Position numbers and translations under genes: made by a program. Below are positions 1 to 64,000 of a stretch of 64,000 bases of DNA, one piece after another. Within the stretch, counting starts at the first letter, position 1. The number at the start of each line of letters is the position of its first letter. The DNA comes from an uncultured Streptosporangiaceae bacterium (GTDB lineage Bacteria; Actinomycetota; Actinomycetes; Streptosporangiales; Streptosporangiaceae). The notes below the pieces were generated by a model, which saw only the letters and a program-made list of their open reading frames with translations, ran no database searches and had not been told where the DNA came from. The stretch is taken from the NCBI GenBank assembly GCA_964581815.1, contig CAZORE010000010.1, forward strand, positions 34,385 through 98,384. The letters are read 5' to 3'.

Positions 1-601
1 GCGTGATCGTGGCGCCGACCTGGGACTTGATGTCGTCGCCGACGATCGGCACGCCCGCGTCGGTGAACTTCTTCGCCCACACGGGGTCGGAGGCGATGAA
101 CACCGGCAGCGCGTTGACGAAACCCACGTTGGCGTCAATGGCGCACTGGGCGTAGAAGCGGTCCGCCTGCTCGGAGCCGACGGGCAGGTAGCAGACAAGC
201 ACGTCGGCCTTGGCCTCGCGCAGCGCCGCCACCACGTCGACCGGCTGGTCGTCGGACTCGGTGATGATCTCCCGGTAGTACTCGCCAAGGCCGTCGAGCG
301 TGTGGCCACGCTGGACGATCACGCCGGTCGGCGGGACGTCGGCGAACTTGATCGTGTTGTTCTCGCTGGCGGAGATCGCTTCGCTGAGGTCCAGGCCAAC
401 CTTCTTGGCGTCGACGTCGAAGGCGGCGACCACCTCGATGTCCGACACGTGATAGCCGCCAAAGCGCACGTGCATGAGGCCCGGGACCCGGGCGTCGTCG
501 CTTGCGTCCTTGTAGTACTCGAGGCCCTGGACGAGCGAGCTCGCGCAGTTGCCCACCCCCACAATGGCCACGCGCACTTTATTGGCAGGCACAGCACCCA
601 T
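1..601 (-). CDS. ino1: myo-inositol-1-phosphate synthase (3' part runs off the window)
   Basis: Minus strand from ATG at 601 reads [20 protein letters not shown]...[26 protein letters not shown] upstream; start overlaps the padR stop (TGATG). Confidence 0.95.
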
Positions 602-1251
602 CAGGATGACTCCTTCTCGCTTCCGCGATCTATTCGGGATCTATCGGTAGGGCTCGCTGGCGGGTAGGGTCCGCCCGCGGCACCACTTGCCTCTGACCGC
701 CGTTCCTCGGCGATCAGCTCATTCAGCCAGCGGACGTCGCGCTCCACGGCTTCGAGCCCGTGCCGCTGCAATTCGAGCGTGTAGCTGTCCACCCGCTCAC
801 GAGTGCGCGCGAGCGCCGCGCGCAGCCCTTCCACGCGGTCTTCGAGCCGGCTTCGCCTGCCCTCAAGGATCCGCAGCCGGATGTCGGCCCTGGTCTGGCC
901 GAAGAACGCGAAGTGGACGCCGAACTCGTCGTCCTCCCAGGCGGCGGACCCCGAGTTGACGAGCAGGTCCTGGAACCGCTCCTTGCCCTCGGCGGTCAGC
1001 CGGTAGACGATCTTCGACCGGCCGGGCGACCTGCTCGGCCTGGTGTCCTGACCGGGCTCGTCGCCTTCCTTGGCGATCAGGCCTTCCGCGTACAGCTTGG
1101 TCAGGCAGGGATACAGGGTGCCGTAGGAGAGCGCGCGGAACGTGCCGAGCAGCAGGTTGAGCTGCTTACTGAGCTCGTAGCCGTGCATGGGTGCCCTGTG
1201 CAGCAGCCCAAGGACGGCGAATTCGAGGACGGCAGTCCGGTTCCGGCCCAC
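601..1251 (-). CDS. PadR-family transcriptional regulator (ino1-associated)
   Basis: [16 protein letters not shown]...SYGTLYPCL...[11 protein letters not shown] winged-helix pattern; conserved padR-ino1 pairing in actinobacteria. Confidence 0.92.
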
Positions 1252-1288
1252 GGCATCCCCTCCGGGTGGCTAGGTTGGTTGTATCCGT

Positions 1289-1326
1289 ACGATATCTCTT
1301 CCCGATATCTCGGTCCGATATATCGG
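1289..1326. promoter_or_regulatory. Triple operator-like repeat CGATATMTC at 13-bp period; third copy lies in the perfect palindrome CCGATATATCGG
   Basis: Copies start at 1290, 1303 and 1316; palindrome 1315-1326; located in the padR/DUF5318 divergent intergenic region. Confidence 0.6.
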
Positions 1327-1454
1327 TCAATGCCCAAGCATAGGTGACTGTTCCCCTGAGGGCAACCGCCCGTTCACTCATGGCGGCGTGCGGAGCGCCG
1401 CAAGAACCGGCACTAGGGCTACGCCGTGCAGGCCCCTCGGGTGATACTGAGGTC

Positions 1455-1868
1455 ATGGCAGGCATCGCTGCTCGTCGCTCCGTCGTGGATTACGCGCTTG
1501 CCCGGCGGGCCGCGCTCGCGTCGGTGTACGCCGGGCACACCACCGTGGCCGATGCCTGCGACGCTCATCCGTACCTGCTCCGCGCGGCCAAATACCACGG
1601 CGAGGCCACGGACGTGCGCTGCCCGATCTGCCGTAAGACGAACGTCACACATGTCACCTATGTGTACGGAGACGAACTCGGACAGTACGCGGGCCGGGTC
1701 AAGCGGACCCCTGAATTGACGGATATGGCAGCCGAATACGGCGAATTCAGGGTGTATGTGGTCGAGGTCTGCCAAAGTTGTGGCTGGAACCATCTCGCCA
1801 CGTCGTACGTGCTTGGCACCGGTGAGCCGCCTGCGGCGGGCCGCGGGCGCCGGGCGCGCCCGAACTGA
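1455..1868 (+). CDS. DUF5318-family protein, probably leaderless
   Basis: RSVVDYALARRA...CDAHPYLLRAAKYHGE..CPICRK...FRVYVVEVCQSCGWNHL. GATACT -10-like hexamer 6 nt before ATG 1455. Confidence 0.85.
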   Translation: MAGIAARRSVVDYALARRAALASVYAGHTTVADACDAHPYLLRAAKYHGEATDVRCPICRKTNVTHVTYVYGDELGQYAGRVKRTPELTDMAAEYGEFRVYVVEVCQSCGWNHLATSYVLGTGEPPAAGRGRRARPN

Positions 1869-2084
1869 GCCCTGCTTCCTGCCGCTGTCGTCCTCAAGGC
1901 CTGACGGGTCGGCATGGTCAGGAAAAAAGGTTCATCAGCCTGGGCGGTGAACGCCAGCAGGTAACGTTTGGGGTCGGCGGGACCAGGCTCCTGCCTTTTC
2001 AGCCACGGGCGCGCCCGGACGGCCTGACGAAACCCCAGCCAGGGTCGGGTCATGAGGGGTCGCTCACAGCCACTGCGAGGACGT

Positions 2085-5000
2085 GTGAGTAGCAACGACT
2101 TTGACGGGCCGTTCTTCAGGCCCGCTGGCGGGCAGGGAGCTGACGACCAGGGAGCCGGGGCGAACGGCGCAAGCGCACAGGGCACGGGCAACGGCGAGCT
2201 AGGCGCCGCCGGCGGTCCCAGGTACCAGGCGCCGGAGGGCTGGGGAAACGACGGCTTCTGGCGAGACTCGTCCATCGACGCGGACTACGAGACGAACACG
2301 CAGCGGCCGATCCGCCCGGGCCGGCACCGCTCGAACGGGGATCCCCGCTACAGCTACTTTTCCGACGGCAACGGCTGGCAGAACTCGCAGAACCCGGCCA
2401 CCCGGCCGGGCCAGTCAGGGGACTCCGCCTGGCCGGCCCAGGCACCGGACGCCACCACAATCGGCGCGACCCGCGTTGGATTCGGCGCGGGCCCCGTGGC
2501 GCCCGGGGGTCCCGCTGGTCCCGCTGGTCCCGCTGGTCCCGCTGGTCCCGGCGGCCCGGCCCGCCCCGGTGACCCTGGCTGGCGGGGCGGTCCCGGCACC
2601 GGCGGTCCAGCCGGCCCAGGCGGTCCCGCGGGCCCGGGCGGTCCGTGGCCGGGCGGTCCGGCGGGACCGGGCGGTCCGTGGCCGGGCGGTCCCGGCGGGT
2701 ACGCTCCCGGGGGCCCCGGAATGCCGGCCGGCCCAGGCGGCCCTGGCTGGCCTGGCGGCCCGGCAGGTCCCGGCGGCCCGGCGGGACCCGGTGGCCCGGC
2801 AGGACCCGGCGGCCCTCGGCGACCGGGCGGTCACGCCGGCCCGGGGCGGAACGGCAGGCGCAAGGGCGACTGGTGGCGCCGCTGGACGTGGCAGAAGGCG
2901 CTCGCCCTCACCGGCGGCCTCGCCCTGATCTTTGTGCTCGGCATGTTCGGCGTCTACGAGTACCTTTCCTCCTCGGCCACGATCCCCACCGCACTCGCCT
3001 CGGCGAACTACCAGAACACGACCGTCTACTACGCCGACGGCAAGAGGGTCATCGGCACCATCGGCTCGACCAACCGGCAGGATCTCGCCTACGCGCAGAT
3101 CCCCATGCAGTTGCAGGACGCCGTCGTCGCCGCGGAGGACAAGAACTTCTGGACCGAGGGCGGCATCTCGCCGACCGGCATCGTGCGCGCCGCCGTCCAC
3201 GACCTGACGACCAGTGGCAACAACAACGGTGGCTCCACGATCACCCAGGAATTCGTCCGGAATTACTACGAGGGCGTTGGCACCCAGCAGACGGCAAGCA
3301 GGAAGATCAAGGAGATCTTCATCGCGCAGAAGCTGGCTGGGACCAAGTCCAAGCAGTGGATCATGACGAACTACCTGAACCTGATCTACCTGGGTGAGAA
3401 CTCCTACGGCGTCGCGGCGGCCGCCCAGACTTACTTCGGCAAGCCAGTGTCGGAGCTGACCTGGTCACAGGACGCGTTGATCGCCGGCCTTATCCAGGCG
3501 CCGTCGACCTACCCGCTGCCCTCTAACCGGCCGGCGCTCATCGCCCGCTGGAAGTACGTGCTGCAGCAGCTGGTGCTCACCAAGGACATCACCGCGGCTC
3601 AGGCGAGCACGATGACGTTCCCCAAGCTGCTCACCGACTCGGCGACGAGTGCCTCGAAGGGTGCCTCGGAGATGGCGGCCTCGGGCGACCCGTGGTCACC
3701 GTACATCTTGAACGTGGTCTACAACGAGCTCACCTCCCCCAAGAGTCTCGGTGGGGATGGTATTTCGGTGTCGCAGGTGGAGACCGGCGGCCTCAAGATC
3801 GTGACCACGATCAGCTACTCGATGGAAAAGGAGATGTACAAGGCCGTCGACGCGAACATCGCCGCGATCAAGGCGACGCCCGGCGCCCAGTACCCCTCGT
3901 ACATCAGGATCGGCGCCGAACTGCAGAACCCCAATAACGGCGAGATCCTCGCCATGTACCCGGGCCCCGGGCAGAACATGTCCGCCGCGGACTGCAAAAA
4001 GTGGGACTGCAGCGATAACACCGCGGTCTACGCGCGCGAGCAGGTCGGGTCGTCGTTCAAGCCGTACGTGCTGTCCGCCGCGGTGGCGGCCGGCATGAAC
4101 GTCAAGACCAGCACGCTGAACGCGAGTCAGTACCTCTGCGTGCCACCGGACGGCCTGTCGGCCACCCTGTCCAAGACAATGAAGTATTACTCGGGCAGCC
4201 TGAGCGAGTGCGCGGACAACGGCCTCAACAGCTACTTCCCCGTCGAGAACGACGGCGGCGAGATCATCGGCAACCCGAAGAAGGGCGGCGGCACCACGGT
4301 GCAGAACGCCCTCGCCCAGTCGTCCAACACCGCGTTCACCGACCTCACCCACCGGGTCACCACGTCGAACGTGATCAGGATGGCGAAAGCCTTCGGCGTC
4401 AGCATCGCGGACTACCCCAACGGGTCGGGCCTGACCAGCGATGTCGGCCAAACGAACATCGCGCTCGGTATCGCGCCGCTGACGGTCAACGAGCAGACCA
4501 CGATGCTCTCCGCCATCACCAACGACGGCGTCTATCACCAGTCGCACATCGTTAAGTACTGGCAGCAGCCAGACGGCTCCGAGCAGACGCCGACGGTCGC
4601 GTCGCACGGGGTGCTCGACCCGTCCAACCCGACGACCAACGCGGAGCTCGACTCCCAGGTCCAGTACGCGATGGAAATGACGACGGTCGACGGCACCGGC
4701 ACCGCGGCCGCCTACGGGCTCGGCAGCCGGCAGATCATCGCCAAGACCGGAACGACGAGCGGCTCCACGGCCGGCTTCTTCATCGGCGCCATTCCCCAGT
4801 ACTCCCTGGTCGTGGGCATGTTCGTCGCGAACCCCGCGAACACATCGGAGAGCCTGGTGCCGCTCACCGGCGGCGGCTTCGGTGGTTACTGGCCCGCCAA
4901 GATCTGGAACACGTTCGCCCAGGCGGAGTTCGCCAACCTGCCACAGGAGACCTTCCAGAACGCTACGTTCACCGGCGCGGCGTGGAACCAGGTCGGCAAG

Positions 5001-5510
5001 ATCGCCCCGGACCAGATCAGCTGCTATATGGCGGACGGCAAGAAGCACAAGATGGCGGTCAAGACCTGCCCCACCCCGGCCCCCCAGGTCAACTGCGGCT
5101 TCGACCAGCAGACCGGGAACAACGACCTGTGCACCACCTGCACCTTCGACCAGGCGAACGGTCAGTTCGACAACTGCGGGCAGCCGACGCAGTGCTCCTT
5201 TAATCAGGCGGACGGTCAGTTCGACAACTGCGGGGGCGCCTCCCCGTCAGACTCGGCGACCTGCCAGCAGGGTGATCCCGCCTGTACCAGCGCTAGCCCG
5301 TCGCCCAGCGCTACCTGCACGGACCCGGCCAATCCCGCCTGCGCGACGGCCAGCACCAATGGCACCGGTACAAGCATTCCGACGGTCAGCCTTTCCCAGT
5401 CCGGCCTGGCCGTCGGCGGCGGCCTGGCCGGCCTGCCCGGCGCGGGCTCGGTGCTGTGGGCCGCGGCGTCTCGTCGGCGGCGCAGGCGCCGCGCGGGTAC
5501 GGCAAGATAG
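2085..5510 (+). CDS. ponA: Class A penicillin-binding protein (transglycosylase + transpeptidase) with Pro/Gly-rich N-terminus and Cys-rich C-terminal extension
   Basis: GT51 motifs [32 protein letters not shown]; transpeptidase SxxK (SSFK), SxN (SSN), KTG. GTG 2085 follows GAGGA; the ORF is open from 2052. Confidence 0.9.
2508..2549 (+). repeat. 9-bp tandem repeat GGTCCCGCT (about 4.7 copies, Gly-Pro-Ala) inside ponA
   Basis: Directly visible; part of a longer GPGGP/GPAGP low-complexity tract of about 2490-2850. Confidence 0.9.
5139..5234 (+). repeat. Duplicated 42-bp unit encoding C-x-F-x-Q-A-x-G-Q-F-D-N-C-G in the ponA C-terminal extension
   Basis: Copies at 5139-5180 and 5193-5234, 54-nt period. 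Confidence 0.85.
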
Positions 5511-5546
5511 CCACGTAGAGCTGATATCAGGAGCGGGAGCGCGGTA

Positions 5547-6890
5547 GTGCGGAACCGGTATCCGGCATTCCTCGGCGCGGGCGTCGCCGCGTCGGCGGTC
5601 GCGGCGCTGCTCGGCTACGCGCAGAAATTGCCGTGCAGCTCAGGCGGCGCGTGGAACACCTTCACCGGCCAGTTTCGCGACGCCTGCTACACCGACATCT
5701 ACCCGCTCTACTATGACGAGCAGCTGGCCGCGGGCAAGGTGCCCTACTACGGTCATCCGGTCGAGTACCCCGTCCTGATGGGCTGGATGATGGAAGCCGC
5801 GGCGTGGGCGGTCCACTCCGTCGCGGACGCCTACTCCCGCGGCCGGGACTTCTACTACGTGACGGTGCTGATGCTGGCCGTCTGCCTGCTCGTCGGCGTG
5901 CTCGCGACCGCGGCCACCGCGCACCGGGAGGGCGGCGGGGCGGGCTGGAAGGCGGCGCTGCTGCTCGCGCTTTCGCCCGGCCTCATCCTCGCCGCGTACA
6001 TCAACTGGGACCTGTTCGCGATGGCGCTCACCGCGGGCGGCATGGCCGCCTGGGCGGCGCGCCGGCCATGGCTTGCCGGGGCGCTGCTCGGGCTCGCCGT
6101 CGCGACCAAGTTCTACCCGCTGCTGCTGTTCGCGGCGCTGTTCCTGCTGTGCCTGCGCGCGGGGAAGCTGTTCGAGTTCGGCCAGGCGCTGACGGGCGGG
6201 CTCATCGCCTGGCTCGCGATCAACGTGCCGGTGGCGCTGACCGCCACCTCCGGCTGGGCCGAGTTCTACGCGTTCAGCCGGTCCCGCGGCGCCGACTGGG
6301 GATCGGTCTGGTACCTGTTCGAGCATTACAACGTGCCGGTGGTCGGTAACTCCTCGCTCGGCCAGCTGAACCTCATCACCTCAGGGTCGTTCGCCGTCGC
6401 GTGCGTGCTCATCGCCGTGCTCGCGCTCGCCGCCCCGCGCAGGCCCCGGCTGCCGCAACTCGGTTTCCTGTTGCTCGCTTCGTTCCTGATACTCAACAAG
6501 GTGTGGTCACCGCAATACGTGGTCTGGCTGCTGCCGCTCGCGGTGCTCGCCAGGCCCCGTATCTGGGCCTACGTGCTGTGGCAAGTCGCCGAGGTCGCCT
6601 ATTTCCTCGGCATCTGGGGCTACTTCGTCTACCTGTACAGCGCGTCCGGTGACGGCGTCCCCGGCATCAGCACCGGCTGGTACTTCGTCATCCTCACCGC
6701 CAGGCTGCTGACGGTCGCCGTGCTCGCGTCCACCGTGGTGGTGGACATCCTGCAGCCAGAACGCGACCGTGTCCGGGCGTCCGGCCTCAACGACGACCCC
6801 GCGGGCGGGGTGCTTGACGGCGCGCCTGACCGCCTGGTCCTCGGCTGGCGCGGGGTGGGCCGCCGTCCGGCCGAGGCCGCGGCGGGCTAG
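5547..6890 (+). CDS. Glycosyltransferase family 87 / DUF2029 polytopic membrane protein
   Basis: CYTDIYPLY, VEYPVL, NWDL, GLAVATKFYP, NKVWSPQYVVWLLPL; many hydrophobic segments; conserved position after ponA. Confidence 0.85.
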   Translation: MRNRYPAFLGAGVAASAVAALLGYAQKLPCSSGGAWNTFTGQFRDACYTDIYPLYYDEQLAAGKVPYYGHPVEYPVLMGWMMEAAAWAVHSVADAYSRGRDFYYVTVLMLAVCLLVGVLATAATAHREGGGAGWKAALLLALSPGLILAAYINWDLFAMALTAGGMAAWAARRPWLAGALLGLAVATKFYPLLLFAALFLLCLRAGKLFEFGQALTGGLIAWLAINVPVALTATSGWAEFYAFSRSRGADWGSVWYLFEHYNVPVVGNSSLGQLNLITSGSFAVACVLIAVLALAAPRRPRLPQLGFLLLASFLILNKVWSPQYVVWLLPLAVLARPRIWAYVLWQVAEVAYFLGIWGYFVYLYSASGDGVPGISTGWYFVILTARLLTVAVLASTVVVDILQPERDRVRASGLNDDPAGGVLDGAPDRLVLGWRGVGRRPAEAAAG

Positions 6891-6926
6891 CCGCGCTGGC
6901 GCCCGCCGGCCGTGACCGCCCTGCGG

Positions 6927-7712
6927 TCAGCCCACCCGGTCGCGGAGCCACGCGATGTCGGCGGCCAGGCCCGTCTCCGGGGTCTCGCAGACAACGGGGG
7001 CCCCGGCCGCGCGGACCACGTCGAGCAGCGCCTGCGGGTCGATGGTGCCCGCGTCGAAGTTCGCGTGCCGGTCCGCACCGGAGCCGAACTCGTCGCGCGA
7101 GTTGTTGCAGTGCACCAGGTCGATCCGGCCGGTGATGGCCTTCACCCGGTCAACCGCGTCGGCCAGGTCAATGCCGGCCGAGTTCGCGTGGCAGGTATCC
7201 AGGCAGAACCCGACCTCGCCGCCGCCAGAAACCGAGTTAACGCCCTCCCAGAGCCGGGCGATCGCCTCGAGTGACCGGGCCATCGCGCCGGTGCCGCCCG
7301 CGGTGTTCTCGATGAGCATCGGCAGCGGCCGTTCGATCTGCTCGAGCGCCTTGATCCAGTTCTCGACGCCAACCGCGGGGTCGGCGTCCGCCGTGACATG
7401 CCCGCCGTGCACGATGAGCCCCTTGGCGCCGATGGACGCGGCGGCCTTGAGCTGCTGGCCGAGCAGCTTCCTGCTCGGGATGCGGATCCGGTTGTTGGTC
7501 GACGCCACGTTGATCACGTACGGGGCGTGGATGTAAACGTCCACGTCCGCCGCGGCGTAGGCATCGCGGAGCGCACCGGGATCACCGCCGGGGATAACCG
7601 GCCCCTTCCACCCTTGGGGGTCACCGAGGAAGAACTGCGCCACGCGCGCACCGCACGCAACGGCGTCGTCCAGCGGATGATCGGAGTGGAAGTGCCCGCC
7701 AATACGCATCAT
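6927..7712 (-). CDS. nfo: Endonuclease IV-like AP endonuclease (deoxyribonuclease IV), probably leaderless
   Basis: HAPYVINVAS, VHGGH, LIENTAG, CLDTCH, HCNNS..GSGADRH metal motifs; TAGGCT 6 nt before the ATG. Confidence 0.9.
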   Translation of the reverse strand: MMRIGGHFHSDHPLDDAVACGARVAQFFLGDPQGWKGPVIPGGDPGALRDAYAAADVDVYIHAPYVINVASTNNRIRIPSRKLLGQQLKAAASIGAKGLIVHGGHVTADADPAVGVENWIKALEQIERPLPMLIENTAGGTGAMARSLEAIARLWEGVNSVSGGGEVGFCLDTCHANSAGIDLADAVDRVKAITGRIDLVHCNNSRDEFGSGADRHANFDAGTIDPQALLDVVRAAGAPVVCETPETGLAADIAWLRDRVG

Positions 7713-7757
7713 GGCTAGAGCCTAATGCGGGCCGCCCCCGGGAGATCCGACAAACCG

Positions 7758-8084
7758 TCAGGCGAAGCCGCCGTGGGCGAGGCCGAGCGCTAGGCCCACG
7801 AAGCCGGCGATGATGCCGGCCACGATGATGACCCGTTCTTCCCTGGTCGCTGACATCATCTGGGAGACGAGCCCGACGAGCAGGGCGGCGAGGCCGGTGA
7901 CCGCGGTCACGACCGCCCAGCCGTGAGAACCGCTCGGGCCGGTCCTAAGCAGCAGTCCGAGTGCGAATGAGACCAAGCCGACGATGAGCGTGAAGAACGC
8001 CGCCACGTTGAGCAGCGGGTGGCGCTGACCGTCCGAGTTGAGCGTGAAGTGCGGTGCGTGCCCGCGGGTGCGGATCGTGGTCAC
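7758..8084 (-). CDS. Small membrane protein (about 3 TM)
   Basis: Three hydrophobic segments; GGGAGG RBS before GTG 8084. Confidence 0.75.
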   Translation of the reverse strand: MTTIRTRGHAPHFTLNSDGQRHPLLNVAAFFTLIVGLVSFALGLLLRTGPSGSHGWAVVTAVTGLAALLVGLVSQMMSATREERVIIVAGIIAGFVGLALGLAHGGFA

Positions 8085-8195
8085 GACGGCCTCCCAGGAG
8101 GACTCCGTAGTCCAGGTTCAACTCCACTGTTCCCCTTTTAGCGCCGGATGAACAGGCCCGCGGGCCAGGAACCGGCTCGGAATGTCGTTGGGCCT

Positions 8196-8204
8196 TGGTA
8201 CAGT
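8196..8204 (+). promoter_or_regulatory. Probable extended -10 promoter (TGn-TACAGT) for the rpsF operon
   Basis: TGGTACAGT about 35 nt upstream of the leader hairpin. Confidence 0.45.
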
Positions 8205-8240
8205 TAGTGGCTGCGGACGGGGACTATGAGCCCCGCCGTG

Positions 8241-8287
8241 CCTCCTGTCACGGAACGCCCGTGACCGCGTCAGTCCAGAGGAGGAGC
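8241..8287 (+). promoter_or_regulatory. rpsF leader RNA resembling the S6:S18 autoregulatory element
   Basis: Inner stem GTCACGG (8247-8253) / CCGTGAC (8259-8265); CCTCCT (8241-8246) can pair with the SD AGGAGG (8279-8284). Confidence 0.65.
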
Positions 8288-8291
8288 GCAT

Positions 8292-8582
8292 ATGCGCCAC
8301 TACGAGATCATGATCATCCTCGACCCGAACCTCGAGGAGCGGACGGTACAGCCGTCGCTCGAGGGGTTCCTCAAGGTCGTGACCGCCGACGGTGGCAAGG
8401 TCGGCAAGCTTGACATCTGGGGGAAGCGCCGGCTTTCCTATCCGATCGACAAGAAGCCGGAAGGCATCTACGCCATCGTCGACCTGACCGCCAACCCGGG
8501 TGCCGTCCAGGAGCTCGACCGCCAGCTCAACCTCAACGAGGGCGTGCTGCGGACCAAGGTCCTGCGGCCCGAGCACCGCTAA
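8292..8582 (+). CDS. rpsF: 30S ribosomal protein S6
   Basis: [12 protein letters not shown]...[18 protein letters not shown]...VLRTKVLR. Confidence 0.98.
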
Positions 8583-8627
8583 GCCACAGCCTTATCCATC
8601 AGTTCTGCTAAGACCGGGAGCGCCACA

Positions 8628-9146
8628 ATGGCGGCAGGAGACACCCCCATCACGGTCGTCGGCAACCTCGTCGCCGACCCGGAACTCCGATTCACCCCAG
8701 CCGGCCAGCCGGTGGCGACCTTCAGGATCGCCTCGACGCCGCGGATACGCGACAACGCGAGCAATGAGTGGCGGGACGGCGACAGCCTCTTCCTGACCTG
8801 CAACGTCTGGCGGCAGGCGGCAGAGAACGTGGCCGAATCGCTGCAGCGCGGCATGCGGGTCATCGTGACCGGCCGGCTCAAGCAGCGGAACTATGAGACC
8901 AAGGAAGGCGAGAAGCGCACCGTCTACGAGGTCGAGGTCGACGACGTCGGCCCCTCGCTGCGGAACGCTTCGGCCAAGGTCAACCGGGCCAGCCGCGGCA
9001 GCGGCGAAGGCGGGTTCGGCGGCGGCAACAACCGGGCCGGCGGCAACAACAGCGGCCAGGGGTCAGCGTCCGGCGGCAGCAGCCGCAACGAGGACCCGTG
9101 GGCGTCCGACTCCAGCGCCGGCTACTCCGACGAACCGCCGTTCTAA
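8628..9146 (+). CDS. ssb: Single-stranded DNA-binding protein
   Basis: [15 protein letters not shown] fold, Gly-rich linker, DEPPF acidic tail. Confidence 0.98.
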
Positions 9147-9212
9147 AACTCCAGCAAGTAACAAACCGACCATCCCCGCATTAACCGCGGGGCTCTCCTA
9201 AGGAGCACCACG

Positions 9213-9449
9213 ATGGCGAAGCCTCCAATTCGCAAGCCCAAGAAGAAGGTCTGCGCCTTCTGCCACGAAAAGATTGTTTACGTGGATTACAAGGACACCG
9301 GCCTCCTTCGCAAGTACATCTCCGACCGCGGCAAGATCCGTGCGCGACGGGTTACCGGGAACTGCACCCGGCACCAGCGCGACGTCGCCACCGCGATCAA
9401 GAACGCACGCGAGATGGCGCTGCTCCCGTACACCAGCACGGCGCGCTAG
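9213..9449 (+). CDS. rpsR: 30S ribosomal protein S18 (zinc-binding Cys-containing form)
   Basis: CAFC...[31 protein letters not shown]. Confidence 0.98.
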
Positions 9450-9468
9450 GGCCAGGGAGGACTGACCA

Positions 9469-9924
9469 ATGTCTCGCATGAAGCTGATCCTGACGCAGGA
9501 GGTCGACGGCCTCGGCACCCCGGGTGACGTGGTGGACGTGGCCGCGGGCTACGGCCGTAACTACCTGCTGCCCCGCGGGTTCGCGATCTCGTGGACCCGT
9601 GGCGGTGAGAAGCAGGTCGAGCTGATCAAGCGGGCCCGCGCGGCGCGTGAGATCCGTACCCTTGAGGACGCGCAGGCGGTGGCCGGGCAGCTGCAGCGGC
9701 TGAACATCCGGCTCAAGCGGCGCGCCGGGTCTAACGGTCGGCTGTTCGGCTCGGTCGGCGCGACCGACATCGCCGAGGCGGTTCGCACCGCAGGCGGCCC
9801 GGAGATTGACCGCAGGAAGATCGTCGTGCCCGACCCGATCAAGGCGGCCGGCTCGTACAAGGTCCAGGTCCGGCTGCACCCCGAGGTGACCGCCTCGGTG
9901 GGCATTGAGGTCACCGGCGCCTGA
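9469..9924 (+). CDS. rplI: 50S ribosomal protein L9
   Basis: MKLILTQEVDGLG..GDVVDVAAGYGRNYLLPRG...LFGSV...LHPEV. Confidence 0.98.
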   Translation: MSRMKLILTQEVDGLGTPGDVVDVAAGYGRNYLLPRGFAISWTRGGEKQVELIKRARAAREIRTLEDAQAVAGQLQRLNIRLKRRAGSNGRLFGSVGATDIAEAVRTAGGPEIDRRKIVVPDPIKAAGSYKVQVRLHPEVTASVGIEVTGA

Positions 9925-9935
9925 TCCCCCGGGCG

Positions 9936-10609
9936 TTTTCCACAGGTAGTTTTCCACAGCGTTCTTCACAGGCAATCTGTTGCCCACAGGGAGTGCGCTT
10001 TTCCACAGCGATCCGCCCGGCGGCGCGCCTTCACGCAGAAGGCGCATCGCCGGGCGGTGCTGTGTACCGCTGCGCGCGCCGCGCGAGCTCGGGGTCAAGC
10101 GCGCTGACCATCTGCCACAGGGCGGCTATCCGGGTGGCGAGCTCGGCCTCGCCTGCCTCGCTGCGGATGGCACGGGCATCGCTTTCTAGCTGGTCAATCG
10201 CTATCGCGATGCGGTCGATCTCGTCCCCCGTGTTCGAACGCACAGGCGAATGATAGCCGGCCCAGGCCGAGGGGAACGGCTGTTCCGCGGTGCTGCGGGC
10301 GTACCGTCGCGCCCGTCCGGCGCGGGTTCCGCGTGCCTGTGGAGAGCTGCCCGATTCGTTCTGTAGCTGGGGAAAAGCTTCGGGCGCCCCCCCGCTCGCA
10401 TCAGTTTTCCACAGGCAATCTGATGCGGCCTGTGTATTTTACTGTGGATAACCCGGCAAAAAACACGGCCGACTTTTTCTCCTGCACAGCCAGTGGATTA
10501 CGTCTGTGCAGGTCCCAGGCCGCTACGACGAGCACTCTCGCAGACTGTCCACAAGGTATCCACCAGCTACGCACAACCTGGCCACAGGTTCTCAACAACC
10601 TTGTCCACA
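9936..10609. promoter_or_regulatory. DnaA-box cluster between rplI and dnaB
   Basis: TTATCCACA (minus, 10443-10451), TTGTCCACA (10601-10609), CTGTCCACA (10545-10553), four TTTTCCACA (9936, 9950, 9999, 10405) and several weaker boxes. Confidence 0.8.
10031..10243 (-). CDS. Small helical hypothetical protein (70 aa), probably leaderless
   Basis: Amphipathic sequence EIDRIAIAIDQLE...LATRIAALWQMVSALDPELARRAQRY; TATCAT (10255-10250, minus) 6 nt before the GTG. Confidence 0.6.
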   Translation of the reverse strand: MRSNTGDEIDRIAIAIDQLESDARAIRSEAGEAELATRIAALWQMVSALDPELARRAQRYTAPPGDAPSA

Positions 10610-10756
10610 GTCCGTGTTGGCACGGAGGCCAGGGGATCGGCACAATGTCAGAGCCGCCGATGACAGGCCCCTTTGACGGACGTCGATCGTCAGACCCCTT
10701 TGGTAGAACGGAGTCGACGCTTGGGTGGGGCGTTACGCGTGGGGAGGAGGCGTCCA

Positions 10757-12109
10757 GTGAGCGTTACCGAGTTGCCGCAGCGCGGCGACGAATTCGAGCG
10801 GATGCCGCCGCACGACGTCGCGGCCGAGCAGTGCGTGCTGGGCGGCATGCTGCTGTCGAAGGACGCGATCTCCGACGTCATCGAGGTGATCAGGCCCACC
10901 GATCACTACCGGCCGGCCCATCAGCTCGTGCACGAGGCCATCCTCGACCTGTATGCGCGCGGCGAGCCTGCCGACCCGATCACTGTCGCCAACGAGCTCA
11001 CCAGGCGAGGCGAGCTCACCCGCATCGGCGGCGCTCCCTACCTGCACACGCTCATCGCTTCGGTACCCACCGCGGCCAACGCCGGGTACTACGCGCGGAT
11101 CGTCAGGGAGCGGGCCATCCTGCGGCGGCTGGTGGAGGCTGGCACGCGGATCGTCCAGTTCGGCTACGCCGGCGACGGTGACGCCGATGAGCTCGTCGAC
11201 CGGGCGCAGGCCGAGGTCTACGCGGTCACCGACCGCCGCATCGCGGAGGACTACCACCCGCTGTCCGAGATCATGCCCGCCGCTCTCGAGGAGATCGAGG
11301 CGATCGGCGCGCACGGCGGCGGCATCAGCGGCGTCCCCACGGGCTTCGCCGACCTGGACGCCCTCACCAACGGCCTGCACGCCGGCCAGATGGTCGTCAT
11401 CGCGGCCCGCCCCGCCGTCGGCAAGAGCGCACTCGCACTCGACTTCGCGCGGTCGGCGACGATCAGGCACGGCCTCCCCACCGTGGTCTTCTCGCTGGAG
11501 ATGGGGCGGAACGAGATCACGATGCGGCTGCTGTCGGCCGAGGCGCGGGTGCCGATGCACGTGATGCGGACCGGCCAGATGAGCGACGATGACTGGGGCC
11601 GGCTCGCCAAGCGAATGAGCGAGGTCGCGGACGCGCCGCTGTTCATCGACGACTCGCCGAACATGTCGCTCATGGAGATCAGGGCCAAGTGCCGACGGCT
11701 CAAGCAGCGCCACGACCTCAAGCTCGTCATCATCGACTACCTGCAGCTGATGTCCTCGCCCAAGCGGACCGAGAGCCGACAGCAGGAGGTCTCCGAGATG
11801 TCCCGGTCGCTCAAGCTGCTGGCCAAGGAGCTTGAGGTGCCCGTGGTGGCGCTCTCCCAGCTGAACCGGGGGCCCGAGCAGCGCCAGGACAAAAAGCCGA
11901 TGTTGTCCGATTTGCGCGAATCGGGTTCTATCGAACAAGATGCGGATGTTGTCATACTTTTGCATAGAGAAGATGCATATGAGCGGGAATCGCCCCGGGC
12001 CGGTGAAGCGGACCTGATCGTCGCCAAGCACAGGAACGGGCCGACCGCGACGGTCACGGTGGCGTTCCAGGGGCACTACAGCCGCTTCGTCGACATGGCC
12101 CCAGGCTGA
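10757..12109 (+). CDS. dnaB: Replicative DNA helicase, intein-free allele
   Basis: PPHDVAAEQCVLGGML, AARPAVGKS (Walker A), FSLEM, IDYLQLM, LSQLNR, DLRESGSIEQDAD, IVAKHRNGPT; GGAGGAGG RBS before GTG 10757. Confidence 0.97.
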   Translation: MSVTELPQRGDEFERMPPHDVAAEQCVLGGMLLSKDAISDVIEVIRPTDHYRPAHQLVHEAILDLYARGEPADPITVANELTRRGELTRIGGAPYLHTLIASVPTAANAGYYARIVRERAILRRLVEAGTRIVQFGYAGDGDADELVDRAQAEVYAVTDRRIAEDYHPLSEIMPAALEEIEAIGAHGGGISGVPTGFADLDALTNGLHAGQMVVIAARPAVGKSALALDFARSATIRHGLPTVVFSLEMGRNEITMRLLSAEARVPMHVMRTGQMSDDDWGRLAKRMSEVADAPLFIDDSPNMSLMEIRAKCRRLKQRHDLKLVIIDYLQLMSSPKRTESRQQEVSEMSRSLKLLAKELEVPVVALSQLNRGPEQRQDKKPMLSDLRESGSIEQDADVVILLHREDAYERESPRAGEADLIVAKHRNGPTATVTVAFQGHYSRFVDMAPG

Positions 12110-12117
12110 CGGCTGTT

Positions 12118-12193
12118 TGTAGGTTCTCATCACAGTTGGCCAACGTCTCATCGATCTGGCCAACAGATGGCCAATTGGCCAGATCGATGAGAC
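12118..12193. repeat. dnaB-proximal transposon end: terminal IR plus inverted pair of 19-bp sites
   Basis: Terminal site 12118-12142; GTCTCATCGATCTGGCCAA (12145-12163) and its perfect reverse complement (12175-12193). Confidence 0.85.
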
Positions 12194-12249
12194 ACCAGGT
12201 GGCCAGTCTGGGCTGATGGGATGCTGGTGCGGAGGTTACGGGGGCGGCC

Positions 12250-13176
12250 GTGCTTCTGCGAGAGGGTCGAGCATTGCCGTATGACCGCTACCTGCCTGGC
12301 GAGGTCATGTTCTGGGACATCGATGACATCGCCGAGTCCCTCTCCTGGGATCCAGATCCGCTGACGCTGAGACTCCAGCTGAGGTCCCCCGACCCGTACA
12401 GCGGACGGCCAGTCCCGGCCTGCTGGGTGGTTTACACGCGGGGATTGTTCCTTGTGACGTGTGATCTGACCGGGTTCGCTGACATGGCCTGCCGTCACGG
12501 CCTGACCGTCGTTGCTTGCTCGGGTGGTGAGCTGGTGCTGCAGGAGGAGGGCTGCTCCAAGCAAACGGTCGTCCGCCTGCTGGATCGTGATCCGCCGCGA
12601 AACGCATCGCCGCGCTGGTGGCTAGAGCAGGAGGGCGATTGGATCAGCTGGTATAAGACGGAGGAGCGCAGGCGCCGGGACGCTGCTCTCCTTAAGGAGA
12701 CGCGGGTGACCGATGAACAGCATGCAGAGGTCGACGCCCTGATCGCCGAGGCTCGTGCGGCAGGCCGCTGGCTGGGCGGATATGAAGTGGCAGCGCGTTT
12801 CAGGCTGTCGCTTTACGGTGCCGAGCGTCTGCTGTGGGAACGCATGCCCCCGCCGCTTACGGACGATGAGGTCGCGGACGTGGTCCGCCGCCTGGCCCTT
12901 GCCGGCGGCGGCAGGGTCAGGGCGCAAGACGTGGTGCCGTTCGGGGCCGCGAGACCGCGTGCGGTCATAGCCGTGAGGCAGTACTACGGGCCGGACTTTT
13001 CGAAGCTCGAGCGCGACGAGCAGGGACGAGTGACGGGGCCGCAGGTCCTTGAGGCCTACGGCCTGTGTGCGGGCACGTTGTACTGGAGGGTCCGGCGCGG
13101 CAGCCTGAAAGTGGTCGGTAAGGCAGGCAGGGAGAGGCTGTTCGACTACGAGCAGGTCCGCGCGGTCCTAGGCTGA
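12250..13176 (+). CDS. Hypothetical protein with C-terminal MerR/excisionase-like HTH
   Basis: C-terminus VTGPQVLEAYGLCAGTLYWRVRRGSLKVVGKAGRERLFDYEQV fits an HTH_17-like pattern; the N-terminal part is not recognised. Confidence 0.6.
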   Translation: MLLREGRALPYDRYLPGEVMFWDIDDIAESLSWDPDPLTLRLQLRSPDPYSGRPVPACWVVYTRGLFLVTCDLTGFADMACRHGLTVVACSGGELVLQEEGCSKQTVVRLLDRDPPRNASPRWWLEQEGDWISWYKTEERRRRDAALLKETRVTDEQHAEVDALIAEARAAGRWLGGYEVAARFRLSLYGAERLLWERMPPPLTDDEVADVVRRLALAGGGRVRAQDVVPFGAARPRAVIAVRQYYGPDFSKLERDEQGRVTGPQVLEAYGLCAGTLYWRVRRGSLKVVGKAGRERLFDYEQVRAVLG

Positions 13177-13292
13177 CGGCTGAAGCGAGCTGGGTACGCG
13201 CGGCTCAAGGGGCCCCGGGCACACCTCGCTGGACCTGCCGGGTGGAGGGACTCCTCGATGCACCCGGGTGCACGCAGGGAACAAGAGGGCAG

Positions 13293-14840
13293 TCATGGAC
13301 GCGGGGACGGGCCTGGGGTCGCCGGAGTATGGTCGCGTGCGCTGCGGCGGAGGGTTCCCTGCCTGCTCGGGCTATTCCACCCGGCCAGCCGGCGGCTTAG
13401 ATCAGCGGGCGGAGACCGCCAGGCTGTCCCGGCTAGGCCTGCGGATTCCGGCTGCCAGGCGACCGGCTCGTCGATACGGTGACGCAGCAGCAGCCGTTCC
13501 GCTTCCAGGGCCACGTAGTCCGCGAGCCCGCTGGCCTCGTTGTCACGGAACGCGGCATACCGGGCGCGGTCAGGGTGATGCCACGGAGCCAGGCTTCCTT
13601 CGGAGAATCTGATGTCCCTGCCGGTCAGGGTTTCCCAGAGGAGCATTGTCACGTACCGGCGGCGGCGCGCGGTGAGTACGATGCCAGCGCCGCGGCAAGC
13701 CCTGCGGAGCCGGGTGGGTGTCAGGAGGCCGAGGTCACCGAAGACGTGCCGACGCCTGGCGTAGTCGATCGGCGGGGGGTGAGCGGTCAGCTCTTCCACG
13801 AGGGCGTCGATGCTTGCGAGCAGTTGCTCGAGGCGGCCCTGACTGTCAAGGCGGCGCAGGACCGAGGTGACTGTCGCGCCTGCCTGCCGGGGAAGGACGA
13901 GGCTGGCGGCGACGCGCTGCCACTCCTGGCGCGTGCCGCACCGCACGATCGCCATCGACAGGGTGACGGTGAGCATGCCGGTGTCCTGGTCTCCCTCGCG
14001 GGCCAGCGCGCTGGCGACGCTCTTCCACACAGCCTGAGGGACGAGCCGGGCGGAGACGGAAGCCAGCCGGCCCGGCGTGAAGGGCCAATCCGCTGCCGTG
14101 GTCCTGCCCGGGGGACGCCGGGGGACGGCGTTCCCGGTCCGGTAGGTAAGCATGTCGGCTGCGCTCATGTCGGCCGCGCGCCGCCAGAGGATGATGGCGT
14201 CGAGCACCGGCGACCCGGTTGCGCCCAGGTCCAGGTGCGTCGGCCACGGCGCCGAGTGCGGCCGTTGCCGGAACGGGAACGCCGGCGACGGTGACCTCGC
14301 CGGGAGCGGTGATGAGGTCGTTGAGCCACCGCTGGCAGGCGAGTAGCGGGTCCGAGGGGTCCAGGTCATGCGGCTCCTGCCCGGCCAGGGACGCGCCGCA
14401 CCGCGGAAGGCGCGGGCCGGCTTTTCCCGTGGCAGGCGCTGGGGCAGGGTGGCAGCAGCGCCGCGGGTCGATGAGGTGGTCGAGCCGGTTCTCGCCCGCC
14501 CGCGGGCGGCGGCCGCACGCGGCGCACGCGCAGGACATGAGCATGTCCAGTTCAGGTGCCAGGACAATGACCAGCGGCCGTCGTTCTCCGTAAGGCAGCG
14601 CGGGCAGAACCCGGACCCGGACGCCCGGGCCCACGTGCTGAACCGGCCGGCCGGAAACCCTCGCCCCGGAGCTCCTGCCAGACCCAGCGCGGCGTACCGC
14701 TCCAGGACCGCGCTGTCCAGCCGGCCGACGGCGGTCCCGGTCTGCCGCTCCAGGGAACGCAGCGCCTCATCGCCGATCCCGCGGATGAGGCCGTAGGGGG
14801 TGCGGGGGGCCGGCAGGCCGAGGGCCGGCACGAGTTCGCA
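13293..14840 (-). pseudogene. tniQ: TniQ/TnsD-like target selector, 5'-truncated, with two frameshifts (about 14530 and 14240)
   Basis: FCPRCLTENDGRWSLSWHLNWT (TniQ CxxC-W motif) continues in another frame as CAACGRRPR...CGASL...LLACQRWL, then returns to PPIDYARRR...EPVAWQP. Confidence 0.75.
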
Positions 14841-15102
14841 GTGCCTGGACCACGTCCTCGTGCTCGGCGAGCGGCATCTCCGCGAGGTCCTGGCCGGGTA
14901 CGCCCGGCACTATAACGGGCATCGTCCGCATCAGGGCCTGCAGCAGGAACCCCCACTGCGCCGACCCAGCGAGGCAGTCGATACCACCGCCAGTATCGAG
15001 AGCAGGAAGGTTCTCGGCGGCCTGATCAGCGAGTACAGCAGAGCGGCTTAGCAAGCGCGAAAACGCCGGTTCAGCGCCCATACGCGAGTTTGGCACGGCA
15101 CA
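14840..15102 (+). mobile_element. IS481-like integrase-core element, 3' fragment with one terminal end
   Basis: CLDHVLVLGERHLREVLAGYARHYNGHRPHQGL...VLGGLISEYSRAA* (stop 15051), then GAGTTTGGCACGGCACA ending in ACA at 15102. Confidence 0.7.
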
Positions 15103-15186
15103 CCCGTCCCCGGTCACCTGGACCAGCCCGGCCGCGTCGTCGAACGGGCCGGGTGTGACTGGCATTAGGTGATGGCCGTTCGGAAT

Positions 15187-16086
15187 CTACATCGGTCCGT
15201 TCAAGACATCGGCGATGAAGTGCACGATTCGTTCTGCCGCTCGCCGCTCTGGATCAAGGTCAGGGTTGTAGACGCCAAGGCTCCATCCGCGGGCGCCTCC
15301 GACTTGCAGCGCCGATGAGGCGATGGCGGTTAGCTCGGGCCACGACAGCCCGCCGGGCATTGCGTCGTCGCTAGCGGCTCCGCAGGCGCTGAACTCATGC
15401 CTGTCGAGCACATCCAGGTCGATGTGCAGCCACCATCCGGAAGCTTGTGATGTGACCTGCTCGGCGGCTTTGCGGCCGCCTCCTGCCGGATCGTCGTGGA
15501 GGTCAGCGGCGGTACGGAGCCGTACTCGGTCCGCGATCGTGGGGGCTGCGATTTCGCGGCGGTACAGGCCGTCGCGCATCCCCAGCATGGCGATTGCCTC
15601 CGGCCGCAGCACGCCCGCATGGCTGCGCAGTGGTTCCGGCGCTCGCTGGCCAGTCAGGCCCAGCAAGAAGGCTACCTCCATGTTGGCGGCCTCTCCGGTC
15701 GTGGAGGCTTCCATGGTCGTGGCATCTTCGTGGCCGTCGATGAAGACCAGGCCAGCCCCACCGAGAATGTCCGCAAGCGCAGGCACCGCTCCGAGGAGTA
15801 CTGCGCAGTCAGCGCCGTAGATCAGCGGAAACCGTCCTTGTGCCAGAGTAGCCCGGACCCGCGCATGAAGCCTGCCCACCATTTCCAGCAGCGCGCGCTC
15901 ATTCATGAACCCAGCGGGTCCACGTGCCGCAGTGGGCTCCGAGACGATGACATCCGGCGTCAAGCTCGCGCGATCCTGCAGGGCCGCCGCCAGGCCAGCA
16001 CCCCGTAGCGCGGCGGGAGCACTTGCTTGCCCGGCTAGCCGCCCCGAGCCATCGAAGCACACGCCAATAAGATCAATTGCGTCCAA
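15187..16086 (-). CDS. Arginase/ureohydrolase-family protein
   Basis: [30 protein letters not shown]. Start placed at TTG 16086 behind a GAAGGGA RBS; the ORF is open to 16353. Confidence 0.85.
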
Positions 16087-16195
16087 CCGTGGCGGTCCCT
16101 TCTCGGACCACTTGCTCGCCCTTGATTTCTCCCCGATCCTAACAATCGTGCAATCGACCGGCGGGTACGGGGGTATGTCGGGCTGGCTGACCCCG

Positions 16196-16561
16196 TCAGC
16201 GAAGGGGCCTGCGAGGGTCGGGAAGATAGACGGCTTCGAGCAGGTAGGCGTGGCCGGTCTCACGGCCCCACTGCGCGAGCGCGGTGTGCCCTTCGCGGGC
16301 AGGTACCCCGTCTCGGCCGGCCTGGAGATCTCGCTGGGAGTCCCACTGGGCATAGACGGCGGCGTGCGTGCCGTCGAGCCCTCGATGCAGGGACATGGAG
16401 CGGAAGCCGGGGCGACTGGTGAGTACGTGGATGCGCTCGTGCATGGTGGCCAGCCATCCGTCTACCTGGGCCTCGGCGGCCATCTCCCAGGTCTGAATGA
16501 AGCAGATCCCGCCGTCGGCCGGATCGAGGCGGGGCGCCGTTCCCGTGCGCTCGGCGGTCAT
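16196..16561 (-). CDS. Antibiotic-biosynthesis-monooxygenase (ABM) family protein
   Basis: [26 protein letters not shown]; start overlaps the upstream hydrolase stop. Confidence 0.75.
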
Positions 16562-17451
16562 GGGGCCGCCGTCGAAGCCGCGGACGGCGATGTGAAGAAT
16601 CGGCGCAGCGTATCACCTAGCACGGCTGGCTGCTCCTCGGCCGGGTAGTGCCCGCACCGCTCGATGATCACCTCCTCCGAATGCGGCGCGACCTGGCGGA
16701 TGCTCGCGGCGACCAGGCCGCCGAGCCGCTGCCTGCCGCCGACAGACAGAACGGGACAGCCGGGAACGGGCAGGTCGCCGAAATCCCGGACGTCGTCAGC
16801 CAGGGTCCGGTAGTAACCGAATCCGGCTCGCATGGCCCCGGGAGCGGAGTAGCAGCGCGCATACTCATCCAGGTCAGCCGGGCCGATCGCGCCGGGAGAG
16901 TAAGCATGCTGGCGGTAGAAGTAGGCCAGGAACTCGCGCTCCCGGCCGGCGAGGAGCCACTCCGGCACGTCCAGCATCGTGGCCAGGCTCATCCACCAGG
17001 CGTGCTGCTGGCCGAGGCTGATATCGGCGAGCTCGGCCAGGCCGAAGCCGGGCAGCACGGTCTCGATCGCCGCAAAGTGCGACACCAGGCCGGGATACGC
17101 GGCGGTGAGGTAGTACCCGACGGCGCCACCCCAGTCATGCCCGGCAACGCGGGCCTGGCCGAGCCCGAGCTGATCGATGAGCGCGGCCATATCGGCCGCG
17201 ACGGTCCGCTTGTCGTAACCGCCCTCGGGCCGGTCGGAATCGCCGCAGCCGCGCATATCCACGGCCACGGTGGTGTATTGAGCCGCTAGTGCCGGGATGA
17301 CCCGCCGCCAGGCATAGCTGGTCTCCGGCCACCCGTGCAGCAGCAGGACCAGAGGTCCGTCACCGGCTGTCCGCAGGTGCAGCGAGATCCCGTTCACTGT
17401 CATCCGCTCGCTGCGCACGGCTGCCGGGCCGGCCGCCGCTGCGTCGGTCAC
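16558..17451 (-). CDS. Alpha/beta hydrolase (epoxide-hydrolase-like)
   Basis: LLLHGWPETSYAWR, DMRGCGDS, GHDWGG nucleophile elbow, CGHYPAEE; GTG 17451 overlaps the upstream stop. Confidence 0.9.
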   Translation of the reverse strand: MTDAAAAGPAAVRSERMTVNGISLHLRTAGDGPLVLLLHGWPETSYAWRRVIPALAAQYTTVAVDMRGCGDSDRPEGGYDKRTVAADMAALIDQLGLGQARVAGHDWGGAVGYYLTAAYPGLVSHFAAIETVLPGFGLAELADISLGQQHAWWMSLATMLDVPEWLLAGREREFLAYFYRQHAYSPGAIGPADLDEYARCYSAPGAMRAGFGYYRTLADDVRDFGDLPVPGCPVLSVGGRQRLGGLVAASIRQVAPHSEEVIIERCGHYPAEEQPAVLGDTLRRFFTSPSAASTAAP

Positions 17452-17777
17452 AGGGACCAATCGACGGGGTAGTTGACGATCGGGACAAAAGCAACGCCGG
17501 CCTTCTCGGCGGCGGCACGGGCATCGACGATCATCTCCTTCAGCGTGCTCATCTGCCGGGCATGCTCGTCGGATTGCCACAGGCTGACGTGGACCATCGA
17601 CCCGTCCGGGGAGGCGCCGGCGTAGTAGCTGATCAGGCCAGGCAGCTGCCGGATCGCAGGCGACAGGTAGCGGCCGGTCGCCGCGATCATGACCTGGATT
17701 TCACCGAACCGGGCCGGATCGAAGTCACCGCGGGAAATACGGACAACGGCTGCGGCTGGCAGCGGTGTCGTGGTCAT
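17448..17777 (-). CDS. Small dimeric alpha/beta-barrel (ABM-like) protein
   Basis: AIRQLPGLISYYAG...MVHVSLWQSDEHA pattern; first gene of a coupled operon divergent from a TetR. Confidence 0.6.
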   Translation of the reverse strand: MTTTPLPAAAVVRISRGDFDPARFGEIQVMIAATGRYLSPAIRQLPGLISYYAGASPDGSMVHVSLWQSDEHARQMSTLKEMIVDARAAAEKAGVAFVPIVNYPVDWSL

Positions 17778-17891
17778 GGGCTTGACCTTCCTCGTGCTAG
17801 ATTACGTTTCGATCCCCTATCGGAATTAATCCTACAGGAACTGGCCGCCGGAACGGCCGCAGGATGCAGGATGGTGAGCGTGTGCGCTGAG

Positions 17892-18518
17892 ATGAGCCGA
17901 CCCGCGGGCCGGCCCAGGAACCCGGGGCTGGACGCAGCCATCCTGGTCGCCGCTGAGCGTCAGCTCGGCGAACGCGGGTACGCGCGGATGTCGCTGGAAT
18001 CGGTAGCCGCCGCGGCGGGCACCACCGTGCCGACGGTCCGGCGCAGGTATCGCGGCAAGGCCGACCTGGCCGCAGCGGTCATCGGATCGCTGCGCGTCAC
18101 TAACCTGCCCGCGGGAGCGGCGACGCCGCGGGCTGACGCGCTGGCGATCCTGCGGAACTTTCAAGCCAACCTGGGACGGAAGGACGCCATGGCACTGGTC
18201 GGCAGCCTGCTCGCCGAGGAACGCCGGCACCCGGAGCTGCTGGAGATCTTCCGCGAGCGCCTTGCCGGGCCACGGCGGGCCAGCTTGCGCCAGGCGCTGG
18301 CGGACGGCGCAGCGGCCGGCCAGCTGCCCGCGTCCATCGACCTAGACGCGCTGGCCAGCATGCTGATCGGCTCCTTTTACGCCCGCTACCTGCTCAGCTC
18401 CGACCTGCCAGCCGACTGGGCAGAGCGCACCTTGCAGGCGGTCTGGCCGAACCCGCCGGCAGGTGCACGGGTTCCGCCGACCCGCCGCCTGGCTACGTGG
18501 CCCAATCGACCAAGTTAG
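17892..18518 (+). CDS. TetR/AcrR-family regulator
   Basis: GRPRNPGLDAAILVAA..LGERGYARMSLESVAAAAGTTVPTVRRRYRGKADL HTH. Alternative start at 17871. Confidence 0.9.
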   Translation: MSRPAGRPRNPGLDAAILVAAERQLGERGYARMSLESVAAAAGTTVPTVRRRYRGKADLAAAVIGSLRVTNLPAGAATPRADALAILRNFQANLGRKDAMALVGSLLAEERRHPELLEIFRERLAGPRRASLRQALADGAAAGQLPASIDLDALASMLIGSFYARYLLSSDLPADWAERTLQAVWPNPPAGARVPPTRRLATWPNRPS

Positions 18519-18780
18519 CGGCGCGCGTCAAGCCGGAACACACCACTGGCGCGGCCCGACGGTTTTACAGCTCGGCCCATCCGGGGCTAGTCGCGTTCGC
18601 GTGAAATCTTCGGCGCGTGCGGGCGGGGTTGGATGGTGGCGGGCTGCCCGTGACACCGGCAGGTTTGTGGGATCTGAGCCCGTTTTACAGCTTGGCGCCG
18701 GGACCTGACCTTTGAGGATTGCTTTCTGCTGCCGTGAGCGCGCTGGCCGGCCGGTGGCTTTGCCGCGTGCCCGCAAGGCT

Positions 18781-19160
18781 TCAGGCTCGGGTTACCATTC
18801 GCGCGAGGTTCTCGATGGACCGCTCCAGCGCCGCTGCCGGCGCGACGGGCCACGTTAGCCTGGCTCGCAGCTCGTCGCTGATCGCGTGCCAGTCGCAGTA
18901 GTTGGTCACATCGCAGGTGGTGTCGCCCACCGGTTCGATCTGCCAGCCGTAGACCCGCCCGCTGGGTGCCTTCCCGGCTAGCGCGGGAGCCCATTCGAGG
19001 AGGTGGTCCGGGACGATGCGGGTGACAGTGTTGAGGATCGTGTAATACCTGGGGAGGCTGCCGATGCCGGCGACGTCGCCGAGGGGCTGGCGATCCATCT
19101 CGATGTCGAAGGTGTCGCCGGCCGCCTTCAGCCGGTGGGCGCCGCCCACGTTCCGCAGCG
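18781..19160 (-). pseudogene. 5'-truncated SRPBCC/polyketide-cyclase-like gene
   Basis: GDTFDIEMDR...NTVTRIVPDHLLEWAP...GRVYGWQIEP...CDVTNYCDWHAI; the N-terminus is replaced by IS630 sequence. Confidence 0.55.
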
Positions 19161-19280
19161 CTGGCCTGCTCCTTGTGGCTGGCGTGGTCGGTGCCGCCGA
19201 GCGCGAAGTAGCGCAGGGCGGTGAACGGGGATGCGGTTTAACCAGGACGAATTCGTCGGCATGCAGGCGATTTCGACGCT
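19160..19280 (-). mobile_element. IS630-family transposase C-terminal fragment
   Basis: Minus strand reads VEIACMPTNSSWLNRI then, after a frameshift, FTALRYFALGGTDHASHKEQ. Confidence 0.7.
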
Positions 19281-19393
19281 TGAGAACGGCAGCCCGGCTC
19301 GCTGACCTCGTGGCACTGCCCGCCTGGTGTCCGGCAGGGACAGGTGCCCCGGTCCTTTGCTCCCGCATCGCCGGGATGCGATCTTCATGCCCG

Positions 19394-19864
19394 TCAACCC
19401 TGAGCCTGCGTGGCGTCAGCCAGGCTGTCGGCGTAGCTCGCGGTGAGCTGCTGTGCCCGGTTGAGGAAGTTGTCGATGAGCCGCAGTTGCTCGTCTGTGT
19501 ACGCGGACAGGAGTTCCGCGGTCTGACGGATCAGGCTGCCGAAGACTTCCTGATCCCGGGAGGTGGTGGCCTCGGTGATGGCCACGATCTGACGGCGGCG
19601 GTCGGCGGGGTCGGGTTGACGGCGGGCATATCCGGCGCGCTCCAGGCGATCGATGACCGTGGTTACGCCCCCGGTCGTGAAGCCAATCAACTGAGCCAGG
19701 TCGGATGGCGCCAGCGGCCCCGCTCGTCCCACGATGTCAAGCGCGCGCATGTCCGTGCGGTTGAGGCCGTACCGGCCGGCCGCCACATGATCCAGGCGGT
19801 CGATCTCCGTGCTCAGCGCGCGCAAGCTGGCCACGACCTGACCGGTAAGCTCACGTCGGTTCAT
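19394..19864 (-). CDS. MarR-family regulator
   Basis: GLNRTDMRALD...LAPSDLAQLIGFTTGGVTTVIDRLERAGYARRQPDPADRRR. Confidence 0.92.
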   Translation of the reverse strand: MNRRELTGQVVASLRALSTEIDRLDHVAAGRYGLNRTDMRALDIVGRAGPLAPSDLAQLIGFTTGGVTTVIDRLERAGYARRQPDPADRRRQIVAITEATTSRDQEVFGSLIRQTAELLSAYTDEQLRLIDNFLNRAQQLTASYADSLADATQAQG

Positions 19865-19874
19865 AGCTTGCCAA

Positions 19875-19903
19875 TCTAGTAATCATTAATGTAAGTTACT
19901 AGA
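19875..19903. promoter_or_regulatory. Probable MarR operator TCTAGTAA-N13-TTACTAGA
   Basis: Perfect 8-bp arms in the AT-rich divergent intergenic region. Confidence 0.6.
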
Positions 19904-19944
19904 AATTCTAGCAGAAATCTGAAGTCTTGCGAAGGGTGAGAGAC

Positions 19945-20676
19945 ATGACCGACGCATTGGACCGCGGCCCCGCGATGGCCGTGACCGCGACCGGCAGGAG
20001 TGGCCCCGTGATCTCCCGAAGGTGGGTGCTGCTGGCCAGCGCCGCGGGGGCCGTGGGCGCGGTGGGCCTTGGCGCCTCGTTCGGCATACTGCCCAAGCCC
20101 CCGCCACTCAACGGCCCGCTGGCCGTGCTGATTCGCTATGCGGCCGGCCACCAGCACGCCATGATGGCGGCGGCGTGGCTTGAGGGTAGCGGGACGCTGC
20201 TGTACGTGATCTTCGCACTGGCGCTTGTCCACCTGGCCGGCGACCGGGCCGGGCTGGCTGGGCGGGTCGCCACGATGGCATCGGCGGTCGTGGTTGCGGT
20301 GAGCCTGGTCTATGACGTGACGCTGATCGCGATCGCACAGTCGGCCTCGCTCGGCGGGCAGCAGGCGACAACGGCCACGGTCGCCTACGGCCTGTTCGCG
20401 GCTGCGGAGCACGCCTTCCTCCTCGCCCCGCCGCTGCTCCTTCCGCTTGGCCTCATCCTGCTGCGGACTCCGATCCTGCCCCGCCCGTTCGCCGTGCTGG
20501 CCGTCATCCTCGGAGTGACCAGCCCGGTGCTCGGCCTGGTCGGCCTGTTCACCGTCACCGCCAACAACAACGGGCCGGTTGGCGCGGCGATCAATGCGCT
20601 GGTCGCGCTAGACGGCCTTTGGGTCCTTGCTGCCGCCGTGATGCTGCCATTGCGCCATCCGGAGCGGTGTGAGTAA
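19945..20676 (+). CDS. Multi-pass membrane protein (DUF4386-like)
   Basis: Five to six hydrophobic segments; divergent from MarR. ORF open from 19927. Confidence 0.7.
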   Translation: MTDALDRGPAMAVTATGRSGPVISRRWVLLASAAGAVGAVGLGASFGILPKPPPLNGPLAVLIRYAAGHQHAMMAAAWLEGSGTLLYVIFALALVHLAGDRAGLAGRVATMASAVVVAVSLVYDVTLIAIAQSASLGGQQATTATVAYGLFAAAEHAFLLAPPLLLPLGLILLRTPILPRPFAVLAVILGVTSPVLGLVGLFTVTANNNGPVGAAINALVALDGLWVLAAAVMLPLRHPERCE

Positions 20677-20695
20677 CGGAGGGCGCGGGCTGAGG

Positions 20696-20799
20696 AATTG
20701 GCCAGATCGATGAGAAAGTTCGCTGGCCAGATCAGTGAGAAAAGCCGAGGAAGCACAGGTCAGCACCCACCCGGTGGCCAAGTCGGATGAGAACCTACA
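20696..20799. repeat. Distal transposon end: three co-oriented sites plus terminal ACA
   Basis: AATTGGCCAGATCGATGAGA (20696-20715, identical to 12173-12192), CTGGCCAGATCAGTGAGA (20723-20740), TGGCCAAGTCGGATGAGAACCTACA (20775-20799). Confidence 0.85.
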
Positions 20800-20881
20800 G
20801 CCGTGCTCGGACACGCCTCAAGCGACACGACCCACGCCAGAGGGTCTGAGCCCGCCGAGAAGCCGCCAGCTGAGCCGGTCG

Positions 20882-20903
20882 GGCCTCGACGGTTGTCGAG
20901 GCC
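20882..20903 (-). terminator. Hairpin after the MBL gene
   Basis: GGCCTCGAC-GGTT-GTCGAGGCC, 9-bp perfect stem 18 bp past the stop. Confidence 0.55.
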
Positions 20904-20921
20904 GTTCCGTACGGTCGGCGC

Positions 20922-21716
20922 CTATTTCGTGCCGTTGACCATGGCCTGCCGCGCGGCCGCGCGAGGACCGTCGGTAAATGGGTCGCCGTGGCCGGGCAGG
21001 ATCAGCAAGTGCGGCAGCACGGCGATCCGGTCGAGCGAGGCCGCGGCAGCGGCGCTGTCGTGGGTGAAGCCGCGGCAGACCAGGCCCGGGCCGGTGTGGC
21101 CGGTCAGGCCGTCGTGGGTGACCAGGGCGTCGCCGGTGAACAGCAGTCCGCGGTCGGCGAACAGGTAGGCCACGCTGCCGAGGGTGTGGCCGGGCAGCCC
21201 GATCGGTTGGGGACGCCCGGGAACGGTCTGGAGGGGCTGCTCGTCGGTCAGGGTGCTCACGTTCTGGACCTTGGGTGCGTTGAACGCCCCGTGACGGGCC
21301 ATGTGCAGCGGGGTGCGGATCGCGCTAGGCCGGCGCAGCAGGTAGGGCAGCACGGAGCGTTCCGGCTTCGCATGCCGGGTGGCGCTGCGCGGCCCATCAG
21401 CCAGGATCGGCGCGTCGTGCTGGTGAACCCAGATCTCGGCGCCGGCTCCGGCGCGCAGGCGTTCGGCGAGGCCGGTGTGGTCGGGGTGGGCGTGGGTCAG
21501 CAGCACCGCGCGGATGTCGGGCAGGTCCCGTCCGAGGCGGGTGACCGTCTCCTGGAGCTGGCCGAAGTGGCCCGGCAGGCCCGAGTCGACCAGGACGAGG
21601 CCGTCGGGGCATTCGACCAGGTAGAAGTTGACGACCTCGCTGCCGAGTCGGTGGACGCCGAGCGCGGCCAGGTCGGGGGACTGCTGCGGGGCGCTGTTCG
21701 GGATCGTGCTAGACAT
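20922..21716 (-). CDS. Metallo-beta-lactamase-fold hydrolase
   Basis: VLVDSG, LLTHAHPDHTG (HxHxDH), PGHTLG, FTGD, PGHG; AAAGGA RBS before ATG 21716. Confidence 0.9.
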   Translation of the reverse strand: MSSTIPNSAPQQSPDLAALGVHRLGSEVVNFYLVECPDGLVLVDSGLPGHFGQLQETVTRLGRDLPDIRAVLLTHAHPDHTGLAERLRAGAGAEIWVHQHDAPILADGPRSATRHAKPERSVLPYLLRRPSAIRTPLHMARHGAFNAPKVQNVSTLTDEQPLQTVPGRPQPIGLPGHTLGSVAYLFADRGLLFTGDALVTHDGLTGHTGPGLVCRGFTHDSAAAAASLDRIAVLPHLLILPGHGDPFTDGPRAAARQAMVNGTK

Positions 21717-21778
21717 GCTTCCTTTAGGTGGGGTTTTGTGCGGTGAGCACGAGGTTCCGTCGTGCGGGGGGAGCCCGA

Positions 21779-22174
21779 TCATCCGGTGGTGGGCCGTCGG
21801 AGACCCACGGCCGCGCGGCCGGGGGCGCGCTGCATTCGGATGAGTGCGACAGCAGTCAGCAGCGCGAGGACGGCGGGTCCGACAGCGTCGGTGAAGGCGC
21901 CGGCGGAGCCGCGGATGACGGCGTCGACCGCTTGGACCGCGACCAGTGCCGATCCGACCAGCAGCAGGCCGTCGGGGCGCCGGAGGGCGACCACGGCGAT
22001 CAACAGCGCCACGAGGACCGCCGAGCGGTCGCCGGCGAACCAGGAGGTGGTGGAGTGCTGGGAGGCGACGGTGGCTATTCCGAAGCCCATGCTGACCGCC
22101 GCGTTGAGTCCGGCGACGGCTGCCGCGATCCAGAAGTCTCGCCCAGTCCGATGTTCAGTGAGTGCATTGTTCAT
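21779..22174 (-). CDS. Small membrane protein (about 4 TM)
   Basis: Hydrophobic segments; divergent from MarR across only 35 bp. Confidence 0.7.
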   Translation of the reverse strand: MNNALTEHRTGRDFWIAAAVAGLNAAVSMGFGIATVASQHSTTSWFAGDRSAVLVALLIAVVALRRPDGLLLVGSALVAVQAVDAVIRGSAGAFTDAVGPAVLALLTAVALIRMQRAPGRAAVGLRRPTTG

Positions 22175-22186
22175 AGTCTGAACTAT
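22173..22186. promoter_or_regulatory. Possible MarR operator ATAGT-CTGA-ACTAT
   Basis: Inverted repeat overlapping the membrane gene start codon. Confidence 0.45.
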
Positions 22187-22209
22187 ACGCATGAGATACC
22201 GTGCTGTCC

Positions 22210-22656
22210 ATGACCGAACCCGCGACTTCGCACACGTCGCCTCCGCTGGGCCTGATGATTGACAAGATCGCCCGCGTCAGCGGGCAGCGGTTCGCCGAGC
22301 GCATCGCCGATCTCGACATCAGACCGCGCCATGTCGGGCTGCTCAGCGCAGCCGCCCGCCAGGACAAGCCGTCCCAGGCAGACCTCGGCGCCTGGCTGGG
22401 CATCGGACCCAGCGCCGTAGTCGCCGTGGTCGACGAACTCCAAGCCCTCGGCGCGGTCGAGCGCAATCCAGACCCCGCCAACCGGCGCCGCTGGACCATC
22501 ACCTTGACCGACGAAGGCACCCGCCTACTCACCGAGGCCATCCACCGCGCCGAAGAACTCGATCGCGATCTGGTCTCGACGCTGCCCCCGGAACTGGCCC
22601 AGGCGTTCCACGCCGCCACCGTCCAGATCGCCCGCCATCTGGGAATCGCCGGCTGA
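22210..22656 (+). CDS. MarR-family regulator
   Basis: LDIRPRHVGLL...SQADLG..LGIGPSAVVAVVDELQALGAVERNPDPANRRR..ITLTDEG. Confidence 0.9.
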   Translation: MTEPATSHTSPPLGLMIDKIARVSGQRFAERIADLDIRPRHVGLLSAAARQDKPSQADLGAWLGIGPSAVVAVVDELQALGAVERNPDPANRRRWTITLTDEGTRLLTEAIHRAEELDRDLVSTLPPELAQAFHAATVQIARHLGIAG

Positions 22657-23158
22657 CCGACCGGCCTGCTGCTGCCTCGTATCGGCGCAGGTCACCTCGC
22701 GATCGCCGCAGCCTCGGCGATCCGGGTCTCCGAGTGCAGGATCTTCTGGTCCGGCAGGCTGTAGTCCTCAAGCCGGACGACCTGCACTCCAAATCCCGCG
22801 ATGGCGGTCACGTCGCAGCCGTTGGCGCCGACGACGCCGCCGCGAGACTCGCCGTGATCAGCGGCTCAACCACGGCAGCCATCAAAGCCGCGCTCCCCGC
22901 CTTCGGCGAGAAGCGCGGCCGGCCGCTCCGGGTCGCTATCGCATGCCGGCTCTGCACCGCATCCCGCGGCATCCAGCAGCCGGTCCCGGTCCCATCTTCC
23001 CGCTCACCAGCAGCTCTGCATCAGGCACGGAATCTGGCTTCCCGGGCCGGAAACACCGCAGTTCAGCGTCAGGGGCTGTCCCGACATCCTGGATGCCGAA
23101 CGCCGAGCACGCCGGCTCCTCCGCCAGTGCACCACCGAGCAACTCGTCAACTCCCTCG

Positions 23159-23256
23159 GGGATGACGCCAGCCCAGATCGACCCGTCCGCGAACGCGCCA
23201 TGGACGATGAGCACCTTCGGAGTACTCCCATTCCGGAATGCGCCGGACGGGCTCAT
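23159..23256 (-). pseudogene. N-terminal fragment of an alpha/beta hydrolase
   Basis: KVLIVHGAFADGSIWAGVIP; similarity is lost immediately afterwards. Confidence 0.5.
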
Positions 23257-23427
23257 CGCGGGTTTCCTGAAGGCAAAGTAAGCACTTCATGAACGTAGGA
23301 CGCCAGCACGCGGGATCGCTTGAGTCAGGTGACTGCAGGCGGAGTCGCCGCCGCTCACGAATTGACAGGACCCCTGCGTGAGACGCGCACTGGTGCCCGG
23401 CAAGCCGGAGCGGCGGCTGCGGTATTG

Positions 23428-24006
23428 CTACAGCTTGGAGGCGGCGGTCTTGGCGGCGGCGAGGGCCGCGTTTCCCGCACCAGTTCCGCCGGCGAGGACG
23501 GTGACGAGTGTCGTTCCCCTGAGGAACTCGACCCCGGAGAATGCCGTACCTGCGCTGTACTGGAACGCGCTGTCACCGACGCTGGGCACGTCGGCCGCGC
23601 CTTTGGCGTGCGCCTGGGCGTGCGAGGTGTCGTAAAGTGCTTTGCTGTCCGTCTTCATGCTGACGATGAGTGAGCCGTTGTCGTAGATGCACTCCGACAA
23701 CGCTGCGGTCCCGCCCGCCGTGCCGTGGCCGGCCGCCCGGCCGAGCGCGGCGCTCGCGTCCTGTTCGGTGACCAGCCCGCACGCGGTCATGCCGCCGGCG
23801 CCAGGCGGCACAGCGACGGCTGTGCCAGCAGGGGTTGCCGCGGAAGAAGCAGGAGCGGGGTTCGCTCCGGCGGGGACTGCCGCGGAAGAAGTCGCAGCGG
23901 GGTTCGCGCCAGGAGGCGCGGTCGATGTCTTTGCCGCGCCGCAGCTGGCCAGAAGCAGGCAGCCTACGGCGGCGAGCAGGGCTCTGCTCGTGCCAGTTCC
24001 GATCAT
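23428..24006 (-). CDS. Lipoprotein (DUF3558-like)
   Basis: Lipobox LLASC, Ala/Pro linker with duplicated GANPAxxSSAA, ACGLVTEQDA..ALG, C.Y, VGDSAF; AAGGAG RBS. Confidence 0.75.
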   Translation of the reverse strand: MIGTGTSRALLAAVGCLLLASCGAAKTSTAPPGANPAATSSAAVPAGANPAPASSAATPAGTAVAVPPGAGGMTACGLVTEQDASAALGRAAGHGTAGGTAALSECIYDNGSLIVSMKTDSKALYDTSHAQAHAKGAADVPSVGDSAFQYSAGTAFSGVEFLRGTTLVTVLAGGTGAGNAALAAAKTAASKL

Positions 24007-24031
24007 GATGATCTCCTTTGCCGGCCGCGGA

Positions 24032-24487
24032 TCACGGCCATGAGCCGAACGCGAATCGCGTCGGAGTTGATGCGGATGGGCAACCTGCCGCGCTGTCAGC
24101 CGGGCGGTCCTGGCGGGATGACCGGAGTGAACACCACGGTGGTCCCGCTGGTCCGGACGCGACACGGGCCGGACCAGGCGGGAAGGCGAACGGGATCCCG
24201 ATGACCAGGGTGCTCGGGGCGGTCGGGGTGAGCTGCACGGTGACGGCGTTCGCGGCGCTGACCGCGATGGTGACCGGGCCGAGCGGGGTTTTCACCGAGT
24301 TCGTGATGACGCATGTGTCGGTGCCGGGGGCGCAGACGCTGGCGGCGCTGGCTGGCGACGCGGCGAGGACGGTCATTGCGCTGACCGTCAGTCCGGCGGC
24401 CAGCAGGAGCGAGGCGACGCGGCGGCCAGGCCGCTTGCGTGGCCGGATCGCGGGCTCACTGGCCCGTAGGTGCGGGGTGTGCGACAT
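24032..24487 (-). CDS. Secreted protein, possibly frameshifted near 24170
   Basis: Signal-peptide-like N-terminus ending SPASA; another frame continues PCRVRTSGTTVVFTPVIPPGPPG* (stop 24096). Confidence 0.5.
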   Translation of the reverse strand: MSHTPHLRASEPAIRPRKRPGRRVASLLLAAGLTVSAMTVLAASPASAASVCAPGTDTCVITNSVKTPLGPVTIAVSAANAVTVQLTPTAPSTLVIGIPFAFPPGPARVASGPAGPPWCSLRSSRQDRPADSAAGCPSASTPTRFAFGSWP

Positions 24488-24558
24488 GGAGGAACTCCAT
24501 TTCATAAGGACTCCATCCGGCGCTGATCCCGACGGGTGCCGTCAGTGGATCTGGTCCT

Positions 24559-24888
24559 TCAGGGTTCGTCGGGTGCCGGAGTGACCGGATAGAGCTGCAC
24601 CGCGGCCGAGATCCGGTCGAGTGCGAAGCAGGCCTCATCGTTCAGGGCATGGATAGCCTCAGCCGTCGCCGCGCGGAACAGGCAGAAGCAGGTGTCCTCG
24701 GCGGGCAGGTACACGGAGTGCAGGTACTGCACCCTCGAAGTGGAACCGGGCTCGGCGGACAGCGTGCAGAGCTGAGCCGCGCGAGCGACCGACGACGCCA
24801 GGTTCCCGGCTGCCGCCGCCGGGAGGTACCGCTCCACGAGGAACACCGAGCTGGAGCTGTCCGGGTAACGGTGGCGTGGTGTGGTCAT
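24559..24888 (-). CDS. DUF4242/SCO4226-like small protein
   Basis: FLVERYLP...YLHSVYLPAEDTCFCLFRAATAEAI..LN..A...DRISAAV. Confidence 0.7.
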   Translation of the reverse strand: MTTPRHRYPDSSSSVFLVERYLPAAAAGNLASSVARAAQLCTLSAEPGSTSRVQYLHSVYLPAEDTCFCLFRAATAEAIHALNDEACFALDRISAAVQLYPVTPAPDEP

Positions 24889-24957
24889 GCCCGGAACGCT
24901 ACGAGCGCAAGGTGCGGTCTCGCGTCGGGGGAACTACGCAACTTTGGTCCACCGGGA

Positions 24958-27723
24958 TCACGCCGGTGGCCGGGCGGCGAGTTCGGTGCGCGAGCGGATC
25001 CCGAGCTTGCGGTAAATCCGGCCCAGGTGGGTCTCAACGGTGCGGACACTGGTGAACGTAGCTGCCGCGACCTCTCGGTTGGTCTGACCCGCCGCCACCA
25101 GGTCGGCGATCCGCTGCTCGACGGCGGTGAGCTCGTGTTCCAGCCGCCGCCGGCCGCCGATGCTGTCTAGTTCCGTGCGCGCCTGCCGCTCCTGAATGGG
25201 TGTCCCGAGCTTCAGGAACACGGCGCAGGCGGCCTCCAGCTCGCGGCGGGCGTCAGCCCGGTGGCCTGCCCGCCGGAGCGTGCGGCCAAGCAGCAGGCGC
25301 GTCCGGGCCTCCTCGAAGGGCATAGGCAGTCGCTGATGGTCGACGAGAGCGCTCTCGAGCAGCTCGACGGCCGCGGCTCGTTCGCCGTTGGCGGCCTTTA
25401 GCAGGCCGTGACAGCGCGCGGCCATCACCGTCGACCACGGGTGGTGGTTGGCCTCGGTGGCGGTGTCGAGCTGCTGGGTCAGCCGCTCCGCCTCCGCGAG
25501 GCGGCCAAGCGCGATCAGTACCTCGACCGCATCCGGGTGCAACCGGAGTATGGCCGGCTCGTTGATGCCAACCTCCTCGGACGAGATCCGCAATGCGCGA
25601 AGAAAGTGGCTGGCAGCCGCTGGAAGGTCGCCGGCCATCACTTCTGCGGTGCCGAGGCTCCGCAGGTCAAGCGCCACCGCCGACATGAAGCCGACTGACT
25701 CGTCTGCGGCGAGGTCACGCTCGCCCAGCGCGCGCGCTTTTCCGACGTGTCCTCGATAGGCCAGGGCCAGCACATGCACCGAGGCAGGCATGGGAGCGCG
25801 GATGCCCATCCGCTCGGCGTGATTCCTGCCCTCCGTGGCCAGCGCGATGGCGAGGTCGTAGGCACCTGCCCAGCACTCGAGGGCGGCGAGGTGCCCAAGC
25901 GTGATGGGCAGCGCACTGTCATCCCCCTCATCGACCGCGCAGGTTCGCATGATCTGCAGCCAGGCGCGTGACTCCTCGAAGCGGTCGACAACCTTGAGGC
26001 ACATGCCAAGGGCGAGGCCGGCCCGGTCGCTGACCGGGCCCGGCTCGGCCTCCGCCTGCAGGGCCACAGCGCGTTCCAGAGTCGAGACGGCCAGGCCTCG
26101 CCCGAGCCGGAATCGGTGCATGGCCACGTTCGTCAGCGCGTTCGCGAGCAGGCCGCCGGGCGGAGCGGGCATGGTCTCGAGCAGTTCCACCGCTGCCTCG
26201 GCGTGGAACAGGTCGACAGCGGGCCCCGAGGGACTCGTCTCAGCGAACGTCGCGTGGCTGCGGGCTAGCAGCAGCCTGTCCTCGCCCGCCTCGGCGAGTG
26301 CCTGCTCACACCAGCGCGCGACGGTCGCATCTCCGCTCTCCCAGGACGCGATCGACGCGGCCAGCAGTAGTGCGTCTACCCGCGCAGGCCCCGGCGGTGT
26401 CGCGTCGATCGCCCCGGCGAGCAGTTCTCGCGCCGCCGCCGGGTCGCCGAGAAGGAAGAGATATCGTGCCGCGTCAACGGTCCGGCCCAACCGGTCCGGG
26501 TCGCTCGGCGCCGTACGGCTGAGAGCCAGTCGGGCAAGCTCGGCGGCGGCGTCGATGCTGCCACGTCGGCGGGCGTGCCTGGCCGCGGAGTCGAGAGCAG
26601 CCGCAACGGCGGGTGACGGCTCGATCGAGCCCAGTGCGGCGTGCCGGGCCCGCTCCTCCGGATCGGTCACCGTTCTCGCCAGCCGCTCGTGCAGTGCCCG
26701 GCGAGCGGCCAGGCTCAGGTCCCCGTACGGGATCGACGCGATCAACGGATGCGTGAACCGGACCCGCTCACCGTCGACCTCAAGGACACCTGCCGTCACG
26801 GCTTCCTCCAGGCACCGCGCCGCTGCGGCAGCGTCCCCCACCGCGGCTGCCACGGCAGTCACCGTGGGTTGCGCGAGTGCGGCCGTCAGCAGCAACACCT
26901 CGCGCGTCTGCGGTACGAGCCCGCTGAGCCGCTCAGTGACCAGGACCCTGAAGTCGGCCGGCACCGGGAGAGGATCGGACGCCGAGAACTCGGTGCCCCG
27001 GCGCTGCAGCGCACGGGCCATCTCCAGGCACATCATCGGGTTCCCGCCGGTAGCCCGGTGCAGCCGGGTGAGTACCGGCCGGGCGAGCGGCTCGCGCAGC
27101 CGGGTCTGGACGATCCGCTGCATCATGCCGACGCTCACCGGACCTACCACGAGCCGTTCGCCCGGCAGGCCTAGGTCGGGGGCGACATCGCTGGTGGCGT
27201 CCGTGCGGCAGGAAGTGATGAGCCGCACCGGCTCGCGGTCCAGCCGTCGGAGCGCAAAGGACAGAACGCTGCGGGAGCTTATGTCCAGCCACTGGATGTC
27301 GTCGACGGCAAGCAGGAGCGGCCCGGACCGGGCGAGAGCCCGAAGCACCCCGAGGACCGCGACTCCGACGACCCTGCTGCCTGGCTCGCGCTCGCCGTCG
27401 CCGGAGATCAGCAGGGCAGCGGACAGCGCTCGTTGCTGGACAGCCGGCAGAGCCGACAGCTCCGACGGGTCCAGCCCGTCGAAGAGATCACCGAGACCCG
27501 CGAAGGACAAGGCCGCATCCGACTGGCTGCACCGGCAGGTCCGGACCGAGACCCCCGCCGCCGCAGCGTCAAGCAGAGCCTGCGCCCAAATCGCCGTCTT
27601 GCCGATGCCGGCCTCACCCGCAATGGCCAGCGACGCGGGACCGTCGGCGTAGCCGCCTACGAAACGCCGCACGATCGCTAGTTCCGCCTCGCGACCCGCG
27701 ATCGACCCATGGACGGGGTTCAC
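24958..27723 (-). CDS. Large ATP-binding LuxR-family regulator (AAA + TPR-like + HTH)
   Basis: GREAEL, GEAGIGKT, LLLAVDDIQWLD, TGGNP, C-terminal LTAVEQRIADLVAAGQTNREVAA...SVRTVETHLGRIYRKLG. Start uncertain (ORF open to 27825). Confidence 0.92.
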   Translation of the reverse strand: MNPVHGSIAGREAELAIVRRFVGGYADGPASLAIAGEAGIGKTAIWAQALLDAAAAGVSVRTCRCSQSDAALSFAGLGDLFDGLDPSELSALPAVQQRALSAALLISGDGEREPGSRVVGVAVLGVLRALARSGPLLLAVDDIQWLDISSRSVLSFALRRLDREPVRLITSCRTDATSDVAPDLGLPGERLVVGPVSVGMMQRIVQTRLREPLARPVLTRLHRATGGNPMMCLEMARALQRRGTEFSASDPLPVPADFRVLVTERLSGLVPQTREVLLLTAALAQPTVTAVAAAVGDAAAAARCLEEAVTAGVLEVDGERVRFTHPLIASIPYGDLSLAARRALHERLARTVTDPEERARHAALGSIEPSPAVAAALDSAARHARRRGSIDAAAELARLALSRTAPSDPDRLGRTVDAARYLFLLGDPAAARELLAGAIDATPPGPARVDALLLAASIASWESGDATVARWCEQALAEAGEDRLLLARSHATFAETSPSGPAVDLFHAEAAVELLETMPAPPGGLLANALTNVAMHRFRLGRGLAVSTLERAVALQAEAEPGPVSDRAGLALGMCLKVVDRFEESRAWLQIMRTCAVDEGDDSALPITLGHLAALECWAGAYDLAIALATEGRNHAERMGIRAPMPASVHVLALAYRGHVGKARALGERDLAADESVGFMSAVALDLRSLGTAEVMAGDLPAAASHFLRALRISSEEVGINEPAILRLHPDAVEVLIALGRLAEAERLTQQLDTATEANHHPWSTVMAARCHGLLKAANGERAAAVELLESALVDHQRLPMPFEEARTRLLLGRTLRRAGHRADARRELEAACAVFLKLGTPIQERQARTELDSIGGRRRLEHELTAVEQRIADLVAAGQTNREVAAATFTSVRTVETHLGRIYRKLGIRSRTELAARPPA

Positions 27724-27891
27724 GCCAATCGCCTCCGGACCTTGGCGACACGGACCTGCGGTCCAGTGCTCCAAGTGAGACGCTATCCCAACGCCCTGCA
27801 CGTGTCGGTGGCCACGGGTGGACACCGGCCGCGCAGCCGCCGACGGCCGGTCCCCACTCGGGAGAGTGGGGACCGGCCAGGGAACTGCGGG

Positions 27892-28317
27892 CTACATGCG
27901 GCTCGTCTGCCGGCAGCGCACGCTGCCGGATGGGCCGTCGGCCCTGACGGATACCGTGGCGTATCTCACGGACCGGCCGAAATCGATCCCGATTGGGGTA
28001 TCCACGCTCCTGCCGAACCGACTGCCCGAGACGCTGTCCTCGCGGTGTCCGTTGACCATCAGGACGGCGGTGATCCGCAGGAAGTCGGCCGGCTCCCAGC
28101 CGGAACTGCTTCCGCCGTACCTGATCTCGTAGCCGGAGCGGCGGTCGTGCCTGATGGAGAGATAGGCCGTGCAGTCCCCCTGCCGGTCGGCCGGGGCGGC
28201 GGTGGCGGTTTTCGCCATCGCGGTCAGCTCATGCGCGGACGCGGTTCCGGCGCCAGCCGTGGCGGAAAGGATGACAAAAGCCGCGCCCGCGAGCGCGAAT
28301 TTCCGGTGTTGCCTCAC
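27892..28317 (-). CDS. Small secreted protein with two cysteines
   Basis: Signal peptide MRQHRKFALAGAAFVILSATAGAGTASA; GAAAGGA RBS. Confidence 0.7.
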   Translation of the reverse strand: MRQHRKFALAGAAFVILSATAGAGTASAHELTAMAKTATAAPADRQGDCTAYLSIRHDRRSGYEIRYGGSSSGWEPADFLRITAVLMVNGHREDSVSGSRFGRSVDTPIGIDFGRSVRYATVSVRADGPSGSVRCRQTSRM

Positions 28318-28622
28318 GTTCTCGTCCTTTCTGGCGATTATCTCATTGTGACGTCGAGGGTAATTCAGGATAATGCGCGGTAAATATGGACGACTATGCG
28401 AAGCTCCGGACGTATGCCTCTGAACTGCGGAGACGGGCCTGCAAATAGAGCTTCGATAGTCTTAAGAACTGCTTCAGAGGCTAGCACGACCGGTCCCCTC
28501 GGGTAAAACGGTTAGTGCTATTGCAGTAAATTTCTATAGCGTGCCATTTGTGGCAATTTATCAACTTGGGCAGTTTTATTCGATGGCCCGGTTAACGCCG
28601 ATTGGCCCGCTGCTGGCCTGCC

Positions 28623-29063
28623 TCAGGGAATGTCCGGCTGGGCGAGTCGCTTCATGACTTCGTGCCAGTGCGCCTCGACTGACTCGCCGAGCCCTCGGAA
28701 GGCGCGCTCTAGCAACCGCATCTGAGAAGCCGTCAGTTGCGCCTCAAGCTCCGCCCCCGCGGAGGTCACGGAGAGGCGCCGGACTCTTCGATCCTGGAGG
28801 TCGCTGGTGATTGAGAGCAGGTCGCGCTCCTCCAGGTCCTTGATCGGACGATGGATGGCCTGCTTCGTTACCTCCAGGACGGCCAGCAACTCGCCGATGG
28901 AGATACCCGGGTCGCGCCGGACGAAGTAGAGGATCCGATGGTGGGTTCGCCCGAGTCCGCGTGCGGCGAGGATCTTGTCTGGTAGCGCCGTGAAGGCGCG
29001 GTAGCCGAAGTACAGCTCCTCGATGGCGCGGCGCAGCGAGACCTCCCGCTCTGGGTCAACCAT
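28623..29063 (-). CDS. MarR-family regulator
   Basis: GLGRTHHRILYFV..DPGISIGELLAVLEVTKQAIHRPIKDLEERDLL...DRRVRRL. Confidence 0.9.
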   Translation of the reverse strand: MVDPEREVSLRRAIEELYFGYRAFTALPDKILAARGLGRTHHRILYFVRRDPGISIGELLAVLEVTKQAIHRPIKDLEERDLLSITSDLQDRRVRRLSVTSAGAELEAQLTASQMRLLERAFRGLGESVEAHWHEVMKRLAQPDIP

Positions 29064-29114
29064 CTTGACCTACCTCTCGCCCGCGCGCATAATTACGGCA
29101 ACCAGATTGACCTA
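29054..29114. promoter_or_regulatory. Two operator-like boxes CAACCA-NN-TTGACCTA
   Basis: Copies 29057-29072 and 29099-29114; the first lies in the palindrome GGTCAA-N5-TTGACC over the MarR start, the second abuts the aminotransferase ATG. Confidence 0.65.
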
Positions 29115-30239
29115 ATGTCGGGATCTCTTGCCATGTTCTCCGATCGTATCGACGGCCTGCGGCCGTCACCGATTCGTGCCATCCTGAGCGTGATTGATCG
29201 CCCAGGCATGGTTTCATTTGCCGGCGGCCTTCCGGCCACCCAGACACTGCCGCGCTGGTCAGGGACGATTGCCCCGGAAACGCTGCAGTACGGGCCGAGT
29301 GAGGGTGAGCCGAGCTTGCGAGCGGTGGTGTCAGGCCAGCTCCGCCGGCTGGGCCTAGATGCCCCGCCTGAGCGCGTCATGATCCTCAGCGGGAGCCAGC
29401 AGGGTATTGACCTGGTGGCGAAGCTCTTCATCGATCCGGGAACCCTGACGGCAGTCGAGTTCCCCACCTACCTCGCCGCGTTGCAGGTCTTCCGCTTCGC
29501 CGGCGCGCGGTTCGTCGATGTACACGCGGAGGAGGCGAGGGAAGCCCGTCTTGCCTACGTGATACCCACCTTCAGCAACCCGACCGGATTGTGCGCCACC
29601 AGCGCGGAGCGGGATGCGCTCGCTCGTATGTGCCTCGACACGGGCATCACGTTGTTCGAGGACGACCCGTACCGCGAGCTGGCCTATGACCCCTGCGACC
29701 GCCGGCCGATAGCGGCGCGCATGGCCGGCGGCTCATGGGTGTATCAGGGTTCCTTCTCCAAGACGTTCGCGCCTGGGCTGCGGCTGGGCTTCCTCGCTGC
29801 ATCCGACGATCTATTCGCGCCCCTTGTCCTGCTCAAGCAGGCGGTTGACCTTCACAGCTCTCGCCTTTCCCAACTCATCGTGCACGATGCGGTAACCGCC
29901 AGCGGCTGGACCGCGCGCCTGGATGAGCTCGTCACCTTCTACCGGACCCGCCGTGACTCTTTCGAAGAGATCCTGGGTCATCACTTCAGTAATCTCGCGC
30001 GGTGGAGCACGCCAAGCGGCGGCCTGTTCTACTGGCTTCGATTGCACGACGAGGTGGACACCCGGACCATGCTCGACGAGGCAATCGCCCGAGATGTTGC
30101 CTTCATGCCTGGCGAAGAGTTCTATCCGAACGAACCTGACCTGGGGACGATGAGGCTGAACTTCAGTCATGCCGATGCCAGCGAAGCCGACCGAGGGCTC
30201 CGCGTCCTCGCAGGTCTGATCCGCGAACATCGACCATGA
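29115..30239 (+). CDS. PLP-dependent aminotransferase class I/II (LysN/2-aminoadipate-transaminase-like)
   Basis: SFAGGLP, LQYGPSEGE, SGSQQGIDL, YVIPTFSNPTG, EDDPY, GSFSKTFAPGLRLG (PLP Lys). Confidence 0.9.
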   Translation: MSGSLAMFSDRIDGLRPSPIRAILSVIDRPGMVSFAGGLPATQTLPRWSGTIAPETLQYGPSEGEPSLRAVVSGQLRRLGLDAPPERVMILSGSQQGIDLVAKLFIDPGTLTAVEFPTYLAALQVFRFAGARFVDVHAEEAREARLAYVIPTFSNPTGLCATSAERDALARMCLDTGITLFEDDPYRELAYDPCDRRPIAARMAGGSWVYQGSFSKTFAPGLRLGFLAASDDLFAPLVLLKQAVDLHSSRLSQLIVHDAVTASGWTARLDELVTFYRTRRDSFEEILGHHFSNLARWSTPSGGLFYWLRLHDEVDTRTMLDEAIARDVAFMPGEEFYPNEPDLGTMRLNFSHADASEADRGLRVLAGLIREHRP

Positions 30240-30300
30240 CCGACCGAGGGTTACTCTCCCCGGCGCCCGGCCGGCGGCATGACGATGAACCTGGGGCGGG

Positions 30301-32118
30301 CTACTGGTAGGCCCGGGCCTGGAGGGTGAACAGTTCGGCGTAGAGCCCGCGGGCGGTCATGAGCTCACGGTGGGTGCCGTATTCGGTGAGCTGCCCGTGG
30401 TCGAGGACGGCGATGAGGCCGGCCATGCGCACGGTGGAGAAGCGGTGGGAGATGAGGACGGTGATGCCGCCGCCTTCCCGTCCGGCTTGCGCGGCGGAGG
30501 ACGCGTAGCGTTCGAACAGGTCGTGCTCGGCGGAGGCGTCGAGGGCAGCGGCGGGCTCGTCGAGGATGAGCAGCAGGGGATCGCGCCGCATCAGGGTGCG
30601 GGCCAGGGCCACCGTCTGCCACTGGCCGCCGGACAATTCCATACCGTCGGCGTAGGAGTGGCCCAGGTACCCGTTCAGTCCGCCGGGGACCGCGCGCAGG
30701 ACCCGGCCCGCGCGGGCCTTTTCCGCGGCCGCGCGGACCGCCTCGGTGTCGTCGGCGCGGGCGATGTCGCCGTGCCCGATACTCATCCCGAGGGTCAGCT
30801 CGATGCGGTGGAAGTCCTGGAACAAGGGGGCCACGCGGGAGCGCCAGCTGGCGGGGGCGAGCCCGGCCAGGTCCTGCCCGTCGATGAGGATCCGTCCGCT
30901 GGTCGGCTGGTAGAGGCCGCATAGCAGCTTGACGAGGGTGGACTTGCCTGCCCCGTTCTCGCCGACCAGGGCCAGGACCGACCCGGCCGGGATATCCATC
31001 GAGACCCCGGACAGCACGGGCCGCTCCGCGCCCGGGTAGGTGAACGAGACGTCCTCGAGCGTGATCCCGCGGGTCAGCCTGCCCGGAACGCCTGCGGGGT
31101 CCGCCGCGTCCGCAAGAGCGGCGCCTGCGGAAGGCGCGAGAGCCGCGGGAACCGCGGCGGCGACCGCCCGCAGGTCGCCGATCCGCTCTACTGTCCGCGC
31201 GGCGACCTGTAGCAGCGACAGAGCGCTGAGCGTGCCGGAGATCTGCACGCTCACCTGCACCGCGAGGGTGATCACGAGCACCAGGTCGCCAGCGGAGGCG
31301 TGCCCGTGCAGCGCGCGGTACAGCTCGCCCACGACGGCACCCGCGTAGCCGAGGGCGAAGAACCCCTGCCCGGCCGCCCGGTACACGGCGGCTTTGAGCT
31401 GGGCCCGCCACATCACGGTGGTCACCTCGTCCCAGGCATCCCGCTGACGCCGCAGGATCTCGTCTTCGGCGCCGAACAGCCGCAGCTCCCTGACCGGCGC
31501 GGTGCTGGTCGCGAGCTCAAGCAGGTGCTTGGCGAGCCGGAGCCGCTCGGCTGTCCGTTTCCTGGCGTCCTCCACGGTGGACTGCGCCGTCCGCTCGAAG
31601 ATCACCGGGACCACGGCGCACAGCGGCAGGACCGTGGACAGGGGGCTGACCATGACAAGGAGGGCGATGGTGATGATCATCTGCAGCAGCAGGCCGGTGA
31701 GCTGCAGCACTCCCTCCAGGGACTGGGACGTGACGAACAGGCCGTCGCGGACCAGGTCCACGTTGTCGGCGACATCGGGCCGGTCAAGGTGATCGATCTG
31801 GGGCGGCCCGTTCACCAGGTCCATGAGCTCACCGCGCAGCCGCATCTGCTGCGCCTCCGTCACCCGGACGAGATCCAGGTGGCAGAAATGGCCGAGCATG
31901 ATCTGGGCGGTGAGCGCGACCGAGGCGAGCACCGCCGCGGCCAGCGCGGGCCCGGCGCGATGGGCCAGCGCGTCGTCGGTGAGGTCGCGCAGCGCCAGGG
32001 CGGCCAGCGGCGCGGCGACGTAGAGGGTGACCGCGAGCACCGTCGCGCGCAGTAGCCGGGCCGCGTCCACCCGCAGCCCCAAGGCGAACAGGAAGCGCGC
32101 CGCCCGGAAAATTCTCAT
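30301..32118 (-). CDS. ABC exporter half (TMD + NBD)
   Basis: GENGAGKST, LSGGQWQ, ILDEPAA, SHRFST; ATG 32118 overlaps the upstream stop. Confidence 0.9.
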   Translation of the reverse strand: MRIFRAARFLFALGLRVDAARLLRATVLAVTLYVAAPLAALALRDLTDDALAHRAGPALAAAVLASVALTAQIMLGHFCHLDLVRVTEAQQMRLRGELMDLVNGPPQIDHLDRPDVADNVDLVRDGLFVTSQSLEGVLQLTGLLLQMIITIALLVMVSPLSTVLPLCAVVPVIFERTAQSTVEDARKRTAERLRLAKHLLELATSTAPVRELRLFGAEDEILRRQRDAWDEVTTVMWRAQLKAAVYRAAGQGFFALGYAGAVVGELYRALHGHASAGDLVLVITLAVQVSVQISGTLSALSLLQVAARTVERIGDLRAVAAAVPAALAPSAGAALADAADPAGVPGRLTRGITLEDVSFTYPGAERPVLSGVSMDIPAGSVLALVGENGAGKSTLVKLLCGLYQPTSGRILIDGQDLAGLAPASWRSRVAPLFQDFHRIELTLGMSIGHGDIARADDTEAVRAAAEKARAGRVLRAVPGGLNGYLGHSYADGMELSGGQWQTVALARTLMRRDPLLLILDEPAAALDASAEHDLFERYASSAAQAGREGGGITVLISHRFSTVRMAGLIAVLDHGQLTEYGTHRELMTARGLYAELFTLQARAYQ

Positions 32119-34052
32119 GCCACCTCCTCGCCGGCGAACCGCCGTGCCTGCAGCCCGAACAGTTCCGCGTACTGCCCGCCCGCCGCGATCAGTCCTTCGT
32201 GGCTCCCCTGCTCGGTGATCAGCCCGCCGTCGAGGACCACGATCCGGTCCGCGCGCCGCACCGTGGAGAACCGGTGGGAGATGACCACCGTCGTCAGCCC
32301 GCGGGTGAGCTCCAGGAACCGGTCGAAGAACGCGACCTCGGCGCGGACGTCCAGCTGCGCGGTCGGCTCGTCCAGGACGAGCACCGAAGCGCCTGCCTGC
32401 ACGGCGAACAGGGCGCGGGCCAGGGCGATCCGCTGCCACTGCCCGCCCGACAGGTCCACCCCCCTGGAGTACCGGCTGGACAGGATGGTCGCCAGCCCGT
32501 CCGGCAGCGCCGCGGTGACCTCGGCGGCCCCCGCCCACTCGATGGCACGGGTCAAGGCCTCCGTGTCCCCCAGGTGCCCGGGTGCGCCGAGCCCGATGTT
32601 GGCGGCCACGTCAAGCTCGTAGCGGACGTAATCCTGGTAGATCACCGCCAGGCGCCGCTGCCAGGACCGGGCCTCGATCTCCTCCAGGGCGACCCCGTCC
32701 ACCGTGATGCGCCCGCCGGTGGGCTCGTACAGCCTGGCCAGCAGCTTGACCAGGGTGGTCTTGCCCGCCCCGTTCAGTCCCACGATCGCGGTCGAGGTGC
32801 CCGCCGGGAACCGCAGGTCAAGGTCTCGTAGCACATTCCGGCCGCTGCCCGGGTAGGCGAAGCTCACCTTCTCGAACGCGATACCGGAGACGGGCACCGG
32901 TCCGGCCGGCCGGCCGCGAGGCCGCAGGGGGCCCGGCGGGCGCGGCGCGACGGCCCGTTCGACCTCCAGCATCGAGTCATGGGCCCGCATACCGTCCAGG
33001 GTCTGGTCGGCCTCGGGGAAGTACACCCCGAACCGCAGCACGATGATGACCCCCTGCAGGGCCAGCGACAGGCCAAGCACGCTCAGCCCGCCACGGCCGG
33101 CGATGTCACGCAGCATGACCAGCACGGCCGCGGTCCCGGCCAGCACCACCAGGCTGTATACCGTGACCGGCACCAGGCGGATCCGGCGGCGGGCGCGCCA
33201 CAGCGGGCGCAGGTAGGAACCGGATTCCCGCCTCCCCCGCTCCCGCCACCACGGCAGCGTCCCCAGCACCCGGATCTCCTTGGCGGCAGCGAGCGAACTG
33301 CCGGTGTCGAGGACGTAGTACGCCCTGCGCCGGGCCGCCGCCGACCGGCTCCTGAGTATCAAGTACCGGGCCTGAATGCCCCGCTCCCCGAACCGGGCGA
33401 CGAGCGCCGCCGCCGTGATCACCAGCGCGGCCACCGGGCCGAGCACCACCCCGGTCATCACCACGCCCCCAGCGAGTTGCGCGTACCGGGCGACCAGCGC
33501 GATCAGCCCCGCAACGGCGGCCCCCGGCGTGGCGGTGTACTCCGTCAGCCCCCGGCGGGAATCACTCAGGTCGTCCAGGACATCCGGCTGCTCAAGCAAG
33601 GCAGCCGGGGCCTCGGTGAGGGTAACCCGCATGAGCCTCCGCGCGCATGCCCCGTCCACCCGCCGGCTGATCAGTTCGGTGAACGCGGCCTGGAATGGCG
33701 AGAGGACCGATTGCAGCAGCAGCGAGGCCACCGCCAGCCCCGCCGCGAGCAGGACCCCGCCCCAGATACCGCTCCCGCCCCCCGCGACGCGCCCGATGGC
33801 AGCGCTAGTGCCGATCACGAAACCCAGGGGCAGCAAGCCGATCACCAGATTGAGCGCGATCGATGCGAGAGCAACCCGGCCCGCCACGGGAAGCAGCGCG
33901 ATGATCGACCACCAGCTCCGCCAGCGCTTCCGCCGCCACCTGGCCCAAACCGCCCAGCGGGCAGCCGCGGCACAGAAGGCGCTCGGAGGTCTCCCGGGAC
34001 GTGAGAGGGAGGGTTCCTCATGCGGTGGATCGAATCGCCGGGACTGGGACAT
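32115..34052 (-). CDS. ABC exporter half (TMD + NBD)
   Basis: GLNGAGKTT, LSGGQWQR, VLDEPTA, SHRFST. Start uncertain (ORF open to 34118). Confidence 0.88.
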   Translation of the reverse strand: MSQSRRFDPPHEEPSLSRPGRPPSAFCAAAARWAVWARWRRKRWRSWWSIIALLPVAGRVALASIALNLVIGLLPLGFVIGTSAAIGRVAGGGSGIWGGVLLAAGLAVASLLLQSVLSPFQAAFTELISRRVDGACARRLMRVTLTEAPAALLEQPDVLDDLSDSRRGLTEYTATPGAAVAGLIALVARYAQLAGGVVMTGVVLGPVAALVITAAALVARFGERGIQARYLILRSRSAAARRRAYYVLDTGSSLAAAKEIRVLGTLPWWRERGRRESGSYLRPLWRARRRIRLVPVTVYSLVVLAGTAAVLVMLRDIAGRGGLSVLGLSLALQGVIIVLRFGVYFPEADQTLDGMRAHDSMLEVERAVAPRPPGPLRPRGRPAGPVPVSGIAFEKVSFAYPGSGRNVLRDLDLRFPAGTSTAIVGLNGAGKTTLVKLLARLYEPTGGRITVDGVALEEIEARSWQRRLAVIYQDYVRYELDVAANIGLGAPGHLGDTEALTRAIEWAGAAEVTAALPDGLATILSSRYSRGVDLSGGQWQRIALARALFAVQAGASVLVLDEPTAQLDVRAEVAFFDRFLELTRGLTTVVISHRFSTVRRADRIVVLDGGLITEQGSHEGLIAAGGQYAELFGLQARRFAGEEVA

Positions 34053-34372
34053 TGCTCCCCTGATCAGGCAGGACGGCCCGGCGCACAAGAAACACGCGAG
34101 TGGCGGCCGGCGGGACACTGGTCCGGCGGTATGTCCTGCACTGACCCCAGCGGGGCAGGCAATAAGGCCGCGGTTACGACAACCGCGATACCGCCGCTAA
34201 GCGGCGGTGACAGCGAAGCAGCCCATGCAACCCATGCCGTCACCATAGCCGACAGTCGCCTAAGCGCACGATGCCCTGGAGACGGGCGATACGGCCGTGT
34301 CAGGAGGGCTAGGACGATTCTTAGCTTCCCGCTAAGATTTGAGGCTCTGACTGGTCCATGAAGGGGTGGGCG

Positions 34373-34828
34373 ATGACCAGTCGCGTGCTAGTTAGCGACG
34401 TAATGACGGCGTTTCCCGCTTACCTGCGGCTCGGGGCGACGATCCGGCGGGCAGCTGAGATGCTCAGCGTTTCCGAGGTCGGCCATCTGATGGTGCTGGA
34501 TCATGACGGCCGGTTTGCCGGCTCGCTGTCCGAGGAGGACGTGGTGCGAGCCATGCTGCCCAGCTTCGGAGACGTGACCGCCGGCGGAGGCACGCTCGCG
34601 GACGCGTTCCGCATTTTCCTTGAGCGGGGCCGCACTCTCGCCGACCGTGTCATCGATCCTCTCGTCGTGCGCGACGCGGCGACGGTCCGGCCGACCGACG
34701 AACTCGCCCGGGCAGCGATCGTGATGATCGACCGCGGGATCCGGAGACTTCCCGTGATCGATGACGGTGCCCTGGTAGGCACGCTGTCCCGGGCCGACCT
34801 GTGCCGTGCGGTGATCTACCATTCCTGA
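34373..34828 (+). CDS. CBS-pair protein
   Basis: VSDVMT...AAEML...GHLMVLD...GSLSEED / AAIVMIDRGIRRLPVIDDGALVGTLSRADL. Confidence 0.88.
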   Translation: MTSRVLVSDVMTAFPAYLRLGATIRRAAEMLSVSEVGHLMVLDHDGRFAGSLSEEDVVRAMLPSFGDVTAGGGTLADAFRIFLERGRTLADRVIDPLVVRDAATVRPTDELARAAIVMIDRGIRRLPVIDDGALVGTLSRADLCRAVIYHS

Positions 34829-34877
34829 AATCCGGCTGCGCCTCCACGATCGCCACACCCGCGAAATCAGCCACCGG

Positions 34878-37800
34878 GTGTGCACGCTGCCGGCGACCCT
34901 CGGCCGCGACAGCGGCACCGCGTCGGTGGTTCTTGACGATACCGATGTCTCCCGGCGGCACGCGCGGATCGAGATGGCCGGCAACGAGCTGGTGGTGGTT
35001 GACCTTGACAGCACCAACGGGACTTATGTCAACGACAAGCTCGTGAAACGCCACGTCCTCGTCCCCGGCGATCGAGTGCGCATGGGACGGTACGAGGTGT
35101 CGTGGTCCTTCATTGACTCGAGCTCGACGAGACTCGTCGACCCGGGCCAGTTGACCGCCGCGCGGCGCGTCGCGACCGGGGGCGTGGCGGCCCGGCGCGT
35201 GGTGGAGGCCGCGGAAGCGCACAACAAGCAGGCCGGGCACGAACTTGACGGCTTCCTGTCGCTGGAGCACGGTTTTCTGCCCGCTGAGCAGCCGCTGCTC
35301 GCCTTCCCGGAATCGCACCGGGCCTGGGACGACATGACCGATCAGCTCCCAGACCTGTTCCGGCGGCTGTCCCTGCGCCGGGCGTTCGATGCGATGCCAG
35401 TGCTGGATGCCGCGCCGACGGCCTTGCCTGACCGGTACCTGCTGCGCGCATCGACTTTGCTCGGGGTATTCGCCCACGCCTATCAGTACATGGCGATCGA
35501 TCCGCCGCCCGTGCTGCCGGATTCGCTGCTGCGACCGTGGCGGACCGTTTCGCGCCGGCTCGGCAAGAAGATCCCGGCCGTCTCTTACATCGACCTGTTC
35601 TTCTACAACTGGCGGCTGCGCGACCCAGCAGGCCCGCGGATGCTAGACAACATGGACCTGCTGGTGCCGACCTGGAACAACGCGGCTGAGCGGGTCTTCT
35701 ACCTGGTGACCACTGAATTCGCGATGGGCCTGACCCCGGTCCTTGGCGCCATGCTGAACGCCCAGGAGGCCGTGGTCGCCGACGATCCGGTGGCCCTGGA
35801 GGGAGCGCTGCTGGCCATCCTCGACCAGTTGCAGTACGTGACCCGCACCATTTACCCGCAGATTGATCCCAACCTGCGGGGCAGGTACGCACTCGACCAG
35901 GTGCTGTGGGCCAAGACGGTCGGCACCGCCGGGGTCCCGATCTTCGATGGCGCGCCCAGCCCGAGCGGCACCGCGCAGCCGCAGATCCACGCACTGGACG
36001 CGTTCCTCGAGCGCCAGGACTTCGCGTCGGTCGTCGGCCAGCAGAGCGTCTACCTCGCCGGGTTCTTTCCGCGTCACTGGCAGGAACTCGTGGCCGCCCT
36101 GCGCGAGGTGTCGGTACGCCAGTACATCGAGCGCACCCGCAGCAGCACCTTGCGCGGCGTCTACAACGCGATGCTCGACGCCTACCTGGGCGACCGCGGC
36201 TGGATGGGACTGCACCGAGTCAAGGCGTACGGCTTCCTTGAGGTGGCGTTCAAGGTCGGCCGGCAGGTGACGACCGGCGCCCGGTTCACGGGACTGTTCA
36301 AGGACCGGACCTGGGACAAGGTCGACGACGAGCTGGCCTTTGTCCGCGAAGAGCGCCGACCGCCGGTGGGTCCGCCCGTCGTGTTCGGCACCGCTCGCCG
36401 GGGCCGCGTGGTGACCGCGGAATCTGGTGCCTGGACCGGTTACCTGGACATCGACGTGAGCGGGCAAGGGGTATACCACCTGCCCGGTGACCGGGTCGGC
36501 GTGCTGGCCGAGCACGACCAGGACCTTGTGCACCGCACGGTCGCCGCGCTGCAGGCGACCGGCGACGAACTCGTACGGCTGACTCCGGAATGGAAGGCGG
36601 CGGTCGCCTGCCGGGATGGGTACGGCGAAACCGACGTCCTGCCGCTGCGGACGTTGCTGTCCTTTGCCCAGCTCCGCCCGGTCACTCGCGCGGTGGCGAA
36701 ACGACTGGTGAAGCTGACGGCCGTCGGCGCGTGGCAGCGAGTGGTGGACGCCCGGATGGAGGATCAGTGGGAGCTGTGGGACGTCCTGAACCTGCTGCAC
36801 GCGGGGGGATATGACGTCACCCGGCTATGGAAGGCCGATCCCGGCGAGGACGACGCCTTCTGCGCGGTGATCCCGCCCGAGCCCTTCCGGCTGTACTCGA
36901 TCGCCTCGGCGGCGCCGCCCAGCCAGCCCGCCACCACGCTCCGGCTGGTCGTCGCCGGCCTGAGCTACTCCTCCGCCCAGACGCCCTGGTCATATCCGCG
37001 CGAACGGCAGGGAACGGCTTCGCATTTCCTGCGCCGCGCGAGCGCCGACGGCCGCAGCCGGCTGTCGCTGCAGATCGTCTCCGCCCCGCGGTTCCGGCTG
37101 CCCGCCGATCCCGCGACGCCCGTCGTGATGTTCGCGGCCGGCTCGGGAGTCGCCCCCTTCCTCGGATTCATCGCCGCGCGCACCGGTTCCGGTGAGAACC
37201 GGCTCTACCTGGGGATCAGGACACCAGAAGAATTCGCGGTGCAGGCAGACCTGGACGCAGCGGCCGCCGCGGGCCGGCTGAACCTCAGCGTCGCCTTCTC
37301 CCGCGCCGATGCCGCGGTCAGTTTCGACGGCCAGCGCCACGTTGTCCAGAGCGGGCAGCGGCGCCGGGTCGACGACGTGATCCGCGCCGAGGCAAGCACC
37401 CTCTGGGACCTGCTGCGCCCCACGGACGAGGGCGGACGCGGTGCCTTCGTCTATGTGTGCGGCACCGCCCGGTTCGCGGTCGCCGTGCGCGAGGCACTGG
37501 CCGCCATCGTCCCTGGCGACGGCGCGGAATTCCTCCGCCAGCTGGTGGCCGACGGACGGCTCGGCGAGGACGTCTTCACCACCTATCTCGGTCACGCCCA
37601 GCAGGGTCGTCGCTTCGAGGTATCGGAACTGGCCACCCACAACGCTCCCGGCGAGCCCTACTGGATGGCGATCGGCGGCGCGGTATTCGACGTCACCGAA
37701 TTCCAGCACCTGCACATCGGCGGGGCGCACATCGTCCGCAACCACGTCGGCCTCGACGCGACCGCCGCGTACCGGAAGGTCCTGCACCACGCGCACTCCG

Positions 37801-38609
37801 AAATCGACGCCCAGCTGGCCATGTATGAGATCGGGCATCTGCGCAGGCTTGACTTTGGCGACCGCTGGGGTGTGGTTCTCACCGAAGACGGCCTGCACGC
37901 CATGGCGCTCGAGGAGCTGTTCCGGACCTGGGTGCGGTTCGTGTACCTGCTGGTCGGCATGGAGAACGCGCTGAACGCTGACTACGCGTTCACGACGACG
38001 GTGAGCACCCTGGGGGAGGACGCCAAGGAACTGACGCCCTTCAAGGCGCAGTACGTCATCGAGTCGCACCGGCGGTTCCTCATCAGCTACCTCGACGGCG
38101 TGCTCAACGACGACCTGCGCACCCTGTGGCAGCTCACCGTCGGATTTTGTGAGCCGGGCCTGGACATCCGGTCCTTCGACACCGACCTCGCCGCCGTCTT
38201 GGCACGCCCGGAAGTCGCACTGGTCCGTCGTTCCGTCGGCTCCGTCAAGGAACAGTTGCTCACCGAGGAGGACTTCAGGCGGGTCGCGGCGATGTGCCGC
38301 AGCTACGCGCGCATCGACGTCCAGCTCCTTCGCGACCTGAAGAACGCCGTGCTCGAGGGAATCCGCGCCTTTGAGACGCACGAGGCCGATGTCGTCGAGC
38401 GGGCCGGAGCCACCGTGCTGAACGCGGCGCGCCAGACGCTCGATGTGGTGTCGGCGTATTACCAGCGCCTGGCCGAGTACACGCGCGGCCATGGCATCGC
38501 GGCCGGCGACGCGGTCGAGGAGGTCATCCCGGCCGACCGGGGCATCCCGGGGCACGGCGGCCCGCTGCCTCTTCCCGACTCGATCACCGTTCAGAAGGAG
38601 ACTCCGTGA
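34878..38609 (+). CDS. Fusion: FHA + indoleamine 2,3-dioxygenase-like heme domain + FAD/NADPH reductase + cytochrome b5 + unknown helical C-terminus
   Basis: FHA: GR, SRRH, DLDSTNGT. IDO-like: LLGVFAHAY, PWRTVSRRLG, YIDLFFYNW, GTAQ, GLHRVKAY. Reductase: PGDRVGV, RLYSIASA, GTASHFL, MFAAGSGVAPFLGF, YVCG. b5: VFDVTEF..LHIGG..DAT..Y..VLHH. Confidence 0.82.
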   Translation: MCTLPATLGRDSGTASVVLDDTDVSRRHARIEMAGNELVVVDLDSTNGTYVNDKLVKRHVLVPGDRVRMGRYEVSWSFIDSSSTRLVDPGQLTAARRVATGGVAARRVVEAAEAHNKQAGHELDGFLSLEHGFLPAEQPLLAFPESHRAWDDMTDQLPDLFRRLSLRRAFDAMPVLDAAPTALPDRYLLRASTLLGVFAHAYQYMAIDPPPVLPDSLLRPWRTVSRRLGKKIPAVSYIDLFFYNWRLRDPAGPRMLDNMDLLVPTWNNAAERVFYLVTTEFAMGLTPVLGAMLNAQEAVVADDPVALEGALLAILDQLQYVTRTIYPQIDPNLRGRYALDQVLWAKTVGTAGVPIFDGAPSPSGTAQPQIHALDAFLERQDFASVVGQQSVYLAGFFPRHWQELVAALREVSVRQYIERTRSSTLRGVYNAMLDAYLGDRGWMGLHRVKAYGFLEVAFKVGRQVTTGARFTGLFKDRTWDKVDDELAFVREERRPPVGPPVVFGTARRGRVVTAESGAWTGYLDIDVSGQGVYHLPGDRVGVLAEHDQDLVHRTVAALQATGDELVRLTPEWKAAVACRDGYGETDVLPLRTLLSFAQLRPVTRAVAKRLVKLTAVGAWQRVVDARMEDQWELWDVLNLLHAGGYDVTRLWKADPGEDDAFCAVIPPEPFRLYSIASAAPPSQPATTLRLVVAGLSYSSAQTPWSYPRERQGTASHFLRRASADGRSRLSLQIVSAPRFRLPADPATPVVMFAAGSGVAPFLGFIAARTGSGENRLYLGIRTPEEFAVQADLDAAAAAGRLNLSVAFSRADAAVSFDGQRHVVQSGQRRRVDDVIRAEASTLWDLLRPTDEGGRGAFVYVCGTARFAVAVREALAAIVPGDGAEFLRQLVADGRLGEDVFTTYLGHAQQGRRFEVSELATHNAPGEPYWMAIGGAVFDVTEFQHLHIGGAHIVRNHVGLDATAAYRKVLHHAHSEIDAQLAMYEIGHLRRLDFGDRWGVVLTEDGLHAMALEELFRTWVRFVYLLVGMENALNADYAFTTTVSTLGEDAKELTPFKAQYVIESHRRFLISYLDGVLNDDLRTLWQLTVGFCEPGLDIRSFDTDLAAVLARPEVALVRRSVGSVKEQLLTEEDFRRVAAMCRSYARIDVQLLRDLKNAVLEGIRAFETHEADVVERAGATVLNAARQTLDVVSAYYQRLAEYTRGHGIAAGDAVEEVIPADRGIPGHGGPLPLPDSITVQKETP

Positions 38610-39394
38610 CCGGACTCGCCACTATCCGGACCTCGCTTGAGCAGTGCTACGACGCGATCGAGTCGCTGGCTGGCCGGATGGACGCTACCCAGTGGGACGC
38701 GAGGTCCCTGTGCCCGGACTGGGACATGCGCGGCGTGATCGACCATCTCGGGATGATGGAACGGGTGATGACCGGCTGGCTGCCGGAGTCCGCCGCCGAC
38801 CCGGCGCCACTGGACCGGATCGGCCCGTACCGCGAGGAAGTGGCCGCGCTGGACGACGCGGAGTTCACGGCCCGGATCAGCGAGATCTTCGCCAGCCGTC
38901 GGGCCGACCTGGCCAGGCTGACCGACGCCGACCTGGCGAGGGAGTCCTGGACGCCGATCGGGCCGCGCAGCTACGGTGGCTTCCTGGAGATCCGGATCTT
39001 CGACTTCTGGGTGCACGAGCGTGACATCAGCACCCCTCTCGGCTGGCCGTCCGACGACACCGGGCCGCGGGCGGAGATCGCCCTCGCCCAGGTGCAGGCC
39101 TCGATCGGCTACATCGTCGGAAAGAAGATCGGCTTGCCGGACGGCGCCAGCATTGTGTTTCACCTCACCGGTCCGGTGGAGCGGGACCTGGCGGTCGTGG
39201 TTGACGGCCGGGCCAGGCCGGTGGACCACGTCGATCACCCTGACGTGGAACTGACCACCGACTCGGTCACCTTCATCCAGCTGGCCGCCGGCCGGATCGA
39301 CCCGCAGCGGCAAATCGACGCGGGCCTCGTGACCTGGACCGGGAATGCCCAGCTGGGCGAGCACGCCGCGCGCAACCTCAGATTTACCGTCTGA
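38606..39394 (+). CDS. Mycothiol-dependent maleylpyruvate-isomerase-family (MDMPI/DinB-like) protein with SCP2-like C-terminus
   Basis: WDARSLCPDWDMRGVIDHL, IFDFWVHERDI; GTGA overlap with the upstream gene. Confidence 0.85.
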   Translation: MTGLATIRTSLEQCYDAIESLAGRMDATQWDARSLCPDWDMRGVIDHLGMMERVMTGWLPESAADPAPLDRIGPYREEVAALDDAEFTARISEIFASRRADLARLTDADLARESWTPIGPRSYGGFLEIRIFDFWVHERDISTPLGWPSDDTGPRAEIALAQVQASIGYIVGKKIGLPDGASIVFHLTGPVERDLAVVVDGRARPVDHVDHPDVELTTDSVTFIQLAAGRIDPQRQIDAGLVTWTGNAQLGEHAARNLRFTV

Positions 39395-40823
39395 CCGCGG
39401 CCTCGTTCAGCGGGGTCTTGCCAGCCAGTTCATAGACGAGGTACCACGCGTTGACGGTGCCGACGCCATCGACCAGGCTGTAGCCGGCCCGGGCCGTGAA
39501 GCCCCGGATCGTGTAGGTCTTCGCCGGATTCCCCTGGACGAAGGTCACGGTGTTGTTGCCCGAGGTGACCGGCACTATGCCGGGGGCCTTCGCGGCCGAC
39601 AGCCGGTACAGCGTCGGGTTGATGACGCCGAGGGCGTGGCCGGCGACCTGGTCGGCGAGCGCCACGATGCCGGCGAACTCCGGCGTCGCCTCGCTCGTGC
39701 CGCAGGCCGGGTACCAGCCGGCTGGCGTGCCTTGCTGCGGGAAGCTCTGGTACGTGAACACCGGGCTGCTGCACGCGCCGTTCATCGAAACGTCGGGCAC
39801 CCCGCGCGCGCTGCCCACTACGGTCTCGACGCCGTCCTGGTAGGACGGGCGGGAGAAGAGCACCGAGAGGCCGCCCCCGGTGGCGGACGGGACCGTGCCG
39901 TCGCCGAGGTGCGCATCGTAGGTGTCGTTCCACGCCACCGAGGTGTACGTGCCGCCCTTGCCCGCCACTAGCTCGGTGCCGCCGACGCCGGTCACCAGCG
40001 GGTCGCTGTCCGGCCAGGACGCCACCCGGTGGGTGTAATAGGTGGACCCGTCGAGTTCCGCGTCCGCGGCGCCACTGTCACCGGAGGCGGCCAGGACCGT
40101 CGGGCCGTCCTTCTCTTTCGCCGCCTGCACGTACGCGCTGCGCAGGTGGTAGCGGTTGATTTGGCCGAGACCGGTGAACGTCTGCTCGGTGGCGCTGAAG
40201 CTCTGACTGATCACATCGCCGAGGTGGTGCCCGATCACGTAGTTCTCGGCCTCGATGATCTGCGGGAAGCCGGTCACGCCCTCGGTCTCCGACACGGGCG
40301 TCTCGACCAGCAGGATGCTGGCGCCGGGAGCGATGGCGTGCGCGTACTCCACGTCGAGCGTGGCCTCGCCACCCCAGCCGGTCATGTCGGAGTCGTCGGG
40401 GTTCCACTTCGGTATCTTCCCGGCCGGCGCGATGATCCTGAACGACGGCGGGGCGGGCAGCTTGAATTGCCGGTCGAAGACGGCGAGGTCCTTCATGATC
40501 GTCGGCGAGCCGAACGAATCGACGATCACGATCGTCTCGCCCTTGCCAGTGACACCGTGCTGAAACAGCGGGCCGAGGTTGTACGCCGTCTCTACCTGCT
40601 CTGGCGTCAGGCAATGGTAGTAGCCGGCCTCCACGCAGTTCGCCTGCGACGGCGTCGACATGCCGCCCATCGGGTGGACCACGCCGGACTTGACGGCGAT
40701 CGCCGACGGGCCGGCCGTGGCCGTCTTGGTCGCAGCGGATCCCGTCGGCGCCGCGGCAGCGATCACGCCAAGCGCGAGCGCAGTGGCACCCGCCGCCAGT
40801 CCAGTGACTTTCCTCTTGCGCAC
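39384..40823 (-). CDS. Secreted S53 (sedolisin-like) serine peptidase
   Basis: Signal peptide; EATLD (ExxxD), SGDSG, GTSEATP catalytic Ser; GGAGG RBS before GTG 40823. Confidence 0.88.
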   Translation of the reverse strand: MRKRKVTGLAAGATALALGVIAAAAPTGSAATKTATAGPSAIAVKSGVVHPMGGMSTPSQANCVEAGYYHCLTPEQVETAYNLGPLFQHGVTGKGETIVIVDSFGSPTIMKDLAVFDRQFKLPAPPSFRIIAPAGKIPKWNPDDSDMTGWGGEATLDVEYAHAIAPGASILLVETPVSETEGVTGFPQIIEAENYVIGHHLGDVISQSFSATEQTFTGLGQINRYHLRSAYVQAAKEKDGPTVLAASGDSGAADAELDGSTYYTHRVASWPDSDPLVTGVGGTELVAGKGGTYTSVAWNDTYDAHLGDGTVPSATGGGLSVLFSRPSYQDGVETVVGSARGVPDVSMNGACSSPVFTYQSFPQQGTPAGWYPACGTSEATPEFAGIVALADQVAGHALGVINPTLYRLSAAKAPGIVPVTSGNNTVTFVQGNPAKTYTIRGFTARAGYSLVDGVGTVNAWYLVYELAGKTPLNEAAVRR

Positions 40824-40936
40824 GCGTCCTCCAGGTCGGCTAACAAAATCCGCAGCTCGACGATAGACCAGCCACTCGTCGCAGCGGGTAGCAAATAACA
40901 AACGGCTCGTGGCCAGTAGGTCCCGGAACGCTGCGC

Positions 40937-42931
40937 TCAGTAGGCGTCGAAGAACGCCTTGACCTCCGGGCCGGCGACCTGGGCGCCGGAGCCGCCGTTG
41001 ACCACCAGGGCCGCGATCGCGACGTCCTTGTCCGGAGCGAAGGCGACCAGCCACGAGTTCGCCTTCTCCTGCCCCTGGACGTCGGCGGTGCCGGTCTTGG
41101 CGTAGACGTCGGGGCCGAAGCCGATGCTGTCGGCGGTGCCCTCGGTGACCACGTCCCGCATCATATCCTTCAGCTGCTGGTCCGTGCTCGCCGGCAGCGG
41201 CGAGGCGGACACCGTCGCGGTTCCGGGAACCAGAACGGGCTGACGGAACTGCCCGGAGTCGACGGTCGCGGCCACCGATGCCATCGCCAGCGGCGAGGCC
41301 GTGAGCTCCCCCTGGCCGAATGCCTCCTCCGCCAGCTCCGATCCCGAGGCGCCGGCGGGAGCGCTGAAGTAGCTGGCCGGCTCGCCAGGAAGGCCGATGT
41401 TCCACGGCTGGTCGAGCCCGTAGTATGTCTGCGCGGTCGACGCCAGCTGCCCGTTCAGCTGCGTCCACCACTGGGAGAACGCGTTGTTGCAGGACTGCGC
41501 GAAGTCGGTGGAGAACGGCGTGCCGGCCGGCTCGGACTCGCCGTTGTCGTTGTTGTACGTGACGCCCTGCACCGTGTACGTCGCCGGGCAGGTGACCGGG
41601 CTGTTCTCGGAAGCCAGCCCGTCGTTGATCAGCGCGGTGGCGGTGATGATCTTCATGGTGGAACCGGGTGGCACCACGGCGGTGAGGGCATAGTCGTTGA
41701 ACTGGGCGTTGTTGGCGATCGCGAGGATGTCGCCGGTGGAGGGCTGGAGCACCGCGATCGCGCTGTCGTCCGCGGCGCTGACGGCGTTGAGCGCGGCCCG
41801 TTCGGCCTGCGGGCTGATCGTAGTGGCCAGCTGGCTGGCTTTCGGCAAGGTAACCGTGGCCTGGCTGCCGGGTACCGCCTGGCCGCCGGAGTCCTCGATC
41901 TGGACGGACAGCCCGGGCGTGCCTGCCTCGGTCGGGGCGTGCCCGGCCAGGAGGCTCGCGATGTGGGCGATGCCGGGGTCGCTGTAGGAGGACAGGGGGT
42001 TGCCCGCGCTGTCGGTGACGGAGGTGCTCTGCGAAGGCACCAGAACGGTGGCCAGGTGCTGGCCGTCGCTGAGGTTAGGCGCGACCACGCTGGGATCCCA
42101 CTCGACGAGCCAGCCCGTTCCGTCCGGCACCTGGTAAGCGGTCAGCGCTGACCGGTAGGACCAGGTGCCGGATTCGGCGCCGGGCGCCGCCGATCCCGCC
42201 ACGGTGGCGCTGAGACTGAACGTGACCGCCTCGGCGGTGGTCGCCGTGCTGACCCCGGTCGCCTGCGCATCGCCAGCCGACCCGGACGCGGTCGCCGGGG
42301 TGCTGCTGACCACGGTTCCGGTCAAGTTCCGCAGGTACAGGTCCTGCGCGTAGGCGGTGAGCGCCGCCTGCGCGGCGGCGGGGTCATCGGTCAAGCCCGC
42401 GGCCTGGCCGATGGCGCCACTCGACCACGCCTGCAGGAAGGCGGTCGTGACCTGCTCCGCGTCCCCGGAAGGAGACTGCGCGGTGGCCTGGAAGCCCGCG
42501 GTGTTGTGCGTGGGGGGCGCGGTGGAGTGGACGCCCGCGGTGTCCTGCGTGCGGGACACCGCGGGCTGCGCGCCCGCGGTGTCCTGGCTGCGGGGCCAGG
42601 CGGTCACGGCGAACGCGCCCGCCGCGATGGCAACAACGGCGACTGATGCCAAGACGATCGCGACGCCGCCCGCCCGCCGGCGTCCGGGCGGCTCAACGTA
42701 CGGCGCCATTCCCGGCAGGAAGTGGGTACCGCCCGGCTCGGGCTCGGTCCCCCGCGGTTCGTCATACGGGCCGCGCTGGCCCGCGTTCCCCGAGGCGCGC
42801 GGCTGCTCCAGCGGTGGCTCATCGTAGGATTCAGTGCCCTGGTCCCGGACCAGCCTCGTCGGCTTGCCACCGGAAAACCAGCGATCCTCGTGTCTTTCGT
42901 AGGGATCGGGATACCAGCCCTGGACCCACAT
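40937..42931 (-). CDS. Penicillin-binding transpeptidase with NTF2-like domain and N-terminal DUF2510-like motif
   Basis: GWYPDP..HEDRWFSG, one TM, PPGSTMK (SxxK), QSCN (SxN), AKTGT. Confidence 0.85.
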   Translation of the reverse strand: MWVQGWYPDPYERHEDRWFSGGKPTRLVRDQGTESYDEPPLEQPRASGNAGQRGPYDEPRGTEPEPGGTHFLPGMAPYVEPPGRRRAGGVAIVLASVAVVAIAAGAFAVTAWPRSQDTAGAQPAVSRTQDTAGVHSTAPPTHNTAGFQATAQSPSGDAEQVTTAFLQAWSSGAIGQAAGLTDDPAAAQAALTAYAQDLYLRNLTGTVVSSTPATASGSAGDAQATGVSTATTAEAVTFSLSATVAGSAAPGAESGTWSYRSALTAYQVPDGTGWLVEWDPSVVAPNLSDGQHLATVLVPSQSTSVTDSAGNPLSSYSDPGIAHIASLLAGHAPTEAGTPGLSVQIEDSGGQAVPGSQATVTLPKASQLATTISPQAERAALNAVSAADDSAIAVLQPSTGDILAIANNAQFNDYALTAVVPPGSTMKIITATALINDGLASENSPVTCPATYTVQGVTYNNDNGESEPAGTPFSTDFAQSCNNAFSQWWTQLNGQLASTAQTYYGLDQPWNIGLPGEPASYFSAPAGASGSELAEEAFGQGELTASPLAMASVAATVDSGQFRQPVLVPGTATVSASPLPASTDQQLKDMMRDVVTEGTADSIGFGPDVYAKTGTADVQGQEKANSWLVAFAPDKDVAIAALVVNGGSGAQVAGPEVKAFFDAY

Positions 42932-43259
42932 GCCCCGACAATATCCGCACCCCGTGAACCGGGGATAGATAACAGTGGTGAACATACGGCTCTCCTCGTA
43001 TTTGTGAGGAGGCTGAGAAAAGGATCTTTGCGCTGAAGCTGCCATTGACCGGGTTGATTGTGATCTTCGCATCCGTGAAATCAAGCCGGCGGCCGGTAAT
43101 TGGAAACATGCCTTCAACAATCGCGGCCTCTTCCAATTACTTGTTGATTTCTCCGTCTCACCAGTCTCGTTAGCAACAGGGACGTGCTTGCGTCCCAATC
43201 CCTTTCGCGTGCGTGTCCGTATAGAAGGTTGTCAGAAGTTATGGGTATTCGCAGGACGA

Positions 43260-46200
43260 ATGCGGGGGCTTATGCGTACGGGCGTTGGGGGCGACGTCAA
43301 CGGCAAGGAAGAACATCGGCCAGGGTCCCGTTGTCGGCTAGACGATCGCCTGCTGACCTGCGACGGCTACGACGACTCGATCAGATGGCGGCCGGTTGAG
43401 CGACTTGAAGACCTGTTCGAGGAGCGCTGCGACTGGCTGCGCCGCCAGGGGCAGGCCGGCCATCTCGCGGTGGACGACCCGGGCGGCTCGCTGACCTATC
43501 CAGAGCTGGACGCGCGGGCGAACCAGCTGGCGCGCTTCCTTATCCGCCAAGGCGTCCGGCCTGGTGACCGAATCGGCCTGCTGTCCGACGTGGCCGTAGA
43601 CGGCTACGTCGGCATGCTGGCGGTGCTCAAGGCACACGCCGCCTTCGTTCCGCTGGACGCCAGCTTCCCCGCGGACCGGGTGGCCTACATCGCCGACGAC
43701 GCCCGGGTCCGGCTGATCCTGACCCGCGCGCACCTCGCAACCAGGCTCGGGCCGCTGGCCAGCCAGGTCCAGCTGGTGTGCGTCGACGAGGCCGAGGGCC
43801 TGATCGGCGCCGAACCCGGTGACCCGCTCACGCCGGATGAGGTGCGGGCGCCGCACGACGAGCTTGCCTACATCATCTACACGTCCGGCTCGACCGGCAG
43901 GCCCAAGGGCGTGGCGGTCGGTCACCCGAGCATCTGCAACTTCGTCCGGGTAGCCGCGGAAGCCTACGGGATCACCTCGGGCGACCGGGTGTACCAGGGG
44001 ATGACGATCGCGTTCGACTTCTCCGTCGAGGAGATCTGGGTCCCGTGGATGTGCTGCGCCACGCTCGTCCCCAAGCCGGCCGGCGGCAACCTGCTCGGCC
44101 TTGACCTCGGCGCGTTCCTCAGGGAGCGCCGGGTGACCGCGCTGTGCTGCGTGCCCACGCTGCTCGCCACGCTGGAAGAGGACCTGCCTGAGCTGCGCTT
44201 CCTGCTGGTGTCCGGTGAGTCGTGCCCGCACGACCTGATCGCCCGCTGGCACCGGCCCGGCCGCCGTTTCCTCAATGTCTACGGCCCGACCGAAGCCACC
44301 GTGACCGCGACCTGGACCGTCGTGCACCCAGACCGGCCGGTGACAATCGGGGTCCCGCTGCCGACCTATTCGGTCATGATCCTCGACCCAGAGAAAGACG
44401 TCGCGCTGGCCCCGGGGACCATGGGCGAGATCGGCATCGCGGGCATCGGGCTTGCTCACGGTTACGTCAACCGGCCCGACCTCACCGAGCGCGCGTTCCG
44501 GCCGGACTTCCTCGGCATCCCCGGCAATCCGTCGGGAAGGATCTACCGCACCGGCGACCTTGGCCTGATCAACGACCAGGGCGAGATCGAGCACCACGGC
44601 CGCATCGACACGCAGGTCAAGATCCGCGGGTACCGCATCGAGCTGACCGAGATCGAATCGGTCCTGCTGGGCGTCCCCGGTATCGCGCAGGCGGTGGTCG
44701 GCACCTGCCGGCCCCATCCCGATGTCGTGGAACTGGTCGCCTACTACAGCCCGCAGCAGAACTTGCCCCCGGTCGACCCTGGACAGGTTTACGAGACCCT
44801 GCGTGAGCTGTTGCCCGCGTACATGGTGCCGGCCTACCTGGAGAAGCTGCAGGCCATCCCGGTGATGCCAAGCGGCAAAGCGGACAGAAAACGCCTTCCC
44901 CCGCCAACCGGTCCGCGCCTGCAGGCCACCGGTGGCGTTCTCGTGGCTCCGGGCAGCGATACAGAACGCGCGCTCGCGGCTGTCCTTGCCAACGTGCTTG
45001 AAGTCGACGAGGTGTCCGTAGACAGCCACTTCTTCGACGAGCTCGGCGCCAACTCGATGCTGATGGCCCGGTACAACGCGGCGCTCCGCGAGCACACCGC
45101 CCTGCCTTCTGTGTCGATGAAGGACATCTACCTGCACCCGACCGTGTGCAAGCTGGCGGCATTGCTCGAGCCGGCGATGCCGTCGCCGCCGTCCGGCGCG
45201 GCCCAGCCTCCGGTGGCACAGCCACCGCCCGTCCTGTCGTCCACCCCGTACCAGCCGGCTCCGCCGCTGGCCGGCCAGCCGTCGGGAACCCCGCATTACT
45301 TCCTGTGCGGTGCGCTTCAGCTGCTGACGGCGGCCGCGGGCATCGCGGGCGGCGCGCTGCTGCTTAATGCCGGCTTCGCCTGGACCCTCGGGGCGCGCGG
45401 CCCCCTTGACGTCTATCTGCGGCTCGTGGCGTTCGGCAGCAGCACCTTGCTCGGCCTCGGCGTGCTCCCGATCGGGATCAAGTGGCTGCTCATCGGCCGG
45501 TGGAAGCCAGCGAGCATCCGGGCCTGGAGCCTCGGCTACTTCCGGTTCTGGCTGGTCAAGACCGTGGTCGTGGCCAATCCGATGGCCCACCTGTTCATCG
45601 GGACGCCGCTGTACACGCTGTACCTGCGCGCACTCGGCGCCAGGATCGGCCGCCGGGCCACCATCCTCACGCAGCACATCCCGGTCTGTACCGACCTGCT
45701 GTTCATCGGCGCGGACAGCCTCATCACCAAGGACACGTACATCAGCTGCTACCGCGCCAGGGCGGGGCTGATCGAGACTGGTTACGCTTCCGTCGGCGCG
45801 AGCGCGTTCATCGGCGAGCACTCGGTCCTGGACATCAAAACCGCGGTCGGCGAGCGGGCGCAGCTCGGGCACGCGTCCGCCCTGCTCACCGGCCAGATGG
45901 TCCCGCCGGGGGAGATCTGGCACGGATCCCCCGCCGAACGCGCCCCGGACGGCACCGTCTACCAGGTCGTGCCACCCGCCCGCTGCGGCGCGCTGCGCCG
46001 GGCCTGGTCCTGCGTCCCCCGGTTGCTGCTGCTGCTGGCCGTGGCCGGGCCCCTGGAGGCCGGGGTCGCGAGCCTGCTGGTAACGCACTCCCGCGCGCTG
46101 CTCTCCCTGCTCGGCAGCCCGAGGGTGACGAGCTGGCCGTACTACCGGGAGGCGCTGACGGGCGGCGCGGCCGTGGTCTTCGGCCTGACGCTGGCCGGCC

Positions 46201-47477
46201 TGCTCATCGTCGGCCCGGCCGGGCGGCTGCTCAGCCGCCTCCTGCGGCCGGGGCGCGTCTACCCCCTGTACGGTCTGCGGCACGGCGTGCTGCGCGCCGT
46301 CACCCGGATGAGCAACGTCAAGTTCTTCAATGCGCTGCTTGGCGACAGCTCGGCCATCGCGGGATACCTGAGCTACCTCGGCTACCGGCTCAGGCCCGTG
46401 CACCAGACGGGCTCGAACTTCGGCATGGAGGTCAAGCACGACGTGCCGACGCTCAACACCGTCGGCACCGGGACGCTGGTCTCCGACGGGCTGTCCATGA
46501 TCAACGCGGAGTTCTCCGCCAGCTCGTTCCGCGTCGCGCCCGTCGTCATCGGGAGGAACAACTTCCTTGGCAACGGCATCGCCTACCCGCCAGGCGGCCG
46601 GACCGGCGACAACTGCCTGCTCGGCACCAAGGTCATGATCCCGGTCTCCGGGCCGGTCCGGGAGGGAGTCGGCCTGCTCGGCTCGCCCTGCTTCGAGATC
46701 CCCCGCTCGGTCAGCCGCGACCGGCAGCTCGGCGGGCTCAGCGGGACCCCCGTCCAGCGGACGCTGCTGCGGGCCAAGAACCGGCACAACGCCGCCACGA
46801 TGATGCTGTTCCTGCTCGTGCGCTGGCTGTATCTCAGCGGGGTCCTCCTCATCGCGATGCTGCCGCTGGACGGCGGCTCCACCCTGGCAGGCACGCTTGG
46901 CAGCGCAGGCACGGTGGTGGCCGAACTGGTCTTCACCACTGGTTACTTCGTGCTTGTCGACCGGGCGGTCACCGGGTTCCGCGCGCTGCGGCCGAAGTCC
47001 TGTTCCATCTACCAGCCGGCTTTCTGGCGGCACGAGCGGTTCTGGAAGGTTCCGTCGATCGCCTACCTCCCGATGTTCAACGGCACTCCGTTCAAGGGCG
47101 TCATCTGGCGACTGCTTGGCGTGCGGATCGGCCGCCGGGTCTTCGACGACGGCTGCTCGATCATCGAGCGGAGCCTGGTCAGCGTGGGCAGCTACGCCAC
47201 GCTCGCCGCCGGGAGCATCATCCAGTGCCATTCCCTCGAGGACGGCGCCTTCAAGTCCGACTACACCGTCATCGGGACCGGATGCAGCATCGGGAGCGTC
47301 GCCTTCGTCCATTACGGGGTCACGATGCGCGAAGGCTCCGCGCTCGACGCGGACTCTTTCCTGATGAAGGGCGAGGACGTGCCGCCAGAAGCGTTCTGGG
47401 GCGGCAACCCCGCCCTCGAGCGCGGGCTGCGCGCCGTGCCGCAGCGTGCCCCCCAGGCCATCACCGCTGCCAAATAA
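43260..47477 (+). CDS. Pls-type membrane NRPS-like poly(amino acid) synthetase (A-T-TM/three terminal domains)
   Basis: A-domain YTSGSTGRPKG, FDFSVEE, YGPTE, YRTGD, KADRK; T-domain FFDELGANS; TM segments alternating with LGARIGR / LGVRIGRRV hexapeptide-like domains; no C or TE domain. Start uncertain (43188-43272). Confidence 0.9.
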   Translation: MRGLMRTGVGGDVNGKEEHRPGSRCRLDDRLLTCDGYDDSIRWRPVERLEDLFEERCDWLRRQGQAGHLAVDDPGGSLTYPELDARANQLARFLIRQGVRPGDRIGLLSDVAVDGYVGMLAVLKAHAAFVPLDASFPADRVAYIADDARVRLILTRAHLATRLGPLASQVQLVCVDEAEGLIGAEPGDPLTPDEVRAPHDELAYIIYTSGSTGRPKGVAVGHPSICNFVRVAAEAYGITSGDRVYQGMTIAFDFSVEEIWVPWMCCATLVPKPAGGNLLGLDLGAFLRERRVTALCCVPTLLATLEEDLPELRFLLVSGESCPHDLIARWHRPGRRFLNVYGPTEATVTATWTVVHPDRPVTIGVPLPTYSVMILDPEKDVALAPGTMGEIGIAGIGLAHGYVNRPDLTERAFRPDFLGIPGNPSGRIYRTGDLGLINDQGEIEHHGRIDTQVKIRGYRIELTEIESVLLGVPGIAQAVVGTCRPHPDVVELVAYYSPQQNLPPVDPGQVYETLRELLPAYMVPAYLEKLQAIPVMPSGKADRKRLPPPTGPRLQATGGVLVAPGSDTERALAAVLANVLEVDEVSVDSHFFDELGANSMLMARYNAALREHTALPSVSMKDIYLHPTVCKLAALLEPAMPSPPSGAAQPPVAQPPPVLSSTPYQPAPPLAGQPSGTPHYFLCGALQLLTAAAGIAGGALLLNAGFAWTLGARGPLDVYLRLVAFGSSTLLGLGVLPIGIKWLLIGRWKPASIRAWSLGYFRFWLVKTVVVANPMAHLFIGTPLYTLYLRALGARIGRRATILTQHIPVCTDLLFIGADSLITKDTYISCYRARAGLIETGYASVGASAFIGEHSVLDIKTAVGERAQLGHASALLTGQMVPPGEIWHGSPAERAPDGTVYQVVPPARCGALRRAWSCVPRLLLLLAVAGPLEAGVASLLVTHSRALLSLLGSPRVTSWPYYREALTGGAAVVFGLTLAGLLIVGPAGRLLSRLLRPGRVYPLYGLRHGVLRAVTRMSNVKFFNALLGDSSAIAGYLSYLGYRLRPVHQTGSNFGMEVKHDVPTLNTVGTGTLVSDGLSMINAEFSASSFRVAPVVIGRNNFLGNGIAYPPGGRTGDNCLLGTKVMIPVSGPVREGVGLLGSPCFEIPRSVSRDRQLGGLSGTPVQRTLLRAKNRHNAATMMLFLLVRWLYLSGVLLIAMLPLDGGSTLAGTLGSAGTVVAELVFTTGYFVLVDRAVTGFRALRPKSCSIYQPAFWRHERFWKVPSIAYLPMFNGTPFKGVIWRLLGVRIGRRVFDDGCSIIERSLVSVGSYATLAAGSIIQCHSLEDGAFKSDYTVIGTGCSIGSVAFVHYGVTMREGSALDADSFLMKGEDVPPEAFWGGNPALERGLRAVPQRAPQAITAAK

Positions 47478-47510
47478 GGCGCCGCCACCCACGAACAGGA
47501 GCATCACCCG

Positions 47511-48764
47511 ATGGACATCTTCGAAGCACGCGAATCCGCCGTCCGCAGCTACTGCCGCATCTGGCCAACGGTGTTCGGCCGGGCCGCGGGCAGCCGGCTG
47601 TACGACGAGCACGGACGAGGTTACCTGGACTTCTTCTCCGGGGCCGGCGCGCTCAATTACGGGCACAACAACCCGGTGCTCAAGGACCCCCTGTTGAGGT
47701 ACCTGGCCGACGACGGCGTGATCCACTCACTCGACATGCACACGGTCGCCAAGCGTGAATTCCTGACGGTCTTCGATGAGCTGATCCTGCGTCCCCGGCA
47801 GCTGGACTACCGGGTGCAGTTCCCCGGCCCCGGCGGCGCGAACGCCGTTGAGGCGGCGCTGAAACTGGCCCGCAAGGCGACGGGCCGCACGGAGATCATC
47901 ACGTTTACCAACTCCTTCCACGGCATGACACTCGGGGCGCTGGCGGTCACCGGCAACGCCTTTCACCGCGCGGGGGCGGGAATCCCGCTGAGCCATGCGA
48001 CCCCGGTTCCGTTCGGTGAGTCCCTGGATTGCGACGACCGGATACCAGATTTCCGGTGGCTCGAGCGCCTGCTCGTGGACAGGGGCAGCGGCCTGGACGC
48101 CCCGGCGGCGGCGATCGTGGAGACCGTGCAGGGCGAGGGCGGTATCAACGTCGCGAGCGCGGAGTGGCTGCGTCGCCTGTCCAGCCTGTGCCGTGAGCAT
48201 GGCATCCTGCTCATCGTTGATGACGTCCAGATGGGCTGCGGCAGGACGGGCCCGTTCTTCAGCTTCGAGCCCGCGGGGATCACCCCGGACATCGTGTGCC
48301 TCTCGAAGTCCATCAGCGGGTACGGGCTGCCGCTTGCGCTAACGCTGATCCGGCCCGACCTGGACATCTGGGCACCGGGCGAGCACAACGGCACGTTCCG
48401 CGGCATCAACCCCGCGCTGGTGACCGGCACCGCCGCGCTGCGCGCCTACTGGGGCGACGACACCCTGGAGCGCGGCACGCATCTCAAGGGCAAGCGGATC
48501 ATGGCCGCCCTAACCGCGACCGCCGGCTCTGTCCCTGGCCCCCCGATCCTGGTGCGCGGCCGCGGCATGGCCTGCGGCCTGGCGTTCGCCGATGGCGACC
48601 TGGCAAGCAAGGTGTCCGCCGCCGCCTTCGAGGCCGGCCTGCTCGCGGAGACCGCGGGCTCGCGCGGCCAGGTGGTCAAGCTACTGCCGCCGTTGACCAT
48701 CACCGACGCGGAACTGGACGAGGGCCTGGCACTCCTGGACGAAGCCGTCCGCGCGGTCTGCTGA
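47511..48764 (+). CDS. ectB: Diaminobutyrate-2-oxoglutarate transaminase
   Basis: ESAVRSYCR.WPTVF, DFFSGAGALNYGHN, QFPGPGGANAVEAALKLARK, ETVQGEGG, CLSKSISGYGLP, GEHNGTFRG. Confidence 0.93.
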   Translation: MDIFEARESAVRSYCRIWPTVFGRAAGSRLYDEHGRGYLDFFSGAGALNYGHNNPVLKDPLLRYLADDGVIHSLDMHTVAKREFLTVFDELILRPRQLDYRVQFPGPGGANAVEAALKLARKATGRTEIITFTNSFHGMTLGALAVTGNAFHRAGAGIPLSHATPVPFGESLDCDDRIPDFRWLERLLVDRGSGLDAPAAAIVETVQGEGGINVASAEWLRRLSSLCREHGILLIVDDVQMGCGRTGPFFSFEPAGITPDIVCLSKSISGYGLPLALTLIRPDLDIWAPGEHNGTFRGINPALVTGTAALRAYWGDDTLERGTHLKGKRIMAALTATAGSVPGPPILVRGRGMACGLAFADGDLASKVSAAAFEAGLLAETAGSRGQVVKLLPPLTITDAELDEGLALLDEAVRAVC

Positions 48765-48887
48765 CCCGCGGAAGAAAGCTCGGACATACTCAGTTTTCTG
48801 GCGCCAGGGCGACCAGGGATCTCACGTTTGGCGCGCCCGGAGCGTTTGCCTGGTGAGAGGGGCTGACTATGACCAAGGACAGGCTGC

Positions 48888-49379
48888 ATGAAGCCGCCGT
48901 TTGAGAAGCTCGTGGAGCGCAGCGGTGGCGTGGTCCTCCGGGTCTGCCGGGTTATGCTCAGCGCGCACGACGCCGAGGACGCGTGGTCGGAGACGTTCCT
49001 CGCCGCGCTGCGCGCCTACCCGGAACTGCCCGACGACGCGAACGCCGAGGCGTGGCTGGTCACGATCGCGCGCCGCAAGGCCATCGACGTGCTCCGGGCG
49101 CGCAAGCGGCAGCCGGCCCCCATCGGTGAGGTACCCGAGGCGCCGACCACGCTCGGCGTGCCGGGCGCGGAGGACGGCGACCTGTGGCAGGCGGTCGCGG
49201 CGCTGCCAGACAAGCAGCGCCAGGCGGTGGCTTACCACTATGTCGCGGGCCTGGCGTACGCCGAGATCGCCGGCATCCTCGGGGGGACTAGCGGCGCGGC
49301 GCGCCGGGCCGCCGCCGACGGCGTGAAGAACCTGCGGAAGAACTATCCGGGCGCGGCCACGGAAGGAGCGCCATCGTGA
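48888..49379 (+). CDS. ECF RNA polymerase sigma factor
   Basis: HDAEDAWSETFL, AWLVTIARRKAID, LPDKQRQAV..HY..GLAYAEIA. Confidence 0.9.
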   Translation: MKPPFEKLVERSGGVVLRVCRVMLSAHDAEDAWSETFLAALRAYPELPDDANAEAWLVTIARRKAIDVLRARKRQPAPIGEVPEAPTTLGVPGAEDGDLWQAVAALPDKQRQAVAYHYVAGLAYAEIAGILGGTSGAARRAAADGVKNLRKNYPGAATEGAPS

Positions 49380-49975
49380 ACATGTCAGCCAACCATTTCG
49401 CGTCGCCGGACGACGCGGAAACCCTGTCCAGGCTGCGAGACAGGCTTGGGCTCGCCGCTGAGGCACAGGGCCTGCTCGACGTCGCTTACACGACGGTCGA
49501 CTCGCCGGTCGGGCCGCTCCTGCTAGCGGCGACGCCGCACGGGCTGGTGCGCGTGGCCTACGACGTCGAGGACCACGACCAGGTGCTCAGTACCTTGTCG
49601 CGCCGGATCAGCCCGCGCGTCCTGCGCGCGCCGCGGCGGCTTGACGTGGCCGCGCGCGAGCTCGACGAGTACTTCGGCGGGCGGCGCCGGGTCTTCGACC
49701 TGCCGCTTGACCGGTCCCTGTCCGCGGGGTTCCGTCAGCTGGTGCAGCGGCACCTGCCCGAGATCGAGTACGGGCAGACCCGAACCTACGGGCAGCTCGC
49801 GCAGCTCGTCGGTAACCCGAGGGCGGTCCGGGCGGTCGGCACCGCCTGCGCCACCAATCCGCTTCCCGTCGTGGTGCCCTGCCACCGGGTGCTGCGGGCC
49901 GACGGCAGCGTCGGTGGCTACATCGGCGGGTCCAGCGCGAAGCAGGCGCTGCTCCGGCTGGAGGCGGCGGCATGA
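49376..49975 (+). CDS. ogt: Methylated-DNA--protein-cysteine methyltransferase
   Basis: DSPVGPLLL, IEYGQTRTYGQLA, RAVG.ACATNPLPVVVPCHRV; GTGA-coupled to the sigma gene. Confidence 0.92.
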   Translation: MNMSANHFASPDDAETLSRLRDRLGLAAEAQGLLDVAYTTVDSPVGPLLLAATPHGLVRVAYDVEDHDQVLSTLSRRISPRVLRAPRRLDVAARELDEYFGGRRRVFDLPLDRSLSAGFRQLVQRHLPEIEYGQTRTYGQLAQLVGNPRAVRAVGTACATNPLPVVVPCHRVLRADGSVGGYIGGSSAKQALLRLEAAA

Positions 49976-50733
49976 GCGGGCTTGCGCGCGAATCAGTGAG
50001 CACTATGCGGTCCGCGACGAGCACGGACCCGTGGCGGCAGCGGGTCGAGTCAGGGGACTGGAAGTCCATCGCCGCCGAGGTCAACTCCCTCGGCGGCGCC
50101 CTGCTGCCCGAACTGCTCACCGTCGGCGAGGCGGCGCAGATCAGGGAACTCTACGAGCATCACGGGCACTTCCGCAGCACGGTCGACATGGCCAGGCACC
50201 GGTTCGGTGCCGGGGAATACCGCTACTTCAAGGCCCCGTACCCCGAGCCGGTCGAGCGGCTCAAGCAGGCGCTGTACCCGCGGCTGCTGCCGATCGCGCG
50301 TGACTGGGCGGCCAAGCTCGGCCGCCCGGCGCCGTGGCCGGACACGCTGGATGAGTGGCTGCGGATGTGTCACGCCGCCGGGCAGGGCAAGTCGACCGCG
50401 ATCCTGCTCCGCTACCAGGCGGGGGACTGGAACGCGCTGCACCGCGACCTCTACGGCGACCTGGTGTTCCCGCTTCAGGTCGTCATCAACCTGAACGAGC
50501 CGGGGGTCGACCATAGCGGCGGAGAGTTCTTGCTCGTGGAGCAGCGTCCGCGCGCGCAGTCTCGTGGCACGGTTACCACGCTCCCGTTCCGTCACGGCTA
50601 TCTCTTTACCACCCGTGACCGGCCAGTGCGCTCCGCGCGGGGCTGGTCCGCGGCCCCGGTCAGGCACGGCGTGTCTGTGGTCCGCTCCGGCCGGCGGCAC
50701 ACCCTCGGGCTCGTCTTCCACGACGCGGCGTGA
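49972..50733 (+). CDS. 2OG-Fe(II) oxygenase (DUF2086-like)
   Basis: GEYRYF, NALHRDLYG (HxD), GGEFLLVEQRPRAQSRG, VRHGVS, RHTLGLVFHDA. Confidence 0.85.
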   Translation: MSGLARESVSTMRSATSTDPWRQRVESGDWKSIAAEVNSLGGALLPELLTVGEAAQIRELYEHHGHFRSTVDMARHRFGAGEYRYFKAPYPEPVERLKQALYPRLLPIARDWAAKLGRPAPWPDTLDEWLRMCHAAGQGKSTAILLRYQAGDWNALHRDLYGDLVFPLQVVINLNEPGVDHSGGEFLLVEQRPRAQSRGTVTTLPFRHGYLFTTRDRPVRSARGWSAAPVRHGVSVVRSGRRHTLGLVFHDAA

Positions 50734-50775
50734 GCTACACCCTGCTCGGTTCGGACGGCAAGCCGCACCGGGCAT

Positions 50776-50813
50776 GTAAGTCGGCCCGGCGCCTAGGCGC
50801 CGGGCCGACTTAC
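50776..50813. terminator. Perfect 38-bp palindrome between convergent genes, probable bidirectional terminator
   Basis: GTAAGTCGGCCCGGCGCCT followed by AGGCGCCGGGCCGACTTAC. Confidence 0.75.
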
Positions 50814-50832
50814 TGGCGTCAGGCCTTCGGGG

Positions 50833-51372
50833 CTACCAGAGGCCCGCCGCGCTGACCTGTCCCGCCCGCAGCGCCCCGGCGTGCTCGATCTCGAGCAGGG
50901 CGCGCTTGCGGTCCAGGCCGCCCGCGTAGCCGGTCAGCTTGCCCGTGGCGCCGACCACCCGGTGACACGGGACGATGATGCACAACGGGTTGCGGCCGAC
51001 CGCGCCGCCGACGTCCCGTGGCTCCGTTCCGGTGCCCAGGCTGCGGGCGATTTCGCCGTAGGTGGTCGTCTCTCCGTAGGGGATACCGGCGATCAGGTCC
51101 CAGACTCGCCGGTCGAACTCACTGCCGCTGGCCTTCAGCGGCAGCTCGAAGGCGGTGCGGTCGCCGTCTAGGTACTCGGCGAGCTGGCGCGCGACGTCCT
51201 CGAATCCCGCGTCGCTGCGCGGTCCGAACGCTGTCCGGTCCGGCCTTGGCCAGTGCCGTGGGAAGTACAGGCCGGTCACGGCCTCTTCCTCCCGGACCAC
51301 CGTCAGCTCGCCCAGGCTCGTCGCGAGCACCGTGTGCACGGCGGCTGAGGAGTCGCCTGTTGTCGCTGTCAT
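50833..51372 (-). CDS. ogt: Second methylated-DNA--protein-cysteine methyltransferase
   Basis: TSLGELTV, IPYGETTTYGEIA, VGRNPLCIIVPCHRVVG, GYAGGLDRKRALL. Confidence 0.92.
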   Translation of the reverse strand: MTATTGDSSAAVHTVLATSLGELTVVREEEAVTGLYFPRHWPRPDRTAFGPRSDAGFEDVARQLAEYLDGDRTAFELPLKASGSEFDRRVWDLIAGIPYGETTTYGEIARSLGTGTEPRDVGGAVGRNPLCIIVPCHRVVGATGKLTGYAGGLDRKRALLEIEHAGALRAGQVSAAGLW

Positions 51373-51458
51373 CGTCTGCTTCCTTCCGTTGCCTGGCCTG
51401 CGTTTCGGCTCTACCAGGTAGACGTCCCGGAAGGACCGGGCGTGAGGTCTCACATGCC

Positions 51459-52166
51459 CTACTGGCTCTTCTCGGCTGGCCAGGGACGGCCCGCGAGGAC
51501 GGCCAGGTGCAAGGCGACGAGGATGTCTTCGAGTTCACCGAGCGCCTCGGTCTTGCCGGCGCTGACCCAGGAGCGCACCAGCTCAGCGCACGCGCCGGCC
51601 AGCGCCTGGTATGCCTCGTCGGGGACCTCGGGCCAGTCGGGATGCCTGACGCGCGCCCGCCGGTGCCACTTGGTGTTGATCTCGGTGTACCGGGACGCCG
51701 AGGCGTGCAGCCGCTCGACCGAGTGCGTGCCCGCCGTGGGCATCTCGATGTAGAAGACCCGGGCGAACGCGGGCTCGCCGGCCAGGAAGCGCAGGAATGC
51801 CCGGCATCCGGCGCGCATGATGTCCTCGTCCGCGGCGTCCTCGGGCATGGCCCGGGCGGCCTCGGTCACGTGATCGAACAGGAGCTCGCCGCCCCTGCGG
51901 GTCGCCGCGAGGAAGCAGTCTTCCTTGGTGCGGAAGTGAAGGTAGAACGCGGCACGGGAAACCTTCGCCCGGCGCACGATGTCCGCCACCGTCACGGCCG
52001 GATAGCCCTTCTGAGCGATCGCGGCGACCGCGGCCTGCAGCAGCCGCTCTCGCTGCGACGCGTGAACGGCAGGCGCGGGAAGCCGGCTACGGCCGCGCGG
52101 CAGGCCAGGCTTGCCCACGTGAGTTTCGGCGAGGGTTCCTGTCCCCTCTTGCTTGGCGTCCAGCAT
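51459..52166 (-). CDS. TetR-family regulator, probably leaderless
   Basis: QRERLLQAA...GYPAVTVADIVRRAKVSRAAFYLHFRTKEDCF; TACTCT 6 nt before the ATG. Confidence 0.92.
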   Translation of the reverse strand: MLDAKQEGTGTLAETHVGKPGLPRGRSRLPAPAVHASQRERLLQAAVAAIAQKGYPAVTVADIVRRAKVSRAAFYLHFRTKEDCFLAATRRGGELLFDHVTEAARAMPEDAADEDIMRAGCRAFLRFLAGEPAFARVFYIEMPTAGTHSVERLHASASRYTEINTKWHRRARVRHPDWPEVPDEAYQALAGACAELVRSWVSAGKTEALGELEDILVALHLAVLAGRPWPAEKSQ

Positions 52167-52189
52167 GAGCCTAGAGTAACGGGAAAATT

Positions 52190-52215
52190 CCTAAAGTACA
52201 GGTTCGTACTTTAGG
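52190..52215. promoter_or_regulatory. Probable TetR operator CCTAAAGTAC-N6-GTACTTTAGG
   Basis: Perfect 10-bp arms between divergent tetR and MFS genes. Confidence 0.7.
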
Positions 52216-52262
52216 CCGTGCGCGCGATCAATGCTGACGTGGCGCGGAAAGGGGTCGGAAGA

Positions 52263-54314
52263 ATGACAGCTACCGTCGACGGTACTGCCGCACCAAGAGG
52301 ACTAGTCCAGGGTCTCTGGAACCGTCAACTAGATCATTACCCCGAGACGCGCAACCGGGTCTGGTACTTGGCCATCGTGGTTGTCGCGACAGTCGTTCTC
52401 TACTACGAGCTCTACATTGGCGGGGCGGTATCGCCGAAGATCCTTCAGGGCTACGGCATGACCTTCCCGTTTTACGTTTACATCAGCGTGGTGGGCAACG
52501 CGGTCGGCGCGTTCGGCTCGCTGTTGGCCGGCCTCGGGGACCGCTGGGGCCGGGCGAACCTCACCGCCTATGGCCTGGTGGTAACCGCGCTGCTTGCCCT
52601 CTTCGGAATCCCGAACGCCGGTGACAAGTGGACGTTCGCGATCCTCTCCGTCATCATCGGCCTCGTCGAGGGCGTCATCCTCGTCGCCACCCCGGCCCTG
52701 GTCAGGGACTTCTCCCCGCAACTCGGCCGGGCTTCGGCGATGGGCTTCTGGACCCTCGGGCCGGTCATCGGCAGCCTCGTGGTCGCCGTGGTTTCCACCA
52801 ACACGGTCAACCACCTGGGCGCCTGGCAGGACCAGTACATCATCTGCGGCGTCGTCGGGCTCATCATCGGCGTGGTCGCCCTGTTCGGCCTCAGGGAGCT
52901 GTCACCGCGGCTGCGCGACCAGCTCATGGTGTCAATGCACGACCGGGCGCTTATCGAGGCGCGGGCCCGCGGTATTGACCCAGAAGCGGCGATGGGCAAG
53001 AGCCACTGGCGGCAGATGATGCACCTGGACGTCGTCGGCTCCGCGTTCGCGATCTCCGTGTTCCTGCTCATCTACTACGCGGCGGTCGGGTTCTTCACCA
53101 TTTACTTCACGACCCTGTTTGGTTACTCCCTGTCGAAGGCCAACAGCATCGGCAACTGGTTCTGGGCGTTCGACGCGGGCGTGCTGATCATCACCGGGAT
53201 CATCTCCGACCGGTTCCGGGTCCGCAAACCGTTCATGGTGATCGGCGCCATCGGCGCCATCGTGATGACGATCATCTTCCTCAACGAGGGCTCCACGACC
53301 TCGTACGGGACGATCGTGCTGACCATCAGTGTCCTCGCGGCGTTCCTCGCCATCGCGTACGCGCCGTGGATGGCCAGCTTCACCGAGACGGTCGAGAAGC
53401 ACAACCCGGCGCTTATCGCGACGGGGCTGGCCGTGTGGGGCTGGATCATCCGCATCGTGGTCGCGCTCTCCGCGCTGATCCTGCCGATAGTCGTCGGCTC
53501 GATGACGCCGCTGGTCACCTACGGGTCCACGGTGTCGGCCTACGCGACGCAGTACGCCGCCCCGCTGGCCTTCGCCCAGGCCCACCCGGATGTGGTCGCC
53601 GACGCGCAGAAGGTCCCGCCGTCGGTGATCGCCACCGCGACGGCCATCCCGGCCAACGTGACGGCCACCGCGGCCAAGATCCCGGCCAACGTGATCGCCA
53701 CCGCCACCACCTACAGCACCCAGCTGGCGAACGCGCAGAAGTTCGCGCCGGAACTGACCGTGATCCAGGCCAACCCGGCGCTGTTCACCAAGCTGCAGGC
53801 TGACCCCACCAACAAGGCCCTGCAGGCGCAGGCCGTCGCCGCCCTCGGCGGCGGGGCCAAGGGCGAGGCCGCGCTCCTCACGATCAGCGAGAACGCGGCC
53901 GCGATCGCGGGCGTCATCGCGGTTGGCCCGCAGCTGCAGACGGTCGCGCCGTACGCGGCCGACCTGCAGACCATCGCACCGTACTCGGCGCAGCTGAAGA
54001 CCATCGCGCCGTACTCGGCCGAGCTGACCGCCATGGCCCCGTACAGCGCGCAGCTGACGGCGCTGTCCAAGGTGCCAGCGTCGGCGCTCGCTTACCTCCA
54101 GGCGCACGGCACCCAGGTCCAGACCGCGGCCGCGGCCGCGCCTGGCCAGTGGAAGAACTGGTGGTGGGTCTGTGTCGGCGGCGAGGCCCTCTTCCTGCCG
54201 TTCATCTTCATCATGACCGGCCGGTGGAGCCCCCGTAAGGCCAAGCAGGACGCGGACGAGCACGAGGCCAAGGTCGCGGAGGAGCTCGCCGCCCTCCAGA
54301 AGGCCGACGCCTAA
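52263..54314 (+). CDS. MFS transporter with a large repeat-containing loop before the last TM
   Basis: GLGDRWGRANL and ISDRFRVRKPF MFS motif-A variants; about 12 TM; about 200-aa Ala-rich insertion. Confidence 0.88.
   Translation: MTATVDGTAAPRGLVQGLWNRQLDHYPETRNRVWYLAIVVVATVVLYYELYIGGAVSPKILQGYGMTFPFYVYISVVGNAVGAFGSLLAGLGDRWGRANLTAYGLVVTALLALFGIPNAGDKWTFAILSVIIGLVEGVILVATPALVRDFSPQLGRASAMGFWTLGPVIGSLVVAVVSTNTVNHLGAWQDQYIICGVVGLIIGVVALFGLRELSPRLRDQLMVSMHDRALIEARARGIDPEAAMGKSHWRQMMHLDVVGSAFAISVFLLIYYAAVGFFTIYFTTLFGYSLSKANSIGNWFWAFDAGVLIITGIISDRFRVRKPFMVIGAIGAIVMTIIFLNEGSTTSYGTIVLTISVLAAFLAIAYAPWMASFTETVEKHNPALIATGLAVWGWIIRIVVALSALILPIVVGSMTPLVTYGSTVSAYATQYAAPLAFAQAHPDVVADAQKVPPSVIATATAIPANVTATAAKIPANVIATATTYSTQLANAQKFAPELTVIQANPALFTKLQADPTNKALQAQAVAALGGGAKGEAALLTISENAAAIAGVIAVGPQLQTVAPYAADLQTIAPYSAQLKTIAPYSAELTAMAPYSAQLTALSKVPASALAYLQAHGTQVQTAAAAAPGQWKNWWWVCVGGEALFLPFIFIMTGRWSPRKAKQDADEHEAKVAEELAALQKADA
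53934..54053 (+). repeat. Four 30-bp tandem repeats (10-aa LxTIAPYSAx) in the MFS loop
   Basis: LQTVAPYAAD / LQTIAPYSAQ / LKTIAPYSAE / LTAMAPYSAQ. Confidence 0.85.
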
Positions 54315-54337
54315 CAGATCCGTACCAACCCCAACCC

Positions 54338-54382
54338 CTCGCGCCAGCCGTGGCAAAGTCGCCGCGGCTGGCGCGAGTCTTT
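54338..54382. terminator. Terminator hairpin between the MFS and GH114 genes
   Basis: CTCGCGCCAGCCGTGGC-AAAGTC-GCCGCGGCTGGCGCGAG followed by TCTTT. Confidence 0.7.
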
Positions 54383-54387
54383 TCCGG

Positions 54388-56145
54388 CTAGCCAGGGCAG
54401 GCATCGAAGGTGCGCCCGTCCAGGTCCGCGTCGAAGAGCACCGCGGTGAAGCCGTAGGACGGCGCGGACACGGACGTGCAGAAGGCGCCGAACTCACGGG
54501 CCGCCGGGGTGCAGGTGCGCCCGGGAGCGCACACGTAGTCGTCGTCGGTGTACTCGGCCTCGCCCACCCACTTGCCGGTCGGCTGCTGGCTGGTCACGTC
54601 CGTGGTGAAGTCGTCCCAGCCGCACGGGGTGCCGCCGTGCAGGCTGGTGCAGGTGATCCCGTACTGGCTGTGGCCAGCGAGCTGCGCGGCGGTACATGCC
54701 TTCGACAGGTAGCACTCCTCCACCACCGCGCCGTCGGCGTACTCGCGTCCCCATGAGGACAGGTAGGGCGAGTTCTTCCACAGCCCGGTCATCCCGTACT
54801 CGTGGATCAGGTTGAAGGCGTACGCGAGGTAGTTCTGCACGTCGCCGGGTGTCAGGTCGAAGCCGGTGGTGGACGGCGGGTCGAACCCGTCGATGTCGTC
54901 GAGTTCGACCGCGTCGAACCCCTTGGCCGCGCACATGCCGATCCGCTCTTGCAGCATGGGCTTGAGCGCGTCGAGCTGCCGGAAGTCGACCCAGCGCTCC
55001 GCCGGGAAACCGAAGTAGACATCGCCGAGCGCCGACGCGGGGAAGTAGGGGCCAGGGCTCGCGTCGGGCCGGTAGTTCTCCCAGGCCAGGTCCAGGTAGC
55101 AGACGGTCCGCGGGTGCGGCAGGGTGGCCGCCTGCCAGCCGGTCTCGATCGTGGTGACCTCGGACTCGGTGGTGAGGAAGCCGTCGACGTCGTAGATGTC
55201 GACGGCCGCCGCGCCGGTGCGCTGCAGCGGCGTCACCCGGCCGATCTGCCAGTCCCAGCGCATGGGCCGGCCCTTGCTGTCCAGGTGCGGCGGGTACCAG
55301 CAGCCATCGTCCCGCCAGCTGCGGCACGCCACCGGCGCCGGCATGGGAATCACGCGCCAGGAATAACGGAGGGTGGTTACCCCGGCCCGGTTCGCTGCGC
55401 GCACCTGCACCAGATGCGGGCCCACCGCGAGCTGGCCGGTGTAGAGCACCCGACTGGACGGCATGGCCTGCCAGCTGCCGTGGTCGGTCCGGTAGGTCAG
55501 CGTGACCGGCCCGTCCGCGCTGTTCGCGTGCGGGGCGGCGACCTGGAAGTACTCCTCCGTCGAGGAAGTCTGCCGTTCCGGCGTCCCGTTGACGAACGCG
55601 GTCGCCGGCGCCTCGCCGCGCGGGTAGACGTGCACGGCCGTGGTCGAGGTCACGGTCACCGAGCGCGTGACGGTGGTGAAGTCGTCGGACGGCCCGTTCG
55701 ACGGGACCGCCACCTCGGTCGCGGTCTCCGTGACCCGCAGCACCCGCCCGGTGTCCGCGTGACCGGCGACGTAGTCGTGCGCGGCGTAGGGCGTCGCGGT
55801 CGAGTCAGCCGCGGTCCGGCACTGTTTCCCGCCCGGCGCGCAGCTCTGCCAGGTGTACCCGACCGCGAAGCTGACTAGCTTCAGCCCGCGCGGCAGCGCC
55901 GGGGCCCGCCAGGCAAGTCCGGACGCCGTGACCGTCGCGCCGTCGCGAAACGGCCCGGTGATCCGCAGCGTTCCCCGGTGCACGGGAGCCGGGATACTCA
56001 CGGCCGGGCTGGCCGCGGCGGCCCCGGCCGTCGCGGGAGCGGCCAGCGCCGCCGGGGCGAGAACCCCGGCGACCAGCAGCAGGCAAGGTGCCACCGTGGC
56101 GGCGGCCAGCGCCGCACGCGCCGGCCGGGTCAGAATCCGGGTCAT
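54388..56145 (-). CDS. Secreted GH114-like endo-alpha-1,4-polygalactosaminidase with N-terminal Ig-like domains
   Basis: Signal peptide; WDWQI, DIYDVDGF, TVCYL..AWENYRPD, ERWVDFR, CAAKGFDAVELDDIDG, AVVEEC. Confidence 0.78.
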   Translation of the reverse strand: MTRILTRPARAALAAATVAPCLLLVAGVLAPAALAAPATAGAAAASPAVSIPAPVHRGTLRITGPFRDGATVTASGLAWRAPALPRGLKLVSFAVGYTWQSCAPGGKQCRTAADSTATPYAAHDYVAGHADTGRVLRVTETATEVAVPSNGPSDDFTTVTRSVTVTSTTAVHVYPRGEAPATAFVNGTPERQTSSTEEYFQVAAPHANSADGPVTLTYRTDHGSWQAMPSSRVLYTGQLAVGPHLVQVRAANRAGVTTLRYSWRVIPMPAPVACRSWRDDGCWYPPHLDSKGRPMRWDWQIGRVTPLQRTGAAAVDIYDVDGFLTTESEVTTIETGWQAATLPHPRTVCYLDLAWENYRPDASPGPYFPASALGDVYFGFPAERWVDFRQLDALKPMLQERIGMCAAKGFDAVELDDIDGFDPPSTTGFDLTPGDVQNYLAYAFNLIHEYGMTGLWKNSPYLSSWGREYADGAVVEECYLSKACTAAQLAGHSQYGITCTSLHGGTPCGWDDFTTDVTSQQPTGKWVGEAEYTDDDYVCAPGRTCTPAAREFGAFCTSVSAPSYGFTAVLFDADLDGRTFDACPG

Positions 56146-56167
56146 GCGGGGCCTCCCTAAGGCCGGG

Positions 56168-57478
56168 TTATGGCATTGCGTCGCGCAGCGCCGCCGGCAG
56201 CAGGTGGCGGTGGGCGTCGAGCAGCTCGTCGCACATCGCGACCGTCTGCGCGGTGGTGAGGGTGGCGGCCGTGTTCGGGTCGAGCAGCGCCGCCTGGTAG
56301 ACGTGATCGCGCGACCCGTCGAGCGCGGCGCGCACGGTCAGCTCCACCACGTTGAGGAAGGTCCGGTTGAGCGCGGCCAGCTGCGGCGGCAGCGCGCCGA
56401 CGGCCACTGGCTTGGGCCCGCCCGCGCCGATCAGGCACGGCACCTCGACGCAGCACTCGTCGGGCAGGCTGGAGATCAGGCCGCCGTTGCGGATGTTCAC
56501 GTGCAGCTCGCGCTCGGTCCCGGTCTCAAGCGAGTGGATGAACTGCGAGGCGAGCTCGTTCTCGAGCGTAAGCTCAAGCGGCTCGTCCGTCGCTAGCTGC
56601 CGTTCCAGCGACTCAAGCTCGCGCAGGTTCTCCTCGGACCGCTCCAGGTAGTCGCCCACGAAGATGCGGAACCGCTCGATCTGGTCGTCATGGTGCATGA
56701 ACCACGGCACGTACTCCGCGGAGTGCTCGCTCGACTCGGTGGGGAAGTAGCCGAACCGGCGGTAGATCTCGACCCGTACCCGCCGCTGCAGCTCGGGCGA
56801 GGACTCGATGACCTCGGCGAGCCGCGGGTACAGCGACTCGCCGTCCTGCTCGAAGCGCAGCACGAACGCCTGGTGGTTGAATCCCGCGGTGGTGAAGCGC
56901 ACCCGCTCCGGGTCGGCGCCCACGAGCTGCGTGAGGAAGGCCTGGGTGTCGCGGACCGAGTGGCACAGGCCGTACACCCGCTCGAACCCCGCACCCTCAT
57001 AGGCGGCCCAGGGGAGCATCGCCATCGGGTTGCTGTAGCTGAGCAGGTAGGCGTCCGGGCATACCTCGTTCATGTCCCGCGCCAGGTCGACCACGACGGG
57101 GATGGTGCGCAGGCCGCGGAAGATGCCGCCGATGCCGAGGGTGTCGCCGATCGTCTGGCGCAGTCCGTACCTGGCGGGAATGTCGAAGTCGGCGCGGGTG
57201 GCCGTGTACCCGCCGACCTGCACCTCGTTGATCACGTAGGTGGCGCCCGCGAGCGCGGTGCGGCGGTCCCTGGTCGTGGTCACCGTGGCCTGCGCGCCGG
57301 TCTGCGCGGAGATCCTGCGCACCAGCCGCTCCGCGTGCGCCAGCCGCTCGGCGCTGATGTCGTAGAGCACGAAGTGCAGCCCGCCGCGGAACTCCGGGTA
57401 ACTGCACAGGTCAGTGGTCACGTTACGGGTGAACTCAACGCTTCCAGCACCAATGAAGGCCAGTTTAATCACGCTCAT
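56168..57478 (-). CDS. GH4 NAD+/Mn2+-dependent glycosidase (alpha-galactosidase-like)
   Basis: IGAGSVEF, QTIGDTLGIGGIFRGLRT, YSNPMA, GLCHSV, AGFNHQAF, TESSEH, CCVEVPC. Confidence 0.9.
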   Translation of the reverse strand: MSVIKLAFIGAGSVEFTRNVTTDLCSYPEFRGGLHFVLYDISAERLAHAERLVRRISAQTGAQATVTTTRDRRTALAGATYVINEVQVGGYTATRADFDIPARYGLRQTIGDTLGIGGIFRGLRTIPVVVDLARDMNEVCPDAYLLSYSNPMAMLPWAAYEGAGFERVYGLCHSVRDTQAFLTQLVGADPERVRFTTAGFNHQAFVLRFEQDGESLYPRLAEVIESSPELQRRVRVEIYRRFGYFPTESSEHSAEYVPWFMHHDDQIERFRIFVGDYLERSEENLRELESLERQLATDEPLELTLENELASQFIHSLETGTERELHVNIRNGGLISSLPDECCVEVPCLIGAGGPKPVAVGALPPQLAALNRTFLNVVELTVRAALDGSRDHVYQAALLDPNTAATLTTAQTVAMCDELLDAHRHLLPAALRDAMP

Positions 57479-57500
57479 TAGTGTTCCATGGCGACTAGTT

Positions 57501-57522
57501 TCTTGCAAGATCTTGCATCTTG
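57501..57522. promoter_or_regulatory. Operator-like palindrome TGCAAGATCTTGCA with tandem TCTTG(CA) repeats
   Basis: Perfect 14-bp palindrome 57504-57517 overlapping TCTTGCAAGA (57501-57510), between the divergent GH4 and ABC genes. Confidence 0.6.
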
Positions 57523-57589
57523 TCCCGGTTTGCCTGCACAATGCTGCTCAATTGGTGAGCGGTGAGTGCATCTTCGAGCGGAGTGCGAC

Positions 57590-58912
57590 ATGACCAGCGC
57601 AAGGAAAAGGCGTGGAGCCCTGGCAGGGCTCGCCGCGCTCACGGCGACGGCCCTGGCAGTCGCGGGCTGCGGTACGGACGCCAACGGCGGCGGGTCGTCG
57701 TCGGCGTCGGGATCCTCGTCAAGCACAATTCAGATCTGGGAGGGCTGGACCGGCCAGGAGGCCAAGACGTTCGCCAAGCTGGTCTCCCAGTACGAGGCGC
57801 AGCACCCAGGGCAGAAGGTGCAGTCGCTCTACGTCAACAACGACGACACGCTGCAGAAGGTGCTGACCGCGGTGAAGGGCGGCAGCCCGCCCGACATCGC
57901 CTACCTCTACGGCTCCTGGGCGCCCAACGTCGCGCAGATCCCCCAGGTCGTCGACCTGACCAAGGTGGTGCAGCAGGCCGGGGTCAACTGGAGCGACTTC
58001 TTCACCGGCGAGCGGGACGTGGCCACCGTCAACGGCAAGGTGATCGGCATCCCGGCGCTGGTGGACAACCTGGCCGTGGTCTACAACAAGAAGCTGTTCG
58101 CCCAGGCCGGCCTGCCGGTGCCCACCGCGAACTGGACCTGGCAGGACTTCGTCACCGACGCGCAGAAGCTGACCAACGCGACGGCCAAGCAGTACGGCAC
58201 CGTCTACGTCACCCCCGGCACCGAGGACACGGTCTGGCACTGGGAGGCGCTCCTCTGGGAGGCCGGCGGCAGCCTGCTGACGGCCGACAACAAGCAGGCG
58301 GCGTTCAACTCCGCGGCCGGGCTTGAGTCGCTCAACACGCTGCGGACCATGGCCGTCACTAACAAGTCGATGTACTTCGACCCGACCGACGAGGCCTACA
58401 CCAACCTGTTCAACTCGGGCAAGATCGGCATGCTGGTCACCGGGCCGTGGGACCTGTCCGCGTTCCCCGACGTGGACTACGGCGTGCAGGTCATGCCGTC
58501 TTACTCAGGCAGCAGCGCCGGGCACCAGACCATCTCCGGGCCGGACAACTGGGTCGTGTTCAACAACGGCAGCAGCCAGGTCAGCGCGGCGGAGCAGTTC
58601 CTGCTCTGGCTCACCGCGCCGGCCCAGGTCAAGACCTGGTCGCTGCAGACCGGAGACCTGCCGACCAGGGCCTCGGTGGCCGACGCGTCCGGGTTCGGCG
58701 AGCAGATGAACTCGCAGTTGCCTGGGGTGAGCACGTTCGTCACCAACCTGAGCAACGTCAAGCAGGCTCGCCCGCAGATCACCCAGTACCCGGCGATCTC
58801 CACGATCCTCGGCAACATGGTGCTGTCCGTGCTGCTCGGCAAGTCGACCCCGCAGGCCGCCCTGGCGTCGGCGTCCACCCAGGTCAACCAGGCCCTGGCG
58901 TCGGGAAGCTGA
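57590..58912 (+). CDS. Sugar ABC transporter substrate-binding lipoprotein
   Basis: Lipobox LAVAGC; GGSPPDIA, YNKKLFAQAG, FNSGKIGMLVTGPW. Confidence 0.92.
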   Translation: MTSARKRRGALAGLAALTATALAVAGCGTDANGGGSSSASGSSSSTIQIWEGWTGQEAKTFAKLVSQYEAQHPGQKVQSLYVNNDDTLQKVLTAVKGGSPPDIAYLYGSWAPNVAQIPQVVDLTKVVQQAGVNWSDFFTGERDVATVNGKVIGIPALVDNLAVVYNKKLFAQAGLPVPTANWTWQDFVTDAQKLTNATAKQYGTVYVTPGTEDTVWHWEALLWEAGGSLLTADNKQAAFNSAAGLESLNTLRTMAVTNKSMYFDPTDEAYTNLFNSGKIGMLVTGPWDLSAFPDVDYGVQVMPSYSGSSAGHQTISGPDNWVVFNNGSSQVSAAEQFLLWLTAPAQVKTWSLQTGDLPTRASVADASGFGEQMNSQLPGVSTFVTNLSNVKQARPQITQYPAISTILGNMVLSVLLGKSTPQAALASASTQVNQALASGS

Positions 58913-58914
58913 GC

Positions 58915-59853
58915 ATGACCGCGAACACGGTGGCCCGGCCCGGCGCACGCCGGGCCGGGCGGGCCGGCCTGGTGCGCCGGGCGCTGGACTCCGAGCAGTT
59001 CAACGGGTGGGCCTTCGTCACCCCGGGCGTGGCCGTCATCCTGCTGTTCGGCGCGGCGCCGATCGTCTGGTCGGCGGTGATGTCGTTCCAGAAGTCCTCG
59101 CTGTTCGGCTCGAGCGCGTTCGTCGGCCTGGCCAATTACCGCAAGATGGCGCACGATCCGGTCGTGGGCGAGGCGATACAGCACACGCTGATCTACACCG
59201 CGCTGTTCGTGCCGGGCACGATGATCGTCGGACTGTTCCTCGCCGTGGCGATGAACAGGAAGATCCGCGGCATCACGATCTACCGGACCGCCGCCTACGC
59301 GACGATGGCCATCTCGACCATCAGCGAGGCCATCGTCTTCATCTGGCTCTTCGACCCCTCCTACGGGATCGTCAACTACGCCTTCAGCGCCGTCGGGCTG
59401 CCGCAGCAGCAGTTCCTCAACTCGCCGTCCGAGGCGCTGTACGTGATCGTGGCGATGACCATCTGGGGCTGGACCGGCTTCGCCGTGGTGGTCTACCTGG
59501 CGGCGCTGCAGGGGGTGCCGCAGTCGCTGCTCGAGGCGGCGTCCATCGACGGCGCGGGACCGTGGCGGGCGTTCCGCCGGGTCACCCTGCCGCTGCTCAG
59601 CCCGGCCACGCTGTTCCTCGCGGTCTGGCTCACGATCAACGCGCTGCAGCTGTTCGACGAGGTCTACCTGAGCACCCAGGGCGGACCGCTCAACGCGACC
59701 ACCGTCCTCGTCTACTACCTCTACAACCAGGCCTTCGAGCAGTTCAACTTCGGCTACGCGTCCGCCATCGCGTACTTCCTGTTCCTCGTCATCATCGTGG
59801 TCACGGTCATCCAGTTCCGGGTGGGCCGTCGGTTCACGTACTACCGGTCATGA
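58915..59853 (+). CDS. Sugar ABC transporter permease
   Basis: FVGLANY; EAA motif LQGVPQSLLEAASIDGA...VTLPLL. Confidence 0.92.
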   Translation: MTANTVARPGARRAGRAGLVRRALDSEQFNGWAFVTPGVAVILLFGAAPIVWSAVMSFQKSSLFGSSAFVGLANYRKMAHDPVVGEAIQHTLIYTALFVPGTMIVGLFLAVAMNRKIRGITIYRTAAYATMAISTISEAIVFIWLFDPSYGIVNYAFSAVGLPQQQFLNSPSEALYVIVAMTIWGWTGFAVVVYLAALQGVPQSLLEAASIDGAGPWRAFRRVTLPLLSPATLFLAVWLTINALQLFDEVYLSTQGGPLNATTVLVYYLYNQAFEQFNFGYASAIAYFLFLVIIVVTVIQFRVGRRFTYYRS

Positions 59854-60767
59854 GCGCGACCTCCGCGCCCGCCCGCGGCGACCTGCGGCCGGGCGCCACC
59901 CACGGCAGCCCGGCGACCCGGCGGCGGCGGCGCCTGCCGTTCAGCCCGTGGCACCTAGTGCTCATCCCGGCCACGATCGCGCTCATCTTCCCGTTCGCCT
60001 GGCTGCTTATCACCTCGGTGGAGACGCCGTCGGAGACGCTGCACTTCCCGCCGATCCTCTTCCCGCACACGATCAGGCTCGCCAACTACTCCGACGCGCT
60101 GGCGACCGCGCCGTTCGTCCGCTTCCTGGCCAACAGCGCCGTGGTGGCGGTGGTGACGGTGCTGTGCAACCTGGTGCTGTGCACGCTGGCCGGGTACGCC
60201 TTCGCCCGGTTCCGGTTCCTCGGCCGTACCGCTCTGTTCGCGGTCATCATGGCCACGCTCATGGTGCCGTTCCAGGTGACGATGATCCCGCAGTTCATCA
60301 TCACGAAGTGGCTGGGCGTGCACGTGCTCGCCGCGGTCGGCATCAACCACATCGGCGCGCTCATCCTGCCTAACGCGGCCACCGCGTTCGGCATCTTCTT
60401 CCTGCGCCAGTTCTTCCGCACGCTGCCGATCGAGTACGAGGAATCCGCCCGGGTGGACGGGGCGAGCAGGCTCACGGTGCTCGTCCGGGTCGTGCTGCCG
60501 CTGGCCACCCCGCCGCTCGCCACGCTCGCCGCGCTGACGTTCCTCGATTCCTGGAACAACTTCCTGTGGCCGCTCATCGCCGTCACCTCGACCAACCAGA
60601 TGACGCTGCCGCTTGGCCTGGCCACTTTCCAGGGAGCGCACGCGACGGAATGGAACCTGCTGATGGCGGCCAACGTGATGAGCCTGGTGCCCATGCTGGC
60701 GGTCTTCTTCTTTGCGCAGCGCTACTTCATCAGGTCGGTCGCCGCTACCGGGCTCGCCGGGACGTGA
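59850..60767 (+). CDS. Sugar ABC transporter permease
   Basis: AGYAFARFRF; LPIEYEESARVDGAS; WNNFLWPL. Confidence 0.92.
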   Translation: MSATSAPARGDLRPGATHGSPATRRRRRLPFSPWHLVLIPATIALIFPFAWLLITSVETPSETLHFPPILFPHTIRLANYSDALATAPFVRFLANSAVVAVVTVLCNLVLCTLAGYAFARFRFLGRTALFAVIMATLMVPFQVTMIPQFIITKWLGVHVLAAVGINHIGALILPNAATAFGIFFLRQFFRTLPIEYEESARVDGASRLTVLVRVVLPLATPPLATLAALTFLDSWNNFLWPLIAVTSTNQMTLPLGLATFQGAHATEWNLLMAANVMSLVPMLAVFFFAQRYFIRSVAATGLAGT

Positions 60768-60846
60768 GCGTACTACGGCAGCGGAACGTACCCAGGAAAC
60801 GCGCATTCGAGTGGAGATCAATTCAGTGATGAGCAAGGAGGCCTCA

Positions 60847-61773
60847 GTGACGCAGGAGCAGGCAGTGGCGGGCGTTCGCACGGAGCGGGAGATCGCCTCG
60901 CAACCCGGCTGCTGGCGCCAGGCCGCCGGACTGGCGGCGGACGCGGCGGTAGTGCTGCCGGCGCCTGGTGAGCGGGTCGCGGTGGTCGGCTGCGGCACCT
61001 CGTGGTTCATCGCGCAGTCCTACGCGGCGGCCAGGGAGGAGTCAGGCCTGGGCGAAACCGACGCGTTCAGCGCCTCGGAGATGCCGCGCGGACGGCGCTA
61101 TGACCGCACGCTGTTCCTGTCCAGGTCGGGCACCACCACAGAAATTCTAGAAGCAGCGGAACGGGTTCGCGGTACCAGCCGCACCGTCGCAATCACCGCC
61201 GATGCGCGGACCCCGGTGGGAATGGTCGTGGACGACATGATCGAACTCGCCTTCGCCGACGAAGAGTCCGTGGTGCAGACCCGGTTCGCGACCACGGAAC
61301 TCGCCCTGCTCCGCGCACACCTGGGAGCTGACATCGAGCCGTCGGCACGGGCTGCGGAGCGGGTGCTCCTTGAGCCGGTCGCGCCGGAGCTGCTCGCCGC
61401 CCGCCAGTTCACCTTCCTCGGCACCGGCTGGACCTATGGCCTGGCAAACGAGGCGGCACTGAAGCTGCGTGAGTCGGCCGGCCTGTGGACCGAGTCCTAC
61501 CCCGCGATGGAGTACCGGCACGGCCCGGCCGCGGTGACCGGCAAGCACAGCGTCGTCTGGGTGCTCGGGCCGGCGCCCGCCGGGCTCGCCGACGACATCG
61601 CGCTGGCCGGCGGGCTCGCCTGGGTCGTCGATGAGGACCCGATGGCCGCGCTTGTCCGGGTGCACCTCCTCGCACTGGCCAAGGCGCGGGCGGCGGGCCT
61701 CGACCCCGACCAGCCGCGGAACCTGACCCGCTCGGTGATCCTCACGCCCGCGGGGCCGGGCCGGACATCATGA
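60847..61773 (+). CDS. SIS-domain sugar-phosphate isomerase/deaminase (AgaS-like)
   Basis: EIASQP, GCGTS, SRSGTTTE, SVVQTRF, EAALKLRE, EYRHGP, PRNLTRSV; AAGGAGG RBS. Confidence 0.82.
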   Translation: MTQEQAVAGVRTEREIASQPGCWRQAAGLAADAAVVLPAPGERVAVVGCGTSWFIAQSYAAAREESGLGETDAFSASEMPRGRRYDRTLFLSRSGTTTEILEAAERVRGTSRTVAITADARTPVGMVVDDMIELAFADEESVVQTRFATTELALLRAHLGADIEPSARAAERVLLEPVAPELLAARQFTFLGTGWTYGLANEAALKLRESAGLWTESYPAMEYRHGPAAVTGKHSVVWVLGPAPAGLADDIALAGGLAWVVDEDPMAALVRVHLLALAKARAAGLDPDQPRNLTRSVILTPAGPGRTS

Positions 61774-62759
61774 TCCTTGTCGTCTGCCTCAATCCGGCGC
61801 TCGACATCACCCACCAGGTGGAGCGCGTGGACTGGGCGGGGGTGAACCGGCCGTCTGTCGTCTATGACCGCCCCGGCGGCAAGGGCACGAACGTCGCGAG
61901 AACCCTGCACTCGTTCGGTATCGAGGTTCTGTTGACCGGCCTGGCCGGCGGAACCACCGGCAGCGCGGTGGGTGCGGGGCTGCGCCGGCTGGGGGTGCCC
62001 GCGGCCTTCGCGCCGGCCGGCGGGGAGACCCGGCGCACCTTCAGCGTGGTCGACGGCCGCGGGCGCGTCGCGCTGTTCAACGAGCCCGGTCCCCGGGTCG
62101 GGGACGTCGAGTTCAAGCGGTTCCTGGCCGATTACGACGCCGCCCTGGCCGGCGCCTCGGTCGTGGTGCTGTCCGGCAGCCTGCCGCCGGGTGTGCCGTC
62201 CGACGCCTACGCCGGGCTGATCGCGGCAGCCACCAGGGCTGGCGTCCCTGCGGTGCTCGACACGTCGGGCGAGGCGCTGCGCGCGGGCGTGGCCGCGGGT
62301 CCCGCCATCGTCAAGCCGAACCTCGACGAGCTCGCCGCGCTTACCGTGCGGTCGCTGCGCACCCCCGATGGCGGGATCGACCTGATCGCGGTGACCGCGG
62401 CCGCCTGCTCGCTGCGGACGGCGGGCGCGCAGGCGGTCGTCGTCTCCCTAGGGCCGGACGGCCTGCTTGCCGTGACCGGCGACGGCTGCTGGCAGGCGCG
62501 GCCGACGGCCGTGCTCGCGGGCAACGCTACCGGCGCGGGCGACGCGGCGACCGCCGCCCTGGCCCACGGCCTGCTGCTTGGCCGGCCGTGGCCGGAGCGT
62601 ATCGCGCACGCGGCCGCCCTCGGCGCCGCGGCCGTCGCCGCGCCGGTCGCGGGGGAGTTCAGCCACGCCGACTACGCGGCGGGCCTGGCCGCGGTGACGG
62701 CGACCGAGCTGACGGTGTTCAGGGACGCCGCGAGTGCTCAGCCGGAAGGGGGACGCTGA
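61770..62759 (+). CDS. PfkB-family hexose-phosphate kinase (1-phosphofructokinase / tagatose-6-phosphate kinase-like)
   Basis: LNPALD, GGKGTNVA, LSGSLP, VKPNLDEL, NATGAGDA. Confidence 0.9.
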   Translation: MILVVCLNPALDITHQVERVDWAGVNRPSVVYDRPGGKGTNVARTLHSFGIEVLLTGLAGGTTGSAVGAGLRRLGVPAAFAPAGGETRRTFSVVDGRGRVALFNEPGPRVGDVEFKRFLADYDAALAGASVVVLSGSLPPGVPSDAYAGLIAAATRAGVPAVLDTSGEALRAGVAAGPAIVKPNLDELAALTVRSLRTPDGGIDLIAVTAAACSLRTAGAQAVVVSLGPDGLLAVTGDGCWQARPTAVLAGNATGAGDAATAALAHGLLLGRPWPERIAHAAALGAAAVAAPVAGEFSHADYAAGLAAVTATELTVFRDAASAQPEGGR

Positions 62760-63700
62760 TGCCGCTTGCCGCGATGGACGACATCACCGGGCCCGCGCGG
62801 GACGCAGGGTCCGGGGTCGGCGCGTTCAACGTGATCGGCATCGAGCACGCGGAGGCGATCGTCGCGGGCGCCGAGGCTGCCGCCTTCCCGGTCGTGCTGC
62901 AGATTAGCGAGAACTGCGTGGCGTACCACCGCGGGCTCGCCCCGATCGCCGCGGCGTGCCTGGCCCTCGCGCGCGGCGCCGCGGTGCCGGTCGCCGTGCA
63001 CCTGGACCACGCCTCCGACGTGGCGCTCGTCGAGGCCGCGGCCGGGCTCGGGCTCGGCTCGGTCATGTTCGACGCGTCCAGGTTGCCCTACGCCGACAAC
63101 GTCCGCACGACGGCGGACGTCGCGGCGTCGTGCCACCGGCGCGGAGTCTGGGTCGAGGCGGAACTCGGTGAGATCGGCGGCAAGGACGGCGTGCACTCGC
63201 CGCTCGCCCGGACCGATCCCGGCGAGGCGGCCAGCTTCGTCGCGGCGACCGGGGTGGACGCGCTCGCGGTCGCGGTGGGCAGCTCGCACGCCATGGCGAC
63301 TCGCGACGCCGTGCTTGACCTCGGCCTCATCCGTCGGCTGCGCGCGGCGGTCAGCGTGCCGCTCGTGCTGCACGGCTCGTCCGGCGTCCCCGATGAGGAC
63401 CTGACCGCGGCGGTCCGCGCCGGGATGACCAAGGTCAACATCGCGACCCAGCTCAACAAGGTGTTCACTGGTGCCGTACGGCTCGCCTTGTCGGCCCAGC
63501 CGACGACGACCGATCCGCGGAGGTACGGTGCGGCGGGACGAGACGCGGTCGCGGCTGAGGTGGCGCGGCTGCTCCGCCTGCTCGGATCAGGACATAATTC
63601 ACCCAACGCGATGGAAGAGACCGCCGGCGTGCGCGAGCCGGCCGCGAACACGAGCGCGCGGGCAGGAGGCACTGGTGAGCCGCTATCGCCGGTGGAATGA
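62759..63700 (+). CDS. Class II fructose/tagatose-bisphosphate aldolase
   Basis: GAFNV, VHLDH, SVMFDAS, VEAELGEIGG, LAVAVGSSH, LVLHGSSG, KVNIAT. Confidence 0.9.
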   Translation: MPLAAMDDITGPARDAGSGVGAFNVIGIEHAEAIVAGAEAAAFPVVLQISENCVAYHRGLAPIAAACLALARGAAVPVAVHLDHASDVALVEAAAGLGLGSVMFDASRLPYADNVRTTADVAASCHRRGVWVEAELGEIGGKDGVHSPLARTDPGEAASFVAATGVDALAVAVGSSHAMATRDAVLDLGLIRRLRAAVSVPLVLHGSSGVPDEDLTAAVRAGMTKVNIATQLNKVFTGAVRLALSAQPTTTDPRRYGAAGRDAVAAEVARLLRLLGSGHNSPNAMEETAGVREPAANTSARAGGTGEPLSPVE

Positions 63701-64000
63701 CCTGCTGGAGCTGCTGGCAACGGCCGGACAACTCCAGGTGGAGGAGGCGGCGGCCGCGCTTAACGTCTCCCCGGCCACCGTCCGCAGGGACTTCGATGAG
63801 CTGGCCGCTCAGCAGATGCTCACCAGGATCCGGGGCGGCGCGGTCGCGCAGGGACTCAACTACGACCTGCCGCTGCGCTACAAGTCGGAGCGGCACCCGT
63901 CGGAGAAGCAGCGCATCGGGGCGCTGGCCGCCAGCATGGTGCTGGCCGGCCAGGCGGTCGGGCTGAACGGCGGCACCACCACCACCGAGGTGGCCCGGGC
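63675..64000 (+). CDS. DeoR/GlpR-family regulator (AgaR-like), runs off the window
   Basis: From GTG 63675 (AGGAGG RBS): MSRYRRWNDLLELL...LNVSPATVRRDFDEL...TRIRGGAV...EKQRIG...LNGGTTTTEVAR. Confidence 0.9.
   Translation, partial: MSRYRRWNDLLELLATAGQLQVEEAAAALNVSPATVRRDFDELAAQQMLTRIRGGAVAQGLNYDLPLRYKSERHPSEKQRIGALAASMVLAGQAVGLNGGTTTTEVAR

Follow-up and report, generated by a model that had tools for sequence, protein, structure and literature searches.

Introduction

In Tn7, the TnsD site comprises 36 bp in the 3′ coding end of glmS, insertion takes place ~25 bp downstream, and the sequence at the insertion point itself is irrelevant (PMC2918618). Other Tn7-like transposons use sites outside glmS, namely tRNA genes, comM via TnsF (Tn6022), nrdB (Acinetobacter), nrdD and CRISPR repeats (PMC10293859; 10.1101/2025.07.27.667033). 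The Streptomyces telomeric Tn7-like transposons, detected with the TnsA model NF033179, are subtelomeric and associated with tap, tpg and ttrA (10.1101/2024.11.13.623437). An actinobacteria-dominated Tn7-like clade is described as experimentally uncharacterised in the text of Benler et al. 2021 (PMC8649781), and neither that text nor one supplementary file of the paper mentions dnaB. In the searchable literature we did not find dnaB described as an attachment site of the Tn7 family, which agrees with the earlier note on this DNA, where dnaB was unknown among the described sites.

Here we analyse a 64-kb stretch of DNA, called the window below. Its interval 12118..20799 is, with a probability of about 0.85, an actinobacterial Tn7-like transposon made non-autonomous by deletion, located in the family attachment site downstream of dnaB. 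The earlier note had placed a Tn7-like relic that apparently homes to the dnaB 3′ end at 12107..20804, and had proposed that relatives be searched for complete copies with tnsA/B/C, 5-bp duplications and empty sites, and that the genes flanking TniQ homologues be tabulated.

Structure of the element behind dnaB

The dnaB ORF (10673..12109, plus strand) encodes a protein with the C-terminus ...VAFQGHYSRFVDMAPG* and ends with the stop codon TGA at 12107-12109. It is followed by the 8-nt spacer cggctgtt, where the left copy of a target duplication should be expected, and then by the transposon terminus: TGTAGGTTCTCATC begins at 12118, and GATGAGAACCTACA finishes at 20799, giving an element of 8682 bp. 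The element does lie directly behind dnaB, 8 nt past the stop codon; the span given previously contains it and also takes in the stop codon as well as 5 nt of flanking DNA. The features are listed below, with reference to L001, a sister copy whose TniQ is 92% and whose end region is 99% identical to those of the window.

10673..12109, plus strand: dnaB, replicative helicase, host gene (Pfam DnaB_C, E=2e-108; DnaB, E=4e-34)
12065..12099, plus strand: conserved 35-nt block TTCCAGGGGCACTACAGCCGCTTCGTCGACATGGC, putative TniQ recognition region, present in 13/13 aligned hosts
12110..12117, no strand: spacer of 8 nt from the dnaB stop to the terminus
12118..12193, plus strand: dnaB-proximal, Tn7R-like end, with TGTAGG, two inward sites, a half-site at 12167-12174 and one inverted site
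12194..12249, plus strand: conserved non-coding leader upstream of orf308, with a degenerate fourth site at 12200-12221; 56/56 identical to L001
12250..13176, plus strand: orf308, with a weak C-terminal HTH_17-like helix-turn-helix (Pfam HTH_17, E=0.004, below the curated cutoff)
13293..14839, minus strand: tniQ/tnsD-like pseudogene in three frame segments, with a partial Pfam TniQ match
13308-14255, minus strand: tniQ segment, aa 311-626 (this and the next two by tblastn with the intact L001 TniQ)
14242-14547, minus strand: tniQ segment, aa 143-244
14535-14837, minus strand: tniQ segment, aa 39-139
14840..20695, no strand: cargo replacing tnsC, tnsB and tnsA (Pfam and NCBIfam family matches)
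15187-16353, minus strand: arginase-family gene (cargo; Pfam/NCBIfam)
16558-17580, minus strand: alpha/beta hydrolase (cargo; Pfam/NCBIfam)
17562-18518, plus strand: TetR (cargo; Pfam/NCBIfam)
18781-19368, minus strand: ORF of unknown family (cargo)
19394-19864, minus strand: MarR (cargo; Pfam/NCBIfam)
19927-20676, plus strand: DUF4386-like membrane protein (cargo; Pfam/NCBIfam)
20696..20799, plus strand: dnaB-distal, Tn7L-like end, with three spaced sites and the terminus CCTACA

The TniQ/TnsD-like gene reported inside the element is present (Pfam TniQ, E=8e-9, profile positions 53-136 only), though as a pseudogene. Its segments are 90-95% identical to the intact L001 TniQ in tblastn; it has an internal deletion of ~200 bp, codons 1-38 are absent, and the remainder is frameshifted. 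DNA homology to L001 breaks off at 14839, inside tniQ codon 38, and tblastn with the TnsA, TnsB and TnsC of L001 gave no match in the 64-kb window. The window copy is thus a remnant that descends from the family but is neither functional nor autonomous; having lost tnsABC and the first 38 tniQ codons, with frameshifts in what is left of that gene, it was correctly termed a "relic" before. Since both ends look intact, the copy could at most be mobilised in trans. The cargo stretch 14840..20695, common only to the window and the near-identical contig L016, consists of ordinary metabolic and regulatory genes, with no PADLOC defence system among them.

Site specificity of insertion

Eleven distinct dnaB sites are occupied (window/L016, L001, L019, L018, L008, L017/L026, L015/L021, L009 from Catenulispora rubra, L036/L038, L033 and L032; most loci compared are metagenome contigs), and the terminus always follows the stop codon by 6-9 nt. 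In 10/11 sites, those with a recognisable end architecture, the same end with the same layout points towards dnaB; the other, L032, is a decayed mini-insert, the ends of which are recognisable only as same-orientation TGTCAT repeats. When loci were collected by TniQ homology, all informative ones in the clade of at least 42% TniQ identity (8/8) were found directly behind dnaB, with the same end towards it and 17-19 nt past the conserved block, which answers the question of the flanking gene. Sampling via DnaB showed 3/6 informative dnaB 3′ ends to be occupied. The homing to the dnaB 3′ end that had been proposed is thus upheld by 11 occupied sites, a fixed orientation, and pairs of empty and occupied sites. 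Such insertion, fixed in site and orientation and placed immediately beyond a conserved gene, is one of the features that define the Tn7 family.

Variation in the 35-nt block is essentially confined to codon third positions among the 13 host sequences. We delimited the candidate recognition sequence by conservation and spacing, and both suggest the conserved final ~35 nt of dnaB as the binding site of TniQ. It is improbable that the homing signal is something other than dnaB coding DNA read by TniQ, such as a DNA structure or terminator, or a site read by the HTH-bearing orf308 together with TniQ. The weak HTH_17 match in orf308 (accompanied by a PADLOC mad1 match, E=1e-6, confined to the HTH) speaks for such a signal, as does an archaeal Tn7 preprint proposing an HTH_17 protein beside a short TniQ as a separate DNA-binding module (10.1101/2025.07.27.667033). 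However, orf308 has homologues in the window/L001 lineage alone (81% identity to a 318-aa ORF of L001), and the nine other lineages that target dnaB lack the gene. Moreover, the hosts have nothing in common at or beyond the insertion point, the dnaB coding end being the sole conserved feature nearby, and the TniQ of these elements is long, with a C-terminal domain confidently folded in the AlphaFold model (pLDDT 78.9). The N-terminal part of this model matches TniQ structures with a probability of 1.0, while a fold search with the C-terminal domain gave no match among solved structures.

The adjacency might instead be historical and not a sign of homing, with a single ancient insertion behind dnaB inherited vertically and diverging along with its hosts. 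The hosts are all related actinobacteria (DnaB 68-98% identical) and the window copy shows obvious age and decay, as such a history would have it, but host and element similarities are discordant: the window and L019 share 98.5% identity in DnaB and 57% in TniQ, whereas L019 and L018 share 90.8% and 86.6%, respectively. Every occupied dnaB site has its own junction spacer, and TniQ lineages that are only 28% identical share one position. Furthermore, contigs encoding an identical DnaB protein differ in the presence of the element: L031 is empty and L032 occupied (protein P0051), and L037/L039 are empty while L036/L038 are occupied (protein P0102). These empty sites in near-identical hosts, of the kind that the earlier note had thought worth seeking, largely refute vertical inheritance, which we regard as very unlikely; the dnaB-adjacent elements are in all probability not one inherited insertion.

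The 5-bp target duplication, another Tn7-family character, varies among the copies. It is indeed missing from the window copy, its flanks being CTGTT and GCCGT as previously stated, and from the apparently complete L009 (GGCTC vs CTCGC). The search of relatives yielded one perfect case, GCCGG in L033, a relic with the terminal TGTAGG deleted; in L032, comparison with the empty site L031 shows duplication of 4/5 bp (GGTG).

Transposition genes of the intact relatives

The core of L001 is tnsA (251 aa)-tnsB (703)-tnsC (358)-tniQ (626), with the same gene set in L028. Complete copies of tnsA/tnsB/tnsC/tniQ thus exist among the relatives, in L001, L009, L015, L017/L026 and L036; the distal ends of L001, L015, L017/L026 and L036 fall outside the sequence covered, and no intact element is documented with both ends and a duplication. 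The 251-aa protein of L001 belongs to NCBIfam NF033179 TnsA_like_Actin (E=5e-72, above the curated cutoff). For the relatives, TnsB hits Mu-transpos_C along with solved TnsB structures (7svw, E=7e-13), TnsC hits TniB/AAA_22, and TniQ hits the Pfam family of that name at E=5e-20. By these matches the lineage possesses a heteromeric transposase, made up of the TnsA endonuclease and the DDE transposase TnsB, together with the AAA+ regulator TnsC, and it has a TniQ/TnsD-type target selector; both are characters by which the Tn7 family is recognised. The orientation of the tns operon relative to the fixed ends differs between lineages, and defence-type cargo is found in the relatives: SbcCD-like and Gabija-like (L026), CBASS (L030) and Abi_2 (L036).

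It is highly improbable that the element is of the Tn5053/Tn402 type (TniA-TniB-TniQ, replicative, res-site hunting) or Mu-like rather than a member of the Tn7 family. TniQ, TniB-like and Mu-transposase-C-like domains are common to these groups and the window copy is without tnsA, yet in the intact relatives a TnsA-like endonuclease is encoded directly upstream of tnsB, no res site was seen and no resolvase was called in L001, L009, L015 or L026, and the insertions are chromosomal and site-specific, behind a housekeeping gene. Membership in the Tn5053/Tn402 family, which lacks TnsA, carries the resolvase TniR with a res site and targets the res sites of plasmids and transposons, was rejected on these same three grounds.

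The TniQ profile search returned 715 clusters (50% identity) at E<=1e-30, so the family is large. Distant TniQ lineages (L010, L030, L013, L024, L040-L043) sit away from dnaB, as is the case in Streptomyces and Mycobacterium.

Transposon ends

The terminal inverted repeat comprises 28 nt, 24/28 complementary (86%), with the termini TGTAGG and CCTACA; the count of 22/25 given before is right for the first 25 nt. All six of the repeated sites reported earlier, three at each end, were located as TGGCCA-N5-(A/G)TGAGA: 12125-12142(-), 12146-12162(-) and 12176-12192(+) at the dnaB-proximal end, and 20699-20715(+), 20724-20740(+) and 20775-20792(+) at the distal end. The 20-mer said to be identical at both ends, AATTGGCCAGATCGATGAGA, occurs at 12173 and 20696. 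Allowing at most one mismatch, TGGCCANNNNNRTGAGA has 5 matches in 64 kb, 4/5 of them inside the two ends; shuffling gives 0.61 expected matches, and 0/100 shuffles reach 5.

The ends are asymmetric, the proximal one having three sites and a half-site in 76 nt and the distal one three sites in 104 nt. Proximal site 3 is inverted with respect to sites 1 and 2, and sites 2 and 3 form a perfect 19-nt palindrome (12145-12163 / 12175-12193). Nine further element lineages have this proximal layout. When the window is compared with L001, 75/76 positions of 12118..12193 and 131/132 of the end region are identical, compared with 85-93% for the adjacent genes. The distal sites are spaced by 25 and 51 nt in the window, similar to L009 (27 and 49 nt). 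TGT...ACA termini with multiple, asymmetrically placed and putatively transposase-binding repeats are a further Tn7-family character. There is a negligible probability that the repeats serve the host as regulatory or operator sequences of dnaB and its neighbours. The palindrome at 12145-12193 is operator-like, but the same sites lie inverted 8.6 kb away with TGT/ACA termini, always accompany tns genes or their remnants, and are absent from the empty dnaB sites of near-identical hosts, which refutes this reading.

Proposed mechanism

We suggest that, in intact members of the family, TnsA and TnsB would excise the element at the TGT...ACA termini, TnsB recognising the repeated TGGCCA-N5-ATGAGA-type sites in both ends, and that TnsC would couple the transposase to the target selector. 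The long TniQ (~630-750 aa, with a predicted N-terminal TniQ zinc-finger core and helical C-terminal domain) would then recognise the conserved coding DNA of the DnaB C-terminus (AFQGHYSRFVDMA). Insertion would follow ~17-19 nt past the recognised block, 6-9 nt beyond the stop, with the densely packed Tn7R-like end towards dnaB and 5 bp of the target duplicated. Essential dnaB would be kept intact, and the element would gain a safe site conserved from host to host. The window copy probably lost tnsA, tnsB, tnsC and tniQ codons 1-38 at a later time, the remainder of tniQ decaying. The anatomy, the family placement of the relatives and the association with dnaB in site and orientation, with its empty/occupied polymorphism, are observed; the assignment of bases to the domain that reads them, and continuing transposition, we infer.

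Significance and comparison with known systems

We lean slightly towards considering the dnaB 3′ end a previously undescribed attTn7-type site for a set of actinobacterial Tn7-like transposons, with TniQ diverged to 28% identity, one and the same end kept 6-9 nt from the stop and the operon either way round, and a spot where integration and defence islands recur in Actinomycetota. This would extend the few attachment sites on record for the Tn7 family by an essential replication gene, and offers a concrete, testable target (the 35-nt dnaB block) for a large and experimentally untouched actinobacterial Tn7-like clade. The site also explains the varying gene content behind dnaB among close actinobacterial relatives and marks this spot as a place to seek mobile defence and accessory genes. 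TnsABC with TniQ could possibly serve as a single-copy integration tool for actinomycetes, directed to one neutral, universally conserved site in high-GC Gram-positives.

A prototypical glmS-homing TnsD element was considered and rejected, the target being dnaB and no TnsE-like gene being called adjoining tniQ in the examined loci. The elements nevertheless resemble Tn7 in having TnsA, TnsB and TnsC with a TniQ-domain selector, TGT...ACA termini with several sites per end and the densely packed end towards the target gene, insertion at a short and constant distance from the stop codon of a conserved essential gene with an irrelevant insertion-point sequence (PMC2918618), and, in the single case of L033, a perfect 5-bp duplication. 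They differ in that dnaB replaces glmS in all dnaB-clade loci, insertion occurs 6-9 nt rather than ~20 nt past the stop, no TnsE-like second selector is seen, the TniQ C-terminal domain has no solved counterpart, one proximal-end site is inverted, and the tns operon takes either orientation relative to the ends, unlike in classical Tn7; the window copy, in addition, is a deletion relic.

With the clade of Benler et al. and NF033179 (TnsA_like_Actin), the relatives share actinobacterial hosts, a TnsA above the curated cutoff and the defence-type cargo named above. The Streptomyces telomeric elements are likewise actinobacterial, Tn7-like and found with the same TnsA model, whereas the elements described here adjoin dnaB, near the rpsF-ssb-rpsR-rplI cluster. 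The Tn7-like families with targets other than glmS provide a parallel, in that a modular TniQ/TnsD selector has been redirected to a different conserved site (PMC10293859; 10.1101/2025.07.27.667033); dnaB, which is not among their targets in the searchable literature, is where the present elements differ from them.

Boundaries and contents of the element

The dnaB gene of the window, identified by Pfam DnaB_C (E=2e-108) and encoding a protein that ends ...AFQGHYSRFVDMAPG*, is separated by an 8-nt spacer (cggctgtt) after its TGA from an element that starts with TGTAGGTTCTCATC and finishes with GATGAGAACCTACA. The earlier note had read this region as a relic of a Tn7-like transposon at the dnaB 3' end; the feature is real and this interpretation is supported, its extent being 12118..20799 (8682 bp). 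Below, the proximal end is the one that faces dnaB and the sites are TGGCCA-N5-(A/G)TGAGA repeats.

Features of the window element and its flanks
10673..12109, dnaB
12118-12145 and 20772-20799, terminal inverted repeat, 28 nt, 86% complementary
12125-12142 (-), 12146-12162 (-) and 12176-12192 (+), proximal sites
12145-12193, perfect 19-nt palindrome with 11-nt spacer
12250..13176, orf308, between the proximal end and tniQ; weak C-terminal HTH match
13293..14831, minus strand, tniQ ORF, 512 aa
20699-20715 (+), 20724-20740 (+) and 20775-20792 (+), distal sites
20922-21782, first gene past the distal end, MBL-fold hydrolase; it weakly resembles subclass B3 metallo-beta-lactamase models, scoring well under their cutoffs

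The repeat finder that gave the terminal repeat also found an identical 20-mer at both 12173 and 20696. The site pattern has five matches in the 64-kb window against 0.61 expected, a count reached in none of 100 shuffles. The palindrome is made of the second proximal site and the inverted third one. All ten lineages in which an element end could be recognised retain this inverted site, so that it may serve in regulation or as a boundary. Over 12118..12249 (non-coding end and leader), the window matches L001, a sister copy with intact transposition genes, at 131/132 positions, compared with 85-87% identity in orf308, 91-93% in tniQ and 93% in the dnaB 3' end. Because of this difference from the adjoining genes, the element ends appear constrained; the near-identity of end and leader points to either strong constraint or recent conversion.

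Of the Pfam TniQ model, the tniQ ORF covers no more than the second half. Alignment to an intact relative splits it into three frame segments (aa 39-139, 143-244 and 311-626), with an internal deletion of ~200 bp, and DNA homology to that relative ends at 14839, within codon 38. Homologues of TnsA, TnsB and TnsC were found nowhere in the 64-kb window, and together with the frame-broken, cut-off tniQ this bears out the label of a relic. The rest of the element is occupied by cargo (an arginase-family protein, an alpha/beta hydrolase, TetR and MarR proteins, an unknown ORF and a DUF4386-like membrane protein), among which PADLOC defence models gave no match. The metagenome contig Ga0265342_10008542 (L016) is, at 34-6481, 99.9% identical to window 12001-18448, relic included, so that the same strain or population is present in an environmental data set.

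Intact relatives and family membership

A protein search with the window tniQ ORF gave ~36 close homologues of 450-860 aa, the majority with a TniQ domain, and a TniQ profile search gave 715 clusters at E<=1e-30, which indicates a large family. The nearest homologue, P0001 (92% identical), is the last gene of the L001 operon, where it follows proteins of 251, 703 and 358 aa. The first of these matches NCBIfam NF033179 ("TnsA-like heteromeric transposase endonuclease subunit") with E=5e-72 (model cutoff 110 bits), the second matches Mu-transpos_C and solved TnsB structures, and the third matches TniB/AAA_22. Beyond tniQ, L001 continues with a reverse-strand orf308 homologue of 318 aa, the same TGTAGG end as in the window and the final 38 dnaB codons.

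Complete relatives with tnsA/B/C and tniQ, anticipated in the earlier note, were thus found (e.g., L001, L036 and, in Catenulispora rubra DSM 44948, L009 at 4619..12394, from NZ_JAACYW010000038.1). Since TnsA, TnsB, TnsC and TniQ are all present in them, the family is, on its predicted gene set, Tn7-like in the strict sense; the same set rules out membership in a Tn5053-like family.

The intact relatives are rich in defence-type cargo, none of which occurs in the window relic: an SbcCD-like pair and an AAA_15/UvrD (Gabija-like) pair in L026 (6959-17084), a CBASS-like set (SMODS, ThiF, JAB/TIR/SAVED) in L030 (10057-14293), Abi_2 in L036 (12018-12929), and a capP-like M78 peptidase, MazG and HMUDK_hel in L001 (262-4876). 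In L003 (972-9429), tnsC is interrupted by an 8.4-kb insertion holding two tyrosine recombinases, a DUF6262 protein and an IS21-type IstA/IstB pair.

Occupied and empty dnaB sites

Loci were collected via TniQ homology from protein-database contigs, one GTDB genome scan and one JGI metagenome scan. Within the clade defined by TniQ identity of at least 42%, all loci with the relevant end in the fetched DNA sit directly 3' of dnaB (window/L016, L001, L019, L018, L008, L017/L026, L015/L021, and L009 from Catenulispora rubra DSM 44948), which supports the earlier proposal that the dnaB 3' end is the target. Throughout this clade, the TGT terminus lies 17-19 nt past the conserved dnaB block ...GACATGGC, that is, 7-9 nt past the stop codon; no two spacers between stop and terminus are alike, and the layout of the proximal end is constant (the terminus is followed by two inward sites, then by a half-site and a single site in inverted orientation). 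L011 (Nocardioides ginsengisoli), with dnaB 4.8 kb upstream of tnsA and no ends identified, was rejected as an occupied site and left uncounted.

Reverse sampling from close DnaB homologues gave six informative 3' ends, three empty (L031, L035, L037/L039) and three occupied: L032 by a decayed insert of 1936 bp (11360-13295) 6 nt past the dnaB stop, L033 by a 3.8-kb relic, and L036/L038 by tnsA, tnsB, tnsC and tniQ with Abi_2 cargo. Empty sites, which the earlier note had also proposed to look for, occur in hosts with a DnaB identical to that of occupied ones. L031 and L032 have P0051 in common as their DnaB, their downstream sequences are 99.7% identical, and the insert placed in L032 after TGATTGGTG, beginning TGTAGGTTCC and with GGTG duplicated at its far junction, is absent in L031. 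Similarly, P0102 is shared by L037/L039, where the empty site reads TGATAGGCACG|TGGGG, and L036/L038, where the occupied one reads TGATAGGCGCG|TGTAGGGTCTCA. The L032 insert, poor in genes, has a terminus TGTAGG, contains four copies of the TGTCAT repeat and looks like a decayed mini-element whose ends belong to another subtype.

Inteins split dnaB in several hosts (L008 9071-12238, L018 1022-4195, L021 2515-5895, L033 10001-12490), as seen from DnaB alignments in 2-3 segments and from the domains Intein_splicing and LAGLIDADG in P0064; they leave unaffected the very 3' end of dnaB, where the transposon target lies.

Host and element similarities are, at the protein level, discordant: the window and L019 share 98.5% identity in DnaB and 57% in TniQ, while for L019 and L018 these values are 90.8% and 86.6%. 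Together with the empty and occupied pairs, this speaks for homing and against a single inherited insertion. The TniQ proteins of L036 and L001 are only 28.6% identical and both elements are at dnaB, so that widely diverged selectors use one spot. More distant TniQ lineages do not adjoin dnaB (Streptomyces L040-L042, adjoining ku; Mycobacterium L043; Gordonia L010; L013, L024 and L030). This clade-specific dnaB association is the pattern that would be expected of Tn7-type selectors.

Among these distant lineages, the Tn7-like element of Streptomyces GCA_020092625.1 (L040 4771-12184), whose TniQ is ~28% identical along half of its length, has an RHS/YD-repeat toxin-like gene in its cargo, and the position of this element beside ku may represent a different attachment site. 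Two TniQ genes occur in L010 (2646-11938), L030 (231-9647) and L024 (3025-10612), the first two having two TnsC/TniQ pairs within one apparent operon; the fetched DNA of these three loci contains no dnaB.

Target duplication and operon orientation

The expectation of a 5-bp target duplication held in part: it is perfect in the relative L033 and absent in the window copy (flanks CTGTT and GCCGT) and in L009. In the L033 relic (12489-12510 and 16230-16262; cargo including a VWA/VIT protein and a MerR-like ORF), the proximal end aligns with that of L036 minus exactly the terminal TGTAGG, and GCCGG before this gap equals the 5 nt after the distal CCCCTACA. Together with 4 of 5 nt in L032, this supports a 5-bp duplication as a probable property of the family. 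For the window, GCTGT against GCCGT (4/5, with a 1-nt offset) is within chance and was rejected, as was a match of merely 3 nt (CTC) in L009. The mismatched right flank of the window possibly reflects a later rearrangement adjoining the distal end. Window 20800-21500 has no similarity to any fetched locus, which precluded a reconstruction of the native sequence 3' of dnaB in this host. Searches with reverse-complemented proximal termini and lineage-specific site patterns found no distal ends of L001, L015, L017/L026 and L036 within the fetched DNA. Of these, L001 is on contig Ga0634838_0000593, L017 on Ga0335075_10001374, L026 on k141_1273188 and L036 on Ga0599172_0000938.

In L009, L015, L017/L026 and L036, dnaB is followed by the proximal end and then by tnsA>tnsB>tnsC>tniQ pointing away from dnaB, an order like that of Tn7. 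The operon is reversed, with tniQ converging on dnaB, in the window, L001, L008, L018 and L019, where the proximal end is unchanged; this combination indicates that some lineages have probably undergone an inversion of the transposition module within the element. One may speculate that inverted site copies in the two ends (e.g., 12146-12163 and 20698-20715) mediated such inversions.

Proposed recognition of dnaB and comparison with known Tn7-like elements

The genes 3' of dnaB differ in content in every relative compared, and the dnaB coding end is the sole conserved feature near the junctions. Its 35-nt block (12065..12099) varies essentially at wobble positions only and ends 17-19 nt before the terminus. 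In an AlphaFold model of TniQ (pLDDT 78.9), the N-terminal 200-270 residues match solved TniQ structures, and the C-terminal domain, at about aa 380-570, is helical and confidently modelled and gave no match in a whole-chain fold search of the PDB. Because only the dnaB coding end is conserved at the junctions, we infer that the C-terminal domain reads the 35-nt block; TniQ would then set the position and orientation of insertion via TnsC.

As a separate DNA-binding selector that dnaB targeting would require, orf308 was rejected since it is confined to the window/L001 lineage; nor does it resemble the MerR-like ORF of L033. Rfam and tRNA scans of the window gave no match, so no RNA-gene target is involved, and a terminator and promoter scan gave nothing beyond shuffled expectation.

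A literature search for dnaB as a target of Tn7-like, TnsD or TniQ elements gave unrelated papers only. Benler et al. described an uncharacterised, Actinobacteria-dominated clade of Tn7-like transposons (PMC8649781), and dnaB is absent from the text and one supplementary file of that paper. Tn7 uses TnsD, which binds a 36-bp stretch at the 3' end of the glmS coding sequence, and insertion occurs ~25 bp beyond this site, the sequence at the insertion point being irrelevant (PMC2918618). Targets of other Tn7-like elements include glmS, tRNA genes, comM, nrdB and nrdD (Faure et al., PMC10293859; 2025 preprint 10.1101/2025.07.27.667033). The targeting principle is well known, and dnaB appears to be a new target for it.

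Follow-up and report, generated by a model that had tools for sequence, protein, structure and literature searches.

What is an intact helix-turn-helix (HTH) gene doing just inside the end of a transposon relic whose own transposition genes are lost or decayed? This question is raised by ORF308, a 308-aa frame lying beside dnaB, the replicative helicase gene, in a 64,000-nt stretch of DNA (the window) from an uncultured Streptosporangiaceae bacterium (Table 1). The relic is an 8.7-kb Tn7-like element (12118-20799) that begins 8 bp after the dnaB stop codon. It opens at 12118 with TGTAGGTTCTCATC at its dnaB-proximal end and closes at 20799 with the matching inverted terminus GATGAGAACCTACA, with several TCTCATC-N-TGGCCA sites at each end. 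The sites of the dnaB-proximal end, namely two adjacent direct ones, one inverted and one degenerate inverted, together make a palindrome with 17-bp arms, and its inverted sites would give a strong RNA hairpin (fold z -5.07).

Table 1. Coordinates (window numbering) and strands of ORF308, its predicted segments and the surrounding features
Feature	Coordinates	Strand	Evidence and remarks
dnaB, replicative helicase, target gene	10673-12109	+	Pfam DnaB_C 2.2e-108, DnaB 4.2e-34
dnaB-proximal transposon end	12118-12224	+	TGT terminus; inverted repeat I15, direct repeat D8
ORF308 (P0001)	12250-13176	+	308 aa, GTG start; direction as dnaB, converging on tniQ
N-terminal motif, residues 1-50	12250-12399	+	Conserved LPYDRxLPGExMFWD..D.AE.LSW; pLDDT <50
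Residues 51-150	12400-12699	+	Predicted beta-rich domain, then long Trp-rich basic helix PRWWLEQE..W..W..RRR
Two predicted three-helix HTH modules, residues 153-247	12706-12990	+	AF2 helices; first module contains WLGGYEVAARFRLSLYGAERLL
Predicted Xis/MerR-type winged HTH, residues 257-308	13018-13173	+	beta-alpha-alpha-beta-beta-alpha
Decayed tniQ/tnsD-like gene	13293-14831	-	Pfam TniQ covers profile positions 53-136 only
IS integrase core fragment	14800-15051	+	Pfam rve_3 9.8e-7, last 31 profile positions only
Distal transposon end	20695-20799	-	ACA terminus, three spaced sites

Besides ORF308 and the tniQ-like gene, the interior of the element encodes an arginase-family protein, an alpha/beta hydrolase, a TetR regulator, a DUF4386 protein and an unassigned ORF of 271 aa; Pfam scans found no tnsA, tnsB or tnsC there. 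The window's TniQ match is the only one in the whole assembly; no match to the Mu-transposase C-terminal domain was found in the assembly either, a weak result, since the control search matched no genome at all. Compared with its intact 626-aa relative P0025, the window tniQ is missing 40 residues at its start, its middle is shortened and out of frame, and tblastn recovered it as three pieces in different frames, with the rve_3 fragment adjoining the truncated 5′ end. An earlier note, made from the letters of this DNA, had described ORF308 as converging on a decayed tniQ, and the 5′ truncation and frameshift relative to P0025 bear this out. The 5-bp target-site duplication is absent (CTGTT at 12113-12117 versus GCCGT at 20800-20804), indicating that the relic has been rearranged, and its two ends may not derive from one simple insertion.

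ORF308 is a real, intact gene. Its frame opens at 12217, contains no earlier start codon and runs for 308 open codons from the GTG, with GGAGG upstream at 12231-12235. The GC contents at codon positions 1/2/3 are 0.715/0.495/0.773, and a coding pattern is seen in this frame only; the GC3 is comparable to that of the other transposon genes (0.72-0.86) and lower than that of the host genes taken from the window for comparison (0.82-0.89, with five out of six at or above 0.86). The last clear end repeat stops at about 12196, and ORF308 starts ∼55 bp further in. Relatives at 87, 80, 52-55 and 32-37% identity retain the whole length, so that the open frame, the GC pattern and the full-length homologues together uphold the earlier description of an intact 308-aa ORF ∼55 bp inside the end repeats. 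The gene is present once in the 8.18-Mb, 98%-complete assembly. The interval from dnaB to ORF308 showed no terminator-like site, and expression by dnaB read-through or from a promoter in the transposon end is plausible. On the other side of the gene, the 116 bp that separate ORF308 from the converging tniQ contain a perfect 14-bp palindrome, TGCACCCGGGTGCA, at 13258-13271.

The AlphaFold2 (AF2) model of ORF308, built from a 16-sequence alignment and of moderate confidence (pLDDT 68, pTM 0.35), places a beta-rich domain (residues 58-110) and a long helix (125-149) ahead of two three-helix modules, the first with helices at 155-170/177-184/188-198 and the second at 205-218/225-231/235-246, which are weakly similar to each other (P 5e-4). 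By structural search, residues 150-202 matched the HTH domains of LexA and FapR (Z 5.8-6.1), and a second HTH-like segment pointed out earlier (residues 174-195) corresponds to helices 177-184 and 188-198 of the module spanning 155-198. The predicted C-terminal domain consists of strand 260-262, helices 263-270 and 274-282, strands 288-292 and 295-299 and helix 300-307 (pLDDT 77-89), and it fits Pukovnik Xis with Z 6.2 and rmsd 2.1 over 52 of 54 residues; further fold matches were BldC (Z 6.0), TipAL and the GIsul2 and RdfS excisionases. All structural Z scores for ORF308 are below 7, a range that the tool calls common, and they support HTH modules and nothing finer. Foldseek ranked tandem winged-helix arrays best for the whole model (UFL1/DDRGK1, SelB WH2-4 and ScpB; E 0.006-0.1).

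Profile searches pointed to the same C-terminal segment. HTH_17 (PF12728) matched residues 264-305 of P0001 with 17.8 bits (E 0.004), below the Pfam gathering score of 27 bits, and matched 7 of the 16 family members at E up to 1 (best 1.4e-5); mad1, a generic 60-aa HTH profile of PADLOC, matched residues 269-305 at 1.1e-6 as the sole hit in the defence library; and AbiEi_4 matched three of the 16 members, P0001 not among them. The C-terminal excisionase/MerR-like HTH named in the earlier note is thus supported by the sub-threshold HTH_17 match, mad1 and the Pukovnik Xis fit. A PDB sequence search returned only BldC (E 0.05), the ESM Atlas gave only HTH_17/MerR leads (scores ≤0.84), and NCBIfam and PHROGs had no match for P0001. 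As for the N-terminus, which had been called unrecognised, the first 153 residues modelled alone (pLDDT 63.5) gave no structural match above Z 4.5, in agreement with that description. A nucleotidyltransferase- or glyoxalase-like fold for this region was rejected, the best matches, to glyoxalase-like half modules, not being significant (Foldseek E ≥0.07; Z ≤4.5 with the N-terminal model and 5.1 with the whole model). A second Xis-like winged HTH (wHTH), suggested by a similar order of elements in the low-confidence model, was not supported either; this region had no profile similarity to the C-terminal domain and no Xis among its structural matches. The earlier reading had been staked on a fold with a DNA-binding HTH, and HTH modules are indeed predicted. 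On these models, ORF308 and its relatives would form an orphan family whose multi-HTH architecture is new.

Known proteins resemble ORF308 in parts of this architecture. The Xis/excisionase-type wHTH proteins are alike in the C-terminal 52 residues (Z 5.2-6.2, rmsd 2.1-2.7) and, as ORF308, are carried by mobile elements; however, Pukovnik Xis, GIsul2, RdfS and BldC are single domains of 50-70 aa that partner a tyrosine or serine recombinase or, in the case of BldC, act as a small regulator, whereas ORF308 has 308 aa with the wHTH at its extreme C-terminus, after two HTH modules and an unrecognised N-terminal half. Among the listed ORFs of at least 200 aa within 12118-20799, Pfam identified no tyrosine or serine recombinase and only the rve_3 fragment, and a functional excisionase was rejected because the element has no recombinase. 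The MerR regulators TipAL, BmrR, SoxR and CvkR have an N-terminal winged HTH that resembles the C-terminal domain of ORF308 (Z 5.2-5.7), but in those proteins the HTH comes first, ahead of a coiled coil for dimerisation and an effector domain, while in ORF308 it comes last (257-308); with the HTH at the opposite end of the protein, a MerR regulator was rejected as well.

To what kind of element does the gene belong? A HMMER search with ORF308 against 1.84 billion protein representatives returned 12 proteins, all from metagenomes, of which P0003 (87% identity), P0006 (52-55%), P0010 (32-37%) and the shorter P0013 are at or near full length and the others are fragments. A profile search for more relatives added none, two contig scans of genomes found none, and one metagenome scan recovered only the window's own locus, on a 7.3-kb contig (L003) that is 99.93% identical. 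Three of the homologues have a tniQ relative from the same source with the same longest-contig size, i.e. P0016 and P0025 (27,589 bp), P0003 and P0028 (69,722 bp), and P0006 and P0027 (8,509 bp), an equality that bears on co-residence and not on adjacency. Such exact size matches are otherwise hard to explain, and the ORF308 homologues are probably on the same contigs as the tniQ relatives. The identities to the window copies, given as ORF308 homologue/tniQ relative, are 80.5/92% for P0016/P0025, 87/82% for P0003/P0028 and 52-55/69% for P0006/P0027, so the two genes appear to have diverged roughly together over the three pairs; the TniQ domain is complete in P0025 and P0027. Because of the shared contig sizes and the identities falling together, ORF308 probably belongs to one subclade of dnaB-homing Tn7-like elements. 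The earlier note had also asked whether the homologues lie mostly outside transposons: those with any context share a longest-contig size with tniQ relatives, and none was found in plasmids, phages or ∼1,200 genomes (400 each from the family, order and class).

A scan of species genomes with the TniQ alignment yielded 12 related loci, which are more distant than the window's own subclade. At least 8 of the 12 carry tnsA, tnsB, tnsC and tniQ, and hmmsearch with a limit of E 10 detected an ORF308 relative in none of the 12; a search of five whole host genomes of related elements found none either. Judged by this distribution, ORF308 is not a core transposon gene but probably an accessory one, because the 12 related elements do without it. 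The co-occurrence with tniQ and tnsB for which the earlier note had looked is accordingly mixed: three homologues agree with tniQ relatives in longest-contig size, but the gene is absent from the 12 related elements, including those with complete tnsABC-tniQ sets. In two loci, L010 (2709-11938, Gordonia) and L012 (7896-11752, Mycolicibacterium), two tniQ matches lie close together; the L010 pair forms a tandem of a partial and a complete tns set, which suggests that elements have piled up at one attachment site.

Recognisable ends were obtained for three of the 12 related elements, L007, L008 and L009. The insertion point lies 9 bp past the dnaB stop in L007 and L009 and 7 bp past it in L008, so that, with the window, insertion 7-9 bp downstream of this stop is seen in four independent loci (window 12107-12131, L007 9045-9075, L009 4800-4830 and L008 4605-4640). 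Since L007, L009 and L008 use the same dnaB site, dnaB homing does not need ORF308. The gap from tniQ to the end is empty in L009, while in L007 it is filled by a 1363-aa OloA-like gene (4817-8908, minus strand) that is directed as its dnaB, the same orientation as ORF308, and matches PADLOC OloA (2.3e-10) and no Pfam family, making it a candidate defence cargo gene; in L008 an unrelated 456-aa ORF occupies the position of ORF308. That the L007 and L008 occupants are diverged ORF308 homologues was rejected (hhalign probability ≤1%), and the OloA-like occupant suggests that the end-proximal position is a general cargo position. The end architecture upstream of ORF308, including the palindrome, is kept in L007 and L009, both of which lack ORF308; the palindrome is therefore a feature of the transposon end, and an ORF308-specific operator was rejected. 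As to dnaB itself, an A/T-rich patch in the window copy (11885-11990) lies over the conserved RESG/SIEQD motif, and in L007 and L009 a LAGLIDADG intein sits in dnaB at the RESG/SIEQD position; the window dnaB has no intein.

Two clades of the elements also differ in which side faces dnaB. It is the tnsA side in L008 (4619-10589) and L014 (3206-11728), and the tniQ side in the window (12118-14831), L007 and L009, while the layout of the dnaB-proximal end, two adjacent direct sites and then an inverted one, is alike in the window, L007, L009 and L008 (L014 excluded). Because the operon orientation differs while the end layout stays, the comparison suggests that in the window's clade the tns operon has been flipped with respect to the ends. 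ORF308 is the first gene inward and is directed as dnaB, in the position that tnsA has in L008.

The interpretation that we favour, and for which we judge the chances to be about even, is that ORF308 is a sequence-specific DNA-binding regulator or architectural factor resident in one Tn7-like subclade that homes 7-9 bp downstream of dnaB. Expressed from either of the two sources named above, the protein would bind DNA of, or beside, the element and would play a regulatory or architectural role, being neither a core transposition protein nor a TniQ-type target selector. That the gene is intact despite the loss of tnsABC and tniQ speaks, if anything, against a transposition-dependent function. 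The earlier note had proposed an accessory transposition, targeting or defence protein; of this, an HTH protein tied to a transposon stands, whereas nothing in the comparisons links it to transposition or targeting (hhalign ∼0.2% with TniQ and TnsB, absence from the 12 elements) and defence has only the generic mad1 match. A bolder reading would make ORF308 a free-standing multi-HTH Tn7 accessory factor of a kind not seen before, encoded at the target-proximal end and controlling transposition by binding the end or the dnaB attachment region. It could do so as a second target selector, by repressing from the bound end, or by giving immunity to, or excluding, elements that compete for the dnaB site; we regard this reading as unlikely.

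A regulator or architectural factor resident in the subclade has to be weighed against ordinary cargo, i.e. an HTH regulator acting by itself or a DNA-binding protein related to defence or exclusion, in either case foreign to the transposon's own biology, which is possible, though clearly less probable. The varying occupants of the position in L009 (empty), L007 (OloA-like) and L008 (456-aa ORF) agree with cargo, as do the survival of ORF308 next to lost or decayed tnsABC and tniQ and the abundance of defence genes in Tn7-like cargo (PMC8649781). The mad1 match of the C-terminal HTH and the AbiEi_4 matches in 3 of the 16 members could be counted on the same side, but both cover the generic HTH only, and ORF308 adjoins no partner gene such as a toxin, methylase or nuclease. 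The AbiEi antitoxins and mad1 are weak profile matches to the C-terminal HTH of the family, the AbiEi domain order is opposite to that of ORF308, and no AbiEii toxin or MADS partner adjoins the gene; with dnaB and tniQ as its neighbours, no toxin gene and the wrong domain order, an AbiEi antitoxin was rejected. The divergence roughly parallel to that of tniQ, over three pairs and down to 52-55%, speaks against recent capture and points to long residence. That ORF308 is instead no longer selected for, or is an ORF arisen by chance in GC-rich sequence, and has simply not been broken yet, is very unlikely: the relic does hold IS remnants beside the broken tniQ, spurious ORFs of some length occur commonly at 66-70% GC, and some homologue entries are fragments or frameshifted (e.g. 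P0005), but full-length conservation down to 32-37% identity with motifs kept and no frame breaks, coding-type GC1/2/3 in the ORF308 frame only, and predicted folded HTH domains all stand against it.

By analogy with TnsE or TnsF, ORF308 could also be an alternative target selector or targeting co-factor whose HTH array would read the site and signal to TnsC/TniQ, a role that we consider quite unlikely. TnsD-like selectors have multi-HTH C-terminal regions that are used to read attachment sites (PMC10293859), and the TnsD/TniQ selectors and ORF308 share their occurrence in Tn7-like elements, a place by the attachment-site end and tandem HTH modules. An array of this kind adjoining tniQ at the target-proximal end would suit such a reader, and the N-terminal motif, conserved but modelled with low confidence, could act as a peptide that binds another protein. 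Unlike TnsD/TniQ, however, ORF308 lacks both a TniQ and a zinc-finger domain, and its gene runs towards the tns operon and is not part of it. PF06527 did not match ORF308, and aligning the family with the TniQ alignment A3 by hhalign gave a probability of 0.2%; ORF308 was on these grounds rejected as a TniQ/TnsD protein, and an origin of its HTH modules from TnsB or TniQ DNA-binding domains, in the manner of Mu repressor and MuA, was rejected likewise (hhalign ∼0.2%). In addition, the TniQ of this clade is already a long TnsD-like protein (626-690 aa), and relatives without ORF308 use the same dnaB site.

No transposon of the Actinobacteria-dominated Tn7-like clade has been experimentally characterised (Benler et al. 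2021, PMC8649781), and dnaB did not turn up in a full-text term search of two large Tn7 surveys (Benler et al. 2021, PMC8649781; Faure et al. 2023, PMC10293859). Should ORF308 bind the transposon ends or the attachment site at dnaB, a free-standing HTH factor would be added to the parts by which Tn7 elements are controlled or targeted; if it is plain cargo, the list of orphan regulators would grow by one. Of more solid value is the context, an actinobacterial Tn7-like family that homes 7-9 bp downstream of the essential dnaB, of which ORF308 probably marks one subclade.

What the first reader, a model, noticed from the sequence alone, without database searches (positions are those of the whole stretch)
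34373..39394. Operon with a five-domain FHA / IDO-like / reductase / cytochrome b5 enzyme, a CBS protein and an MDMPI protein
Seen: one 1243-aa ORF joins an FHA domain, an IDO-like domain (alignable by eye to IDO1 including the proximal His in GLHRVKAY), an FAD/NADPH reductase module, a cytochrome b5 domain with both His ligands and an unrecognised helical tail of about 250 aa. It is coupled to a CBS gene upstream and an MDMPI gene downstream. Established: IDO-fold enzymes need ferrous heme, and cytochrome b5 plus reductase can supply electrons; FHA binds phosphothreonine; CBS pairs bind adenosyl ligands. Inference: a self-sufficient, signal-regulated heme oxygenase acting on an indole or aromatic substrate, with a mycothiol-dependent downstream step. 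I know of no characterised enzyme with this architecture.
Basis: partly seen in the sequence, partly recalled or inferred. Interest (0 to 1): 0.75.

Follow-up and report, generated by a model that had tools for sequence, protein, structure and literature searches.

The report
IDO-like heme enzyme fused to reductase
This is a real and widely conserved but uncharacterised bacterial enzyme that joins an IDO-like heme domain to its own NADPH reductase and cytochrome b5; it is always paired with a small CBS regulatory protein, but its link to the mycothiol-type gene downstream is a local accident.

Summary
One long ORF carries FHA, IDO-like (Pfam E 1.7e-27), CPR/CysJ-type FAD/NADPH reductase without an FMN domain, cytochrome b5 with both His ligands, and a roughly 215-residue helical tail. 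The tail models confidently (pLDDT 91) and has no Pfam or PDB match.

Comparative genomics changes the picture in four ways.

- The conserved unit is two genes: the CBS-pair gene plus the fusion. CBS lies directly upstream in 76 of the 77 genome loci that hold DNA upstream of the fusion gene, across Actinomycetota and Chloroflexota.
- The MDMPI gene is not part of it. It is absent or displaced in every relative, so the proposed mycothiol step is unsupported.
- The core IDO–reductase–b5–tail is a much wider family (328 clusters at 50% identity). Other members carry no accessory domain, or GGACT, imine-reductase-like or Zn-ribbon domains.
- The gene most likely starts at an invariant ATT (34821) overlapping the CBS stop. 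That adds 19 residues which complete the FHA domain; database models start too late.

Most likely mechanism, inferred: NADPH→FAD→b5 heme→IDO-like heme. This would be an O2-activating enzyme acting on an unknown amine-bearing aromatic, gated by the CBS subunit and phosphothreonine signalling. Eight literature searches found no paper on this architecture.

The parts
34373..34828 (+). CBS-pair gene (151 aa from ATG 34373; the longest ORF starts at 34358). It is the obligatory partner of the fusion enzyme.
   Evidence: Pfam CBS, two repeats, E 4.7e-22. It lies immediately upstream of the fusion gene in 76 of the 77 genome loci with upstream DNA, at 43-94% identity. It is also upstream of the distant FHA-less members P0213 and P0327. 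Start choice: relatives begin at (M/V)LVSDVMT behind a GGGAGG site, and here ATG 34373 follows AAGGGGTGGG. Both repeats carry G-x-x-S-x-x-D (GSLSEED, GTLSRAD), the ribose-binding motif of adenosyl-ligand-binding CBS domains (own knowledge).
34810..34823 (+). GGTGATC (34810-34816, complementary to the 16S rRNA 3' end GAUCACC) followed by the probable ATT start codon (34821-34823). The ATT overlaps the end of the CBS gene, so the two genes share 8 nt (ATTCCTGA).
   Evidence: ATT is present at this position in 66 of 66 sequences. Positions -13 to -1 (GCGGTGATCTACC) are invariant apart from one change at -5 in one locus. There is no in-frame stop, and 63 of 66 have no ATG/GTG/TTG in the next 19 codons. 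Actinomycetospora L069 has ATG at the same overlapping position (ATGCCTGA, N-terminus MPEVHLVV), and Pseudonocardia L068 starts with the homologous MPDVRILV. The annotated GTG is GTA, CTG, CTC or GTC in five loci.
34821..38609 (+). Fusion gene: 1262 aa if started at ATT, 1243 aa from the GTG at 34878.
   Evidence: Full-length homologues at 50-100% identity occur in Actinomycetota and Chloroflexota.
34821..35102 (+). FHA domain, including the 19 upstream codons that encode strands β1-β2.
   Evidence: Pfam FHA E 8e-18. PDB hits to GarA/Rv1827 FHA domains, E 1e-10. The phosphothreonine-binding residues are present in the sequence (LGR, SRRH, TNGT). The upstream peptide PEIRLRLHDRHTREISHR aligns with the N-termini of longer homologues.
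35190..36377 (+). IDO-like heme domain (residues about 105-500). The candidate proximal His is H446 (36213-36215). D374 (35997-35999) aligns with Asp274 of human IDO1.
   Evidence: Pfam PF01231 E 1.7e-27. Family profile against PDB: IDO2 E 2e-28, IDO1 E 1e-22. Global hhalign probability 99.75%, pairing H446 with H346 and D374 with D274. All top-50 Foldseek hits of the low-confidence model are IDO1/IDO2. H446, D374, F274 and G364 are at least 95% conserved over 52 sequences.
36399..37586 (+). CPR/CysJ/BM3-type FAD/NADPH reductase module (residues 508-903) with no flavodoxin (FMN) domain.
   Evidence: NCBIfam CysJ-type models E 5e-30. PDB: BM3 FAD domain E 1e-19, plus CysJ and CPR. Motifs read from the sequence: RLYS 671-674, GSGVAPF 755-761, AFSR 806-809 (NADPH 2'-phosphate site), CG 861-862, DVF 898-900. 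Only about 10 residues separate the IDO domain from the FAD domain, too few for an FMN domain.
37614..37847 (+). Cytochrome b5 domain. Heme ligands H946 (HIGG, 37713-37715) and H970 (37785-37787).
   Evidence: Pfam Cyt-b5 E 9e-14. H946, G948, G949, D960 and H970 are at least 95% conserved in the broad family.
37842..38489 (+). Family-specific helical tail: a β-hairpin followed by long helices.
   Evidence: AlphaFold2 pLDDT 91.2, pTM 0.85. No Pfam hit. No PDB sequence hit. Best Foldseek PDB E 0.057, TM at most 0.29. In the members scanned or whose genes were looked up, it sits C-terminal to IDO–reductase–b5; one member carries a further domain after it.
38526..38561 (+). Conserved C-terminal peptide IPADRGIPGHGG, after a low-confidence linker.
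   Evidence: P, D and PGH are invariant in alignment A4. pLDDT is below 65 there. It is present in the FHA clade and a few FHA-less members, and absent from most of the wider family.
38606..39394 (+). MDMPI/DinB-family gene. It is adjacent (4-nt overlap) in this window only and is not part of the conserved module.
   Evidence: Pfam MDMPI_N E 7e-19; TIGR03083 74.6 bits against a cut-off of 50. Absent downstream in all relatives except L001, where it lies 1.8 kb away. The closest relatives L001 and L038 have a convergent gene directly after the fusion gene.

Best explanation
This is a two-gene module encoding a self-sufficient, His-ligated heme oxygenase and its regulatory subunit.

Shown:
- The large protein carries an IDO-like heme domain, a CPR/CysJ-type FAD/NADPH module without an FMN domain, a cytochrome b5 domain and a family-specific helical tail.
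- A CBS-pair protein is encoded directly upstream. Its stop overlaps the enzyme's probable ATT start.
- This clade adds an N-terminal FHA domain.

Inferred:
- NADPH reduces FAD. FAD passes single electrons to the b5 heme, which here takes the place of FMN. The b5 heme reduces the IDO-like heme, which binds O2 and oxidises a small substrate.
- A complete reductase is fused rather than recruited, so the chemistry probably consumes electrons every turnover. That would be monooxygenase-type chemistry, like the HPIC-forming side reaction of human IDO, or like MarE or P450 BM3. Occasional re-reduction seems less likely.
- The substrate is probably an amine-bearing aromatic or indole-like compound, not L-Trp bound in the canonical way.
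- The CBS subunit (adenosyl-ligand sensing) and the FHA domain (phosphothreonine from Ser/Thr kinases) gate this NADPH- and O2-consuming activity.
- The helical tail is probably an oligomerisation or positioning stalk.
For: - Domain identities.
- Cofactor residues conserved over 33-83% identity: proximal-His candidate H446 and D374; b5 His pair H946/H970; RxYS, GxGxxP, CG and the stacking DVF.
- No room for an FMN domain between the IDO and FAD modules.
- CBS adjacency in 76 of the 77 loci with upstream DNA, and in distant FHA-less members, with the CBS stop overlapping the enzyme's start.
- Only these two genes are conserved across 78 loci.
- Other family members fuse small-molecule enzyme domains: GGACT/AIG2 at the N-terminus, and 6PGDH-type NAD-binding plus RedAm-like at the C-terminus. 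This points to metabolism of an amine or imine compound.
- The IDO fold can perform monooxygenation (PMC12921851).
- Own knowledge: cytochrome b5 with a reductase is the proposed physiological reductant of human IDO1 (Maghzal 2008; Vottero 2006).
Against: - No biochemical data exist. The substrate, the product and even heme binding are unproven.
- Local alignments stop three residues before H446, and the C-terminal segment alone finds no IDO by sequence.
- The IDO-domain model is poor (pLDDT 59).
- There is no conserved pathway neighbour to suggest a substrate.
- The IDO catalytic cycle itself needs no net electrons, so a dioxygenase with a built-in rescue reductase remains possible.
- Some distant members sit next to signalling genes (PAS histidine kinase, GGDEF-HDOD) and lack a CBS neighbour.
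Confidence: 0.5

Rival explanations
1. It is a true tryptophan or indoleamine 2,3-dioxygenase. The fused reductase and b5 only keep the readily autoxidised heme ferrous. In effect it is a bacterial, single-chain version of the IDO1–b5–reductase system.
For: The closest solved relatives are IDO2 and IDO1. The distal-pocket positions of Tyr126, Phe163, Phe164 and Ser167 are kept or conservatively replaced as Y237, F274, Y275 and T278, and a TTGA loop may match the GTGG JK-loop. Own knowledge: b5 is the proposed reductant of IDO1.
Against: Arg231 of IDO1, which binds the Trp carboxylate, is not matched by Arg in either alignment, and Phe226/Phe227 do not align to conserved aromatic residues. No kynurenine-pathway gene is conserved nearby. 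Fusing a whole NADPH reductase 1:1 is unusual for mere rescue.
Confidence: 0.2
2. It is a flavohemoglobin-like detoxifier (for example an NO dioxygenase) or a heme-based gas/redox sensor. The reductase resets the heme, and the FHA and CBS partners transmit the signal.
For: It shares the logic of Hmp: a His-ligated O2-binding heme plus an NAD(P)H reductase. The module stands alone with no pathway genes. It carries regulatory domains. A distant member lies between a PAS histidine kinase and a GGDEF-HDOD gene.
Against: Fusions of other family members to GGACT and imine-reductase-like enzyme domains point to small-molecule metabolism. A conserved IDO-type pocket is unnecessary for NO dioxygenation. 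No output domain is present in the core family.
Confidence: 0.12
3. One reading: the oxygenase product is processed by the downstream mycothiol-dependent MDMPI-family enzyme.
For: A 4-nt overlap between the fusion gene's stop and the MDMPI start in this window. The MDMPI family assignment is sound.
Against: MDMPI is not adjacent in any of the related loci. The closest relatives have a convergent gene there instead, and Chloroflexota carry the module too. Own knowledge: Chloroflexota do not make mycothiol, and the family is highly expanded in actinobacteria, so chance adjacency is likely.
Confidence: 0.04
4. A sub-question about the start. Either the GTG at 34878 is the true start and the conserved upstream 57 nt is a regulatory leader, or a +1 frameshift fuses CBS to the enzyme.
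For: GTG is present in 59 of 66 sequences. Pfam profile coverage does not extend into the added residues. The two frames overlap at the CBS stop, so a shift is geometrically possible.
Against: The upstream peptide is homologous to the N-termini of homologues that start with ATG. The frame is open in 66 of 66 sequences. The 'GTG' is not a start codon in several loci. CAT is never CAC despite about 69% GC. The Ser codon before the stop varies (TCC, TCT, TCG, TCA), so there is no conserved slippery site.
Confidence: 0.12

Closest known systems
Human IDO1/IDO2 with cytochrome b5 and a b5 or P450 reductase as reducing system
   Same: Homologous heme domain (E 2e-28 to IDO2). The same three kinds of component are involved: an IDO-type heme, cytochrome b5 and a flavin reductase.
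   Different: Here all three are in one polypeptide, and identity to IDO1/IDO2 is only about 20%. No Arg aligns with Arg231 of IDO1. There are an extra helical tail, an FHA domain and a dedicated CBS subunit. The activity is unknown.
P450 BM3 (CYP102A1) and NOS: self-sufficient heme oxygenases fused to a CPR-like reductase
   Same: An N-terminal heme domain is followed by a homologous FAD/NADPH module (BM3 FAD domain E 1e-19). Activity is regulated (NOS by calmodulin).
   Different: The heme domain is IDO-like and probably His-ligated, not a thiolate P450 or NOS heme. The FMN domain is absent, and a cytochrome b5 domain follows the FAD/NADPH module instead.
FAD–b5 electron chains: eukaryotic nitrate reductase, Ncb5or, and the CBBR b5–b5 reductase fusion (PMC12462446)
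   Same: NAD(P)H→FAD→b5 heme→catalytic centre within one protein or complex.
   Different: Those use the small b5-reductase type of FNR module, whereas this one uses the CPR/CysJ type with a connecting domain. The terminal centre here is an IDO-like heme.
Flavohemoglobin (Hmp)
   Same: A His-ligated O2-binding heme fused to an NAD(P)H/FAD reductase, with electrons consumed per turnover.
   Different: Hmp has a globin fold, no b5 intermediary and no CBS or FHA regulation.
Other heme-dependent aromatic oxygenases: PrnB, MarE, and the tyrosine hydroxylases SfmD/LmbB2
   Same: IDO/TDO-superfamily hemes that do not perform dioxygenation and need a reductant or peroxide (PMC11904535, PMC12312684, PMC11791213; listed).
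   Different: None of them was recovered by the PDB sequence searches at E of 0.01 or better. They are stand-alone proteins inside biosynthetic clusters.
OdhI/GarA-type FHA regulators and CBS-pair regulatory subunits (IMPDH, AMPKγ, CBS enzyme)
   Same: The FHA domain is most similar to GarA/OdhI/FhaB. The CBS pair carries adenosyl-binding motifs.
   Different: Here FHA is fused to the enzyme it presumably regulates, and the CBS pair is a separate protein whose gene overlaps the enzyme's start.

Membership tests
Indoleamine 2,3-dioxygenase family (Pfam PF01231) | Sequence match above the curated threshold | tested here: met
   96.7 bits against a cut-off of 26, E 1.7e-27. Profile against IDO2 E 2e-28. 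hhalign probability 99.75%.
Indoleamine 2,3-dioxygenase family (Pfam PF01231) | IDO fold (small plus large helical domains) | tested here: met
   All top-50 Foldseek PDB hits are IDO1/IDO2 (probability 1.00, TM about 0.5, 340-410 aligned columns). The model itself is weak (pLDDT 59), so this rests mainly on sequence homology.
Indoleamine 2,3-dioxygenase family (Pfam PF01231) | Proximal histidine (His346 of IDO1) and Asp274 | tested here: inconclusive
   D374 aligns with Asp274 in both alignments. H446 is at least 95% conserved and pairs with His346 only in a forced global alignment. Local alignments end three residues before it, and the segment alone finds no IDO.
Indoleamine 2,3-dioxygenase family (Pfam PF01231) | L-Trp binding residues (Arg231, Phe226/227, Ser167, Phe163, Thr379) | tested here: not met
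   F163→F274 and S167→T278 are kept or conservatively replaced. Arg231 aligns with Ala338 or Gln341. Phe226/Phe227 do not align to conserved aromatic residues. Alignment in this region is uncertain.
Indoleamine 2,3-dioxygenase family (Pfam PF01231) | Heme-dependent conversion of Trp to N-formylkynurenine | not testable with these tools
   Needs enzyme assays.
Diflavin reductases (CPR/CysJ/BM3 reductase) | FAD/NADPH (FNR-like plus connecting) module | tested here: met
   CysJ-type models E 5e-30 over residues 508-899. BM3 FAD domain E 1e-19. The RLYS, GSGVAPF, AFSR, CG and DVF motifs are present.
Diflavin reductases (CPR/CysJ/BM3 reductase) | Flavodoxin-like FMN domain | tested here: not met
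   No flavodoxin hit in Pfam or NCBIfam. Matches to CysJ begin at model position 185-254, after the FMN domain. So this is not a diflavin reductase.
Cytochrome b5 (PF00173) | Domain match plus the two axial His residues (HPGG-type motif and the second His) | tested here: met
   51.8 bits against a cut-off of 23.7. H946 in HIGG and H970 are at least 95% conserved.
FHA domain (PF00498) | Domain match and phosphothreonine-binding Arg/Ser/His/Asn | tested here: met
   65 bits against a cut-off of 20.7. LGR, SRRH and TNGT are present. The fold is complete only if translation starts at ATT 34821. Phosphopeptide binding was not tested.
CBS-pair (Bateman) proteins | Two tandem CBS motifs | tested here: met
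   Two stretches, 78.5 bits against a cut-off of 24. The ligand is not testable here.
Mycothiol-dependent maleylpyruvate isomerase family (TIGR03083 / PF11716), as a functional partner | Family membership of the downstream gene | tested here: met
   74.6 bits against a cut-off of 50.
Mycothiol-dependent maleylpyruvate isomerase family (TIGR03083 / PF11716), as a functional partner | Conserved genomic linkage to the fusion enzyme | tested here: not met
   No adjacent copy in any related locus. A convergent gene sits there in L001 and L038.

The most novel reading that the evidence does not exclude
This is a previously undescribed class of self-sufficient heme oxygenases. In it, a cytochrome b5 domain replaces FMN in a CPR-type reductase to drive an IDO-fold heme through NADPH-dependent monooxygenation. 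A likely example is 2,3-epoxidation or hydroxylation of an indole or arylamine metabolite. The whole machine would be switched by a dedicated CBS-pair subunit and, in this clade, by phosphothreonine. Initiation at a conserved ATT overlapping the CBS stop would set enzyme-to-regulator stoichiometry.
Probability: 0.3. Interest if true: 0.85.

Novelty: new variant of a known kind. Interest (0 to 1): 0.7.

Why it matters
- **Open question on IDO.** How IDO-type hemes are kept or made ferrous in cells is a long-standing question. A natural, widely conserved fusion of an IDO-like domain to cytochrome b5 and an NADPH reductase is independent evolutionary evidence for the b5 route. It also offers a single-chain system in which that electron transfer can be measured directly.
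- **A new redox solution.** It adds a new architecture to the small set of self-sufficient heme oxygenases (BM3, NOS, Hmp). It uses a CPR-type FAD domain feeding a b5 heme instead of FMN.
- **New parts to study.** It includes a confidently folded domain with no known structural relative and a dedicated CBS regulator.
- **Scope.** The family is broad (328 clusters at 50% identity) and is named only 'FHA domain-containing protein' or 'sulfite reductase flavoprotein'.
- **Annotation error.** The ATT start means that the database models seen here for this actinobacterial clade, all of which begin MC(A/T)LP, are truncated.

Tried and rejected
- **Tail domain.** Pfam at E 10, a PDB profile search, Foldseek against PDB and a word-indexed homologue search found nothing outside this family.
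- **IDO-domain model.** The structure prediction used only a 9-sequence alignment and gave a poor model (pLDDT 59).
- **Proximal-His segment.** Searched alone against PDB, it gave only spurious ankyrin hits.
- **Extended N-terminus.** Pfam on the longer N-terminus did not extend the profile coverage. This is neutral for the ATT start.
- **Regulatory RNA and signals.** An Rfam scan of the upstream region found only a sub-threshold CRISPR-repeat-like palindrome. The promoter and terminator scan found nothing above chance. No upstream motif other than the ribosome-binding site is shared across genera.
- **Further neighbours.** The ORF comparison across 78 loci found none beyond the CBS gene.
- **Literature.** Eight full-text searches found no paper on this architecture. 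The library lacks most subscription journals, so this is not proof of absence.
- **+1 frameshift fusing CBS to the enzyme.** Considered and judged unlikely, because there is no conserved slippery site.
- **Thr-x-x-(V/L) motif after the FHA domain as an autoinhibitory phospho-site.** Considered and not claimed; it may simply be the last FHA strand.


Full report
**What is in the window.** The region lies in a roughly 69% GC actinobacterial sequence. Three same-strand ORFs are present. They are a CBS gene, a 1243-aa ORF (GTG 34878 to 38609) and a 262-aa gene (38606-39394) whose start overlaps the big ORF's stop by 4 nt. Upstream is a divergent pair of ABC exporter genes on the minus strand (30301-34118). 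Downstream are convergent S8 peptidase and penicillin-binding-protein genes. So the unit is at most three genes.

**Domain check.** Residues below are numbered from the GTG at 34878.
- Pfam finds FHA (7-70, E 8e-18), IDO PF01231 (128-434, E 1.7e-27), NAD_binding_1 with a weak FAD_binding_1 hit, and Cyt-b5 (916-988, E 9e-14).
- NCBIfam and PDB searches show that residues 508-899 are a CysJ/BM3/CPR-type FAD/NADPH module (E 5e-30 and 1e-19).
- The cofactor motifs RLYS, GSGVAPF, AFSR, CG and DVF are all present.
- Matches to CysJ begin after its flavodoxin domain, and only about ten residues separate the IDO and FAD modules. There is therefore no FMN domain.
- The CBS protein has two CBS repeats. 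The downstream protein is a sound MDMPI/DinB-family member.

**The IDO-like domain.**
- A family profile hits IDO2 (E 2e-28) and IDO1 (E 1e-22) in the PDB.
- These alignments pair Tyr126, Phe163, Phe164, Ser167 and Asp274 of human IDO1 with Y237, F274, Y275, T278 and D374.
- Arg231, which holds the Trp carboxylate, aligns with Ala338 or Gln341. Phe226/Phe227 have no conserved aromatic counterpart.
- Local alignments stop three residues before the His in GLHRVKAY. That segment alone finds no IDO.
- A global profile alignment against human IDO1 does pair H446 with His346 (probability 99.75% for the domain).
- H446 is at least 95% conserved across 52 sequences of 33-83% identity, as are D374, F274 and G364.
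- My structure model of this domain was poor (pLDDT 59, made from only nine sequences). Even so, all top-50 Foldseek PDB hits were IDO1/IDO2.
- I conclude it is a divergent IDO-fold heme domain with a probable proximal His. Its substrate site differs from that of Trp-dioxygenating IDOs.

**The tail.** Residues 989-1204 model with high confidence (pLDDT 91, pTM 0.85) as a β-hairpin followed by long helices. There is no Pfam hit, no PDB sequence hit and no structural match (best Foldseek E 0.057, TM at most 0.29). After a low-confidence linker comes a conserved peptide, IPxDRGxPGHGG. It is restricted to the FHA clade and a few other members.

**How widespread it is.**
- The full five-domain protein occurs at 50-100% identity in many Micromonosporaceae and Streptosporangiales, in Pseudonocardia and Cryptosporangium, and in Ktedonobacteria and other Chloroflexota.
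- The closest named relative is Trebonia kvetii at 92% identity.
- Sources name these proteins only 'FHA domain-containing protein' or 'sulfite reductase flavoprotein'.
- A tail profile searched against 1.84 billion cluster representatives finds 328 clusters.
- Of the eight I scanned, seven carry IDO, a reductase domain and b5 upstream of the tail; the eighth is a fragment of a longer protein. Their ends vary: one carries FHA, others have no accessory domain, an N-terminal GGACT/AIG2 domain, a C-terminal 6PGDH-type NAD-binding plus RedAm-like domain, or a Zn-ribbon.
- FHA is therefore a clade-specific add-on to a roughly 1100-residue core.

**Neighbourhood.**
- In 78 genome loci, tblastn finds the CBS gene immediately upstream in 76 of the 77 that hold upstream DNA, at 43-94% identity. 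It is often better conserved than the enzyme.
- It is also directly upstream of two distant FHA-less members, but not of two others.
- A comparison of ORFs from seven taxonomically distant loci against all 78 shows no other conserved neighbour.
- The MDMPI gene is absent downstream in every relative except L001, where it lies 1.8 kb away. The two closest relatives have a convergent gene straight after the enzyme gene.
- The mycothiol link is therefore a local accident.

**A corrected start codon.**
- The frame of the big gene is open for 21 codons upstream of the GTG.
- The 19 codons from ATT 34821 encode (M)PEIRLRLHDRHTREISHR. This aligns with the first two FHA strands of homologues that have longer, ATG-started N-termini.
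- Actinomycetospora L069 has ATG at the same overlapping position (ATGCCTGA, N-terminus MPEVHLVV), and Pseudonocardia L068 starts with the homologous MPDVRILV.
- In 66 of 66 sequences the codon is ATT. The 13 nt before it (GCGGTGATCTACC) are invariant apart from one base in one locus. No in-frame stop occurs, and 63 of 66 have no canonical start in the 19 codons.
- The annotated 'GTG' is GTA, CTG, CTC or GTC in five loci.
- GGTGATC is complementary to the 16S rRNA 3' end (own knowledge).
- The ATT overlaps the end of the CBS gene, so the two genes share 8 nt (ATTCCTGA). This implies translational coupling.
- A +1 frameshift that would fuse the two proteins is unlikely, because the codon before the stop varies and there is no slippery site.

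**Mechanism.**
- Shown: the cofactor-binding residues of all four redox modules are conserved, and the CBS protein is a fixed partner.
- Inferred: NADPH→FAD→b5 heme→IDO-like heme, with b5 taking the one-electron shuttle role that FMN has in BM3, NOS and CPR.
- Because IDO dioxygenation needs no net electrons, a 1:1 fused reductase suggests chemistry that consumes electrons each turnover.
- The IDO fold can do this. Human IDO makes the monooxygenation product HPIC (PMC12921851). The relatives MarE and PrnB are not dioxygenases (papers listed).
- The GGACT and imine-reductase-like fusions elsewhere in the family point to an amine- or imine-containing small molecule.
- The CBS pair has G-x-x-S-x-x-D motifs in both repeats. 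Together with the GarA-like FHA domain, it probably gates a potentially wasteful NADPH/O2-consuming activity.
- Rivals are a genuine dioxygenase with a built-in rescue reductase, and an Hmp-like NO dioxygenase or sensor. I cannot exclude either.

**Novelty.** Eight literature searches found no description of this architecture. The library lacks most subscription journals. Every domain type except the tail is known, and the logic resembles BM3, NOS, Hmp and nitrate reductase. I therefore rate it a new variant of a known kind, with high interest for heme enzymology.

Noticed in passing
window 34810-34878: The fusion gene most likely starts at an invariant ATT (34821) overlapping the CBS stop, behind an invariant GGTGATC. 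The database protein models seen for this clade begin MC(A/T)LP at the GTG and so lack 19 residues (FHA strands β1-β2).
   Followed up: yes
window 34358-34400: The CBS ORF's first ATG (34358) is probably not the start. ATG 34373 follows an AAGGGGTGGG ribosome-binding site, and relatives begin at (M/V)LVSDVMT. The window has a 9-nt insertion here relative to Trebonia kvetii (L038).
   Followed up: partly
window 38526-38561: A conserved C-terminal peptide, IPxDRGxPGHGG, follows a disordered linker. Its invariant His could be a docking element or a heme-ligating element. It occurs in the FHA clade and a few FHA-less members only.
   Followed up: partly
P0229, P0296, P0327, P0191 (metagenomic relatives; loci L080, L082): The same IDO–reductase–b5–tail core is fused elsewhere to GGACT/AIG2 (N-terminal), to a 6PGDH-type NAD-binding plus RedAm-like imine-reductase domain (C-terminal), or to a Zn-ribbon. 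These are possible clues to the substrate class.
   Followed up: partly
L079 7945-15834: A distant family member (P0320) has no CBS neighbour. It sits between a PAS histidine kinase/response-regulator hybrid and a GGDEF-HDOD gene. Both L079 and L080 also carry FG-GAP/ASPIC-type genes nearby.
   Followed up: no
window 30301-34118 (minus strand): Two ABC exporter genes (transmembrane domain plus ATPase) lie divergent from the CBS gene. As listed, the longest ORFs overlap by about 420 nt, so the downstream gene probably starts internally. They are not conserved next to the module in other genomes.
   Followed up: partly
window 34182-34213 and 34320-34336: Two palindromes lie in the divergent intergenic region. 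One is a GC-rich hairpin that gives a sub-threshold CRISPR-DR20 Rfam hit (29 bits against 42). The other is CTTAGC-N5-GCTAAG, 37 nt upstream of ATG 34373. Neither is conserved in Trebonia kvetii.
   Followed up: no
window 35118-35132 (residues 81-85 from the GTG): A (S/A)-T-x-(L/V)-(V/I/F) motif about 10 residues after the Pfam FHA match is conserved in most FHA-bearing homologues. It may be the last FHA strand or a pThr-x-x-hydrophobic self-binding site of the kind seen in GarA/OdhI.
   Followed up: no
window 43188-47726: Two very long overlapping ORFs lie on opposite strands (1429 aa on + and 1462 aa on -). Which one is the real gene was not resolved.
   Followed up: no

What the first reader, a model, noticed from the sequence alone, without database searches (positions are those of the whole stretch)
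43260..48764. Pls-type synthetase plus orphan ectB: candidate poly-diaminobutyrate pathway
Seen: an A-T-membrane NRPS-like gene followed 33 bp later by ectB, with no ectA or ectC adjacent. Aligning by eye to GrsA gives the A-domain code D-F-E-C-L-S-V-V-T-K; the acidic residue at 239 suits a diamino acid. Established: Pls-family enzymes make isopeptide homopolymers (poly-lysine, poly-Dab, poly-Dap), and EctB makes L-2,4-diaminobutyrate. Inference: a cationic, possibly antimicrobial gamma-poly-L-Dab producer. No racemase is adjacent, so the L-polymer is more likely.
Basis: partly seen in the sequence, partly recalled or inferred. Interest (0 to 1): 0.65.

Follow-up and report, generated by a model that had tools for sequence, protein, structure and literature searches.

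The report
Two-gene poly-diaminobutyrate synthesis cassette
An uncultured soil actinomycete carries a membrane-bound polylysine-synthetase-type enzyme next to the enzyme that makes diaminobutyrate; the pair most likely makes a positively charged poly-diaminobutyrate chain, a known type of natural antimicrobial polymer, but using a branch of the enzyme family that nobody has yet tested.

Summary
A 1401-1405 aa A-T-membrane synthetase (Pls/PosA family, TIGR02353 636 bits) ends 33 nt before an EctB-type diaminobutyrate transaminase (TIGR02407 616 bits). No ectA, ectC, aspartate kinase or Dab racemase lies in the 64 kb.

The interpretation, a gamma-poly-L-Dab producer, is well supported by comparison but not proven.
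- The code matches the characterised L-Dab synthetase at 9 of 10 positions.
- Of 73 homologous loci with this code, 67 carry a Dab transaminase within 3 kb. Of 32 loci with Dap-like or other codes (Gly at position 6), none does.
- The DapF-like racemase sits directly downstream only in D-Dab-type loci (3 of 3).

The pathway logic is already published (pldA-dat-ask; pddA-D), so this is a new member of a known kind.

The unexpected part is lineage. The window enzyme is not an orthologue of the characterised Dab synthetases. It belongs to a large, uncharacterised actinobacterial clade. Its polymerising domain is only 21-25% identical to every characterised type for which a full-length proxy was available (Lys, Orn, L-Dab, D-Dab, Dap).

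Only the two genes are conserved between close relatives. In three relatives they are read as one fused ORF.

The parts
43272..47477 (+). Pls/PosA-family synthetase gene (A-T-membrane polymerising domain). It is 1401 aa from ATG 43272; alternative starts are ATG 43260 (1405 aa, the numbering used here) and TTG 43188.
   Evidence: Gene callers on identical contigs use the 1401-aa start. GC3 is 0.88.
43449..44897 (+). Adenylation domain (residues about 64-546). Specificity code DFECLSVVTK (D253 F254 E257 C296 L316 S318 V340 V348 T349 K540).
   Evidence: PF00501 243 bits, PF13193, TIGR01733 391 bits. Code. Solved relatives are 1amu, 7wew and 8g95.
44970..45167 (+). Thiolation (carrier) domain, residues 571-636. 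The phosphopantetheine serine is Ser599 in the motif LGANSM. A Pro-rich linker follows (residues 637-682).
   Evidence: PF00550 30.5 bits. Sequence. S599 is invariant across the family alignment.
45306..47414 (+). C-terminal membrane polymerising domain, residues 683-1385. It has three transmembrane hairpins (about 684-746, 918-984 and 1183-1235) that separate three hexapeptide-acyltransferase-like subdomains (C1, C2, C3).
   Evidence: TIGR02353 635.8 bits over model positions 2-695 of 695. Hydropathy. Weak left-handed beta-helix hits at three places. Internal C1/C2/C3 cross-matches. The 25 family-invariant positions of this domain are retained, e.g. R762, W764, E1303 and H1324.
47478..47510 (+). 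33-nt in-frame spacer with a Shine-Dalgarno-like aGGAGc. Loss of the TAA stop fuses the two ORFs.
   Evidence: Fused ORFs P0004, P0007 and P0030 read through this spacer. The metatranscriptome contig at 47363-47573 spans it.
47511..48764 (+). ectB-type L-2,4-diaminobutyrate:2-oxoglutarate transaminase (417 aa). It supplies the monomer from aspartate semialdehyde.
   Evidence: TIGR02407 616 bits (cut-off 552), NF006733 641 bits, PF00202. It co-diverges with the synthetase in relatives.

Best explanation
The two genes form a self-contained operon for a cationic isopeptide homopolymer of L-2,4-diaminobutyrate, most likely gamma-poly-L-Dab.

Proposed mechanism:
1. EctB transaminates aspartate-beta-semialdehyde, taken from housekeeping Ask/Asd, to L-Dab.
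2. The synthetase's A domain adenylates L-Dab. Asp253 binds the alpha-amine, Glu257 binds the side-chain amine, and Phe254 limits chain length.
3. The activated monomer is loaded on Ser599 of the carrier domain.
4. The C-terminal membrane domain, made of three acyltransferase-like subdomains between three transmembrane hairpins, transfers it repeatedly to the side-chain amine of a free monomer or growing chain, and the polymer is released outside the cell.

Shown here: gene content, domain architecture, specificity code, retention of family-invariant residues, conserved linkage to Dab transaminases, absence of a racemase, and transcripts in environmental RNA.

Inferred: the substrate, its L configuration, the gamma linkage, polymer length, export and antimicrobial role. 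These rest on analogy with Pls, PldA and PosA.
For: - Family and architecture.
- Code: DFECLSVVTK against the characterised L-Dab code DFECLSAVTK, 9 of 10 positions. The code is invariant in 116 of 120 database homologues at 59-97% identity and in 73 of 80 genome loci.
- Linkage: 67 of 73 same-code loci have a Dab transaminase within 3 kb. It is EctB-type (at least 55% identical to the window's) in 19; the ~40%-identity examples tested are Dat-type. 42 also have aspartate kinase. Among the controls with Gly at position 6, 0 of 29 Dap-like and 0 of 3 other DFEC..G loci have one.
- The same association of code with transaminase recurs in the other superclade (Embleya L081, PddA-type L161) and in proteobacterial DFECISAVTK loci (L120, L122).
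- The transaminase and aspartate kinase are the only recurrent neighbours in 81 loci.
- Close relatives share only these two genes, and the pair co-diverges.
- Three relatives encode the pair as one read-through ORF.
- The PddB-type racemase is present only in D-Dab-code loci (3 of 3), apart from the chimeric ORF L164, and is absent from the window.
- Wetland and soil metatranscriptome contigs at 95-99% identity cover both genes, and one spans the junction.
Against: - There are no biochemical data for any member of this clade.
- Position 7 of the code is Val, against Ala in the L-Dab enzyme and Cys in the D-Dab enzyme; its effect is unknown.
- The enzyme is not an orthologue of PldA or PddA. 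The A domain is 47% identical and the polymerising domain 24-25%, so linkage type, chain length and even the acceptor could differ.
- No pathway-specific aspartate kinase, exporter, hydrolase or resistance gene is present in the window.
- The metatranscriptome evidence is thin: low depth, contigs only, and DNA carry-over is possible.
- The trees are neighbour-joining on about 40 sequences, and the internal support for the window superclade in the A-domain tree is weak (43%).
Confidence: 0.68

Rival explanations
1. The enzyme uses Dab, but its divergent polymerising domain makes something other than free linear gamma-poly-L-Dab. Possibilities include a different linkage or branching, very short oligomers, or transfer of Dab(n) onto another acceptor such as an envelope component.
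For: The C-terminal domain is only 21-25% identical to all the characterised types compared over their full length (Lys, Orn, L-Dab, D-Dab, Dap). Those types cluster together at 100% bootstrap, apart from the window clade. A branched Dap-Dap polymer is reported within the family (PMC10522769, introduction).
Against: TIGR02353 matches end to end at 636 bits. The same TM/C1/TM/C2/TM/C3 layout is present, and all 25 family-invariant positions of this domain are retained. No conserved neighbour suggests an acceptor or a tailoring step.
Confidence: 0.13
2. The polymer is gamma-poly-D-Dab. The A domain would select D-Dab made by a racemase encoded elsewhere in the genome.
For: The code is also 8 of 10 identical to the D-Dab code. 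Position 7 differs from both characterised codes. Only 64 kb of the genome was visible.
Against: In D-Dab-type loci the racemase is immediately downstream (3 of 3). Apart from the chimeric L164, none of the same-code loci has one, and neither does the window. Position 9 is Thr as in the L-Dab enzyme, not Ser.
Confidence: 0.08
3. The A domain activates another diamino acid (L-Dap, L-Orn or L-Lys), and ectB is adjacent for an unrelated reason such as ectoine, a siderophore or diaminopropane.
For: Phe at position 2 is shared with Dap enzymes. A-domain identity to Dap-type enzymes (49-53%) is slightly higher than to the characterised Dab enzymes (47%).
Against: Positions 4 and 6 (Cys, Ser) match Dab codes, not Dap codes (Tyr or Ala, Gly). 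The linkage counts are 67 of 73 against 0 of 32. Two different transaminase types were recruited. Fused ORFs exist. No ectA or ectC is in the window. The Lys and Orn codes differ at 5 or more positions.
Confidence: 0.06
4. The cassette is a silent or decaying remnant with no product.
For: No regulator or exporter is linked. Promoter and terminator scans found nothing informative.
Against: Both ORFs are intact with coding-type GC3. All invariant residues are retained. The identical locus is present in many metagenomes. Environmental transcripts exist. The pair is conserved across relatives at 61-97% identity.
Confidence: 0.05

Closest known systems
gamma-Poly-L-Dab synthetase cluster pldA-dat-ask of Streptomyces celluloflavus (Yamanaka et al. 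2020; context shown in PMC8117764 Fig. 1C; code in PMC10522769 Table S2)
   Same: It is a single-module A-T-membrane synthetase next to a diaminobutyrate:2-oxoglutarate transaminase. The code is identical at 9 of 10 positions. There is no racemase. The predicted product is the same.
   Different: It is not an orthologue. Against the Embleya proxy (L081), the A domain is 47% identical and the polymerising domain 24%, and it sits in a separate clade. The transaminase here is EctB-type (TIGR02407), not Dat-type. There is no aspartate kinase. Code position 7 is Val instead of Ala.
gamma-Poly-D-Dab system PddA-PddB-PddC-PddD of Streptoalloteichus hindustanus (PMC8225329)
   Same: Pls-type synthetase plus a Dab transaminase. 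The code shares DFECLS.V.K.
   Different: The PddB DapF-like racemase is translationally coupled to the synthetase there and in L161-L163; it is absent here. The code differs at positions 7 and 9. The clade is different.
epsilon-Poly-L-lysine synthetase Pls (Streptomyces albulus) and delta-poly-L-ornithine synthetase PosA (Acinetobacter baumannii)
   Same: The domain architecture and the TIGR02353 family are the same. Asp at position 1 and Glu at position 3 bind the diamino acid.
   Different: The codes are DAESIGTVVK (Lys) and DMEHNGTVSK (Orn). A-domain identity is 35-39% and C-terminal identity 21-25%. Their monomers come from primary metabolism, so they have no supply gene.
beta-Poly-L-Dap synthetase (S. 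albulus PD-1, PMC4668381)
   Same: Same family. Phe at position 2 for a short diamino acid.
   Different: The code is DFEYVGTVTK (Tyr at position 4, Gly at position 6). Loci of this type never carry a Dab transaminase (0 of 29).
Ectoine pathway ectABC
   Same: The EctB enzyme is of the ectoine-pathway type and scores above the equivalog cut-off.
   Different: There is no EctA or EctC anywhere in the window. Here EctB is coupled to, and in some relatives fused with, a polymer synthetase.

Membership tests
Pls/PosA family (cationic homo-polyamino-acid synthetases) | A single adenylation domain followed by a carrier domain with a phosphopantetheine serine | tested here: met
   PF00501 243 bits, TIGR01733 391 bits (cut-off 317), PF00550 30.5 bits (cut-off 20.8); Ser599 is invariant
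Pls/PosA family (cationic homo-polyamino-acid synthetases) | C-terminal membrane domain: six transmembrane helices separating three tandem acyltransferase-like subdomains, with no classical C or TE domain | tested here: met
   TIGR02353 635.8 bits (cut-off 423.1) over the full model; three hydrophobic hairpins; weak beta-helix acyltransferase hits in C1, C2 and C3; no C or TE Pfam hit
Pls/PosA family (cationic homo-polyamino-acid synthetases) | Asp at code position 1 and Glu at position 3 (diamino-acid binding mode 1) | tested here: met
   D253 and E257; the criterion comes from PMC10522769 and PMC12042044
Pls/PosA family (cationic homo-polyamino-acid synthetases) | Produces an isopeptide-linked homopolymer | not testable with these tools
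   Needs expression and LC-MS
Characterised gamma-poly-L-Dab synthetase (PldA) orthologue group | Specificity code DFECLSAVTK | tested here: inconclusive
   9 of 10 positions match; Val replaces Ala at position 7
Characterised gamma-poly-L-Dab synthetase (PldA) orthologue group | Falls in the same clade as PldA | tested here: not met
   The PldS fragment and Embleya L081 group with PddA and Dap types (100% bootstrap), apart from the window clade. C-terminal identity is 24% and blastp gives about 100 bits, against 470-790 bits within the window's own clade
Characterised gamma-poly-L-Dab synthetase (PldA) orthologue group | Adjacent Dab transaminase (dat) and aspartate kinase (ask) | tested here: inconclusive
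   A transaminase is present, but of EctB type. ask is absent from the window, although present in 42 of 73 same-code loci
gamma-Poly-D-Dab system (PddA/PddB) | A DapF-like Dab racemase coupled to the synthetase | tested here: not met
   No tblastn hit in the 64 kb; it is present directly downstream in L161-L163
gamma-Poly-D-Dab system (PddA/PddB) | Specificity code DFECLSCVSK | tested here: not met
   8 of 10 positions match
Ectoine biosynthesis (ectABC) | EctB together with EctA acetyltransferase and EctC ectoine synthase | tested here: not met
   EctB is met (616 bits). No EctA or EctC family hit in any scanned ORF of the window

The most novel reading that the evidence does not exclude
The DFECLSVVTK clade is a second, independently evolved lineage of Dab-polymerising synthetases. 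It is widespread in soil actinomycetes, including the Streptomyces violaceusniger group, Amycolatopsis, Pseudonocardia, Arthrobacter, Kocuria and Trebonia-like MAGs. Its highly divergent membrane domain may build a product that differs from known gamma-poly-Dab in linkage, branching, length control or acceptor, which would make it a new natural cationic polymer.
Probability: 0.15. Interest if true: 0.6.

Novelty: new member of a known kind. Interest (0 to 1): 0.38.

Why it matters
Cationic isopeptide polymers such as epsilon-polylysine, poly-Dab, poly-Dap and poly-ornithine are natural antimicrobial, antiviral and cell-penetrating materials. Only a handful of their synthetases have been characterised.

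This locus is a minimal two-gene unit, monomer supply plus polymerase, from an uncultured rhizosphere and wetland actinomycete. It should be easy to express in another host.

It also represents a large clade for which the comparisons here and the searchable literature turned up no tested member. Characterising one member would do three things:
- assign a product to at least 80 species-level genomes;
- test whether the Cys4/Ser6 code signature predicts Dab in two separate lineages;
- show how much the polymerising domain can diverge while still keeping, or changing, its chemistry.

For a specialist the prediction itself is not surprising.

Tried and rejected
- A literature search for the code strings and 'PldS' returned only unrelated 'PLDs' papers. 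Later searches found no paper on this clade.
- The two key ACS Chem Biol papers (Yamanaka 2020 and 2022) are not held. The characterised Dab, Dap, beta-Lys and Lys enzymes were therefore represented by OCR-read fragments from PMC10522769 Fig. S21 and by their nearest genome homologues. The fragment tree confirms that these proxies pair correctly.
- The first bootstrap tree timed out and was redone with numpy distances.
- L164 seemed to be a same-code locus with a racemase. It is a chimeric 2056-aa ORF that mixes a V-type N-terminus with a PddA-type core, and was excluded.
- The sigma-70 promoter and terminator scan was uninformative in this high-GC DNA.
- Neighbour clustering of Dap-type loci gave no strongly conserved supply genes (at most 9 of 34), so no mirror-image control could be built from it.
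- One Pfam call failed on wrong coordinates.
- Ectoine synthesis was considered and rejected (no ectA or ectC). Chance adjacency was also rejected (67 of 73 against 0 of 32).
- Structure prediction was not run, because it could not decide substrate or product.
Full report
**What is there**

The window is 66-75% GC actinobacterial chromosome. It carries rpsF-ssb-rplI-dnaB at 8.2-12.1 kb.

At 43188/43260/43272-47477 (+) lies one long ORF with coding-type codon bias (GC3 0.88). It contains:
- an AMP-binding adenylation domain (PF00501, 243 bits; TIGR01733, 391 bits);
- a carrier domain (PF00550);
- over residues 683-1385, the complete TIGR02353 'Pls/PosA family non-ribosomal peptide synthetase' terminal domain (635.8 bits against a cut-off of 423.1).

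No condensation or thioesterase domain is present.

Hydropathy shows three hydrophobic hairpins at about 684-746, 918-984 and 1183-1235. The three soluble stretches between and after them give weak matches to left-handed beta-helix acyltransferases, and they cross-match one another in BLAST. This is the TM1-2/C1/TM3-4/C2/TM5-6/C3 layout described for epsilon-polylysine synthetase (PMC8117764).

Thirty-one positions are essentially invariant across Lys-, Dab-, Dap-type and window-clade enzymes. All are retained here, including the carrier Ser599 and R762, W764, E1303 and H1324 of the membrane domain.

The TAA stop is at 47475-47477. Thirty-three nucleotides later, and about 9 nt after an aGGAGc ribosome-binding site, starts a 417-aa ORF (47511-48764). 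It scores 616 bits on the EctB equivalog model TIGR02407, cut-off 552.

**Specificity code**

I anchored on the conserved motifs FDxS.EE, VPT, SGE, YGPTE and GK.DRK, and aligned with MAFFT.

Published codes for the characterised family members are (PMC10522769 Table S2):

| Substrate | Code |
|---|---|
| L-Dab | DFECLSAVTK |
| D-Dab | DFECLSCVSK |
| L-Dap | DFEYVGTVTK |
| L-Lys | DAESIGTVVK |
| L-Orn | DMEHNGTVSK |
| beta-Lys | DGESVSVVNK |

- The window matches the L-Dab code at 9 of 10 positions. The only difference is Ala to Val at position 7.
- Asp at position 1 plus Glu at position 3 is the hallmark of the family's diamino-acid binding mode.
- The residue at position 2 tracks substrate length, and Phe goes with Dap and Dab (PMC10522769 discussion; PMC12042044).

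**Surroundings**

- Upstream and divergent: a class-B penicillin-binding protein (40937-43198) and an S8-like protease.
- Downstream: an ECF sigma factor, two Ogt methyltransferases, an 'Oxygenase-NA' protein, then a TetR regulator and an MFS transporter.
- No scanned ORF in the 64 kb matches EctA or EctC.
- tblastn with PddB-type racemases and with an aspartate kinase, both taken from related clusters, finds nothing in the window.

**Comparative test of the interpretation**

Homologues are abundant. 7965 database proteins score E<=1e-50, and 116 of the best 120 (59-97% identity) carry exactly DFECLSVVTK.

I fetched:
- 80 genome loci with the window protein as query;
- 80 loci each with fragments of the L-Dab, D-Dab and Lys enzymes, read from PMC10522769 Fig. 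S21.

For Pls-type loci with at least 1.5 kb of flank on both sides, the counts are:

| Code class | Loci | Dab transaminase within 3 kb | Other |
|---|---|---|---|
| DFEC[LI]S-V-V-T (the window's) | 73 | 67 | 19 are EctB-type (at least 55% identical to the window's); 42 loci also have aspartate kinase |
| Dap-like (DFE[YA]) | 29 | 0 | |
| Other DFEC..G | 3 | 0 | |
| D-Dab code (L161-L163) | 3 | 2 | DapF-like racemase directly downstream in 3 of 3 (PF01678) |

- NCBIfam shows that the transaminases about 40% identical to the window's EctB are the 'dat' type (TIGR00709). This is the type found beside the Embleya L-Dab-code synthetase and in PddA-type loci. Others, in Arthrobacter and in proteobacterial DFECISAVTK loci, are true EctB.
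- Two different Dab transaminase lineages have therefore been recruited to synthetases that share the Cys4/Ser6 signature.
- Unsupervised clustering of all neighbours in 81 same-code loci finds only two recurrent families, the transaminase and aspartate kinase. Nothing else occurs in more than 10 loci.
- The 'no racemase, hence L' argument is supported. No racemase-like gene occurs in same-code loci, apart from one chimeric MAG ORF, L164, that I excluded.

**The cassette as a unit**

- Ten relatives at 61-83% synthetase identity share only the two genes with the window. None of the twelve flanking genes tested is syntenic.
- EctB identity tracks synthetase identity (88-90% at 80-82%, 74-78% at 61-67%).
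- The two ORFs are in the same frame. In three relatives (P0004, P0007, P0030; 83-87% identical) the stop codon is a sense codon, and the gene call runs through the spacer into EctB as a single protein of 1660-1824 aa.
- The identical locus occurs on many metagenome contigs (38 index blocks). DNA runs that hold it come from rhizosphere, moss and lake-water samples.
- The nearest named homologue is from a Trebonia sp. MAG (Streptosporangiales) at 82%.
- Contigs from wetland and soil metatranscriptomes lie on both genes at 95-99% identity, and one (47363-47573) crosses the junction. This is weak but positive evidence for co-transcription in nature.

**Relation to what is known**

The logic 'Pls-type synthetase plus Dab transaminase equals poly-Dab' is already published.
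- The L-Dab cluster is pldA-dat-ask (PMC8117764 Fig. 1C, citing Yamanaka 2020).
- The D-Dab cluster is pddA-pddB(racemase)-pddC(transaminase)-pddD(aspartate kinase) (PMC8225329).

The Embleya locus L081 reproduces synthetase-transaminase-aspartate kinase. The finding is therefore a predicted new producer, not a new pathway.

What I did not expect is the phylogeny. Neighbour-joining trees with 100 bootstraps, pairwise BLAST and a fragment tree that places the published sequences next to my proxies all show that the window enzyme is not an orthologue of the characterised Dab synthetases.

| Comparison with the window enzyme | A-domain identity | Polymerising-domain identity |
|---|---|---|
| L-Dab type | 47% | 24% |
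| D-Dab types | 47% | 23-25% |
| Dap types | 49-53% | 24-25% |
| Lys types | 36-39% | 21-25% |
| PosA (Orn) | 35% | 22% |

- The L-Dab and D-Dab types cluster with the Dap types (100% bootstrap).
- In the polymerising domain, all five characterised types compared group together (100%). The window's clade and some proteobacterial enzymes group apart (94%).
- In the A-domain core fragment tree, the beta-Lys enzyme also falls outside the window's clade.
- The window clade spans the Streptomyces violaceusniger group, Amycolatopsis, Pseudonocardia, Phytohabitans, Arthrobacter, Kocuria and many soil MAGs.
- Neither the published family survey (PMC10522769) nor my literature searches mention the code DFECLSVVTK or a tested member.

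The Cys4/Ser6 code is linked to Dab transaminases in both superclades. That gives two phylogenetically separate replicates of the code-to-substrate inference and strengthens the Dab call. The divergent polymerising domain leaves room for a product that differs in detail.

**Verdict**

- I put 0.68 on 'L-Dab supplied by EctB is activated and polymerised into a gamma-linked cationic homopolymer'. About 0.13 goes to a Dab-based product of different architecture, 0.08 to the D-isomer, 0.06 to another diamino acid and 0.05 to a silent locus.
- It is a new member of a known kind, from an uncharacterised deep clade.
- A specialist would find it a sensible genome-mining target rather than a surprise, hence interest 0.38.

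Noticed in passing
window 34878-38609 (+): A 1243-aa ORF combines an N-terminal FHA domain, an indoleamine 2,3-dioxygenase-like domain, an FNR-type NAD-binding domain and a cytochrome b5 domain. This looks like an unusual self-sufficient heme dioxygenase fused to its redox partners and a phospho-peptide sensor. It is not conserved next to the cassette in relatives.
   Followed up: no
P0004, P0007, P0030; L063 8464-13500: In three relatives (83-87% identical) the synthetase stop codon is a sense codon, and synthetase plus EctB are called as one protein of 1660-1824 aa reading through the 33-nt spacer. Whether real fusion proteins are made, or EctB is still started internally, is unknown.
   Followed up: partly
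L120 (Desulfobulbia MAG), L122 (Sphaerotilus natans): Gram-negative Pls-type synthetases with code DFECISAVTK have an EctB-type transaminase directly upstream. This predicts poly-Dab producers outside the actinomycetes.
   Followed up: partly
L164 6898-13068: A 2056-aa ORF in a Pseudonocardia MAG joins a window-type A-domain N-terminus (AFDFSVEEIWVPW) to a PddA-type core (NCYGPTETTVS), followed by a PddB-like racemase. It is either an assembly chimera or a recombinant.
   Followed up: partly
window 48888-51453: Directly downstream of ectB lies a compact set: an ECF sigma factor, Ogt, an 'Oxygenase-NA' (PF09859) protein and a second, convergent Ogt. It looks like an alkylation-damage repair module under its own sigma factor. 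It is present in the same-species contigs but not in more distant relatives.
   Followed up: no
window 13293-14831 (-): A 512-aa ORF with a TniQ domain lies just beyond dnaB. It may be a remnant of a Tn7-like element inserted in the origin-proximal region.
   Followed up: no
L007 and L027 (same contig CAVRHH010000029.1): One MAG carries two family members about 160 kb apart. One has the window's code and a Dat-type transaminase upstream. The other has code DFECLGTVTK and no transaminase.
   Followed up: no
window 44612-44644: Metatranscriptome depth spikes here (27-32x against about 3x elsewhere) with loose ends on both sides. This is a conserved A-domain core motif matched by transcripts of other NRPS genes, not evidence of high expression of this gene.
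   Followed up: yes
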